Positions 1-64,000 of a stretch of 64,000 nucleotides of DNA are shown in pieces. The translations under genes were made by a program, and so were the position numbers. Every line of letters begins with the position of its first letter. Position 1 is the first letter of the stretch. Source of the DNA: Octopus vulgaris (taxonomy: Eukaryota). The notes below the pieces were generated by a model, which saw only the letters and a list, made by a program, of their open reading frames with translations, was not told where the DNA came from and ran no database searches. Location: NCBI GenBank assembly GCA_951406725.2, contig OX597832.1, positions 51,026,001 through 51,090,000 of the forward strand, given 5' to 3'.

Positions 1-780
1 AATTATGTTAAAAACTGCCGTTCAAACCGAAAAGATTCGAGGATTGTTTTGGTTGAGGCTAAGTCGATAAAGTGAAAAAGAAAGAGTCGTTGGAATAGTC
101 AGGCACCCTCGCGAGCCTATATATTGGTTTGAGTGAAGTGCAAAGTATTATCTACCTTTCACGAATATATATATATATATATAGACACACACACATATAT
201 TAGGGAGTATAACTCCAAACTTACAGGGAAAAATTCAATTTAGTATTAAATCAAATTTCACAATATATATATATATATATATAGAATATCAATTAGAGAA
301 AAAAAACAACTATTATGCAATTCAAGCAATATACTTATATATTGATTATTCATTTTTATACTTTTTGTGATCAAGTTATATGTTTTACAAAAATATATTT
401 ATTTTTTATTTATGATTTGGTTTATGTCTATCATTGTTTGAATTGCATAATAGTGGGTTTTTTTCTCTAATTTATATCATATATATATATATATATATAT
501 ATATGGAAAAAAGTCAAGGTAGAAAATGCTAAAATAATTTTATAAAAAACATTTCAGTACCGGTTTCAGTCATTGAGACTTTTTTAACTGTAAGTATGGA
601 AAACAATTAAATTTTGGAAAAATTTGCAATTATTTGAAGAATATTTGCATAGTATTTAAATACAGGGGGGTATTTCCCTAGTTTCTGCCTGTCTCTATCT
701 CTCGTTTACTCTTGTGGGTTCGAGGACGTTGTGAATTCTTGGCAGAGAAGAAGAAGAAGAAGAATGCGGGAGTGCCATGA

Positions 781-831
<51 letters not shown>

Positions 832-2784
832 CTATCACTGCCTCATAGACAGAAAAGGACCCAGATTAAGAGAGGAAATGTTTAAAAATTGAAATTGCTT
901 TGGAAAAATAATTCATTCAGAATCATAATTTTCATTGTATGATATACAGAAAAACTAACAGAAATGAAGGGGGCAAAAACTATAATCCATTGCCATTTTT
1001 CTTTCCCATGAAGTGGTAAAAGCTATTCCAGAATTCCGCCCCAGTGCTTGACTGGCGCTTTGTTTATCGACCCATAATGCATCATAGGTAAAGTTGACCG
1101 TAGCACGATTTGAACTCGCGAGTGGCTAAATGAATGCCGCAAAACATTCTAGTCGACGCTCTTACCGACTGTCGACTTCCTACGTCTAAGATTCCTAAAG
1201 ACACGCGTGATATATCATGACGGCGCCCCTACGACCCTGCTAAGAGTTGAGGACCCAATTAAAGAAAATATACAAACATATCTACACACACACATACACA
1301 CACCAGTACAACCTGTTGCATGGTCGGGTCGTCGGCGACTAAACCGGCAACCCCACCAAGCTTGCTTGGTGAGGAGGGTGTTTATTGGACACCCTGCGGG
1401 ATGAAAAACAAAACCCGTCAAAGGGCGGAGGAACTCTTGAGAGTCAACGGCCGTCCAATAAATGTCTTAAGGCTGTATCATGCGTGGGGACATAGAAATA
1501 ATCGGACTGAATACCTGATCGCGCGGTTAAACCATTGGGAGTGAAGGACTCCTAGCCTTTGTTAAGGCATCCTTCTAGGAGAAGGTAACTCAGGTAACTG
1601 GGATAACTCCGACATAAAACTGCGGCTCAGTGATTACCGATGATGCTGACTTGTTCTTCTTTTCGGATTATGGCTGTTGTTGCTTAGGATTGACTCAGTG
1701 CACAGCCTTTCCTCACTTTAAAAAATAATCTTCTTGCACAGGCATTGCACGATAACAACATTGATTAAGCTTCGCGCAATGGCCATACTTGATAACGAGG
1801 GGGCAGCCACCATGTATGTATGTATGTATGTATGTATGTATGTATATATCATGGGTAACATGCGGCCCGCCTCGCCAAGAACCATGTCTCATGCGGGCCG
1901 CTTCTCGAAAAAAGTTGCGCGCGCGTAATTATACCCGTCGCTAGCAATCCAGGATAATTTGGAAACAGAAACTACCATTGTTTCCTTTTATGCTATTATA
2001 TGTACAAATTTCGAAAGATTCATCCCTTAAATTTATCCACTTTCAACAAGATTTATATTCATAGTCGTTCATCCAAAGTTGCAAACAATGACCTGCCCTT
2101 CTGCACGAAATAAACCAGCGTATCTATTAATTAATCCATAATAGGCGAAGGGGTGGCTGTGTGGTAAGTAGCTGGCTTACCAACCACATGGTTCCGTGTT
2201 CAGTCCCACTGCGTAGCACCTTGGGCAAGTGTCTTCTAATATAGCCTCAGGTCGACCAAAGACTTGTGAGTGAAACCGAAAGAAGCCCATCGTATATATG
2301 TGTGTGTGTCTGTTTGTCCCCCCGATGCTGGTGTGTTTACGTCCCCGTAACCTAGCGGTTCGGCAATAAGTACTAGGCTTACAAAGAATAAGTCCGGGGT
2401 CGATTTGCTCGACTAAAGGCGGTGCTCCAGCATGGCCACAGTCAAATGACTGAAACAGGTAAGAGAGTAAAATAGTAATACAATTAAGGGCAGTCCTTCG
2501 GTATTGGTACACGACATTATTCACCCACACAACTTTCTAGGCTGAAAAGAGAGAGTGAATGACGTCGTCCCGTCCCCTCATACTGACCCTCTGTAGGCCA
2601 ATATTGAAGGATCGCCCAATAAGGGCTTACCAATAGGGGTTTGTTCTGTCACATCATCGCTGAACTTTCGATTAAAATTAAAATGAACGAGGCGTCCATA
2701 TCAAAATAATAAGCAAACTAAAGTTATTTTTCAATGAATAAAGACTATATTACATCGGAATAAAAGAAAATAACTAAACTATTT

Positions 2785-3218
2785 GGATCTTTTCGGTTTG
2801 AACGGCAGTTTTTTCTAGCGATGTCATATGAAATTGTCACCCATAATTATGACCCTAGTATCGATCTATTGCATTTCAATCTGTTTTAGGGTTAGTTAGG
2901 TTTAGGGTTAGGGTTAGGGGTGGGGGGAAGGGTATCTTTTTTCTTCAGAAATGTAAATAAACCCAATCTGTTTCTTAAACGAGGGGACATATTCATACGG
3001 CACAGAATGTTTTCACCTCAATAGACGTCATTGATTGGTTAAAATTGCAGAAATTGAAGAAAAAAAACAACAAATATCATACAAACTATAGAATTTTCTC
3101 AATAAAGCCAAGAGAAAAAGATGTTTTATAAACACATTATACCAGTATACGAAGTTTGAAAGTGTTTAGTTACGTGGAAATTATTTTAAAAAACTGCCGT
3201 TCAAAAGGAAAAGATGCC
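2785..3218. mobile_element. MITE, GGATCTTTTCGGTTTGAACGGCAG-TIR family (Merlin-like by GG terminus and 8-bp TSD)
   Basis: TIRs at both ends, internal TTAGGG-like tract, near-identical to 13457, 37400 and 45712; the end of another copy is at 1-39. Confidence 0.9.
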
Positions 3219-3378
3219 AGAAAATAACAAAACTATTTTGTTCGAAAATTCGATACGAGATAAACGAGAAAATAGAGCAAAAAATAAATAAAATCTATAG
3301 GAAAAAGAGCAAAGTTTCATAGTTAAACGAAAGCATTTTTTATTTTCTCGCAGTTCGATTGTTTATCTATTGTTTTGG

Positions 3379-4122
3379 TTACGCATCAGGTCTGGGATTT
3401 CGATTCATGCCGTGTTTGGCGGGTCTGATCACACACGATAAAATTTGATGGGGGCGAATTCTAAAATTACGAAAATGTTGCAGAGGTGGTTGAACTTTAT
3501 TCGTTGCCGAAGCTGTTGCGATGAGCGGTGGTTTTGGAGTATTTGTATGTTTATCTAAATTCGAACTATTCTTATTATTTTTGGACGTGGAAAAGATATT
3601 CGGATACCAACTGTAAACCATTTTAGCTAATAACACAAACAGAACGATACATAAGAAATCGAATGCCGGATCTGATCGGGAATCTTCATACTCCCGATTA
3701 TTATTCTCAACGCTGTTATTTATAGTGTATTCCAGACCACAAGAGTTGGCCAATACATAAGGATCATCAGAATAATCGAAGCCTTCGCAGGATATAGCGA
3801 GGTGTCCGAAACGGTATTTTTTATCCATGTTTGTTTTACAATCCCATAGGACATTGTTGCCATCCAAGCCTTTGTTGTAGCAATGGACTTGTTTTGGCAC
3901 AAAAGCATAACAGCCAGCCGACCCTCCAATACATTTCAATTGAGGAACTGGTGTCAGTCTTCTGGCAGTAGTCATTTGGTTTTGATACAAAGAAATAACC
4001 GTCACATCCTTCAGTAATATTTTTTCTCCTTCAGTTTTATGTAGAGATGTTAGTGATACGAAAGCAAACGCGAAAAAATATATAAATTCTGATCTTCTGG
4101 ATGTTGAGAAGGATGTCATCAT
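3379..4122 (-). CDS. SARAF: SARAF/TMEM66-like (store-operated calcium entry-associated regulatory factor), single-exon ORF, 247 aa
   Basis: Signal-peptide-like N-terminus, then KILLKDVTVISLY...TTARRLTPVPQLKCIGGSAGC...VHCYNKGLDGNNVLWDCKTNMDKKYRFG...SCEGFDYSDDPYVLANSCGLEY, matching the six-Cys SARAF luminal domain. A hydrophobic TM segment (FLCIVLFVLLAKMVY) follows. The cytosolic tail is short and divergent. Confidence 0.88.
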   Translation of the reverse strand: MMTSFSTSRRSEFIYFFAFAFVSLTSLHKTEGEKILLKDVTVISLYQNQMTTARRLTPVPQLKCIGGSAGCYAFVPKQVHCYNKGLDGNNVLWDCKTNMDKKYRFGHLAISCEGFDYSDDPYVLANSCGLEYTINNSVENNNREYEDSRSDPAFDFLCIVLFVLLAKMVYSWYPNIFSTSKNNKNSSNLDKHTNTPKPPLIATASATNKVQPPLQHFRNFRIRPHQILSCVIRPAKHGMNRNPRPDA

Positions 4123-4349
4123 TTTGACTACAATATTTTCTGAAAGTCGCGTCGAAGACCAGGAGCAGATAACTACGTTGCTTAACAGTAGTAAAACTTC
4201 TTACAACTCAAATAATTCAATAATTGACGAGAGAAAAGAACTTCTATATGGTCGCTTCATCTGCTAGAAATAGAAGCTAAATCTCCTCCAAAATACACCC
4301 CACGTTTTCATTCTGTTTTTAAAGAAATATAACATTGAATAATGAAATG

Positions 4350-4790
4350 GGATCTTTTCGCTTTGACCGGCAGATTTTTAAAATAATTTCTTTGTAACTA
4401 AACACTTTTTAAACTTCGTATACTGGTAGAATGTGTTTATAAAACATCTTTTTCATAAAAGTTTAATAACGATAATCTTTTATTCATACGAACGTAACTG
4501 ATATGAAATATGTCATAAATAACAGTGGCAAATTCATATAACACCGCAAATAATTGTTGTTGACACACTACGACAGAAATTGAATTCACCTCAATAGACG
4601 TCATTGATTGGTTGAAATTTCCGAAATGCAAGATATTAAACAACAAATAGCTTACAAACTACGGAATTTTCTCAAGGAAGCCAAAAGAAAAAGATGTTTT
4701 ATAAACACATTCTACCAGTATACGAAGCTTAAAAGTGTTTAGTTACAAAGAAATTATTTTTAAAATCTGCTGGTCAAAGTGAAAAGATCC
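4350..4790. mobile_element. Related MITE with long (~110 bp) TIRs
   Basis: GGATCTTTTCGCTTTGACCGGCAG...CTGCTGGTCAAAGTGAAAAGATCC; TSD ATGAAATG/ATGAAACG. Confidence 0.88.
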
Positions 4791-6242
4791 ATGAAACGTT
4801 TAGGGGTATGGGGAACGGGACAGTCACCGCTGGAATGTCTGTGATCATAGGCATAATCAATCAGAGCTCACCTGAGGCTAAGACTAAACACCAGTTGATG
4901 GCACATGATTCAATTCTTAAAAATTCGCCTTGTAATCACAAGAGCACGGGTTTGGGATCTTGAGCAAGTGTTTTCTACCCAACAACTTCAGGATAGTGGC
5001 TGAAATTGAATAGATTGAAACGGCGGAAGGTCTGAATTATAGGTAAAAATGAGTCCACAATGATAGTATCATTCAATAAGTAGGTACAGTGATTTTCTTG
5101 ATCGAATTACTGAAGTACTTATCGAAGAAAGCGACCGTTGATCTGTTTCTATTTTAGGCACAAGGATTGGTTCTTTGAACATTTAAATCTTGAGAGATCA
5201 ATGTGTCAAATAAGACGGAGCTTTCTTTTTTTGTTTACCGATTTCTTATCTAAGAAAGAAAAGATATGCATGTGTTAATCATCTACTCAAGTGTAGTACT
5301 GGCAGAATCCGTACAGCGCTTCGCATTCTAATCCCCTTGCTGGTGAATTTACCATGCATCCTTCTGGGGCCGTGATTTCCGGTATGACTCCGGAGGAATG
5401 CAAGTAACCCGTTGATATATATATAAAGAATACAAAATGGGACAAGAACGCAAAACATCCGAACAGTTAGGTGATACAAAAATGGGACAACAAAACATCC
5501 AGATAGACGATACAAAGAAAACAAGAACGGGTCATTCGAAGTTTTCTTTCTTCAGTCAAGTACCAGATTATCTTCGCAATTTCGGCTGATTATACTTGAA
5601 ATTGCTCCAATCTGGCCAGCCCCAAGGAAAATCTAAGCTAAGAGTATTAGATTCCTTGGAAGAAAGCAGCGAATGTATACAAAAACAAGGACGGGAAAAA
5701 AACGGACAATGTTACACAAATACAATAAAAATAATAACAGAACACACTAATATCACCATGTCGCGCACATATGGTTGTGATGCATGTGCCTGGTGTACCC
5801 TTATCAGACGGGTAGTCATGATGGGTATACTGGGCTTCGTATATTTTACCCCAGTGTCACTTTGATGGTATGCACTGCTTTCTCACTCAATGATAATAAT
5901 AAATTCGTTTATTGGCCACAAGAGTTTACAAAAAATTACATTAAAACACATACAACATAAAGGGCTTCGGCAAAAGAGACCGATAGAATAAGTACGAGGC
6001 TTACAAAGAGTAAGTCCTGGGATTGATTTGCTCGACTAAAGGCGGTGCTCCAACATGGCCGCAGTCAATTGACTGAAACAAGTAAAAGATTATTATTATT
6101 ATTATTATTATTATTACACGTTGTAAAACCCGTTGTACCGACTTATTCTATCGGTCTGTTTTGCCGAACCGCTAAGTTACGGGGACATAAACACACCAGC
6201 ATCGGTTGGCAAGCGATGTTGGGGGAACAAACACAGACATAA

Positions 6243-6295
<53 letters not shown>

Positions 6296-6717
6296 CGATA
6301 GGCTTCTTTCAGTTTCCATCTACCAAATCCACTCACAAGGCTTTGGTCGGCCCAAGGCTATAGTAGAAGACACTTGCCCAAGGTGCCACGCAGTGGGATT
6401 GAACCAGGAACCATGTAAGCTACTTACTCCTGCGCCTATAATAATAATAATAATAATAATAATAACTAATCGTTTCTAATGTGTAGGTTCAAGGCCAGGT
6501 ATTTAGCGGAGGGGTGGGGTTAGTCGTTTAAATCCATTCCAGTTCTTCACTGGAACTTTATTGTGTCAACCCCAGTGGGGGCGAAAACTAAGTCGGATCC
6601 TTTTGGATTCGAACTCACAAAGTAAAAGATCGCAACTAAATACCACGAAGTTTATTCTCTGACACTTTAACATTTCCCTCACCCACCACACCAGAGTAAG
6701 TAATAACAATAATCAAT

Positions 6718-6810
6718 GTAAACAAACCAAAGTGAAAACAAATAAAACGAAAATATAAAAAAACAACAATAATAATAAACAGCATCCGGGTCTTTGGTCG
6801 CTATGACGAC
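6718..6810 (+). promoter_or_regulatory. Candidate ciliary-gene promoter motifs: forkhead site GTAAACAAA (6718-6726) and imperfect RFX X-box-like palindrome GTCGCTATGACGAC (6797-6810)
   Basis: Motifs read directly, upstream of the candidate first PACRG exon. The right half of the X-box deviates from consensus. Function is inferred only. Confidence 0.25.
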
Positions 6811-6913
6811 ACTTCGCTTTGTTTCTCGGATCCCCCCCCCTCTCTCTCTCTCTTCAACTCTATCGTTTATTTAATCCCTCTTCGTTGTTCTATTTCTCTC
6901 CCACTACTACTCT

Positions 6914-6963
<50 letters not shown>

Positions 6964-7601
6964 GTTTGTCTGTCTATGTCTCTTTTTCTTATTGTATCTC
7001 TTTCTATCTTCTTTTCTAGTCTTGTTACCTTCAATCACATTGTCAGCCTCATTCATTCACACTTGGCAACCCTTCCTCTCTCTCTCTCTCTCTGGTTCAG
7101 TTCACTCTATCATCTCTTTCTCTCTCTCTCGCTTTCCTCACTATCTTTCTCCTAAAGACAAAGGACGAGAAAGTAAAGAAGAGAATAAGTGGCACAATGA
7201 TAGTAATAGAGAGAAAGTAAGCTTATAAAAACGTAACTAAGAAAGAAAGAAACCGAAAAGAGAAAGGGAAGAGGGAAAATAGTTATAAAAATAGAGACAG
7301 GTGAATAGTAAGAGAGAGAGAGAGAGGAGTCGATAGTGTGGGAGAGGAGAGAAAGAAAGAACAGAATAAGAGAGAAAGGAGAGAAAGAGTATAGGTCTAG
7401 TGAAAAGTGAGAGAGAAGAGCGAGAGAAGGAGAGAATAGAAAGAATAAGAGAGAAAAAGAGAGTGTGTGTGCGTGTCTGCATTCGAATTTGATCTGACGA
7501 TAAATCGAGTACGTGGATATTTTCTCCTGACATTCCACAGAAGACCAACAAAGTGGTGTTGCTTGGACCAAAGTACATCGTGTCAACTGAAACAAAAACG
7601 G

Positions 7602-7625
7602 ATGACGATGAAAAAAAAAGCATTC
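7602..7625 (+). CDS. PACRG: Tentative first coding segment of PACRG (MTMKKKAF), within a candidate exon 7541-7625
   Basis: Acceptor ttctcctgacattccacag ends at 7540 and a strong phase-0 donor GTAAGT starts at 7626. Splicing to 27087 gives MTMKKKAF|[10 protein letters not shown], comparable to vertebrate KAMMKNSV|VRGPPAAGAF. It implies a ~19.5-kb intron and is unproven. Confidence 0.35.
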
Positions 7626-9778
7626 GTAAGTGAATCTGGTCTCTCAAAGAAATTATTAGTTGAAGGAGCATTTACCAACCAAGCACTACAGAATCGCTTC
7701 AAGGTAAAGAGAAAAAAAGTTCGTTTGTGGTTTAATCCCAGGTCAGTCCTGACCGAACTGGTCCTATGTATTATCAAAGGCGTCCCAGCTGTGACCATTA
7801 CGTTTTTTTCTTTTTTTCTCACCCATCTCATCTCTTTCAAGCACAGTATATCTTCCGTAAGACGCAGTTTTTCCCCAAAATAATTTCTCAAAAACATCAC
7901 CCTGGGTCTCCTATAAGTTGTTTCAAATATTTAGGACACTAAAACTTTTCTCCCTGGATATGCACTGCTGAAATTCGGGTGCCTCCTTGCACGCTCGTAT
8001 ATCTTCTATACCATCAAATACAATAGTTATTAGCAGTGGTCCTCAGGCTGGGAAATAACAACCACCCCATCACAGAGATACACGATACCCTTTTCAAAAA
8101 TATTAGATATCTGTCTCCATTAATTTTGGACGGAAGGAACATTGCCAATGGCAAATTACATTGACCTTAACTTGTACTTTACCTTAAGTACTTGTTGACC
8201 TCGGCGGAATTTGAACCCAGAACGTAAAGAACTGAATTCTGTCAATCTCCCACCCTCTTTATCAATGAGAAAACGGAATATCATTTTCGTTTTGTCGCCA
8301 TAATGTTGGATAAATTCAAAAGCTTTAAAAGCATCTTAATTCTTTTTATCAACGCAATTTTCCGCTCCTTATTCAATGCTCAGAGGATAAACTCCTGGTG
8401 AGTGGAGAGCATGGCCATGGCCCGCTCCTATGAGAAACTCTGGTCTGACCCCCAGGTTCCAGATTCGATCCAGGAGACTTATATTTGATCAACGGTGTCC
8501 CAGCCGTAACCATTTATTTCTTGCTTTCCTTTTTTCTTTTAGAGACCAAATATATATCGGGCTACACATCCAGTATAACATTTTATTTATATATCTATCT
8601 ATCTGAGATGGTAGGCTTGTTGTCTAGTGACAGATTACCTCCTGTTCGAGCACGCCTTATGAATCGAGGACACCCCAGTCATGACCGTCCCGTTATTTTA
8701 GGGATGTGCAGAACTACGCTATCTATCCTTATTTAAGACAATATAGTGGGACTACAGGTAGATTTACCTGTTATTTCTAGCAGGATCAGTGACCACTTAA
8801 AGGCTTTGTGATAAACTTAGACGCTCAAGGTTTGACATATTTTAGAATCTCAATTGTTTTCGTTGTAATATTTTCAACGATATTTTTGTTTTATTTTATT
8901 TTATTTTATTTTATTCCCCCCATATTAAGTTGAGTATCGATTGTAGTTTAACCCTTGTATAAACCCTATGATCAAGGACATTCCAGCTATGACCGTCCTG
9001 CTATTTTTTTCTGGACATAATATATATTTCTTTATTGCCCACAAGGGGCTAAACATAGAGAGGACAAACAAGGACAGACAAAGGGATTAAGTCGATTACA
9101 TCGACCCCAGTGCAAAACTGGTACTTTTATTTATCGACCCCCGAAAGGATGAAAGGCAAAGTCGACCTCGGCGGAATTTGAACTCAGAACGTAACGTGGA
9201 CATAATATAATATGCCCAACTACATTGTCAAACAAGATGTATCTTTCCTTCTTTTAAAAACCGTAGAATGTAATATGAAGGTAGTATCATTGGCTGTTGT
9301 TTCTAGCGGGGTTAACTTGTTATAGGGGCACCCTCGTTGGCTTGAATAGTTGTTGACGGTTCTGACGATCAAGACAACGACCATGACCAACACGTCGACG
9401 ACGATGATGATAACGATTATTGGTAAAGGTGTTTATAATAGCGATGGTGTCGACGATGTTGATGGGGAAACTTAAGTTGCTAATGGTGATAGTGATGATG
9501 ATGATAATGATGATGGTGACGGAAGTTGTGTTTATAATGATGTAAGCTGTGATGATAAGTGTTGATGTTTGTTTTTGTTGTTCTTTTTTTATTTTGAATA
9601 TAACTTTATACGCATATTGCGTCTGTGTGTATGTGTAAGATTAATCACTTATGTATGTGTACGCATATACACAAATATTGCCGGCGAATATATGGCTATT
9701 GTGATTTCATTATTGTTTGCGCCACTATCTAATCAATCTATGTGTGTTTCTTTCTCTCTCTCCCTCTCTGTCTCTCTA

Positions 9779-10335
<557 letters not shown>

Positions 10336-10796
10336 TTGGGACGTTTTGTTGAAGTTTCTATGACTCCATCTATACCTGTTTTCAAGAGTTAGTAACGAAA
10401 TATCAGAGCTGAGCCACGACTTTGACAAAATGGTAACTAAGATAATAACAACAAACTCTTAAACGTAAACACACACACATATACATAGATTCGTAGACAA
10501 AGATAAAACAAATGGCTGTTCACAATAGCATGAAAGGCAAGCTTTATCACACATACACAAAAAAAAGCCACTTATAGGTCCCTCCTGTGTTTAAAGTTAT
10601 ATATGTGTATGTGTGCATATGTATATATGTATGTTATGTATGTATACATGTTTATGTATGTATATATATATGTATATGAGTATACGAATATATATGAGTA
10701 CAAGGAAATGTATGTCTGTGTGTATATTTGTGAGTGTGTGTGTATAAATATGTATATGTATTATGTATATATATCATTCATAAACATTTATATACC

Positions 10797-11405
10797 GTAG
10801 TTCTAGCCCCAGGAGGACACCTCCTCCAGCTTGCTATAGACACACTTTCTGTACCCTATCAGTATTTGCAAAGGGAAGCCAGAAATACTGATAGGGCACA
10901 GAAAGTGTGTCTATAGCCAGCTGGAGGAGGTGTCCTCCTGGGGCTACAAACTACAGTAGCATCCACCCTTAGGGGTTTAGCCATATTTAAATGGCAAATA
11001 TACGTCGCGATGTGTTGTAGCTACTGTTTATAACTCTCTCTGAGATTTATTATTGCTCATTTATATACCAATATACATCAAAGTTTTCGATTTTCACTGA
11101 ACACTGGTAAATACCGGAGAACTAGGATGCAAACATCCCTTAAAGGGTTAGGGTTAGGGTTGGCATGATTATATATGCGTGTGTGTGTGTGTGTGTGTGT
11201 GTACATGTCTATGTATGTATATATAAATATATATATATATATACATCATGACGTATATTTGCCATTTGAATATGGCTAAACCCCTAAAGGTGGATGCTAC
11301 TGTGGTTTGTAGCCCCAGGAGGACACCTCCCCCAGCTGGCTTTAGACACACTTTCTGTACCCTACCAGTGTTTGCAAAGGGAAGCCATCCTTCCCGTCGC
11401 TCTAA
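10797..11405. repeat. Fold-back cluster of three alternating-orientation copies of an unclassified repeat (another copy at ~62280-62437)
   Basis: tagccccaggaggacacctc..cagctggct.tagacacactttctgt.ccct in +/-/+ orientation. Confidence 0.85.
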
Positions 11406-12702
11406 GATTTATTATATATATAATAAGAGATATACACATATATATCTAGATGCGTATATATTCATATACAAATGTGTGTGCCTGTGTGTGTTTTACTAAT
11501 ATTCAGTAGAAGTAACAGAGTGACTCAAGATCTGAGAGTTTCGCTTTATTCATTTCTTTTAATCATGAGTTACAAACGCATTTCAAGGACTGAGAATTTC
11601 ACTTGTGAAACATATTATCCTTCATCATCCTCATTTTCAACATCCTCTTTTCTATGCTACAGACGGGGTCTGATTAGGCAGATTTTTATGCAGCCGGACG
11701 CCCTTCATGTTCCTAACCCATTCTTGTTTCCAAGCAAAGTATTATTTCCTCATGACCGAACATGATTTTGCGGTATACCGAAAATGAATGCAGCAAGAGG
11801 GAAATTAACTCATGTCTCGCTACATGAAAGACTTTGCTTGGAGACACACACGTATACATCTATTTATTATTTCTTTACTACCCACAAGGGGCTAAACATA
11901 GAGAGGACAAACAAGGACAGACAAACGGATTAAGTCGATTACTTCGACATCAGTGCGTAACTGGTACTAAATTTATCGACCCCGAAAGGATGAAAGGCAA
12001 AGTCGACCTCGGCGGAATTTGAACTCAGAACGTAGCGGCAGACGAAATAGTGCTAAGCATTTCGCCCAGCGTGCTAACATTTCTGCCAGCTCGCCGTTAT
12101 AACCATCTCGCGCATATATAACAGGCTTCCGTCTACCAAATTCATTTACAAGACTTTGGTTGGTCCAGGGCTATTGTAGAAGACACTTACTTGTCCAAGA
12201 TGCCAGGCAGTGGGACTGAACTCGGAACTATGTGCAGATATGAGTTAAACACTCATATCTGCATCTATGTATATGCCTATATATCTATTTCTTTACTACC
12301 CACAAGAGGCTAAACAAAGAGAGGACAAACAAGGACAGACAAACGGATTAAGTCGATACTTATTTAATCGACCCCGAAAGGATGAAAGGCAAAGTCCACC
12401 TCGACGGAATTTGAACTCACAACGTAACGGCAGACGAAATACGGCTACTCATTTCGCCCGGCGTGCTAACGTTTCTGCCACCTCGCCGCCCTATATATAT
12501 GCCTATATATCCTTATATGTATGTGCCTGTGCGTGCGTTTCAACTGAAACGTAAATATGTATATATAAATCGATATGTATATATCGTCACCGAAAGATAT
12601 GCACATAAAAAAACCCAGAGAAGTAGAGAAAACAGCAGAGTAAATTAGATAATGATAGTTATGGCCATAACTATCTTTATCGCATACATATATATATATA
12701 TA

Positions 12703-12843
12703 TTTCCCGTCCAAAAAGGTTTTAGCTTTATGGCGTATCGTCAGATTCCCAAAACCTGTTGGCCCACGACCTCTTGTCATGGGTCAACAGGTTTTGGGAA
12801 TCTGACGATACGCCATAAAGCTAAACCCTTTCTGGACGGGAAA
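12703..12843. repeat. Near-perfect ~68-bp inverted repeat with 5-nt loop
   Basis: Left arm 12703-12770, loop CTCTT, right arm 12776-12843. Confidence 0.93.
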
Positions 12844-13059
12844 CCTCAGGTAATCCCATAAACCGTCCTTCGCCATTTTTTATATATACTGCTCTACATC
12901 TTACAGTGTGCTTCTTTCGGATTTAGGTTTTTTTACAAACGATGTGTGAGTGTGTGTGTGGTGTGTGTGGTGCGTGTGCGCGCGTGTGTGTATGTATGTA
13001 TAGTATGTATATTGTCAATGTATCATATATCTGAATAAGGATTATATGATGCATTAAGG

Positions 13060-14270
13060 CTCTTAATCATCCGTGCCCTCTTATTTGATTAAACTTTGTG
13101 TATTTCTTGAAAGTTCTTAGATTTTTGGAGTGATACACAAATAGGGGCTTTAATTTCATTTTACCAGCAGCATTTTCTCCCATAAGAAGTGTCAGGCGAT
13201 TTTTGGAAGCTTTAAATCCTGGTGTTAACTTCTCAAGAAATAAAAGTTCTAGCAGGCAGGTGTTTCCAGAAAAGTGCTGTTTCATCAACATTGTATTCTT
13301 GCTCTGGCCCCCTTTTAGCAATCATTTTCTTCAACTACTCAGGATAATTGGTAGCAGCCTCTGTATCATAGTACACAATTTCACTAGTCGTATTGTGTAA
13401 ATTCATGCACTTCTTAAACCTTTCATGCCAGCCTTTACTAACCAAACAGGATTTTTGGATCTTTTCGGTTTGAACGGCAGTTTTTAACATAATTTCTAGG
13501 TAACTAAAAAATTTTAAACTTCGTATACTGGTAGAATGTGTTTATAAAACATCTTTTTCTCTTGGCTTTATTGAGAAAATTCTATAGTTTGTAAGATATT
13601 TGTTGTTTTTTTTCTTCAATTTCTGCAATTTCAACCAATCAGTGACATCTACTGAGTTAAAAAGCATTCTGTGCTGTATGAATATGTCCCTCGTTTAAGA
13701 AACAGATTGGGTTTATTTACATTTGTGAAGAAAAAAAAGATACCCTTCCCCCACCCCCACCCCTAACCCTAACTAACCCTAACCCTGAAAGAGATTGAAA
13801 TGCAATAGATCGATTCTAGGGTCATAATTATGGGTGACAGTTTCATATGACACCGCTAGAAAAAACTGCCGTTCAAACCGAAAAGATCCGGATTTTTTAT
13901 TAGATGTTTCACCTTCCATTTTTGGCAAATTGTCATATAAACGTTTGGCTTAGATTTTGAATTACCATGTTATGCCAATTCTGATCCTCACTCCATACAC
14001 TCAAAGAGGTGTTCCATTTTGAGCATTACATTAGATCTATGGAAAAATAAGGTCAGGTCAATTAACAGAGTGGCTTCTTAAGCACTCAGCATAATTTTCT
14101 TTCTGTATTCATGTATTGGTCCCACTGTAGATGCTGCAAGATTTAATGTTTTGGCAAACTTAGTTTTATTTCTGCAGTCAGTATTTTTAAAACATCAAGT
14201 TTAATACCCTGTGTAATCCCTTTATAATTCCTTTCCACATTAGTTCCTTCAGGTCTACTTGACAGCTTCT
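13060..14270 (-). mobile_element. Degenerate pogo/Tigger-type transposase relic
   Basis: [36 protein letters not shown] (Tigger DDE_1 signature) and KGITQGIKLDVLK (CENP-B-like N-terminus); frameshifted and interrupted by a MITE. Confidence 0.85.
13457..13889. mobile_element. MITE (GGATCTTTTCGG family) nested in a pogo relic
   Basis: TIRs with perfect 8-bp TSD GGATTTTT. Confidence 0.92.
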
Positions 14271-14516
14271 TTCCAGACACCTTAAGCTGAAGGTAGATCC
14301 AACAGCAAAAATGTAGTAAAATAAAATTGGCCCAAGAAATATTTGCTTTGTGAGAACGGAAGATTTTCTTATTCCTATGCAATAATGAAAATGAGATGAA
14401 ACGGTAAAGGACCGAGAAAGAGAAAGTAATGTATGATTTCTGTTGGCTGAAGGGTCACCAGATTTTAAAGACAATTTTCCCTTGCACTTTTGGACTTAAG
14501 CCATAAACACACATGT

Positions 14517-14550
<34 letters not shown>

Positions 14551-15288
14551 TGTCAGCTTTTCATCAGCATCTGTTTGTTTTCATTCCATCTTCCTTCTTG
14601 GTCGTCGGAATCCTCAGCCCACAGACGGTCTTATTCCAGTCCCATCTTCATTCATTGATTTTCCTCTCTTCAGGAAACTCCTCTTTACCATCTCTTGGAA
14701 TATCATTCCAAGCTTTTTTTTCATTCCCCATGTCACAAGAGATACGTTCAGCTTCTAGATGTCTATCTTTTATCTTCTACTCATTTCATTTCAGTCATCA
14801 GCTTGTGGCCATGCTGGGGCACTGCATCAAAGAATTTTTAGTCAAATGAATTGGTGCCTGGACTTTTTTGTTGTTTTTTTTAAGACTGGTACTTATTCTA
14901 TCAGTTTGTTTTGCTGAACTGCTAGGTTACGTAAACTCATCAACACTGGTTGTCAAGCAGTGGTAAGGGACAATCACATACACAAAGGCACCAACTCGCA
15001 CAGATACAAAAGCACATGCACAAACACATACACAACAGGCTTCTTTCAGTTTCCATCTACCAAATCCATTCACAAGGCTCTTGTCAGCCTGAGGCCATGT
15101 AGAAGACACTTGCCCAAGGTGCTATGCAGTGGGACTGAACCTAGAACCATGTGGTTGGGAAGCAAACTTCTTACCTGAAGACATCCAGTTATTCCAGATC
15201 TGATATGTGGGCCTTTTAGCACAGCTGTCTTGGCGCCGTTTATTTGGCATCGCTGATTCGATGCTGACTTATTTGACATCAGACATTT

Positions 15289-15341
<53 letters not shown>

Positions 15342-16244
15342 GCTCCCTCTCTATCTCCCTCCTCTCTCTCCCTCCCTCTCCCCCCTTTCTCTCTCTTTGT
15401 ATGTATGTGTGTCTGTGTTTACCTCCAGCACCAAAATGTGCCGTTTGCCAAAGCAGGTTGCATTTCCAGTCAGTCATGCCAAACTGTCAGCATCCAAACA
15501 GATGCACACTGTCATCTCATTCTGCTAACACGTCATATCTTTTGATGTCTTATTGAACACCACATCTATTGTGCATTGGATAAAAAACAAATGTCTTGCA
15601 GTATTTGTTCTGGCTTTCTCTATGTTCTGAGTTCAAATCCTGCTAAGGTCAGCTTTGCCTTTCTTTCTTTCAAGGCTGATTAAGTTAAAACACCACTTCA
15701 TGGAGTAGATTGGTACAATCATTAGTGTTTCGGACATGATGCCTTGGTTCAGCTCTCTGAATTCATCGTCGTCATCGTCGTTGTCATCATCATCATCATC
15801 ATCATTATCATCATCATTACCATCATCATCATCATTATCTTCATCATTACATCATCATCATTATCATCACCATCATCATCATCTTTATCATTATCATCAT
15901 CATCATCATCATCATTATCATTAATTTCACGGCCACTTTTCCATGCTTGCATGAGTTAGATGGAATTCATTGAAGCAGATTTTCTATGACCGAATGCCCT
16001 TCCTCTCACCAGCTCTCTCACCTATTTCTAAGAAAGGTGGGTTTTTTTTTTCAAAGCTAAACACATTTCTACAAAAGATTAGAAATGAACAAGACCACTT
16101 GTATGACCATGATGCTCATTTACAACTATTGTATTGTATTGTATTGTATTGTACAACTATTGTGTTGTGCAACTAAAACACACAATGAGCTTCTTTCAGT
16201 TTCTGTCTATGAAATCCATTCACATTGCTTTGGTTGTCTTAGAG

Positions 16245-16445
16245 CAGTGCTTTTCAAACTTTTTGCTGGAGCGGAACCCTAAGGAAACATTCCACTGGCT
16301 CGAAGAACCCCTGTGCAATAATTTAATAGTCTTATGCACATTTATCTGCACAGGAGAATTAAAAATGACTGCTGATTTTAGCTGTTTTGTAACTTCTTGC
16401 GGAACCCCTGGACTGTACTGGCGGAACCCTGGTTGAAAACCACTG
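16245..16445. mobile_element. hAT (Charlie-like) MITE
   Basis: CAGTGCTTTTCAAAC...GGTTGAAAACCACTG; TSD (T/G)CTTAGAG; second copy at 50327. Confidence 0.85.
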
Positions 16446-18271
16446 GCTTAGAGCCATACAGTAGAAGACATTTGCCCAAGGTGCTAAGCAGTGGAACTAA
16501 ACCCAAAGCCATGTGATTGGAAAGTAAACTTGTTAACTATACAGCCATGCCTACACTTAAATTCTAAGTTCAATTTTCATGAAGGGACTCGAATCCCACC
16601 AATGGCCCCGGTTAATTACCCAACCATGAGATTGCAACTGATTATGAAAGCTGAAGTGGGTGGAAGAGAATCGGAGCTATCCACTACAACAGTTGTACGA
16701 TGATGATTATAATAAAAGTACCATAATTTAACAGCACAAAGCATTTTATATGATATTCTATTGCTGTATTTCCCAAATGTTGGGGGAATTCTTAGAATGT
16801 ATCCCTTGTCTCTGACATAAAAATTATTATACATCATCATCATCATTGTCTCTGACATAAAAATTATTATACATCATCATCATCATTTAACTTCTGTTGT
16901 CCATGCTGTTTGGACAGTTTGACCCAAGCTAGCAACCTGGGGTGCTGCACCAGACTCCAGTCTGCTTTGGCATGGTTTCTACAGCTGGATGCCCTTCCTA
17001 ATGCCAACCACTTTACAGAGTGTGCTGGATGCTTTTACATAGCACCATACAAGTGCTTTTATGTGACACCATATCAGCGCTTCTATGTGGTGCCACACAA
17101 TGTATCTTCTATTCATCTTTTTCCCTTCTCTTTCATGATGTTAAATTTCAGAGATTAAACAAACAATGAAACAGTCTTTTAAAGGTTTTACTACTTCTAA
17201 GATCATCAGATGCTACAGAGAGGGTTTAACCCTTTAATCTTCAGATTACTCTATCAAATGTAATGTACTTGTACTTCTACTTGTGGCAACATTCATCCTG
17301 GGCGGGTTGAGTCAGCTTCTTCCACCACCCTCGAAGCATCTCGAACCATGGCAGTGGAAGAAGTTTCGTGGGAATATGAATTTCACGAGCAGTCCTCAAC
17401 AATCCCACATATAGAGACATCCTGTTTGCCGCAGATTGTCCGCAGACGCAGGGACAGAACGACCGAAGAGCCACCGGTTGCCGAAACAGACACTCCAAGG
17501 ATTTTCACCAGAGCCCCGTCTTCCGGGTTGTGGCCCTAATACCACTCGGTATCAGACCAATCCGCCTTGGGTGGCCCTACCAGGAACCGAAGTTCCCAAC
17601 GGCATAGCTCTGACATTACCCGTTGCCAGCGTCCCCACCACGATGAGGAGGGGATGGACTTTGGGGACGCAATGTAATACTTCTTTATTCATATTGTTTT
17701 GAATTAACCAGTGGAGACCTCCAGCATTTTTTATCCTTGGACTACATCTCTGCTCACTGCTATCAGAGCAGAGATGGCTAACTGTAAATGCCAGTCCCAT
17801 GAATCAGAGTGGCTGTTCCAGCATGTCTACATTGCTATCCTCTGGGACAGTGACTTTTCCATTTTATCTGCAGGGACCATGACGTGGAATGCCTAGTCAT
17901 TTTAGTTTTAGTTGTTGTACTTCACTGGTACATACACCATTCTTAATTGTAAAATCAAGATGGCTTAACTTTTTTTAAAAAATTGCCTATCTTCTATTCA
18001 GTCAAATTGATGAAATAAGCGGTACTAAAGACTTAGAATAAACATGACAGTATTGTGACAAGGCTGGGCCTTTGAATTACAAGTACACTCCATCCAGTAG
18101 GCTTCTATACAGTATACAGTCACCGTCTACCCAAATGCACTCACAAAGGTTTTGATCAACCCGGTGCTATGACAGATCCATGTGCTCAAGATTCCACGCA
18201 ATGGAAGTGAAACTTGAACCTCATAGTTTCAAGGCAAACTTCTTGATCGCTCATCCATGCTTGCTTGCAGT

Positions 18272-18323
<52 letters not shown>

Positions 18324-19941
18324 TCACATTCACACACACACACACATGCTGACATATCTTGGTAGCAATTACTTTTCTTCAGCACGCAGAAGAATTAAGA
18401 TAGCTGGCTTTATGTCTGATGAACAAGTTTATCGTTAAGCCTACCTAAAACTGAAACCCTTCTCAAGTCTTTGTGGCAAATCATAGATGAAAATTACAAT
18501 AACCACATCATATTACAAGTGTCTTGCATTCATTACTAGAGTCTATTCAGAAATTGTGGTGCACCTGAGCACTGTATACAATAATTTCATTATTATTATT
18601 ATTATTATTATTATCATAACAAAAGTAATTAGCTGCTGTTTGTTAGCTGAAAGCTGTAATTGTCTTTGTGAGCGTGTGATTGTGGATGTGTGTGCATGTC
18701 ATAATGTCATAATGTTTTTAGATAAGCTAATATGATGAGATATCTGAAGCCTAATGAATTAAATGAATATATTGCTGATAGCAACTTGTCTAAACACATG
18801 CTATATACATACAAAGGCCTTGTAGATATAAATAAGTACCATGAAGAAATGGGGAAGTAACAATTCACTGCTGTATGAGCTACACATAGAATTCATTTCA
18901 TGCACTGTGTTATAAGTGGCTCAGTCCATTTAGCTGTTAGTAGGCACCACGTGGAGATCACTTGTCTAGTGATTGAGACCTTTGAAATCAATGTCAGTGT
19001 CACATGACTGGCACCCATGCCAGTGGCACATAAAAAGGGCCCCTTCAAATATTGGGCCCCACAGAGGAAGTGACATGTTACTGAGTGAGACCTTTGGCAA
19101 TATACTGTGCTTGAAGACCTTTCAAGCTAAGTGAGACCAATGCTAGTGTTTCATAACTGGCACCTGTGCCAGTGGGATGTAAAAAGCACCCACTACACTC
19201 TTGGAGAGGTTGGCATTAGGAAGGGCATCTGGCCATAGAAACCATGCCAATTCAGACTGGAACCTGGTGCAGTTCCCCAGCTTATCAGTTTTCAGTTGAA
19301 CCATCCAACCCATGCCAGAATGGAAAATGTATGTTAAATGATGAATGATGATGATGGAGATACAGTTCACTGCTGAGCTGTCTTCATAAAGTGGCTCAGT
19401 CAATTTAGCTATAAATGTGCAGGGCCAGCTGAATGTACTGAAGGCAGCTTGGACCATCGCCCTGGATGCCACCTACTGGAGAACAGAGAACACCATGTCA
19501 TGTTTGAGATCTTCCAAATACAAAGACAGATTAGATTCTTCATCAGTTTTATTATTAGAACATGACAGATGGAGAAACTGTTTTAGTTGAGTTATTGTGT
19601 GTTTTTCAGAGTGTTCATTTCATTGACATTCTTTAATTTATTTGGAGAAAATTCCTTACATCTATGGTATCCTTTGGACTTTCTCTCATCAACCATCCAT
19701 ACCATTCTCCTCTCAGTGTTCGTAACACATATTTATCTAGATCATTGCCAATAATGTAGTAATGGTGATAGAATTTCTTTCTCTGTCTTTATACAATGTA
19801 TTAATACTCCATATATGTGTGTGTGTGTGTATATATATATAAGAAATGAGGTAGTCAGAAATTCGGATGGTTTTATATTTACAGATATTTATTTGTATAT
19901 TACATGTTTTTATACATCATATAACTTATATCATATATCAT

Positions 19942-19983
19942 ATATTAGCGCTTTCATCCATTCTGGTGGATTTTTCAAATTGA
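19942..19983 (-). ncRNA. Hammerhead-like motif, U3-A8 core variant
   Basis: Minus strand AT-TTGAAAA-ATCCA-ccagaa-TGGAT-GAAA-GCGC-TA-AT. Confidence 0.5.
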
Positions 19984-20104
19984 ACTAATTTCCTGTGGAA
20001 AGATTTTGACCATTTTATAGTGTTATTGAGTGTGTAGTGGTGGGGAGGGATATAAGATAGTACAAGAGGGTGAAGAATGGGGAGAAAGTGAGAGAGAGAG
20101 AGAG

Positions 20105-20142
<38 letters not shown>

Positions 20143-21589
20143 TTTGTATCTGAAAGTAGTGTTAGAGAAAAAGAACGGAAGGAAGAAAAGGGAGAGAGGG
20201 AAGAAGAAAAAATTGTTTTGCTGGTTTCTTTTGTGAGTGTGTCCATGTATTAATGGGTTCTTTCATTGTGTTTTTGTTTCCAACAGCTTCTTAGGTGGCA
20301 GTGTCATTTCAAATCCTCCCCTGGGCTGGCAGAAAGCAATGGGAAACAGAATCGTCCCTATAAAACTCACCTCATGAGACACAAAAAAAAAGTAACACAC
20401 TCTACTTTCAGAAGTATTGAGTGCTTCGTTTCATATTTGATAAGTCTTGTTCTAATGAAAAAACACACGGGTACACATAAATGCGAGAATGAAATTTGCT
20501 TAGGGGATACAAACCCTGTTTTCAGGAGGATGTTCAAAGTGTTTTCACTTCCCACAAAAAACCTTTGGGAGTGAATCACTTGCACTCCCTATGCCCCTGT
20601 TCTCAAGCTTATGCAGGAGTATACACACATATGATGACATTTGCATTGAAAAAGGTCTGGGCACTCAAAGTGAATGGACCCTGTGGAAGAGAGGAAACTG
20701 AGAAAGACCTCACTCCTATGAGTGTAGCTGGGGTGTGTACCACCCAGGATAACACAGGACCATATTGATTGGTGATATATTTAGTAATGCATGTTGTGCT
20801 GCAGAAGACCTGATCAGGTCTTGCATAACGAGGGATTACTTTGAACCTGTTGGTTTCTGGAACACCCGTTCTTTTTTTTTTTTGTTTTTTTTTCACATAC
20901 TCTTTACTCTTTTACTCTTTTACTTGTTTCAGTCATTTGACTGCGGCCATGCTGGAGCACCGTCTTTAGTCGAGCAAATCGACCCCGGGACTTATTCTTT
21001 TGTAAGCCCAGTACTTATTCTATCGGTCTCTTTTGCCGAACCGCTAAGTGACGGGGACGTAAACATACCAGCATCAGTTGTCAAGCAATGCTAGGGGGAC
21101 AAACACAGACACACAAACACACACACATACATACATATTTATATATACATATATACGACAGGCTTCTTTCAGTTTCCGTCTACCAAATCCACTCACAAGG
21201 CATTGGTCGGCCCGGGGCTATAGCAGAAGACACTTGCCCAAGATGCCACGCAGTGGGACTGAACCCGGAACCATGTGGTTGGTTAGCAAGCTACTTGCCA
21301 CACAGCCACTCCTGCGCCTGTACATGTGTACTGCCAACCAATACTCCTCTTTTCTCAGATTACTCATGTATTGCCGTCTATCACTCTGTTTACCACTTAG
21401 TATTTCCTATCACTAATGCTGTCATTGACAACCATCTCCCCCCACACACACTCTCTCTTTCTCTCTCTCTCTCTCACTCACATACACACAACAACAACAA
21501 CCACACCACCCCTCGTTCATCTCTGTCTCACTCTCTCTGTCCCTCTCACTCCCTCTCTTCATTTCTCTGTCTTTCTCCGTCTCCCCAGC

Positions 21590-21900
21590 ATTCTGTATAC
21601 CTCTGTTGATTCTCACTTCTCTCTTTTTCCCTCCTTCTCACTCTGTCTGTCTCTTTCTCTCACTTCTCTCTTTCTCCCTCCTTCTCACTCTGTCTGTCTC
21701 TCTCACTTCTCTCTTTCTCCCTCCTTCTCACTCTGTCTCTCTCTCACTTCTCTCTTTTCCCCTCCTTCTCACTCTGTCTGTCTCTCTCTCTTCTCTCTTT
21801 CTCCCTCCTTCTCACTCTGTCTGTCTCTCTCACTTCTCTCTTTCTCCCTCCTCACTCTGTCTGTCTCTCTCCTCTCTCTCTCCCTTTCTCTCTCCACCCT
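21590..21900. repeat. CT-rich ~40-nt minisatellite
   Basis: Repeated ctcacttctctctttctccctccttctcactctgtctgtctct. Confidence 0.9.
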
Positions 21901-22159
21901 CCTCTCAGCAGTGTCCCTGATTAATGAATAATTACATTAGAACTGTAATAATATCTAGTATGCACACAGCTCCACCTCCACTGCTTTCTCTCCTACAAGC
22001 AAATATACCCAAAGTGGTGCTGAAAACTTCCTGGCTTTAAGAGTATCACAAAAGGCCTGGTTGAAGGCCCAAACTTCCAAGTTCTTTAACAGAGCTTAGA
22101 AAAATTGGAAGACCACTGCAATGAGTGTATGAGAGGGGAAGACCGTGAGCTCCAAAATC

Positions 22160-22455
22160 GTTTTTTATTCTCTCTCTGTTTATTTCCTCATGTTCCTCTC
22201 TGTTGAAAAGTGTAGGCTTGAAGCGTAAAAGACTTTCTCACCTTCCCAAACATTAAACTAATACACCTGTTTAATAGATCGTTAGCTCGTACACACATTT
22301 TTTTTCTCTCCTTGTTTTTTTCTGTGTCCCTTTCTGTCAAAGAGCGTAGGCTCGAAACGTAAAAGACTTTTTCTATTCCTGAGCGCTATACTAATACATT
22401 TGTTTGTTTGTACTCCACCTGCCTTCATCTTTTGTTTATTTTCGTAAACCTTCTC
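22160..22455 (+). mobile_element. Penelope-like short repeat with two tandem hammerhead-like motifs (22195-22232, 22328-22366); homologous copy at ~55085-55250 (-)
   Basis: CTTT-CTGTCAA-A-GAGC-gtag-GCTC-GAAA-CG-TA-AAAG plus a degenerate upstream copy; the 55183-55220 copy reads TCTTT-CCGTCGA-A-GAGC-gtag-GCTC-GAAA-CG-TA-AAAGA. Confidence 0.55.
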
Positions 22456-22495
22456 ATTATATATATATATATGACTTAACTATCCTCTCACACCA

Positions 22496-22546
22496 TCTCT
22501 GATGAAGGGATATAATTAATAAATATCCTAGAAACAGCTGTAAGAC
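22496..22546 (+). ncRNA. Minimal type I hammerhead ribozyme motif (Penelope-like)
   Basis: TCT-CTGATGA-A-GGGATAT-aattaataa-ATATCCT-A-GAAAC-AGCT-GTA-AGA: intact core, stem II, palindromic stem III (ACAGCTGT), GUA triplet. Confidence 0.65.
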
Positions 22547-22664
22547 CTTCTATCTATAAATGCTCTAATATCTGCACAGCCTTGGTTTTTTATCTTATTA
22601 CGCAAACAATTCTTATATATATATATATTTATATATGTGTATGTATATACATATACATACATTC

Positions 22665-23135
22665 GGTGAATATGGTGGGTGGAGCATTCTTTCCCATTCA
22701 AACTGCTCCAGCCTTTGGAATATCATCCTCACTGCATGTGGCCAAGTATTATCCTGATGGAAAAACACCTTTTATCTTGAAAAATGGTCATTTTTCTTCT
22801 ATCGCTGATTTAAGCTGCTTGAGCTGCTCGCAGTAGATCTCCTTTATCATTTGGTTTGGGTCTGAAAGTTCAAATTGGACTAAAACTTTCATATCCCACC
22901 AAAACGATAACACCTTACATGGGTGAAGACCTTCTTTAGCCTGGGGTGCCGGTGTTTCTCCTTTCACTACCCACGGTCTTCGGTGCTTGACATTTTTATA
23001 GAAAACCCATATCGGTCCAAAATTGGTTCATTCATGAAACGTGACAGCAAAGAAGAGCATGCATTATTAACTCTCTACACGCGATTAGACTCGGAAAGTT
23101 TGTGAGGAACCCACTGACCCAATTTGCTGACTTTG
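22665..23135 (-). mobile_element. Degenerate mariner transposase fragment
   Basis: KVSKLGQWVPHKLSE (WVPHEL motif), KVLSFWWDMKSLVQFEL and KEIYCEQLKQLK; a probable terminal piece lies at ~22010-22140. Confidence 0.85.
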
Positions 23136-23141
23136 GTAGTT

Positions 23142-23180
<39 letters not shown>

Positions 23181-24247
23181 AAAGCACATGGCTCAGTGGT
23201 TAGAACTTTGATCTTACGACCATAAGGTTGTGGTTTCAATTCCTGGACTAGGTGATGCATTGTGTTCTTGAGCAAGACACTTTGCTTCAGTTCACTCAGC
23301 TGTAGAAATGAGTTGCGACGTCACTGGTGCCAAGCTGTATCAGCCTTTGCCTTTCCATTGGATAACATTGTTGGTGTGGAGAGGGGAGGCTGATATGCAT
23401 GGGCAACTGCTGGTCTTCCATAAACAACCTTGCCTGGACTTGTGACTCGGAGGGTAACTTTCTAGGTGCAAGCCCATGGTCATTCGTGACCGAAGGGGTC
23501 TCCAAGTAGTAGTAGTAGTAGTAGTAGTGGTAAGGTGGTGAGCTGGCAGAAATGTTAGCACGCTGGGCAAAATACTTAGTGAGATTTCATCTGTCTTCAT
23601 GTTCTAAATTCAAATTCTGCCAAGGTCGACTTTGCTTTTCATCCTTACAGGGACAATAAAATATGTACCAACTGAGTACTATAGTCAATGTAATCAACTG
23701 TTTCCTTCCTCCAAGTTCCAGTAGAAAGGATTAAGGTGGGGTTATTTGATTATCCCTAAATGCCCTCCTGTATCACCAGAACCCCACCACTATAATTTTT
23801 TTGTTTTTTTTCTTCCTAGTGCCATATTCTATGTACACTTCCCTTCTTTTAATATATACCATGTACACTTTTTTTTTTGTTTTTATCATTCTATTATATG
23901 TAAACCCCACACACACACACTTTATGTCTCCCACATCCTTCGCCCTGGTGCTAAATAAAAGAAATCATTATTGTTACTCTCTATACTCTTTTACTTGTTT
24001 CTGTCATTTGACTGTGACCATGCTGGAGCACTGCCTTTAGTCGAGCAAATCAACTCCAGGGCTTATTATTTGCAAGCCTAGTACTTATTCTATCAGTCTC
24101 TTTGCTGAACTGCTATGTTACGGGGGACGTAAACACACCAGCATCGGTTGTCAAGCGATATTGGGTGGGACAAACACAGACACACAACCATATACACGCA
24201 CTCATACATACACACACACACACAGACACACACATACATACATACAT

Positions 24248-24326
<79 letters not shown>

Positions 24327-24554
24327 CATATATACGACAGGCTTCTTTCAGTTTCCGTCTACCAAATCCACTCACAAGGCTTTGGTCAGCCTGAGGCTAT
24401 AGCAGAAGACACTTGCCTAAGGAGCCATGCAGTGAGAATTAACCCGGAACCATGTGTTTGGTAAGCAAGCTACTTACCACACAGCCACTCCTGGACCTAA
24501 AAAAAACAAAAAAATTATATTATTATTATCATTATTATTATTATTATTATTATT

Positions 24555-25200
24555 TATGGTTTCCTTTTATTTTAACTTTATTTCGGTTGCCTTCGTACCG
24601 GGCATCCTCCGAAGGCCAAGAGTAGCAAAGGCACTTTTGTTTTGCTAAGCATGCTAAAATTATCACCACATTTATTTCATTTTAAATGGAGAGTGCTTTC
24701 TGTAGTATATGGGTTGTACCCAATCAAGGTTATCCTCTGTAGTTCACTGAGATACTTCTCAGCCCCTTTTTTCATCATTCCCAATGCACCAATTACTACT
24801 GGTATTATCCTAGTACTAAGCTTCCACATTCTTATGATTTCAATTTGCAGATGTTTATAATGAGAAAGCCTTCTGTATTCCTTTCTTGGGACATTTTGAT
24901 CTTGTGGGACAGACATATCTATTAACAGACAAGTTCCTCTGTTGTAGTCCTTGATTACAATGTCTGGTCAATTTTTCTGTCTGTTTTTATTGGGAAGTTC
25001 CAAAAGATAGTGACGCCCATGCCATTTACTACATCCTCTGGATGGTGCCTGTACCATTTATCATGGGATTTAATTTTGTAGCATTTACATGCATTCCAGT
25101 GGATGTACTGCCGTAGTCTGTCATGTCTTATGAGGTACTCCTTTTCAGCATGGACTGGGCGACCAGAAACAAAATGATCAAGTGTCACTGTGAATTTTCC
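24555..25200 (-). mobile_element. R4/Dong-clade LINE 3' fragment (restriction-like endonuclease); shorter copy at 25350-25590
   Basis: LDHFVSG...EYLIRHD...IHW...TIFWNFPIKTDRKI..PDIVI...LIDMSVPQD...IPVVIGALG; bounded by (TAA)n/(ATT)n tracts. Confidence 0.85.
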
Positions 25201-25584
25201 ATTATTATTATTATTATTATTATGTTTTTTCCTTCTTTCTTCAAATTTTCTTCCGTTTCTCGACGAGTGTTTTCCATACACATAGGGCAGAGAAGGGCAT
25301 TGTATGCATTCCCAGATTATACATGCAAATTCACAGATAGAATATGTATTTAAAAATTAATAAATAAATAAATTCATGAATGGATGTTGTTTTTACAGCG
25401 ATAATGCTCTTCTCAGTACATGAGTCGTTCCAGTTAACATGATTTTTTGCACTTCCTGTAGGGATGGTAAGCCTGGAATCATTTTCAAATAGGTTTCAGT
25501 ACCTTTTTTTATCATTCCTAGAGATCCTAAAGTCACTGGTACTGTAGTCGCCTTGAGATGCCACATTTTTTCAATTTCTATCAG

Positions 25585-25618
<34 letters not shown>

Positions 25619-26347
25619 GAGTGAGAGAGCAGCATATGCCATCAAAATGATGCTGGGTTACAAATATATGAAGCTCAATATAACCATCATGTCTACTCTC
25701 CTGAAAGGACCACTGATGAGGTCACAGAAGTGTGATGAAAGAACTCTGGCCGAAATATTATAGCCTCAGCTTGACCAAAGCCTTGTGAGTGAATTTTATA
25801 GACAGAAACTGAAAGAAGCCCATTGTATATGTATATATGTATTTATGTGTGTGTGTCTGTGTCTGTTCCCCTGCCATAGCTTGACAAGCGATGCTGGTGT
25901 GTTTATGTCCCTGTAACTTAGCGGTTCGGCAAAAGAAACCAATAGAATATGTACTAAGCTTACAACAAATAAGTCCTGATGTTGATTTCTTCAACTGAAA
26001 CCCTTTAAGGCAGTGCTCCAGTATGACCACAGTCACACGGCTGAAACAAGTAAAAGAGTAAACGTACTTGGAACACCCAATGTGAGGTTCCAAGCAACCA
26101 CAATGTTGAAACATATGTAGGAACTATTAATGGTTTCAAGTATCATCACAAGGCCAGCAATTTTGGGGAGGGGGATAGATAAGTTGATTACATCGATCCC
26201 AGTGCTCAGCTGGTACTAATGGTATCAGCCCTGATAGGATAAAAGGCAAAGTTGACCTCAGTGGAATTTGAACTCGGAAAGTAAAGAGAGATGAAATGCC
26301 ACTAAGCAATTTGCCTGGCAATCTAACAGTTCTGCCAGCCCGCTGCC

Positions 26348-26577
26348 TTAACCCTTTTGATTCCAACACAGCTGAAACTGGTTCTTGCTCTGTAGTACAA
26401 ATGCCTTGTTTTCAAAAGTTCTGAATTAAAATTTTCCACCAAACCATAGTCACAATTTATGTTCTTAACACTGGCTTAATGATAACTAAGTTATTTTACT
26501 AAATTCTTTGTTATATTTAAAATTAATTGAAAGAAACACAGAGCATCTCAAAATAAATACGGTAACAAAAGGGTTAA
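26348..26577. mobile_element. piggyBac-like MITE (other copies ~43702-44372 and ~60989-61440)
   Basis: TTAA-CCCTTTTG...CAAAAGGG-TTAA; the other copies are interrupted by a LINE fragment and a SINE respectively. Confidence 0.65.
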
Positions 26578-27086
26578 TGTAGGAACTAATAACATAAACT
26601 TGTATCTATCTTGATTTCTCGTGTGTGTGTGTACCCTAGTCTAGATATCACATAATGGTTGCAAACGAGTATCATCAACATACAAGTGATGTTATTGATG
26701 GAATTTTATTAAAGCAAGTATGTGTTTTTGCATATATCCTATTTCAAATTTTCAAATCAGTATTGTTGTGATTAACCCTTGGTCAGCCCTGCATAAATAC
26801 TGACCAATGATAGGAAGGTATTCCAGCTATTTCTTAAGGCACCATACCTCCAGGACATTACAGGACATTAATGAATACTTCCATCTTTTTGTAAAACAGT
26901 AGAATGTGATTTGAGAGTGAATATATGCTGCTATTTCTAGCAAGCTGGTCAACCACATAGAGGCTCTGTTGTTCGGTTGCTTACTTAGGCCAGTTAGTCG
27001 TATGTGTTTCAGGTAAAATAAACCATTGGCCAGTTTGTAAATATGTGATTAAACCAATCAAAACATCTATGATTTTCTTTAAACAG

Positions 27087-27221
27087 GTTCAACCACCACC
27101 AGATGCTGGAGCATTCAAACCAAGAATCCTAAAAACAACTGCCTTCCGTCGATTTTATGAGAGGGGAGACTTCCCTATAGCTCTAGAATTTGATACGAAA
27201 GGAAACAAGATTGCATGGAAG
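27087..27221 (+). CDS. PACRG: PACRG (parkin co-regulated) exon, 135 nt, phase 0-0
   Basis: aaacag|GTT...AAG|gtaac; [45 protein letters not shown]. Confidence 0.96.
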
Positions 27222-28190
27222 GTAACGTTTTAAATATATATCTTTGTGTGTGTGTGTGTGTATTGTGTCAGATCACTTGTAAGGTAAGTGCCACTGATAA
27301 TATGGAATCCAGTACAACTTGTTGGATATTATTTAGCTGGCAGAGACGTTAGCACGCCAGGCGGAATGCTTAGCGGTATTTCGTCTATCGCTATGTTCTG
27401 AGTTCATATTCTGTCGAGGTCAACTTTGCGTTTCATCCTTTCGGGGTCGATTAAATAAGTACCAGTTACGCACTAGGGTCGATGTAATCGACTTAATCCG
27501 TTTGTCTGTCCTTGTTTGTCCTCTCTGTGTTTAGCCCCTTGTTGGTAGCAAAGAAATAAGAAACGTTAGCATGCCGGGTAAAGTGCTTAGCGATATTTCG
27601 TCTGCCGCTACATTCTGAGTTCAAATTCCGCCAAGGTTAACTTTGCCTTTCATCCTTTCGGGGTCGATTAAATAAGTACCAGATACACACTGGGGTCAAT
27701 GTAATCGACTTAATCAGTTTGTCTGTTCTTGTTTGTCCCCTCTGTGTTTAGCCCCTTGTGGGTAGTAAAGAAATAAGATATTATTTAAATACATAACATC
27801 TTTGTGTGTGTGTGTGTACATATATATATATATATATGTATATATCATTGCTATTATGAAAAAGTGTTTAAGTCCAAAACGTTGCTTTTTCAGAAAATGA
27901 AAAAATAGTTTCCCCATTCCGTTTCTTTTTACATTAGTATCAGTTTCAGCTTAACAATAATACTTTATTCTGTGCATAAGATCGTAACTCCATGCATGTA
28001 TGATATTTTCTGTCAGAAATATTTTTGCAAAACTGTCGCATGTAGGACCTACTGCACTACTACTGAAAAATGCTAAACTGATGTACTACACCTTGTAGCA
28101 GAAGAATCCCCCAAATCTTACTATATTCAACTAATTAGCCCAAAGTTGCTAACGAACACACTTCAGTCCTTGGCTCACAGACATCCTTTT

Positions 28191-28603
28191 TCTTTTCCTT
28201 TTGATAGCCAGATTTCAACACAATTTCTAGTTAACTAAACCCTTTAAAACTTCGTATACTGGTAGAATGTGTCAAAAGAAAACATTATTTTCACTTTGCG
28301 TTCTTGAGAAAATTGTAATTTGTTCGTTTAACGTAGTTTAATTTTTTGAACGCTACATTACGAACAAAACGGATGTTGTCTCAGTTTTTAGACGCCACAT
28401 ATGATTTCAGCTCAAAAGAGAGCATAGGATTGGTTAAAATTTGAAAAATTAAACTATGTTAAACGAACAAATTACAATTTTCTCAAGAAAGCCAAGAGAA
28501 AATAATGTTTTCTTTTGACACATTCTACCAGTATACGAAGTTTTTAAAGTGTTTAGTTAACTAGAAATTGTGTTGAAATCTGGCTATCAAAAGGAAAAGA
28601 TCC
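28191..28603. mobile_element. Related long-TIR MITE
   Basis: TCTTTTCCTTTTGATAGCCAG...CTGGCTATCAAAAGGAAAAGATCC with ~150-bp inverted arms sharing the CTTCGTATACTGGTAGAATGTG block. Confidence 0.85.
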
Positions 28604-29931
28604 CTTTTTTCTTCACTCTACTTTCTCTAACAATATCACAATAACCTCCGAAGGTAGCAAGCTGGAAGAATCGTTAACACACCAGGCAAAATAGGGAAGT
28701 AATTAGGTGTAGCCATTTGGATGCTAATGGTTTGGCATGGCTGACTGGACTCAAGCTGTTTTGGCACTGGGGGCCTTAACATTCACACTAGTAAATGGTT
28801 GTGATGCATGTACTTGGGGTACGCTTATCATATGCGTAGTCATGATGGGTATATTGGGCTTTCTATATTTGTACCTCTGCGTCACTTTGATTGTGTGTGT
28901 TGCTCTCACACATACATATATTATGCACACCAGGCAAAATGCTTAGCGGCATTTCATCCATTTGGATGAAGGCGGTGAGTTGGCAGAATCGTTAGCACGC
29001 CGGGCAAAATGCTTAGCGGTATTTCGGCTGCTGTTACGTTGTGAGTTCAAATTCCGCCGAGGTCGACTTTGCCTTTCATCCTTTCGGAGCCCATAAATTA
29101 AGTACCAGTTACGCACTGGGGTCGATGTAATCGACTTAATACCTATGTCTGTCCATGTTTGTCCCCTCTATGTTTAGCCCCTTGTGGGTAATAAAGAAAT
29201 AGGCATTTCATCCATTTTTACATTCTGAGTTCAAATTCCACCGAGGTCAACTTTGCCTTTTATCCTTTTAAGGATTATTTATCATTTATCATCTGTCTTC
29301 CATTCTGATATGAGTTCGATAGTTTAACAGAATTATCATCATCATCATCATCATTTAACATCCGTCTTCCATGCTGGCATGCGTCGGACAGCTTGACAGG
29401 AGCTGGCAAGCCAGAGGACTGCACCAAGCTCCACTGTCTCTTTTGCCATTGTTTTTACAGCTGGATACCCTTCCTAACGCCAGCCATTTTACAGAGTGGA
29501 CTGTAACACCAGCAACCAAATAGGTGGCACCAAAGTGGCTGTACCAAAATGCCTCATACCCAATTTACACTGATATTGATACTTTTAGTTGTTGGTAATC
29601 AGTATATTTTTAGCAGTCAATTTCTCATGCCGGTGGCACATAAAAAGCACCATCCGATCGTGGCCGTTTGCCAGCCTCGTCTGGCACCTGTGCTGGTGGC
29701 ACGTAAAAAGCACCCACTACACTCATGGAGTGGTTGGCGTTAGGAAGGGCATCCAGCTGTAGAAACACTGCCAGATCAGACTGGAGCCTGGTGCAGCCTT
29801 CTGGCTTCCCAGACCCCAGTTGAACCGTCCAACCCATGCTGGCATGGAAAGCGGACGTTAAACGATGATGATGATGATGATGATTTTTTAGAGTAGAGGT
29901 TATTTTAAAATTTTATTTTCCTTTCTTGCAG

Positions 29932-30103
29932 ATTGAAATTGAAAAAATGGATTATCATCACTTTTTACCACTGTTCTTTGAAGGCTTACGAGAAAACCAG
30001 CACCCATATGAATTCTTTGCTCGCCAGGGTATACATGACATGTTAGAACATGGAGGAAATAAAATTTTGCCTTGCATTCCTCAACTTATTATTCCAATTA
30101 AAG
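29932..30103 (+). CDS. PACRG: PACRG exon, 172 nt, phase 0-1
   Basis: ttgcag|ATT...AAAG|gtgaat; [57 protein letters not shown]. Confidence 0.96.
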
Positions 30104-31943
30104 GTGAATTCTTAAACTTACCTAAGTTCTTTGCATTCAGTTAAAATGGTACTTGATTTGGTTTCTCTTTTTTTATAAACTATTTGTGCTAAATGATTTG
30201 TCAAATGTTGTGTATAGTTTTTTAGCCTGTGTTACTAAATTATATAAAAAATATCATCATCATCATCATCATCATCGTTTAGCGTCCGTTTTCCATGCTA
30301 GCATGGGTTGGACAGGTCAACTGGGGTCTGTGAAGCTGGAAGGCTTCGTCAGGCCCAGTCAGATCTAGCAGTGTTTCTACGGCTGGATGCCCTTCCTAAC
30401 GCCAACCACTCCGCGAGTGTAGTGGGTGTTTTTTACGTGCCACCTGCACAGGTGCCAGACAGAGCTGGCGAATGGCCACGAACGGATGGTGCTTTTACGT
30501 GTCACCGGCACGGGGCCAGCCGAGGCTGGCAACGGACGCGAACGGATGGTGCTTTTACGTGCCACCGACACGGTTGCCAGACAGAGCTGGCAAACGGCCA
30601 CGAGCGGACGGTGCTTTTACGTGTCACCGGCACGGGGGCCAGCCGAGGCTGGCAACGGACACGAACGGATGGTGCTTTTACGTGCCACCGACACGGGGCC
30701 TGACAGAGCTGGCAAACAGTGAAATTATTGTATACAGTGCTCAGGTGCACCACAACTTGTCAGAAAGTGCGTATAAAGTATATGCAGTAATGTACAAATG
30801 TCTGGAAAACGAACAATGTATGAGTCAGATACATGCTTGTGTGTCTATGGAGGGGAGAAAATCAGGTGTAGTGTTGGTGAATCTCAGAAAGCATGGAAGT
30901 TTTGAAGGATGCAATGCGCTGACAACTAACAACTGGTGCCGGCAGTTTGTTCCATGCTTCAGCAACTCTCAGCGTGAAAAAATGCTTCCGAAAGTCATGG
31001 GAGCTGTGCTGTTTTCTGGCTTTGTAAATATGTCCACGAGTGTTAGACGGGTGGAGTTTGAAAAGGTGCTCAGAGTTATTGTTTGTAATATATATTCATT
31101 CATCTACAGTCTAATGACAGAGACAAATAGAAGGGAAAACAAGATATCATCAACGCCATATCTATTTATTCATATACGTATATATACATACCTGCACACA
31201 AGCAAGTATACTAAAATCCCAACACTTAGAATATTTGTAAAAAAAAAAAAAAATGGGAGGGTGTGACTTTGGAGTAAATTTGGCTGCTATTTCTAGCGGA
31301 TCGTATGATCATGTCGAGCAGAGGTTCTCAACCAGACTCTATATGACCTTTGTGGGTGGGGATTCCATATAAGATTTTGTTGTTAAAATCTATGTATAAT
31401 AATAAATTGATATTACTTCTACAATACACAAAACATTTTAACAATACTTTTTATATAGTTCGTCTCTTTTACTCTTTACCCTTTTACTTGTTTCAGTCAT
31501 TTGACTGTGGCCATGCTGGAGCACTGCCTTTAGTCGAGCAAATTGACCCCAGGATTTGTTCTTTGTAAGCCTAGTACTTATTCTATCGGTCTCTTTTGCC
31601 GAACCGCTAAGTTACGGGGATGTAAACACACCACCATCGGTCATCAAGCGATGTTGGGGGGACAAACACAGAGACATAAACATATACACATATACATATA
31701 TATATACATATATACAACGGGCTCCCTTCAGTTTCCACCTACCAAATCCACTCACAAGGCTTTGGTCAGCCTGAGGCTACAGTAGAAGACACTTGCCCAA
31801 GGTGCCATGCAGTGGGAACGAACCCAGAACCATGTGGTTGGGAAGCAAGCTACTTACCACACAGCCACTCCTGCGCCTATAATATTAATATTCAATTATA
31901 TAAATACGATATTTAATTGCTACTATCTTCTTTTCTCTTGTAG

Positions 31944-32093
31944 AGGCTCTGAATACAAGAAGTTTGCCTATAGTATGTACAACGTTGAAGGTCCTGCAGC
32001 ATTTGGTTGTATCAGCTGAATTAGTTGGTGAAGCGCTTGTACCGTATTATAGACAGATTCTACCAATATTCAACATCTTCAAAAACAAGAACT
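31944..32093 (+). CDS. PACRG: PACRG exon, 150 nt, phase 1-1
   Basis: ttgtag|AG...AACT|gtaag; (E)[49 protein letters not shown]; not in the ORF track in this frame. Confidence 0.95.
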
Positions 32094-32752
32094 GTAAGCT
32101 TCTTATATGTTTCTTCCCATAGCTGCCTGCAGGCAACTTTTTTCTGTCTTATAAGGCTAAATACTCAATCTTTCTGCTGTTTCACAACTTCACTGCATTT
32201 AAAGTTTACTCTCTTGTCTGTAAAATACCAAACACATTCGACACTTCCAAAGTTTATTCTTTTACTTGTTTCAGTCATTTGACTGCGGCCAAGCTGGAGC
32301 ACCACCTTTAATCGAGCAACTCGACCCCGGCACTTATTCTTTTGTAAGCCCAGTACTTATTCTATCGGTCTCTTTTGCCGAACCACTAAGTAACGGGGAC
32401 ATAAACACACCAGCATCGGTTGTCAAGCAATGCTAGGGGGACAAACACATACACACATATATATATATACAATATATACTACGGGCTTCTTTCAGTTTCC
32501 TTCTACCAAATCCATTCACAAGGCTTTGGTCAGCCTGAGGCTATAGTTGAAGACACTTGCGCAAGGTGCCACGCAGTGGGACTGAACCCTGAACCATGTG
32601 GTTGGTAAACAAGCTACTTACCACACAGCCACTCCTGCGCCTATAAAAAAAAAAAAAATGTCTAAATATTGCTTTAAATAGTCATGTGCCTTCATTACAA
32701 ACAATTTATCGTTTTTTAACCAAATGTTGTTTCGTCCTTTGTTATTTTTTAG

Positions 32753-32913
32753 TAAACATCGGTGATGAAATAGATTACAGCCAACAGAAACGAATGAATG
32801 TTGGAGACTTGATTCAGGAAACTTTAGAGCTCTTTGAACGCCATGGTGGAGAAGACGCTTTCATCAACATCAAGTACATGATACCAACATATGAATCCTG
32901 TCTTATGAACTAA
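32753..32913 (+). CDS. PACRG: PACRG last coding exon
   Basis: ttttag|TA AAC...; (L)[52 protein letters not shown], the canonical PACRG C-terminus. Confidence 0.96.
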
Positions 32914-33674
32914 TTCTTGTTTCAGTCTTTAACCTTGGTGGATGGAGAGTTTTCTCAAATCAGGATTCATAACATAATTTGCTCATTTGGATGATATAAA
33001 AGATGTCTAATTTTCCTGATATATATATATATTCATATATATTCTTTATCTCTTCATTACTCAATGCTCTGTGGAATCTTCTACTACTACCACTATTCTA
33101 CTATTACAATTGTTATGATTAATGATTATATTATTTACAAGATTATTTTAACAAAAATTAAAGATTTTAAACCTAGTTTCTTTTTTTTTTATTTCTTTCC
33201 TTTGTATTTTTCATCTGTTTTTCCTTCATTTATTTTTCCGATTAACTTTGCTTCGAACAATTACATCACGGAAGAAAACCATTTTAACCAACAAGCGCAT
33301 ACACCTCCCATACACGTGCACACATACATATACATGATGAGCTTCTTTCAGTTTCCATCTTCCAAATCCACTTACAAGAGCAATTAGAAAATACCCAAAG
33401 TGCTACACAGTGGGACTGAACCTGAAACTATTTGGCTGGGACACAAGCTTCTTAACCACACAACCAAGCCCTACACTTACATACCTCAAAAACTAAATAA
33501 AAAAAGTAAAAGAATGTCTAAAGCAACACAAAAATACCAAAACTCCTAAAATCCAAAATGTATTCTCCAAGAAGAAGACATGAGAATTATTATGAAAATA
33601 ATTTATTATATCAATGAAAATAAAGATATATATATATATAAAAAAGACATTATTTTCATATCAATGAAATTATT

Positions 33675-33797
33675 TCAGTATCTGTTCCTTGATTTTAGAG
33701 GAAATTTGAAATGTTTGTTCCCAATTTGGCAATGTATTTCTGTAATGGAGATGACAAAACTGTTGATATGTTCAGAAAGGTAATCGTCCAGGTGATT
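33675..33797 (-). CDS. USB1: USB1 exon 7 (last)
   Basis: Long polypyrimidine tract and AAG acceptor; NHLDDYLSEHINSFVISITEIHCQIGNKHFKFPLKSRNRY* (compare ..C.sGNK.F..PL). The seven exons sum to 840 nt, in frame. Confidence 0.9.
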   Translation of the reverse strand, partial: NHLDDYLSEHINSFVISITEIHCQIGNKHFKFPLKSRNRY

Positions 33798-34094
33798 CTT
33801 GAAAAAAGAAAGAGAAAGAAAAAGGAAAATTAATTTTGATTGTTTATTAATATAAGTTTATTAGGGATGACCTATAAGGGGGCAAGCTGGCAAAATCGTT
33901 ACCCACGCTGGAGAGAATGCTTAGCTATACTTCATCCAACTTTACGTTCTGAGTTCAAATGCTGCTAGGGTTGACATTGTCTTTCATCCTTTTGGGGTTG
34001 ATAAAATAAGTACCAGTCAACTACTGGGGTTGATGTAATCAACTTATCCCCTCCCCAGAAATTGCTGGCCTTGTGCCAAAATTTGAAAGCATTG

Positions 34095-34372
34095 GCAACA
34101 CATAAAAGTGACCACGCAGTGTCACATAAAAGTGCCCATGTAGTTCCACATAAAAGTGCCTGTGCAGTGCCACATAAAAGCGTCCACGCAGTGTCACATA
34201 AAAGTTCCCATACAGTGCCGCATAAAAGTGCCTGAGCAGTGCAAAATAAAAGTGCCCATGCAGTGCCACATAAAAGTGTCCATGTAGTGCCACATAAACG
34301 TGCCCATGCAGTGCCACATAAAAGTTCCCATATAGTGCCACATAAAAGTACCTGTGTAACGCCATGTAAAAG
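34095..34372. repeat. ~22-nt minisatellite (CAGTGCCACATAAAAGTGCCCATG) at a family C SINE end
   Basis: About a dozen degenerate head-to-tail units. Confidence 0.9.
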
Positions 34373-35515
34373 CACCCAGCACACTCTGTAAAGTGGTTGG
34401 CATTATGAAGGGCATCCAGCTGTAGAAACCATGCCAAATCAGACTGGAGTCTGGTGCAGCACCCCAGGTTGCCAGCTCTGATCAAACCATCCAACCCATG
34501 CCAGCATGGATAATGGACGTTAAATGATGATGATGACCCACCCTTCCCAATTCTTTGGATTCTTTCCTATATTCTTCACCTTGTATCTTAAGAGTATGCT
34601 CTGACCCCTCATCACTACCATCATTGTCTTCTTTCCAATTACTCTCATCCACCCTCATAATATGGGGGAGCCATGAATCTCCTCTTATAGCAAGACCTAT
34701 GAGCTCTATCATATTTAACCTCTCAACACCTAGCATGATGTCACTGCTCTCTTCACTAAAAAAACCTATTAAATGGTGGGTCTTTTCTCTGTCTCACAAG
34801 TTACTTGGTAACTGTACTAGTGCCAGCAACACAAACAGAGTACCGAGTGTTAAGAAGAGCAGCTAGCTATAGAAAGTATGCCAGTACAGACATTGGTGCT
34901 CAGTGCAGTCCTCTAGCTTGTTAGAACCTGTCAAACCATCCAACCCCATGCCAGCATGAAAGACAATCATTAAATTATGACAATGATGATGATGAAGTCA
35001 TATAAAGTTATGTAAGACAATCACTTTAACTCTCAAAGCAAAAATGCTGCTATATTTTGTAGTGTAAACATAAACCTTATTACATAAATAAGTACTGGCA
35101 TGACAGTGTTGGTTGATGATTGCATTTTGCAACAAAATAATTTTGGGTTCAAATCTCACTGATTGTGCAGCACTTTGGAGAAGTGTTGCCTACCATGGTT
35201 TTGAATCAACCAAAGCCTTGTGGATGAAATTTGGAGACAGTGAGGAAAATTGTCAGAGAGAGAGAGTGCTTTAAAGGAGATTTATTTGGCTGCTAGGAAT
35301 AGTAACCAAATCTCCCTCAAATCAGATACTATCAAGATGCATTAGATAAAGTAGTCCTACACAGCCTAAAACAATGGAATGATCACAGCTAGAATGTCTT
35401 TGATCATAGATTTGTTTAACTAAGGCTGACTTTGAGTAAAACACGAAATCAAAAATCTATGGCAAGAATAAAACTCTATAACAATAGCATAGTAATATTC
35501 TGATATGAAAATTAC

Positions 35516-35599
35516 CTGTAAATTCTGCATGGTTTCTTCTGGTATGGCATTTATAACATCCCCTAAAGACCAGGCAATACTCACATGGAAGGATGGGTC
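35516..35599 (-). CDS. USB1: USB1 exon 6, 84 nt (second catalytic HxS motif)
   Basis: ttttag|GAC...CAG|gtaat; DPSFHVSIAWSLGDVINAIPEETMQNLQ. Confidence 0.94.
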
Positions 35600-35721
35600 C
35601 TAAAAATACAAGATATTTGAATTTATTTATTCATAAAAATCTATAACTGAGACTTTTGAACATTTCTAACAATGGAATAAACTTCAATAATAAGCTTTAC
35701 AGCTCCGAAGCTGCAAAATAA

Positions 35722-35958
35722 ACCTTATCAGACTATTAAATATTACCACACTAAACATTATCAGATCATTAAACATTGGCATACTAAACATTATTAGGCC
35801 ATTAAAACATTCTCATACTAAACATTATCAGCCCATTAAAACATTCCCATACTAAACATAATTAGACGATTAAACATTATGAGCCCATTAAAACATTCCC
35901 ATACTAAACATAATCAGACCATTAAACATTACCAGCCCATTAAAATATGCCCATACTT
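35722..35958. repeat. ~30-nt AT-rich minisatellite in USB1 intron 5
   Basis: Repeated ccattaaaacattcccatactaaacattatcag. Confidence 0.85.
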
Positions 35959-36855
35959 TTAAACAGTTCCAGCAAAAAGAAAAATGCAGAGGTTTAATCA
36001 CATCTGTAAAATGACTGGATCATTTGCAAAAAGAATCATATTTGGGAAAACAGAAGAGGAGAGGCCAACCAAAGAGAGACTGGTTCAATGATAGAGTGAT
36101 GCAGATGAGAATGAAAACATCAGAAGGCATAAAGAAAACTGAAGACTGAGGGGAGTAGAAAATATTAATAACAAAAATTGAAGCACCCTCGATGACAGAA
36201 ATGATATGGGATTGATTTGACTTGAATTGAAACATTAGCAGAACTATATCCTTCAGGATATGTATCAGATATATGCGTATATCGCTTTATCTTGACATTG
36301 CGTGTTAAATGTAAAGCAAGTGTCACCATTACAGAAGCATTGAACTCCATTTCCAATCTTTTATGAAAGCGTGTCCAGCCACAGAGAAATATTACCTTGC
36401 TTGGACAACAGGAAGGGCATCCCAAGCATGGAAAGTAGACATTGAGAAGGCGGTGGTGGCAGCAGAGATGGTGGTGATGTACTTTAATACAAGACTAACT
36501 TAATTTTAAATTGTGGCAGCTTAGATAACTTGTTTCTTTTAGCCACATAACAATGAATAATAGATATTTATTTTTATAAATGAAAAAGAACATTCGAGCA
36601 AGGTCATTGCCAGTGCTGCTGGACTGGCTCCTGTACAAGTGGCACATAAAAAGCACCATTTGAGCGTGGCCGTTCCCAGTACTGCCTGACTGGCCCTCGT
36701 GCCAGTGACACATAAAAGCACCAACTACACTCTCGTGGATGGTGTTAGGAAGGGCATCCAGCTGTAGAAACTCTGCCAGATCAGATTGGAGTCTGGTTCG
36801 CCAGACCTCAGTCAAATCATCCAACCCATGCTAGCATGGAAAGCGGATGTTAAAC

Positions 36856-36887
<32 letters not shown>

Positions 36888-36937
36888 CGATTAAGTTTAT
36901 TTCACTTTTCTTAAAAGATGAAAACAATTTGACTTAC

Positions 36938-37043
36938 TGAATAAAATGGAGGTAGATTAAAATCTTTAAATGCTTTGTCCACATAGGTTGTGTAGTCAAA
37001 TAACGTATCTGTTGAACTGGTCACTTGCAAAGAAAGAAAGGTT
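36938..37043 (-). CDS. USB1: USB1 exon 5, 106 nt
   Basis: ttacag|A ACC...TCA|gtaagt; TFLSLQVTSSTDTLFDYTTYVDKAFKDFNLPPFYS. Confidence 0.92.
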
Positions 37044-37399
37044 CTGTAAAAGAATAATAGTAGCAATAGTAAAAAAACAGAACCAATCAATCATATCAGT
37101 TTCTAGACCCACAAACACACCAAAAATATCTAACCACAGTCAATAAAGGAGTCTTTATGTGGTTACCTGAGCTTCTAGACATGGCTGTCAAATCTCTCCT
37201 AAATCACATCCTACGAGCTTAAAAAAAAAAAGGACGTAATTAATCGCATTGTCCCCAATATACATTGTCTTAATAATAAAAAAAAAAAAGGGGGGAAAAA
37301 AATCTTCTGACTGCTGTCACGGACTGAAGGTTTTCAATTCTGGTTCACTGCATAAAGGATAACCTGAGATCCAACAAAAACAATAACAGCGATAATAGC

Positions 37400-37793
37400 G
37401 GATCTTTTCGGTTTGAACGGCAGTTTTTAAAAATAATTTCCACGTAACTAAACACTTTTAAACTTCGTATACTGGTAGAATGTGTTTATAAAATATCTTT
37501 TCTCTTGGCTTTATTGAGAAAATTCTATAGTTTGTATAGTTTTCTGCAATTTCAACCAATCAATGACGTCTATTGAGGTGAAAACATTCTGTGCCGTATG
37601 AATATGTCCCTCGTTTAAGAAACAGATTGGGTTTATTTACATTTCTGAAGTAAAAAAGATACCCTTCCCCCCACCCCTAATCCTAACCCTAAAACAGATT
37701 GAAATGCAATAGATCGATACTAGGGTCATAATTATGGGTGACAATTTTATATGACACCGCTAGAAAAAACTGCCGTTCAAACCGAAAAGATCC
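37400..37793. mobile_element. MITE (GGATCTTTTCGG family)
   Basis: TIRs with 8-bp TSD ATAATAGC. Confidence 0.92.
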
Positions 37794-38747
37794 ATAATAG
37801 CTTTTCTACGTTTAAATTGCATTGGATTACTTTGTATGCCACCAGGACAGAACTCAAATTTCGATCTGCTAGAAATAGCAGTAAGTTTTTTTTCCTCACA
37901 TCACACTCTACCGTTTTAAAAAGCGAGAAGATTGAATGATATAGTCCTGGATATAAATAAATTTGGGAAAATTATAGAGTGGTCGCGGCTGGCATGTCTT
38001 AGATCTGCTCAAGGAAGATAATAAAAGACGAACCAACAGCCAAGTCCCATCAAAGTTAGGAAACACAAGGGAGACAACTCCGTCGAACATAACCCCTATA
38101 TCATTAAATTTGTTTTTTGTATTTGTTTTGCAAGATCCTTAATGTGGAATCGTGTGTTGATGCGGATATAGTATCTAGTGTGTGGTGTGGGGAGGTATCA
38201 TTTTGTCAATAAGAAAGATTCTATTTCACTTCATTTTCCTTCCAGTGAGAGATAAGGATTTCACTTCATTTATTTGTCAACCAGTTAACCAAATAACTAA
38301 TCGGGTTTTTTTTTTATATAATCGTTCGATTAATGCACCAATCAGCTGGCTTGTAAGAATCTTTTCGTAACTATTCACGATCTCACCAAATAACATGCCC
38401 TCATTACTCCAGACATATCTCCTTGCCATATTCTCTTTAAGCTTTCTTTTAGGCTTAAATTCTCCAAATTCTTCCATTTGAGAAAATTCAAAATATTCAT
38501 AGTTGTCTCCCTTGAAATTTCTTTTTAACTTTTCTCCTTGCTGTGATTTAGTCATTATCATCATCATCATCGTTTTACGTCCGCTTTCCATGCTAGCATG
38601 GGTTGGACGATTTGACTGAGGGCTGACGAACCAGATGGCTGCACCAGGCTCCAATCTTGATCTGACAGAGTTTCTACTACTTCAGATATGTAAATACTCT
38701 AAATGTTTCCAAGGGTTCTCATTCAAATAAAACCAAAAGCAACTTAC

Positions 38748-38801
38748 CGAGTATTTTCGTCATTGGTGTAAAGTTTTATGGCACAAAACCCACACGATGT
38801 A
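38748..38801 (-). CDS. USB1: USB1 exon 4, 54 nt
   Basis: ctttag|T ACA...ACT CG|gtaagt; (S)TSCGFCAIKLYTNDENT(R), compare YTNQEKTR in vertebrate USB1. Confidence 0.9.
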
Positions 38802-38833
38802 CTAAAGGAAAAAGAAATAACAAATATTTTATC

Positions 38834-39105
38834 AGTTCTATATTTAAGAGATGAGGAATTATGTACATTATTTCCATTCAACGGATATTTGTCCTCATCT
38901 TGTTTGTTGCTAACACAACGTTTCGGCTTATATACCCTCCAAGCCTTCTCCAGGTGTCTTGGGGAAATTTCAAACCTAGGTTCTCATTCCTAAGGTATTT
39001 TTCAATGTTATTATTATTATTATTGTTGTTCAGATCACTGCTTGGAATTGAACTCGGAATCTTGGGGTTAGTAGCCCGCACTCTTAACCCCAAGATTCCA
39101 AGTTT
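38834..39105 (-). mobile_element. Second copy of the tRNA-headed, hammerhead-bearing SINE (USB1 intron 3)
   Basis: Colinear with 59397-59650; motif ACAC-CTGGAGA-A-GGCTT-N10-AAGCC-GAAACGTT-GTGT; short inverted piece of the tRNA head at its 5' end. Confidence 0.75.
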
Positions 39106-39432
39106 GGTGTAGGCAGCAACAATGCTTTGATCATATCTCTACTCAATCAGGACTGACTTGAGAGTAAACAACAACAGCAATAACAAATTCTAGGTAACTG
39201 CTCACTGACTTCACCACAAGACAGACTTTTAATAATGGTTTTCAAATTCTCTTTTCATAAATCCCATGAACTCACCCACCCTCTCCAATCCCCAGTCCAC
39301 TTCCCTGTAATTTGGGTCTACCTCCACCTCCAACATCACATCTTCCCCATCTTCTCTCTCTCTCTCTCTATCTCTCTTTCTCTCTCTCTCTATCTCTCTC
39401 TCTCTATCTATCTCTATCTCTCTATCTATCTA

Positions 39433-39473
<41 letters not shown>

Positions 39474-40317
39474 TTCTCTCTCTCTCTCTCCTTTCTCCCC
39501 ACCTGAAGTAGCCATGCTTTTCCTCTGCTGCAAGACACCTTTCCTTGTCTCTCAATACTACTCCCCCGTCACCCAACTCAGTTAAGCGGTCTTGTCTTGC
39601 AAGTTACTTGCTCACCTCACTGTTGCTGCTGCTGGCGTCACATAAAAAGAACCCACTACACAGCACACTCCAATACACTTTGTAAAGTAGCCGACATCCG
39701 AAAGGACACCCAGCCATAGAAACCATGCCAAAACAGAAATCAGAGTTTGGTGCAGTCTTCTTACTTGCCAATTCCTGTCGAACTGTTCAACCCATGCCAG
39801 CATGTAAATCATCATCATCATCATCATCGTTTAGCGTCCGCTTTCCATGCTAGCATGGGGTGGACGGTGCAACTGGGGTCTGGGAAGCCAGAAGGCTGCA
39901 CCAGGCCCAGTCTGATCTGGCAATGTTTCTACGGCTGGATGCCCTTCCTAACACCAACCACTCCACGAGTGTAGTGGGTGCTTTTTACATGCCAGACGTG
40001 GCTGGCAAATGACCACGGTCGGATGGTATGATGATGGTGGTGATTTTTCATGAACCTAGGAATCATGAAAGGCAAAGCTGATCTTGGAAGGACTTGAACT
40101 CAGGAAGATAAAGATCCAGAACAAATGCCCCCCACTCCTAAAGCCCAAACATACCTTTAATAGTTATTTATAACATAGGACACAAACTATAAATTAGAAC
40201 TAAGAGGAATATGAGATTATATTGATCCCAGTGACTTTATTTTATCAACACAGAAATGATGAAAGGCAGAACTGACCTTGGTAGGATTTGAACTCAGAAC
40301 TTAAAGATCAAGAACAA

Positions 40318-40716
40318 ATAGGTGCAGGAGTGGCTGTGTGGTAAGTAGCTTGCTTATCAACCACATGGTTCCAGGTTCAGTCCCACTGCATGACACCTTG
40401 GGCAAGTGTCTTCTACTATAGCCTCGGGCCAACCAAAGCCTTGTGATTGGATTTGGTAGATGGAAACTGAAAGAAGCCCATCGTATATATGTATATATAT
40501 GTGTGTGTTTGTGTGTCTGTGTTTGTCTTCCCAACATCGCTTGACAACCGAAGCTGGTGTGTTTATGTCCCCATAACTTAGCGGTTCGGCAAAAGACTCT
40601 GATAGAATAAGTAGTAGGCTTACAAAGAATAAGTCTTGGGGTCGATTTGCTCGACTAAAGGCGGTGCTCCAGCATGGCCGCAGTCAAATGACTGAAACAA
40701 AAGAGTAAAAGAGTAA
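40318..40716 (+). mobile_element. tRNA-derived SINE family A, representative full copy
   Basis: Box A TGGCTGTGTGG, box B GGTTCAGTCC, internal (TA)/(TG) microsatellite, AAAGAGT tail. Further copies at ~2142, 6140, 14770, 20898, 23975, 25757, 31465, 32258, 41885, 43203, 48195, 58955. Confidence 0.9.
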
Positions 40717-41497
40717 ATACTGAATAGCATTCTGTCTGACACTCTACTGATTCTGCCAATTTACAACCCCAAGGCATACATTCAATAACTCTCATGCACA
40801 CATCGCTGGGCTAAGAGAGCTATGTTGTTACATTCTATGTGTTCTAAAACCAAAGATCCAGGTAGATCAAACATATACACGCACATACATACATCATCAT
40901 CATCCTCATCATCATCATCATTGTTTAACGTCTGCTTTCCATGCTAGCATGGGTTGGACGGTTTGACTGTGGGCTGGTGAACCAGATGGCTGCACCAGGC
41001 TCCAGTCTTGATCTGGCAGAGTTTCTACAGCTGGATGCCCTTCCTAACGCCAACCACTCTGAGTGTAATTGGTGCTTTTACGTGCCACCAGCACAGGGGC
41101 CAGTCAGGTGGTACTAGCAACGACCTCGCTCGAATTTTCTTTTTACACATACATACATAATAAAAAAATAAACGTGCCCTTCTAAAGCCTAGCCGGGCCT
41201 GGTTTCAATGGCGTATGCATACCCCAGCTGGACGGGACGCCAGTCCATCGCAGCGTTACTCATTTTTGCCAGCTGAGTGGACTGGAGCAACGTGAAATTA
41301 AGTGTTTTGCTCAAGAACACAACGCGTCACCCGGTCCAGGAATCAAAACTACAATCTTATGATCATGATGCTGACACCCTAACCACTAAGCCACACACCT
41401 CCACATATACATACATAAGCTTTCTGTATTACACATGGTTAAGATTTTGATCTTCTCTACACGTTTCAGCACAGAAGTAAAAAAAAATTGTACAAAC

Positions 41498-41678
41498 CTG
41501 ACAGCATCCTGTAGACTTACTGACAGACTGTCAGTGAGAGGCTGAATCCAATGATGACGTATTGGCACTGTCTTTGACAAACTAAGATGAAGCTGAGAGT
41601 ATGCTTTGAAATCTGCAAAAGGCTCCAGTTCCGAAAGTAGAAGTCTCTGTATTTCTGCAAAGTGTTCGTTTCTTTCCA
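41498..41678 (-). CDS. USB1: USB1 exon 3 (first catalytic HxS motif)
   Basis: ctccag|TG...AG|gtttg; VERNEHFAEIQRLLLSELEPFADFKAYSQLHLSLSKTVPIRHHWIQPLTDSLSVSLQDAV. Confidence 0.95.
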
Positions 41679-42983
41679 CTGGAGAAAAGAAGAACAGCAT
41701 AAAAAAAAATCCTCCTCCTCATTATCATCATTAACTTTTAGCATGCTGGAGACACATTATGTTGCAGTATGAGTTTTCTCCCCTGTCAATGTGACTCAAT
41801 GCATCTGCTGCTACAGGGGACAAAACATGGCTCAGACGGAAATTTACTGAGACAAATTTTGTACAGCCAGATGTCTTTCCTTTCTGAAAGAAGCCCGTCG
41901 TATATGTGTGTGTGTTTGTGTGTTTGTGTGTCTATGTTTGTCCCCCCCCCCCCAACATCGCTTGACAACAGATGCTGGAGTGTTTACATCCCTGTAACTT
42001 AGCAGTTCGGCAAAAGAGACGGATAGAATAAGTACTAGGCTAACAAAGAATAAGTCCTGCAGTCGATTTGCTCAACTAAAAGGCGGTGCTCCAGCATGGC
42101 CACAGTCACATGACTGAAACAAGTAAAAAAGTAAAGAGTAAAAGAGTATATCTGTGGAGTGCTCAGCCACTTGCACATTAATTTCACGGGCAGGCTGTTC
42201 CATTGATTAGATCAACCAGAACCCTCATTATCAGAACCAGCAGAGTGCCAGTAATACATTGCTGCCCCCACGCCCCAAAATGCAGAGGCCCTTGGCAACT
42301 GCCCTGTGTACCTTAAGATGACATTGCTTACCATCACTCTACGTCTTCCACAGCTCAACAACATCTTATCATCAATCTACCATGTCTGCAACAAATCCAA
42401 TATCCACCACAAATCTAAAACATCTACCACCATCCTACAATCATCATCATCATCATCATCATCATCGTTTAGCGTCCGCTTTCCATGCTGGCATGGGTTG
42501 GACGGTTCAACTGGGGTCTGGGAAGCCAGAAGGCTGCACCAGGCCCAGTTTGATCTGGCAATGTTTCTACGACTGGATGCCCTTCCTAACGCCAACTACT
42601 CCATGAGTGTAGTGGGTGCTTTTTATGTTCCACTGGCACAGGTGCCAGACGAGGCAGGCAAACGGCCACGATTGGATGATGCTTTTTACGTGTCACTGGC
42701 ACAGGGACCAGGCAAGGCTGGCAACGGCCACGATCGGATGGTGCTTTTTACGTGCCACCGGCACGAAGCATACAATATACCACAAATCTTCAATGTCTAC
42801 CACCACTACTTTACAATGGTTACCAAAACTCTACCAGACTTATCAGCACTCTGCAATGCCTATGACCACCAGTCTACAGTGCTTATTGCCACAATACAGG
42901 ATCTTTCTTACCACCTTTCTACAATAATCAAACACTTTATCATTTATGATAGATTAAAGAAGCAACTAAATAAATATCCTTAC

Positions 42984-43129
42984 CTTCAATGTACACATGG
43001 GTCGCCCAGTTACCGGCAAGATGAGGGAAACTTCTAATACGTCCTTCATGAAAATCAGGATTGTCAACAACAGAGATTTCTTTTTCTTTAAACATGTTTT
43101 TAATGTCATCTGGCAATGGAAGTGGGTCT
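42984..43129 (-). CDS. USB1: USB1 exon 2
   Basis: tttcag|A GAC...GAA G|gtaag; DPLPLPDDIKNMFKEKEISVVDNPDFHEGRIRSFPHLAGNWATHVYIE (the H.GR.RSFPH..GNWATHVY signature). Confidence 0.95.
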
Positions 43130-43884
43130 CTGAAATAATTTACCGCAATCATAATTGAAGAGAAAAAAAAACAGTGACTTGGATTGAAGTATATTTTTCT
43201 GACATAGGCTAAGGCATGACTGAGTTGTAAGAAGTCTGCTTCCCAACCACATAGTTCCAGGTTCAGATCCACTGCATGGCACTTTGGGCAAGTGTCTCCT
43301 ATAATAATCCCAGGCCAACCAAAATGTTGTGAGTGGATCTGTTAGACGGAAATTGAAAGAAGCCTGTTGTGTGTGTATCTTTGTGCATGTGTTGGTTCTC
43401 CCTACCACTGCTTCACGACTGATGTTGGTTTGTTTACATCCCCATAAATCTAGTGGTTCAACAAAAGAGATCAATAGAATAAGTAACAGGCCTAAAACAA
43501 ATAAGCACCAGGATCAATTTGTTCAACTAAGCCCTTCAAAGAAGTACCCCAGCATGGCCACCGTTCCGACTGAAACACTCTACCTGTTTTATGCTCAAAC
43601 CATCCAGATCTGGCCTCTCACACCTACCCTACAATATCGTTCTAAAAATTAAACAATCACATCATTGAAATCTTGAAGCTACAAGATAATACATGATGAA
43701 TTTAACCCTTTCGTTACCAACCCGGCTGAAACCAGCTCTGGTTCTGTAATACAAATGTCTTGTTTTCATAAGTTTTGAATTAAAATCTTCCACCAAATCT
43801 TAGTCACAATTAATGTTCCTAACACTTGCTTAATGATAACTAAGTTATTTTACTAATTTCTTTTATATTTAAAATAATTCTGAA

Positions 43885-44330
43885 CGCTTTACTTCCCTGT
43901 GCATGGATACATTGAAACTCTGACGTCTGGCAGCTGACTTGGTAGACACCCATCAAATTATTATCCATCTTACAAACAATAACTCTGAGCACCTTTTCAA
44001 ACTCCACCTGTCTAACACCCGTGGACATGTTTACAAAGTCAGAAAACAGCACAGCTCCCATGACTTTAGGAAACATTTCTTCACGTTGAGAGTTGCTGAA
44101 GCATGGAACAAACTGCCGGCATCAGTTGTTAGTTGTCGGAGCACTGCATCCTTCAAAACTTCCATGCTTCCTGAGATTCGCCAACACTACACCTGATTTT
44201 CTCTCCTCCATACACATGCAAGCATGTATCTGACTCATACACTGTTCACTTTCCAGGCATTTGTATATTACTGCATATGCTTTATATGCACTTTTGACAA
44301 GTTATGGTGCACCTGAACACTGTATACAAT
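43885..44330 (+). mobile_element. CR1-like LINE 3' fragment (another copy at ~30716-31087, minus)
   Basis: NTRGHVYKVRKQHSSHDFRKHFFTLRVAEAWNKLPASVV is the typical CR1-group ORF2 C-terminus; the 3' UTR is shared. Confidence 0.85.
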
Positions 44331-45449
44331 AAAACAGAGCATCTCAAAAGAATTACAGTAACGAAAGGATTAAAACAACATGAACAAAATAAGCCTTACA
44401 TTAGATAGAAAATCTGAATGCTAATGGGTACCTTGGCAGAATTATTAAAGTATCAAGCAAAATGCATTGTAGCGTCTGTGCCAGCTTTTAGCATTCTGAG
44501 TTGAAAACCCATCAAAGACAACTTTGTTTTTCATTCCTCAGGTGCTGATAAAATAAAGTACCAGTCGATTACTGGAACTGATTTCATTAACTAAACTGTT
44601 CTCTACAAATTTCTGGCGTTTTGTCTTTGTTAAATACATTTTAATTTTAAATTTGTTGTAAGCATATAGAACTCAACGGAAAGCTTTTAGATATTTACTT
44701 ATCTAGTAAAGTGATTTGATCTGATACCATGTGCTGAAGCTGGAGCAGTTACATTGTGCGACAAAAAGCAAAGTTAGCTCCGGCGGAATTTGAACTCAAG
44801 AGCGTAAAAAAGCCGGAACAAATGCTGCAAGGTATTCTATTGCCTCTAACGATCGATTCACCGCCTTATGAACCAATAACAAGCAATAATTTCTAACATA
44901 GGCAGAAGGCCAGAAATTCAGAGAAAGAACTATTTGAAACTATTTCTTGACTTATGCTTATTTTATTGACCCCGGAAAGATGAACGGTAAAGTTGATCTC
45001 GCAAGGCATTTGAACTCAGTATTTAAGGCACCGTCCACGTACAAATGATTTTGCCAGACAAATATATTTCTGTATTACCCACAAGGGGCTAAACACAGAA
45101 GGGACAAACAAGGACAGGTAAACGGATTAAGTCGATTACATCGACTCCAGTGCGTAACTGGTATTTAATTTATCGACCCCCCGAAAGGATGAAAGGCAAA
45201 GTCGACCTCGGCGTAATTTGAACCCAGAACGAAATACGGTTACGCATTTCGCCCGGCGTGCTAACGTTTCTGCCAGTTCGCAGGACGATTCACAGAGGCT
45301 GATTTCCCAAAGTTACTCGACATTCTGTCAGGAATAGTTTGCATCTTAACACCGATATCACTCAAACAGGGGAAACATTATCACTGACACCGTTTTACTA
45401 CAACTCGTGTATTGTCGAGGGACAATTTATAAACATTCGAAGTTCTCAC

Positions 45450-45595
45450 CTGTGTCGCCTTTTAGTATTTATTTCTTTTTCAGGTGTTGCACTACATGGT
45501 GATTTTCGTTTTAAACAACTCTCCTTACTGTCTTCCTCATCACCGAGATCAGAATCTGAACTTCCCGAATAATCAACAATTCTTCCACTTGCCAT
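45450..45595 (-). CDS. USB1: USB1 (U6 snRNA phosphodiesterase) coding exon 1
   Basis: ATG at 45595; MASGRIVDYSGSSDSDLGDEEDSKESCLKRKSPCSATPEKEINTKRRH(R), with the typical 'lVdYsssd' start; donor AG|gtgag, phase 2, compatible with exon 2. Confidence 0.88.
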
Positions 45596-45711
45596 TAAGA
45601 TTGAGCCTACCGGTGTTTTACAAAATTTACTTCCTTATTAATTTTTTTCCATGTGCTTTTATTGTCAACTGGGTTTCACTGATGTGCTTCATGTTTGATA
45701 AAAGAAAGTTG

Positions 45712-46133
45712 GGATCTTTTCGGTTTGAACGGCAGTTTTTTTCTAGCGGTGTCATATGAAATTGTCACCCATAGTATCGATCTATTGCATTTTAATCTGT
45801 TTTAGGGTTTGGGTTAGTTAGGGTTAGGGTTAGGGGTGGGTGGAAGGGTATCTTTTTTTCTTCACAAATGTAAATAAACCCAATCTGTTTCTTAAACGAG
45901 GGACATATTCAGACGGCACAGAATGTTTTTTTTACCTCAATAGACGTCATTGATTGATTGAAATTGCAGAAATTGAAGAAAAAACAACAAATATCTTACA
46001 AACTATAGAATTTTCTCAATATAGCCAAGAGAAAAGATGTTTTATAAACACATTCTACCAGTATACGAAGTTTAAAAGTGTTTAGTTACGTGGAAATTAT
46101 TTTTAAAAACTACCGTTCAAACCGAAAAGATCC
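45712..46133. mobile_element. MITE (GGATCTTTTCGG family) immediately upstream of the USB1 start codon
   Basis: TIRs with 8-bp TSD GAAAGTTG. Confidence 0.92.
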
Positions 46134-48473
46134 GAAAGTTGTCCCACAGCTAAATATATTTTTTACTATTTCTGATTATCAGCATTCTTATGGCAGTATC
46201 AGTGGGGAAGAAATGCCACACAACATTCAATTTCGTTCTCTTATAGACTGAGTTAAAATCCACCGGGTTCGACATTGCCTTTCACCCGTTATTTGGGAAT
46301 TGGTGCCCAACCACGTTGTTCCTGGTTCGATCCCACTACGCGCTGTCTTGAACATTGTTTTCTCATGAAAATTTGATACAAGAAAATTGTGGCGTTGCTG
46401 TCTTCAGCATCATTTTATATCGTTTTTCTAGGCTACCATGAATTAGTGGGTCGTCATGTTCTGTATTTCGTAGCATGCACAGCTACAGAAAAAGCCAGCC
46501 GACTTTGGTACTGTGAACTGAATGTATTTTGATGAGTCAACGAAAGATGTTGTTCCCATCTAGGAGGGCTAAAGAAGCTTCTTTATCCAGAAGTTTATAT
46601 TCACATTTACTGTGTCTCCTAAGCTGGGGAGCCAATAATGTAACTCACTGAATCCAGATTCCATTTTGATAGGGTTTCTATTGCTGGATACCCTTCCTAT
46701 CACCAATCACTTTACAAAGAGAAGTGATATCTTGCAAACAACTTGCACATGCAAGTGCTACCAGTTAAAAGCTCTGTATACCGGAAGCTAGCAAGTGTAT
46801 GGGGTCATCAGGAGAGAATGTGCGCTGTTTCGGGGCCTACCTCTCGACGGCATCAATGCACACCGGCCCCGCTTGCTAGATCAGCTGGTTATGAAGAACT
46901 CAATATACTTCTAGACATCGCTCATCGTCTCTTTTTAGCCAAATCCAGTGGCTAGCCTTCTCCACTGTAGATAGGACTAAAGAGTGCCCTTCATCCTTGA
47001 ATCAGTTCTTGTGTGTATGCCATTTTCTCTATCCAAAGGCTATAAACATAATTGAAAAAGAGGTGCTTAACAAACAAAGTCGCTTGTCATATTTGTTCTT
47101 TAGCTAGTTCCAGACATTTCCTTGACAGTTTCACTCAGAAATGCAGTGAAGCAGTAATTGACCCCTATATAACCAATGACATTACACCAATTGTTTTATA
47201 AAATAAAATAAACAGGATTGAGAAGACCCAGCAAACCAAATGAGACCATAACCTCGTGGCCTATGCCAGGGGTGTAACCAACCCACTTATTATGCGTACC
47301 TTTCCTTCGTTGGACACTAAACTCTGCTTGCAAAGACCTGTTGAGGCAAGTGTAATCGAAATCAAATTTGATGACTGGCATCCGTGCTAGTGGAGCGCTA
47401 AGAGCACCATCCAAGCATGATAGTTGCCAGAGCGGCAAACTGGCTTCCGTGCCGGTGGCACGTACAAAGCACCATTTGAGTGTGATCGTTACCAGCGACG
47501 CCTTACTGGTACTTGTGCCGGTGGCACGTGAAAAAACAATCAAGTAAGGTCGTTGCCAATGCCGCTGGACTAGATCCTGTGCAGGTAGCACGTAAAAAAC
47601 ATCATTTGAGTGTGGCCATTGTCAGTACTGCCTGACTGGCCCTTGTGCTGGTGGCACATAAAAAGCACCCACTACACTCTCGGAGTTGAGGCAAGTGAAA
47701 ATCGAAATCGATCAACATCAATGGAAATTGTAGTTGTGATACCAGCGCTGGTGGCACGTAAGAGAACCATCCAAATGTGGCCGTTGCCAGCGCTGCCCCG
47801 ACTGGCCTCCGTGCCGGTGGCACATAAAAAGCACCCACTACAATCATGGAGTGGTTGGCGTTAGGAAGGGCATCCAGCTGTAGAAACACTGCCAGATCAG
47901 ACTGAGCCTGGTGCAGCCTTCTGGCTTCCCAGACCCCGGTCGAACCGTCCAACCCATGCTAGTATGGAAAGCGGATGCTAAACGATGATGATGATGATTA
48001 CTAAGAATGAAGGTTTTCCAACTGTGCTGTCCTTGTATCATGCCTTCAAAATCCTGTGGGACAACAGGTCCCTTGTCAGGAAGAGCATCCAGCTGTAGAA
48101 CAATACCTTACTAATAAATTCCTCTAACCCATGATAACATGGAAAGACAGACATAAACATCAAATGAATATATGTAGAGGCATATATATACGTCCTTTTG
48201 CTTGTTTCAGTCATTGAACTGTGGCCATGCTGAAGCACTGCCTTGAATAGTTTAGTCAAACTAATTGATTCCTGTACTTACTCTATTGGTTTCTTTTAAC
48301 CAACTGCTAAGTTATGGGGCATAAATAAACCAACAATGGTTTTCAAGCAGTGGTGGAGGTACAAACACAAACACACATGCATATGTGTGTGTGTGTGTAT
48401 GTTGTTATGGTTGAGGATAGTCACATTTTGCCAATTAAACACACTCACTATATACTTGATCTTCACTTCAGCT

Positions 48474-48926
48474 TTATTACCTCTGCCTTAGCAAAGGCGG
48501 AGGTATTGTTTTCAGATGTGCTTGTTTGTCCATGGACAAGATATCTCAAGTTTTGTTTCATTAAACTGAAATGTGTTTTGTAAGAAATTTCGTTACGATA
48601 AAACTTATCCTTTTAGCTTTTCACATTATTCTGTCAAAAGTGAAGCTTTCTGGATGGATTCGGATGAAACTTTCAGTGATGTTTAGCCACATAACTAGCA
48701 CGAACTGATTAGATTTTGGGATCGATCTGGTACCAGATGAGGATTCTGGATTATTTTTCCTGTTTCTTTTACTTAATTTTTGAGAGCGGTCGGGTTCATT
48801 TTTAGTATTCTTGTTTGTGAGATCAGTCGAGTTTATTTCAAATATTCTCATTTTAAAAATCATTTCAGGCTAATCATTGAGAGGACAGTGTTGCCTTGGC
48901 GGAGGTTTGTGCTGAGTGCTCTTGTA
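48474..48926. mobile_element. Helentron-associated (HINE/DINE-1-like) non-autonomous element
   Basis: TTATTACCTCTGCCTTAGCAAAGGCGGAGGTATTG at the 5' end and CCTTGGCGGAGGTTTGTGCTGAGTGCTCTTG at the 3' end (subterminal inverted repeats). Confidence 0.6.
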
Positions 48927-50326
48927 ATTATTATTTTAGTTTCTTTGTCAAAGTTCTTTTGTCACACACCTGTGACCTCTTCACCAACTCTCTATCTCAA
49001 GTGTCTCTTATTCTTCTGCTTATTCCATTTTGTCTTTCTATGGAATCTGTCTCTATTTGCACATGCAATTACATCTGTATCTTTGTGTGTGTGTTTGCTT
49101 ACTACACTGTTTGTACTTGTCTTTTACTTTTTTTTTCTCATTCTGTCTTCAGTATGTGTATGCGTTTCCTCAAGCAGGGATTACTTGGAACTAAAACTAA
49201 TAGTTTCCACACAGATAAAACATCAGCAACCTCCACCAAAAAATGTGCACGTGCACGTGTGTGTGTGTGTGTATCTTAGTGAAATTTTTTTACCCCCATC
49301 AACATAGTCACTATCATCATCATCGTTGTAAGGCTCACTTTTTCATGCTTCAATGGAATTTGTTGAGACAGATATTCTATGGCCAGATGCCCTTAATGTT
49401 GTCAACCCTCATCTGTTTCCCAACAAGGTAATATTTCCCCACAGTCAGACATTGCTTTCACAGAACATTGAATTGAAAACGCCTTCTCAAACACAAATAA
49501 TACACAGGAAATAACATATATATATATATATACACACACACACATATATATACATATATATATATGTGTGGGGGCTGTATGTATGTATATATATTGGTTG
49601 TTTGGTGACTAACTTACTGATCAGTCAATGAAAATACTACAACAAACGTGTGGTAGATAGTCAATCACAGGGGAAGAGCCTCGGGGAAGGGGGGGCATTT
49701 ACACCTTGCATAAAGATACTCATTTACAATTAATGCACAATGTCAAAACAAGGAGACATGCACCCCATGTGCGTATCTTTTTTCCATCTACCAAATCACT
49801 CCAAAGTCTTTGGACTTTGTTAATGAGAAAACAAAGTTTGGTTCCTTATAATTCTTTGCCATGATGTTAGAGAAGTCTTTATTTTGTTAGACGTAGCAAT
49901 TTCTCTGCCCCTTTTCCTTATCCTCACAGACTTACCCCTACTATGAAAGGCACTGGGCTAAATGACAGGTCCCTTACCCCCTAGGGGTCATTGGGGCAAT
50001 GCGGCCATGCAGTGTATCTTGGGTGAGAAAGCCTGGCAGAGTCCACCCCTCTCCAGACTAAACTCATTTCTACAGCCGAGTGGACTGGAGCAACGTGAAA
50101 TTAAGTGTTTTGCTCAAAAACAGAATGGATCACCTGGTCCAGGGATCAAAACCACAATCTTACAGTTGTGAGTCCAATACCCTAACCACTAAGCCACTTG
50201 TCTCCACAAATAAAAAGAACATTGAATAACCCAGATAGCTTTAGTGCTGTCTCCTTTCTTTCACTGTCAACCAGAACAATCAAACTCCACTCATTACATA
50301 CTGTCTCCTATCTCCACACCCTACAC

Positions 50327-50527
50327 CAGTGCTTTTCAAACTTTTTGCTGGAGTGGAACCCCAAGGAAACATTCCACTGGCTCGAGGAACCCCTGTGCAA
50401 TAATTTAATAGTCTTATGCACACAAATCTGCACAGGAGACTTAAAAATTACTGCCAATTTTAGCAGTTTTGTAACTTCTTGCGGAACCCCTGGACTGTAC
50501 TGGCGGAACCCTGGTTGAAAACCACTG
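50327..50527. mobile_element. hAT (Charlie-like) MITE
   Basis: Same family as 16245; perfect 8-bp TSD CCCTACAC. Confidence 0.88.
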
Positions 50528-50739
50528 CCCTACACTAACCACAATAATCAATCTTTCCTCTGTTGAATTCAATCCCTTTGGAATTTCTTGCATGCTCTAT
50601 CCATGTTTTTCTTGCAGTAATTCAAGAACATCAACCACATCAATCTCACAGGTCTTGAGAAAGCTATAGACACATTCCGGTACCAAACCAAACCATTAAA
50701 AGAAATTTTTCTTTTGTTTTCAAATCAAGTAATTAAATA

Positions 50740-51198
50740 AATGGTCAGTGGCAAGAGAGGAAGAGGCCGACCAAGAACCCGCTGGCTTGACACCATCAAG
50801 AGGGATACCGGAATGGACATAGCCAATCTGAAAGAAGCGACCCAGGATAGAACTGACTGGAGGACACTGATCCAACGAGTAACCGAGAGTCGACTTCGAC
50901 TGAGCGGATAGAGAGAGAAGTATTGTACATATATACCGTCAGTTGTTAAAGATGAAAAATATGTGTTCAGAGAGAGCGATGGGGGGGAAGATAAACTATT
51001 GGAGAAGGACATCATGCTCGGAATGGTCAGTGGCAAGAGAGGAAGAGGCCGACCAAGAACCCGCTGGCTTGACACCATCAAGAGCGATACTGGAATAGAC
51101 AGCCAATCTGAAAGAAGCGGCCCAGGATTGAACTGACTGGAGGACACTGATCCAACGAGTGACCGAGAGTCGACTTCGACTGAGCGGATAGATAGATA
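50740..51198 (+). mobile_element. Two tandem RTE-clade LINE 3' ends
   Basis: VSGKRGRGRPRTRWLDTIK.DTG...QDRTDWRTLIQRVTESRLRLSG* occurs twice; other RTE-like pieces at ~36020-36170 and ~53735-53945. Confidence 0.85.
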
Positions 51199-51249
51199 GA
51201 ATTAAATAAAAAAAAACAGAAATAAATCAACAAGAAGCAAATTTAAATT

Positions 51250-51608
51250 CTATAAGATGAATCGTCACATTTTATTACCTGGCATTTTCACAGAGTCAGA
51301 ATGAAAAAATAATTTCCTGTTCTATCATTTTCCTCACAGGGATGTGTTTTGGAGTTTTGGTAATCCTTGCAACAGAAAACATTTCAGTTCATTTTTGTTC
51401 TTCTATAGACACATACCAACATTGGTTGTAGAATTCCACAAAAAGTTTTGCTTCTCTTTTTTTTTATATTTTTGGCTTCATTTTTCTGGTCCCTGGTCTT
51501 AAAGTTGTCAGAACGCCTTCTCAAACACAAATAATACACAGGAAATAATATATATATATATATACACACACATATATATATATACATATAATAAAATATT
51601 ATATAATA

Positions 51609-51652
<44 letters not shown>

Positions 51653-51655
51653 TAT

Positions 51656-51697
<42 letters not shown>

Positions 51698-52541
51698 TAT
51701 ATATACATATAATAAAATATTATATAATATTAATATTATATATATACATACATACATATATATATATGTGGGGGGGGGGGCTGTATGTATGTATATATAT
51801 TGGTTGTTTGGTGACTAACTTACTGATCAGTCAATGAAAATACTACAACAAACGTGTGGTAGATAGTCAATCACAGGGGGGGGGAGAGCCTCTGGGGGAG
51901 GGGGTAGTGGCATTTACATAGAACCAATGTTGAAAGATGAGGGGGAGTAATACTGTTGTTTGTAAGATTATCCACGGGTTATGGAGCTCAACAGTAACAG
52001 ATGTGTTTTCAATATCAATATTATTATCAATTATTATTATTATTATCATTATCAGTTATCCATGAGAAAACTGAAAGATTCTGTCAAAAAAAAAAAAAAG
52101 AAAGGGAAAAAGAAGAAAAGATAAAGGATATCCTTTAACACCAACATCAAGACAAAATTACTAATTTTATACAATATTTTGCAGAATGCTTCGACTGAAT
52201 ATAAATCAGATAAAAATGTCTGGTTGATGTGTGTTGTATACACATCTTAATTTTTACACTCCTTTTTTTCTTCTATTTTTTTTTTTCTTTTCATGGAATT
52301 TGTCTACTCCAAAGAAATGATAGCATTAACATTTTTTTTTTTTTTAAATGCCGGTAAAACTGTTCTCTGTATATCCTGGATTACACTGTTGATCTTTTAA
52401 CACATATTGACAGCAATTGCACAAGATAATTCCAAAATAATATAGACTGCAGCAAGTGAAGAGCAACCCATTGATAAAATGTCATATCGTGTAAGTAATC
52501 CAAAATAACAGGCTGTAATGGAATAGCATTGTTCCAAAAAG

Positions 52542-52579
<38 letters not shown>

Positions 52580-53393
52580 GTGAAAACAATGTCAAAGGGT
52601 AGTTTATGGTTGATTGCAAGATGGGAAACAAATTAGATTTCAGGTGAAATCTGTTCAGTCACTATCTGAAAATTTAATTTGAGTGCATTACAAAAAAAAA
52701 AAAAAAAAAATGAAAAAGTTTTTCATTGAAGAAACTACTTTTGAAGGACAACAACTCTTGAATGGGTTAAAACAAGAATTTGGGATTTCATGTTTTTGCT
52801 TTTTTGTGTCTTGTTTTTCTCTCATAAAATATTAATACATGCCCATAAAACTGTATGAGGTCTTTATCAACACTAACACGGAGAACCAAAAAATCTGGGC
52901 TTCTAACAAACAGATTGGTTTGTTTGTTAAGGATATCAGAAGAAAGAAATACTGACACATCATTACATGTGAGGTAAGTTAAAATGAGAATGGGGAAAAA
53001 ATACAGATGGTTTCAGGGCAGAGGGTATTTGTCAAATGGTAGCAGAAATGGTGGTAGGATGGGTATGACAAAATAGGATAAAAAGAAATCTACAGACAGT
53101 CTTTTTCTGTAATGTTTCCATTGTATAAGTTGTCTCAGAAATGTTTGTCTTCAGGTGATAGTGAGACAATCACACAGCTGAAAATTTAAAAGGAAATTAG
53201 GAGAAAGTGATTAGTCCATATCGCAATATGTTCAAACTCCACAAGAAAAGTCTCTGCTTTTTTTATTTTTAGTCTTTTGGGATTTTAGTGATATGTACAA
53301 AGCACAGCAATGAAAACAAGAGTTTTGAGGAAAAATAAAATGTAACCTAAAACTGTATGTATGTATTTATTTCAACTATAATTGTCTCAATCC
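51250..53393 (-). other. Probable ZC3H13 3' UTR (~2.1 kb)
   Basis: SINE-free, U-rich stretch after the stop, with AATAAA on the minus strand at about 51272-51277. Confidence 0.5.
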
Positions 53394-53537
53394 TCAAGAA
53401 GAACAAGTGACTTCTTTCAGCATCAGATTGTCCTTCCTCCCATTGGAATCATGTCCTTGTTTAAAAAGCTGAACACTTAATTTACATAGGTCACTGTCAA
53501 AAATCTGAGTTGGATAAAGGCTAGGCTGTTCTACATT
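53394..53537 (-). CDS. ZC3H13: ZC3H13 last coding exon
   Basis: tttcag|AAT...TGA; NVEQPSLYPTQIFDSDLCKLSVQLFKQGHDSNGRKDNLMLKEVTCSS*; phase 0 matches. Confidence 0.85.
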   Translation of the reverse strand, partial: NVEQPSLYPTQIFDSDLCKLSVQLFKQGHDSNGRKDNLMLKEVTCSS

Positions 53538-54812
53538 CTGAAAGAATAAGAAAAGAAAATCATTATAAAACATGACATAAAACAAGCATCGTTATCATTT
53601 AGCATCCGTTTTCCATGCTAGCATGGGTTAGACATGTTGACTGAAGCTGGTAAGCCAGAAATTTACACCAAGCCCCAGTCTGTTTTGGTTTAGTTGCCCT
53701 TCATAATGCCAACCACTCTACAGTGTGTAGTGAAAAAGAAGTAATTTCTCCTCTTCTCCTCTGGAAGCCATCTACTCGCAATACCAGAGGGCACGCACAC
53801 ACTCTCCTACTCTGATGTAATCTCCAGGGATACAGGCATCCAGCAACAGGACCTCCGTAATGCCATGATGGACCGTGAAGTCTGGCGTAGCATGGTAAAT
53901 TCCATTGTCTCGACCACGGTCGAACAATGATGATGATGATGATGTGTACTAGGTGTCTTTTACATTTCACCAGCACAGGTGCCTTTTAGGTGTCAAGGCA
54001 CCAATGCCAATAACACATAAAAGGCATCCACTATACTCTGTAGAGTGGTCAGCATTAGGAAGGGCATCTAGCCATAGAAACCAAGTCAAAACAGACAGAT
54101 GGAACCGAGGTGGTTCTCTGACCCACCAGCCCCACGAAAACAAAAACATGCAAGAAGGAATATCTATGTTGCTTATGGAATTGGCTTACTGAACACTACT
54201 TAATCAGAACTTCAAATCTTGATTACAGCCACAGTGTTCTGTCTTTGACTGAGGCACATAACTATGCTGGATATAATTTGCCTCAATGTATTAAAAAAAT
54301 AAAAACCGTTTATTCCTACTTCATATTTAAGTGGTTAGCAGTGAGAAGAACATCCAACTGTGAAAACCAATTGCACCAAGTTTGGGGTGAAATTTGTAAA
54401 TTAAAGCTACCATTGGTTTCATGCTAAGAAAAACAGGAAAATACCCTAGTGCCTTAACAATTTTTTAAGTCAATCTCATGGACAAAGGTGTTTGCCTCCA
54501 TTTTGGAAAACACATATGTATATATACATGATAAGCATTTTTCAGTTTCCACCAACCAAATCCACTCACAGACCCTTTGGCTATAGCAGAAGGTACAGGC
54601 TACACAGAGGGGCTGAATCTGAAACCATGTGGTTGGGAAGCAAGAGTTCTCAAACACAACACAGCCATGCTTAAATGAGCTGGTACATCGAGGAATATGG
54701 GAAAAGAAACAGTTTTACTTGAGTCCCTTTAAAACACAAACAATGAAAGAAGATACATCAATTTGACGCTGATCATTGATTATCATAAAAATATAAAAAA
54801 ACAAAACAAAAC

Positions 54813-55057
54813 CTTATCAATCTGGCAGAGCTGGCGTCGAATCTCCAAATCTCTCCTAGCACAGAGAGCCCGCCGATGTGATCCAATATCATGAAGAAGA
54901 TTACTTCTGTCTTTGTTCTTTTTTACAGAAGCCATGTGGAGAGCAGCAATGTGGTTTCGAAACTTGAACTGATCAACTTCAGGTGGATTAGTATCTTTTG
55001 TTGAATTTTCATTTGTTGAATTTTCAGTTGTTGAATTTTCATTTGGCTGGTCTTTGC
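54813..55057 (-). CDS. ZC3H13: ZC3H13 exon, 245 nt
   Basis: ttctag|GC...AAG|gtttt; ...FRNHIAALHMASVKKNKDRSNLLHDIGSHRRALCARRDLEIRRQLCQIDK, resembling ZC3H13 ..ALNMAAL.RKEERA.LL.NLG...KALC.RRD.AIRKQL. Confidence 0.9.
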
Positions 55058-55284
55058 CTAGAAAAGATACATATATATATATATAACGGGAAGATTTACG
55101 AAAATAAACAAAAGACGAAGGCAGGTGGAGTACAAACAAACAAATGTATTAGTATGGCGCTCAGGAATAGAAATAGAACAAGTCTTTTACGTTTCGAGCC
55201 TACGCTCTTCGACGGAAAGATACACAGAAAAGAAACAAGGAGAGAAAAAAAAAATATATATATATATAGATGGATGGATTAAAT

Positions 55285-55515
55285 CAATGGTTCCCAAACC
55301 TTTTTTGGTGTTGCCACCCTCTTGGTGCCCAGGCCACTCACCACCACAAATATAAGCCACTTTTTGCAACAAATTCAAAACAACTGAATTTCACAAATTT
55401 CACACTCAACCCATTTTTACACCAATTATTTCGTTGTTTTTTGGCCACCCCCATTATCGCCCCACATTTTTCAACACCAGCTAGATCTTTCCACCACCCA
55501 CTTTCGGAACCACTG
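55285..55515. mobile_element. hAT-like MITE
   Basis: CAATGGTTCCCAAA...TTTCGGAACCACTG; 8-bp TSD GATTAAAT. Confidence 0.8.
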
Positions 55516-56939
55516 GATTAAATAATAACATTTTTATGATATAAAAAAGAAATAAAATAGATTACAGTTAGTTTCAAAAAAGAATATAGACAGTTGTTCA
55601 ATTGACTGAATAGTCCAAAGAGACATCATTATCATCAAAGTTCATTTTCCATGGTGGCAAGGAGTGGATGGTTTGACAGGATCTAGCAAGCTGTAGGGCT
55701 ACATTAACATTCCAATGCCAGCTTTGGTATGGTCTCAGTGGTTGGCTGTCCTTCCTAATGCTAACCTCTCAACAGTAAGTACTGGGTGCTTTTTTTTCCA
55801 TGCCATCAGCACTCAGTGAGGTTACCAAGGTAACTTGCAAGACAAGAAAAAGCCCTCTTGATTAAGTACGTGTGTGTATGTGGGGGAAGGCTTTATGCCA
55901 AGTGTATGATAGAAAGACAAGAACATATATCTTCTATAGAGAAATACATGGCTACTCCACATGATATAAGGGGGGATGGTAGTAACAAGAAGACAGTAGT
56001 GGTGGGGGTGCCAGAGCAAAGTAAGTATAAGAAAGGATATGGGGAGTGGATCAGGAAAGTGGAGAGAGGGGTGGTGGTTTCATAACCAGCCACATCAGGC
56101 CTATATATTCTACCAGTTTTATGTTCAAACTGGCCAGATCCAACCTCTTATACCTACCCTACCATGTAATTTTAAAAATAAACAAGCACACCATTGAAAT
56201 CCCAAAACTATGAGATAATGCATGATTAATTCAAAACAATGTGAAAACATAAGCATTGCATTTGGCAGAGTAATCTGAACATTAAATGGTTAAAGATGGG
56301 GTTAGCGGTGAATGTAGTGAGTGATGAACAAGGATAGAGGTGCAGTTGATGGGAAAAGTAATTTTCAGGTAGAATCTGTGTGACATGGGATATCCTTTAA
56401 ATTAAAGGTATCATCCATCTAACAGGCTTTCACAGACTTTCTGTCAACTCAATTGCACTTGCAAAGCTTGAGTCAACCTGAAGTTTTCCCAAGATGCCAC
56501 GCAGTGGAACAGAAGCTGACACTGACTGAGAAGATCTGTCAAACCAAGTGAGATCATATCCATGGTCAATGCCAGTGTTTCGTAACTGGCACCACCCATG
56601 GAGTGGACAGCATTAGGAAGGGCATCCGGCTGTAGAAACCATGCCAAATCAGATTGGAACCTGGTGCAGCACCGCAGCTTACCAGTTTTCATTCAAACTG
56701 TCAAACCCATGCCAGCACGGAAAACGGACATTGGATGATGATGATGATCTCACGATTGCAAAGCAAACTCTTTAACAGTTCAACCACACTGCATCTATAA
56801 ATATATATACATAGGTGTAGGCATGTTTGTATAGTTAAGAAGTTGCTTCCCATGGTATTAGGTTCAGTCGCATTGTGTGGCAACTTGAGCAAGTGTCTTC
56901 TACTATAGCCCCAGGCCAACCAATGCATTGACAGTAAAA

Positions 56940-57170
56940 AGCGGCGAGCTGGAAGAAACATTAGCACGCCAGACGAAATGCTTCGCAGTATTTCGTCTGC
57001 CGCTACGTTCTGAGTTCAAATTCCGCTGAGGTTGACTTTGCCTTTCATCCTTTCAGGGTCGATTAAATAAGTACAAGTTACGCACTGGGGTTGATGTAAT
57101 CGACTTAATCCGTTTGTCTGTCCTTGTTTGTCCCCTCCGTGTTTAGCCCCTTGTGGGTAGTAAAGAAATA
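56940..57170 (+). mobile_element. tRNA-derived SINE family B (Nin/Deu-like central domain), representative copy
   Basis: GAGTTCAAATTCC box B followed by GCCTTTCATCCTTTC.GGGTCGAT.AAATAAGTAC. Further copies at ~9025, 11868, 12285, 27335, 27560, 28970, 33878, 45066, 61047. Confidence 0.88.
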
Positions 57171-57948
57171 GAAAATGCATTGACAGTAGATTTGGTAGAT
57201 GGAATCTGAAAGAAAGCCATCATGTGTATGTGTGTAAATGAGTGTCCCTGTCATACAAGCAGTACCATTCATTACCAATATTTTGTGAGAACATATCTGG
57301 CAGTGGCAAAATATTACCTTGCTTAAAAAAAAAGGTGAAGATTGATGACATGAAGGGCATCTGGCCATAAAAAATTTGTGCCTCAATAAACTCCATTACA
57401 AAAGTGGACATAAAAAAACAATGATGATGATACAACAAATTACAATAAAACATCATCATCATCATCATCGTTTAAGGTCCGCTTTCCATGCTAGCATGGT
57501 TGGATGATTTTGACTGAGGGCTGGCGAACCAGATGGCTGCACCAGGCTCCAGTCTTGATTTGGCAGAGTTTCTACAGCTAGATGCCCTTCCTAATGCCAA
57601 CCACTCCGAGAGTGTAGTGGGTGCTTTTTACATGCCACCGGCACGGAGGCCAGTCAGGCAGTACTGGCAATGACCTTGCTCGAATCCTTTCACACATGCC
57701 ACCAGCACAGGTGCCAGTAAGGCAACGTTGGTAACAATCACGCTCAAACGGTGCCCTTTTACGTGCCACTGGCACAGAAGCCAGTTGGCTGCTCTGGCAA
57801 TGATCACGCTCGGATGGTGCTCTTGGCACCCTACTAACACGGGCACAAAACCAGGTAACGAAAACATGTGTTCACAGGCATAACACACCAATGAACAGCA
57901 GTGGGAAATAAGAAATATCCGAAGATTCAAATGAGAGAAAGAAATTAC

Positions 57949-58167
57949 CCTGTTCGTTTGTCTCTTTTATTTCCGTTAAATGTTTATTGCAAATGTCTTG
58001 AAGTTTAATGAAGATAAAGTCACCAGCAAACTGACGAGAGACACCAATCTTACTAAATATCCGGCCAGGCCTGAACCCCTGCAAAGCAGAGCCCAACTGT
58101 TCAGTAGGTTTCGGACGGTTTGTTTGCATCATGTGTGACCAATCAATATTGAGGACATCAACAATAC
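57949..58167 (-). CDS. ZC3H13: ZC3H13 exon, 219 nt, conserved C-terminal domain
   Basis: ttgcag|GT...CAG G|gtaat; IVDVLNIDWSHMMQTNRPKPTEQLGSALQGFRPGRIFSKIGVSRQFAGDFIFIKLQDIC, resembling ZC3H13 DWS.L...GAAL.KF.PG.V..RVGISK.LAG..LF.KV...C. Confidence 0.9.
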
Positions 58168-59396
58168 CTGCAAAGAAAGTAAGAAAGGAAAATATATAAA
58201 TACATATAAGAAGTTTAGAAACCTCAAGAGAATGCAAAATAATTTGTTTTTAACCCCTTACCCGGCAGAAACGAATATATGCGTTTTGACCGAAATGGTT
58301 TTTTTCTATCTCTGGCGAGTTACCTCGTCAAAAGATAGACTCGCCAAAATCGACAGCAAACGAGTTCCTTCGTCTATTATAAACTCTTTTTTGACAATTA
58401 AATAAAACAATTAAAAAATATGTCTGAAAAAATACATTTATTTTCAAAATAATTGTTGGGTAAGGGATTAATGGTTGGAACTTGAAGCAGATAATGCTAT
58501 AAATGATAGAGCACTGTATTGACCTCATCTATTTACAGAGAAGGTGGGTTCGAATCTCAGGGGTAGCCTTCAACCTTTTCTTACCAAAATGAATTTTAAC
58601 CCAATATCCACATATTATTTATAGCTTTACAAATACAAATGTATTTATCATGAACAGTTTAAAAAAAAAGGGGGACATTTGCAGTGAAGAAATAAAAAAA
58701 AATAATGAAGCAAAACAAATCAATAATAATTAAACAATAAACATGAAAGTCAAATGTAAAATTCTGCTATAAAAGCTTCAATCATCTTCATCCTTTAACA
58801 TCTGCTTTCCATGTTGGCATGGATGGGTTGGATGGTTTGACCAGAGCTGGCAAGCTAGAGAGCTGCACCAGATTCCAGTCTGATTTGGATTGGTTTCTAC
58901 AGCTGGATGCCCTTCCTTTGAAATAGAAACTTCTCAGAAAGATTTTTCGTAAGTGAAGGCATGTGGTTGTATAGTTAAGAAGTTTGCTTTGTAACGACAT
59001 GGTTTGGGTTTCAGTCCCACCATGTGGCATTTTGGACAAGGGCTGACCATTGCCCTGTGAGTGAATTTTGTAGACAGAAACTGTGTGGGAATTTGTTATG
59101 TATGTGTGTGTGTCTTTGTATCTGTGTTTGTCCTCTCTTCCTGCAGTGTGGCAACCAGCGTTGGTTTGTTTATGCCCCATTAATTTAGGTGTCTTGGCAA
59201 AATAGGTCAATAGAATAAGTACCAGACTTGAAAAACACGTACTTGGATGAATTTATTCGACTAAACCCTTCGAGGCAATGGCAGAAAGAAGTAAAAAATA
59301 AAAGATAAATCAATGGAGGTCTGGACTTTGGTGATGTTTATAGAATGAATTGTGGTGAAAAGGTGCCACGTTTTGAAGTAACTATTAACATAATAC

Positions 59397-59671
59397 AGTT
59401 CTATATTTAAGAGATGAGGAATTATGTACATTATTTACATTCAACGGATATTTGTCCTCATCTTGTTTGTTGTTAACACGTTTCGGCTGATATATCCTCC
59501 AGCCTTCATCAGGTGTCTTGGGGAAATTTCGAACCTGGGTTCTCATTCCTAAGGTATTTTTCGATGTTATTATTTTTATTATTATTGTTATTGTTCAGGT
59601 CACTGCTTGGAATCGAACTCGGAATCTTGGGGTTAGTAGCCCGCACTCTTAACCACTATGCCATATGCCCA
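59397..59671 (-). mobile_element. tRNA-headed SINE with Penelope-type minimal hammerhead motif
   Basis: Minus strand: GGGCATATGGCATAGTGGTTAAGAGTGCGGGCTACTAACCCCAAGATTCCGAGTTCGATTCC (box A/box B), an (AAT)n linker, then ACAC-CTGATGA-A-GGCTG-N10-CAGCC-GAAAC-GTGTT. An inverted partial copy lies at 59771-59890. Confidence 0.75.
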
Positions 59672-59673
59672 TG

Positions 59674-59769
59674 GGCCTGGCCAGATATTTAGTAAGATTG
59701 GTGCATCGTTGTCAGTTTGCTGGTGACTATATCTTCATTAAACTTCAAGACATTTACAATAAACAATTA
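59674..59769 (+). other. Inverted intronic copy of part of a ZC3H13 coding exon (source 57977-58071)
   Basis: ggcctggccagatatttagtaagattggtg...gtcagtttgctggtgactatatcttcattaaacttcaagacatttacaataaaca aligns at ~90% with the reverse complement of 57977-58071. Confidence 0.95.
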
Positions 59770-60346
59770 TTAAAAATACCTTAGGAATGAGAACCCAGGT
59801 TCGAAATTTCCCCCAAAACACCTTAAGATGGCTGGAGGGTATATCAGCCGAAATGTGTTAACAACCAACAAGATGAGAGCAAATATCCGTCATCATCATC
59901 ATCATCGTTTAACGTCCGCTTTCCGTGCTAGCATGGGTTGGACGGTTCAACTGGGGTCTGGGAAGCCAGAAGGCTGCACCAGGCCAGTCAGATCTGGCAG
60001 TGTTTCTACAGCTGGATGCCCTTCCTAATGCCAACCACTCCGTGAGTGTAGTGGGTGCTTTTTATGTACCACAGACACAGGTGCCAGATGAGGCTGGCGA
60101 ACGGCCACGGTCGGATGGTGCTTTTTACGTGCCACCGGCACGGAGGGTACGCAAGGCTGGCAACGGCCACGAGCGGATGGTGTTTGTTACGTGCCACCAG
60201 CACGGAGGCCAGTCGATGTGGTGCTGGCTACGGCCACGTTCGGATGGTTGAATGTAAATAATGTAAATAACTATTAACGTGTTGCTCAGTGAATGTACAA
60301 ATATTTCACCAAATACGTAGCAAGTTTAACAAAAACATAAGCTCAC

Positions 60347-60472
60347 TTTTCTTTTTCTTCTTCTTGTCCCCACCGACTCCAAGGAGGTCCAGGTCCAAAT
60401 CTCCCGTCATGCTCTCTTCTTCTGAACTGATCTCTTCGTACTGCATACTTTCAGTGTCTAGATCGATACCAT
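60347..60472 (-). CDS. ZC3H13: ZC3H13 exon, 126 nt, acidic with terminal poly-Lys
   Basis: cttcag|AT GGT...AAA A|gtgag; GIDLDTESMQYEEISSEEESMTGDLDLDLLGVGGDKKKKKK; phase 1-1. Confidence 0.85.
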
Positions 60473-61775
60473 CTGAAGTTAAAACAGAACCTAATTCAAC
60501 TAAAACAGATAATTATGATGCTTCGTTTCTCCTGTCGCATTTGCAAACAATAGAAAAAGGAAAATTATTCATGTAAATCTCTATATATTAATAATAATAA
60601 TATTACCATATTTTAATGCATATAAGGAATCCCCTTTTTTTTAAATCAAAAATTAGGTTTAAAAAATATGGTTGCTTCTTATACATGGATAGTATTATAA
60701 TCCCTTACAAAACCATTTTTCAAATTAGGGGGTTCCTTATACACGTTGAAATACGGTGGTGGCAGTTGTGGTGGTAATAATAATAATGATAATAATAATA
60801 ATAATAATAATAAATGCCCTGATCCTTTTTCTTAGTGTATTAAATTAGTGACTGGAAAAACAACATAACAAAAAGGCACTATGTAAAACTAAAATGGAAT
60901 TTTTACTGACTGCAATCTCATGTTATCATACATGAAATAATAACGTTTCTCTATTTCCACTGAGATTTTAATTCAAATATGAATATTTTAACCCTTATGA
61001 TACCAACCCACTCAAGACCAACCCTGCTTCTATGATACAAACTTTTGTTAGCACGCTGGGCGAAATGCGTAGCCGTATTTCGTCTGCCATTACATTCTGA
61101 GTTCAAATTCCGCCAAGGTTGACTTTGTCTTTCATCCTTTAGGGGTCAATAAAATTAAGTACCAGTTACGCACTGGGGTCAATATAATCAACTTAATTCA
61201 TTTGTCTGTCCTTGTTTGTCCCCTCTGTGTTTAGCCCCTTGTGGGTAATAAAGAAACATGATATAAACTTTCTATAGAAAATTATCTAAATTAAAATTTC
61301 CCATTCAAATTCCAAACTAATCTATGTCCTAGTTACCAACTAAGTAATGACCAAGATATTTGAGTAAATTCCTTGTCATTTTCAAAATTAATTGATATAA
61401 AGAGGATGTAGGTCAACAGAAATATGATAACAAAAGGGCCAATAAGATGTTAATTGGGACCACAGGTATTTCAGAGGCTGGGTGAAAAGGTTAACCCTTT
61501 TGTTACTAACCCGGCAGAAAAATTTTTTGGTTCATAATACCAACCCGGTCGTACCCAGCCGAGAGAACCTATTGTTATTTAAATGTAAATCTGAACCCAA
61601 ATCTCGTTGGTACATTCGTTACCAACGTGTCCAGTGTAGTAATACATCTAAAGACGGGAACTTCTGATTAATTCAAAGAGATTATCCTTATCAAGCTCAC
61701 ATCTGAGTACACACATAATCAGACATGATATACACACTTAGCTCTAGTATGGAAATAGAAAAGAAATGTACTTAC

Positions 61776-62203
61776 TAATATCAGAGTTCTGTCTTGGAGC
61801 TGGAGTGGCGACAGGGTTAGGAGGGTTGGGAAGTGGAGGTGCAAAGTTCATGTTAGCAGCCATGTTGTGCATAGGATGCATGTTAATGGACATGGGGGGG
61901 TTGGGTAAACAGGAAGGAAGAGAGAGTGAGAGGGGAGGGAGGTTGTTCATGTTAGGCTGAGAGAGGGAATTGTGTGGAAGTATGCCAGACAGGAGGGGCG
62001 AGTTCATTGGTGGACCCGCCATCGACATGGCTACTAAACTATGGAGGGGGACACAACCGGGTGCATCACCGAGTAACGGCTGCTTGATGACATTGGGCAT
62101 AATATCAACAAGATTCCCATGATTGGAGGAGTCAGGCTGAGGCCGGAAATCAGACATCGGCTCCGGGTCTGGTAGCAATCGAGGTAAGAGTTCTGGCTTC
62201 ATT
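61776..62203 (-). CDS. ZC3H13: ZC3H13 (Flacc/KIAA0853) internal proline-rich exon; the gene continues beyond the window
   Basis: tttcag|A ATG AAG CCA...ATT A|gtaagt; open Pro/Met/Asn-rich frame whose phase 1 end matches the next exon. Assignment is by linkage, not by motif. Confidence 0.75.
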
Positions 62204-62924
62204 CTGAAACTAAACAAAGGAAAACCAAGATAAACACTTTCGCTTTAATCTTTAATTTAAAACTAAATAGAATTCAATGTGAGGTATACTTGCCATCTGA
62301 ATATGGCTAACCACTAAGGGTGGGTGTTACTGTAGCTTGTAGCCACAGGAGAACATCGTCTCCAGCTGGCTTTAGGCACACTTTCTGTGCCCTTATGGTA
62401 CTTGCAAAGGGAGGTCATCCTTCCCTCGTTAACCTAAGTGATACGCACGGACTGCAGTTTCTAGGTATTGACCTGTCTTCAGCGTACGACAATCACCAGT
62501 TTTCGATGAAAAGGTGTTCCAATGCAAATATTTATATCGATTTTCCAGTATTTATAAATAAAATTCAACACAACCATAAATCATCCACAACAAATTATGT
62601 GCAAAAATTACAATGTCCATTTGCCCATTTGTTGAATATAATACTTTGATTTCATATCTCAGACAATACAGACAGCTGTCACTTGTGATGAATATGACTG
62701 AATAACATTTACCATGGTTTTATTAATTGTTTTAGGTGCCAATGTAGTTGTAAGCAGACATAGATACTCTCTTGACCCAGTGGAACAGCAAGGATGTGAC
62801 AGCTGGAGAAAGAGAGAGCTGCACCAGCACCGGGCTTCTATGAATTTTCAGCTGAGTAGACTGGAGCAGCATGATATGAAGTACTTTGTTTAACTCTTTA
62901 GCATTTAAACTGACCATATCAAAA

Positions 62925-63333
62925 TCGTAATCAATCAACATCAATGGAATTTGTAGCTGTGATACAAGTGCCGGTGGCACGTAAGAGAACCATCTGAAAG
63001 TGGCCGTAGCCAGTGCCGCCCTGACTGGCCACTGTGCCGGCGGCACGTAAAAAGCACAATCTGATTGTGGCCGTTTCCAGCTTCATCTGGTCTCCATGTC
63101 GGTGGCACGTAAAAAGCACCATCTGATCGTGGCCGTTTACCAGCTTCGTCTGGCACGTAGAAAGCACCCACTACACTCACGGAGTGGTTGGCGTTAGGAA
63201 GGGCATCCAGCTGTAGAAACACTGCCAGATCAGACTGGGCCTGGTGCACCCTCCTGGCTTCCCAGACCCCAGTTAAACCGTCCAACCCATGCTAGCATGG
63301 AAAGCGGACGTTAAACGATGATGATGATGATGA
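62925..63333 (+). mobile_element. SINE-like family C with (GAT)n tail and internal ~50-60-nt tandem units, representative copy
   Basis: GGAGTGGTTGGCGTTAGGAAGGGCATCCAGCTGTAGAAAC...CCAACCCATGCTAGCATGGAAAGCGGACGTTAAACGATGATG. Copies at ~16872, 19140, 29625, 30254, 34370, 36590, 38553, 39808, 40893, 42440, 47200-47998, 57450, 59891, 63891. Confidence 0.88.
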
Positions 63334-64000
63334 TATCTGGTTCAAATATTCTACTTGTTTTATGTTCAAAGTGGCCAGATCCTGCTTTTCACACTTAACC
63401 TACAATATGACTCTAAAAAATAAACAAATACATCATCAAAATCTCAAAGCTACGAGAGATAATGCATGATTGATTCCAAACATGGTGGATAAATATGCAT
63501 TACAATCGAGAGAGTAATCTGAATACAAAAAGGGTTAAAGACACAAGGCACCACCTGATCCTGGAAATGAACTCACAACATCATGATCATGAGCCAAACA
63601 TCCTGACTACTCAGCCACATCCTTTTTTCCATGCTAGCATGAGTTAGATAAGTACATATTATTGAAGTATTGTTCTACAGCTGGATGCCCTTCCTTTACA
63701 AATACTTTTTTTTTTATTCTACCAGGCTTCCAAAGCACAAAACTAGCAGATGCATTACCGACAAGGAATATCATCAAAAAAATAGCCAACAATTCTCACA
63801 GACTCCTTCACCACACATTTTCTCTTCACAATAAGTTAACTTTCCATATTTCAGTAATTATATACAAAGATTAAAAGAATTTTAAGAAGACATCATCATC
63901 ATCATCGTTTAACGTCCGTTTTCCATGCTAGCATGGGTTGGACGGTTCGCCTGGGGTCTGGGAAGCCAGGATCTGCACCAGACTCCAGTCTGATCTGGCA

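Follow-up and report, generated by a model that had tools for sequence, protein, structure and literature searches.

An inverted copy of a ZC3H13 exon segment at the centre of a Penelope-like pseudo-LTR insertion in Octopus vulgaris

Intronic editing-complementary sequences are well known, that of the GRIA2 Q/R site being an example. In squid, repeat-directed editing is widespread (PMC9068888). Penelope-like elements have been described with an inverted 5'-truncated copy and a one-sided tail of 30-40 bp (PMC8557442), and the protein of such an element cuts and extends both strands in vitro, with two start sites bounding the tail (PMC11167929). Here and below we cite papers for the sections of them that were covered.

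We describe a locus that brings these subjects together. It lies in a stretch of 64,000 nucleotides of Octopus vulgaris DNA (contig OX597832.1, positions 51,026,001 to 51,090,000), which in its full length we call the window. A first-pass annotation, made from the letters alone, had reported that a retroelement captured an inverted copy of a ZC3H13 coding segment, and had proposed that the copy might control editing or splicing of the exon. The features are collected in Table 1.

The ZC3H13 exon and its inverted copy

Table 1. Features of the ZC3H13 exon, its upstream intron and the insertion within it
Feature	Position	Strand	Remarks
ZC3H13 coding exon	57949..58167	-	219 nt; start of C-terminal Barding domain; spliced in X1 and X5 contigs (RNA-like)
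Source segment of the copy	57977..58071	-	within the 219-nt exon; about human residues 1522-1553 (alignment)
Host intron	58168..60346	-	directly upstream of the 219-nt exon
Left target-site duplication	59379..59389	+	exact over 11 bp, or over 14 if one mismatch is allowed
Left arm, complete Penelope-like pseudo-LTR and tail of about 30 nt	59390..59676	-	pre-mRNA sense
Minimal-hammerhead-like motif	59475..59517	-	variant 2 nt shorter, G at cleavage position
tRNA-like head	59596..59670	-	A-box and B-box matches
Inverted copy of exon segment	59674..59769	+	filler between arms; 3-nt microhomology with element leader at head junction
Right arm, inner part	59772..59890	+	inverted pseudo-LTR truncated at its 5' end; spans element positions 112-229; complementarity of 92% to 59444-59561
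Unrelated short repeat	59891..60249	+	inserted into right arm
Right arm, outer part	60250..60267	+	element positions about 229-251; ends without tail
Right target-site duplication	60268..60278	+	11 bp
Upstream ZC3H13 exon	60347..60490	-	acceptor 60490 or 60472

The identity of the gene as ZC3H13 is borne out by the match of the exon translation (58167-57949) to human ZC3H13 in PDB 7vf2_B (E 9e-10) and by 99% identity to Octopus sinensis ZC3H13, with one residue differing over the 72 full codons. The gene has the C-terminal Barding domain and, it appears, the N-terminal CCCH finger of ZC3H13, its genomic exons being followed back to residue 169 of protein P0001; those matching P0001 residues 169-1299 are found upstream, within the next 30 kb. 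The copied part starts, in the 7vf2_B alignment, just past the equivalent of human F1521; this is within the Barding domain, a strong binder of VIRMA and a weak one of WTAP (PMC9652331). The earlier placement of the segment in a domain that contacts the m6A writer is thus supported, as far as the human structure and the covered sections of that paper go. There are 24 adenosines in the source segment, 20 of which would recode if edited, and the exon as a whole is a multiple of three in length and so preserves the frame if omitted. The sequence at 60347-60472 or 60490 is a further exon, and the host intron is therefore bounded as given in Table 1. The two acceptors of this further exon lie 18 nt apart, the X1 and X5 contigs ending at 60472 and P0001 using 60490.

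With regard to other genes in the window, exons with Pfam HVSL matches lie downstream of ZC3H13 on the same strand (41386-43341, minus), and the model P0006 (U6 snRNA phosphodiesterase-like) fuses this HVSL gene with ZC3H13, which is probably an annotation join. There is also an ORF with a SARAF domain in one open frame (3379-4200, minus), a set of PACRG (ParcG) exons (26961-32913, plus), and a MITE-like element of about 440 nt with terminal inverted repeats of about 30 nt, present in four copies (2776-3223, 13453-13902, 37399-37803 and 45699-46137).

Local alignment of the source segment (minus strand) with the copy (plus strand) gives 88 identical columns of 96 (E 1e-31 in the window), the differences being 7 mismatches and one inserted base, and the inverted copy of about 90% identity reported earlier is therefore real. 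A genome search with the whole exon as query gave two matches, the exon and the copy (E 2.8e-29), the absence of others not being proof of rarity; within the window none of the 11 other approximate coding segments has a copy. The predicted duplex with the exon was also a sound proposal for a free copy, for which 90 pairs are predicted; cofolding of the duplex gives -146 kcal/mol. The differences fall in the duplex as 3 G:U or U:G wobbles, 2 U:U mismatches and one cluster (C:U, C:A and a bulged C), so that the earlier tally was right for the U:U mismatches and the cluster and one short for the wobbles, of which it had counted 2. No exon adenosine lies opposite a C, that is, there are no A:C mismatches of that kind. 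The copy does lie in the exon's own upstream intron as had been stated, but the arms that enclose it had gone unmentioned.

The enclosing insertion and its family

The 11-bp target-site duplication flanks the whole of the unit made up of left arm, copy and right arm, and the copy occupies, as filler, the middle of a pseudo-LTR insertion with its arms head to head. Capture in a retroelement is in this way upheld, the retroelement being Penelope-like. The right arm in total represents element positions 112-251, and at the copy's junction away from the head there is at most weak microhomology. The short repeat at 59891-60249 is later than the unit because it splits the right arm. The left arm is off the family majority in 3 of 143 columns and the right arm in 10 of 136 (p 0.03, unadjusted); the lower divergence of the left arm may be due to chance or to later gene conversion.

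The short repeat forms an inverted pair with 62988-63333 (84% over 361 nt), and the pair encloses two ZC3H13 exons, 60347-60490 and 61775-62207. It could favour back-splicing or supply a competing helix. A second copy of the pseudo-LTR is present in the window at 38833-39089, with no inverted arm detected.

Judged by ORF and insertion signature, the repeat is the pseudo-LTR of a Penelope-like element. The clearest case is locus L102, where at 1884-3593 an ORF of 569 aa ends beside the head, with the pseudo-LTR following it and an inverted 3' fragment preceding it. The ORF matches RVT_1 at E 2.7e-6, a weak match under the curated cut-off, and RVT_1 is found in most of the 120 relatives listed. 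A direct Pfam search of this ORF gave no GIY-YIG match; PF01541 (GIY-YIG) is present in 3 of the 120 listed near-full-length relatives, and the ORF's C-terminus has an Atlas feature score of 0.97, from language-model features, to clusters in which 20-28% carry PF01541. In 21 of 116 loci picked by pattern, and also in L102-L105, the head is directly preceded by the end of the ORF. A reading of the repeat as a plain SINE whose 5' end snaps back was abandoned once the ORF end was seen upstream of the head.

Head-to-head units are normal for this family, as 70 of the 116 pattern-picked copies have an inverted arm that reaches position 235 or beyond. The ends of these arms cluster at 240-254 in 42 of 56 loci, against 283 for the tailed arm, and so are about 30 nt short. 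Mean divergence of the family from the column-majority letters is 5.9%, which with the calibration in PMC13282606 (a distance of 0.065 for 18 million years) gives an age of about 16 million years. Seven untargeted insertions in 234 kb extrapolate very roughly to 80,000 per genome, the stretches counted being mostly flanks of targeted copies and perhaps repeat-rich. At locus L032 (G000:C30:17292396) a copy is followed by at least 5 tandem repeats of element positions 94-283, a retrozyme-like array that includes the hammerhead-like motif.

The head was not called a tRNA by ARAGORN. For its A and B boxes we used the standard motifs, and among 77 loci, chosen by head similarity, these are present in 60 (A box) and 44 (B box). 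In 92 of 116 copies the first base is no more than 12 nt upstream of the head, mostly at 4-7 nt, and most copies are therefore likely to derive from a transcript that is short or from a stop that is strong. The family has in this respect both the boxes and the discrete 5' end of a tRNA-derived SINE, which suggests that the pseudo-LTR may spread in a SINE-like manner, as a short transcript mobilised by a Penelope-like element.

In the case of the hammerhead-like motif the core letters are intact in 50 of 70 copies. Under the hammerhead cleavage rule, the G at the cleavage position makes it likely that the variant in the left arm is inactive. An Rfam search gave no meaningful match to the motif, for which we used the minimal hammerhead descriptor of PMC4209133, a paper that also records the poor activity of minimal hammerhead monomers. 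Self-cleavage of the pre-mRNA by this motif was considered and set aside as unlikely, given the variant cleavage site, the pairing of the motif within the arm helix and the poor activity of monomers.

Source of the copied segment

The chance of a random retrocopy landing within 2 kb of its source is about 1.4e-6, and the template was therefore local. The first-pass annotation had proposed capture by a transposition accident, of which the involvement of a retroelement holds and ordinary retrocopying does not, the capture being local.

We surveyed 165 unique loci for filler, and found 104 head-to-head units and 6 cases of non-element runs of at least 18 nt; the source was sought within 1.5 kb on each side for most loci and more widely where a run was unexplained. 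At locus L162 (G000:C1:200199843) the head junction holds about 55 nt of filler, for which a match in direct orientation exists in unique DNA at a distance of 1.6-1.7 kb. The two agree at 82% over 50 nt (E 1.8e-9, search of 40 kb), with a score of 49 bits where 100 shuffled controls reach no more than 30, and there is a 3-nt overlap at the head; no target-site duplication is detectable at this locus. Apart from the unit in the window, locally matching filler is thus present in 1 of 103 units (95% interval 0.02-5%). Local templating at integration thus looks like a by-product that is rare and recurrent, and a few exon-derived fillers per genome are to be expected without selection. The distance between source and head junction is 1.6-1.7 kb in both units, and in both the source is on the side where the arm has the longer tail (n=2).

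Other candidates for filler were rejected: those of L050 and L070 belong to the element itself, that of L073 matches what flanks the element in L097, L078 is a microsatellite, and L122 is another repeat (search of 1.5 kb). For the fillers of L129, L133 and L138 no local source was found within 20, 10 and 20 kb respectively.

We think it probable that the copy is filler taken from the exon, 1.3-1.4 kb past the target site, and that it is a drifting by-product giving at most low-level editing of the exon. The element protein would nick both strands and prime reverse transcription at two start sites, between which the tail lies; a free 3' end would then switch, through microhomology of about 3 nt, onto the nearby exon and copy 96 nt before the two cDNA ends join. 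Either the local DNA could be the template, by a fold-back on the primer strand of the kind seen in microhomology-mediated end joining, or the ZC3H13 pre-mRNA while still nascent, and we lean only slightly to the former. The copy crosses no splice junction and its orientation fits both templates.

Two other origins have to be weighed. The filler might come from a separate and later templated repair within an element already in place, perhaps where the hairpin had induced a break, and this would suit the microhomology junctions, which are typical of such repair (PMC12426944), and the apparently younger left arm; however in both known cases the head junction is the exact place of the filler, and its divergence matches that of the right arm and the family, and we give this origin little credence. 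An error of assembly, or the chance landing of an ordinary mRNA retrocopy, has only the repeat-rich setting in its favour. An artefact, which the first-pass annotation had named as a possible refutation, is unlikely because the copy differs from its source at 8 positions, the unit has a target-site duplication and a contig of X16 crosses the right junction, while a chance landing meets the probability given above; we regard either as highly improbable. The X16 contig spans 60220-60600, and the unit therefore likely predates the split from the lineage of X16 and X17, which share differences from the window, five of them in exons, and are therefore of a related lineage. The X17 contig has only 26 letters to the left of the right junction and was not counted as bridging.

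Folding, editing and comparison with known systems

As an antisense complement of the exon within the same pre-mRNA, the copy could in principle direct editing, and folding of exon and intron together had been suggested as a check. Cofolding gives -184 kcal/mol for the two arms against the lower stability of the copy:exon duplex given above. In the pre-mRNA the right arm comes first, followed by the copy, the head, the left arm and the exon, and the arm:arm and copy:exon helices therefore cross. When intron and exon are folded with nested pairs only, 108-110 arm pairs and 0 exon:copy pairs are formed at 15, 25 and 37 C, and the exon:intron duplex is not the favoured structure in these nested folds; forcing it costs 27-32 kcal/mol in nested folding. 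If the left arm is kept single-stranded, 90 exon:copy pairs are formed. Transcription completes the arms about 1.4 kb ahead of the exon, and they are predicted to zip first into a hairpin of 108-110 bp, which would be the more likely ADAR substrate. The copy would be left in a loop of about 210 nt, where its full winding round the exon should be hindered. A pseudoknot with both helices may form, as they share no bases, and would be limited only by winding through that loop.

The nested fold can be switched by simulated edits of the arms, which are crude proxies. With 20 of the 62 arm adenosines changed from A to G it flips to exon:copy pairing in two trials of two, and with 10 changed in neither of two, while with 8 or 10 arm adenosines held unpaired it flips in one trial of two.

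Transcript data come from X1 and X5, which are from two studies and which we guess to be RNA-like. Each has one contig that covers three exons, at 60345-60472, 57948-58165 and 54813-55056, and no other letters occur in it, assembled contigs being apt to drop minor variants. The mean depth of the bin that holds the segment (14.5 and 46.2) is that of the main contig alone. Majority-level editing or skipping is excluded, in X1 and X5 only. Among the 16 runs listed the word share is 0.53, against 0.54 expected for an unedited exon. No row for ZC3H13 or ZC3HD is present in one supplementary file of PMC8382921 or in seven of PMC9989829, and in the protein databases there is no recoded variant, the octopus entries over the exon being gene models.

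With regard to conservation, the 8 differences in 96 nt of the copy compare with 10 in 136 for the right arm (Fisher p 0.81) and with the family rate of 5.9% (P of 8 or more, 0.21). Decay of the copy thus appears neutral-like, 96 nt giving little power for weak constraint, and we find no sign, at this low power, that the pairing has been conserved by selection.

It is against these data that a function has to be considered. In neural tissue the copy may serve as an editing-complementary sequence of new origin and give a recoding cluster on the VIRMA-binding surface, which would come about through the pseudoknot, or after ADAR has edited and loosened the arm hairpin, which would also recruit it. 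The strength of the free duplex, the 90 pairs obtained once an arm is freed, the switch after 10-20 simulated arm edits and the 20 recoding-capable adenosines are all consistent with this, as are the induction of editing by inverted Alus hundreds of bases away (PMC4053975) and the abundant neural recoding of coleoids (PMC9068888). However neither of the two RNA-like runs has an alternative contig over the segment, no exon adenosine is opposite a C, decay is neutral-like and the arms are transcribed before the exon, and we consider such a function unlikely while allowing it some weight. We have far less confidence that the duplex masks the 219-nt exon and causes skipping: the frame would be kept, but the paired segment leaves 96 nt free on the acceptor side and 28 nt on the donor side, the exon is included in the contigs of both X1 and X5, and it is present in all 9 full-length octopus protein models of cluster 1. 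The editing or splicing control element put forward earlier is accordingly not supported so far by the nested fold, the decay of the copy or the unchanged exon in X1 and X5, and exon skipping, also raised there, is not seen in their contigs. Filler that is a by-product of integration remains our preferred explanation.

A wider conjecture is that the tRNA-headed Penelope pseudo-LTR has seeded the octopus genome with hairpins by the tens of thousands, about 1% of them with a loop copied from nearby host sequence, and that at ZC3H13 there is a two-stage switch, in which ADAR edits and loosens the arm hairpin, the copy once released pairs with the exon, and the VIRMA-binding surface of this m6A-writer subunit is recoded in neurons. 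It is rather less likely than the editing function itself, and if true would provide a mechanical route to lineage-specific recoding clusters. The question at stake is how new recoding clusters arise in coleoids, for which the locus is a datable natural test, since a near-perfect exon complement came from one event and species expected to be without the copy can serve as controls. Even if the copy is silent, the locus indicates that a Penelope-like element may spread its pseudo-LTR in a SINE-like manner, mostly as built-in hairpins, and that it sometimes copies host DNA where its two cDNAs meet, a step left unsettled in the sections of PMC11167929 covered.

In the literature covered, with repeat libraries and most subscription papers outside its scope, we found no tRNA-headed octopus pseudo-LTR and no local filler in Penelope-like insertions, and the family is not described in the covered parts of bioRxiv 10.64898/2026.07.22.740005 and PMC8967140. 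The closest elements are those of the Penelope/Poseidon type (PMC8557442, PMC11167929, PMC4209133), which share the ORF with RT and GIY-YIG-like parts followed by a pseudo-LTR, the inverted 5'-truncated copy at the 5' end, the one-sided tail of about 30 nt and the minimal-hammerhead-like motif. The octopus pseudo-LTR differs from them in its tRNA-like head, its apparent SINE-like spread and the two units with filler that matches nearby host DNA.

As a possible guide for editing the copy resembles the GRIA2 type of editing-complementary sequence in being an intronic antisense match to an exon, and the hairpin resembles the inverted Alus that induce editing (PMC4053975) in being long, intronic and near a coding exon. 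Unlike known editing-complementary sequences the copy has neither a conservation signal nor an A:C mismatch, and is predicted to be locked in a hairpin loop.

As a product of insertion it is comparable to the LINE-1 chimeras formed by template switching or twin priming (PMC13174262), which also have a host exon in an insertion with a single target-site duplication. However in those chimeras the element is absent from 15 of 17 source genes, whereas here the source is 1.3-1.4 kb away and the element is Penelope-like. Microhomology-mediated end joining (PMC12426944) likewise gives filler copied from the flank, with microhomology of a few bases and in both orientations, as in the window (inverted) and L162 (direct). 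The templated insertions of end joining are generally below 25 bp, whereas those described here are of 55-96 nt, have their source more than 1 kb away and lie at a retroelement junction.
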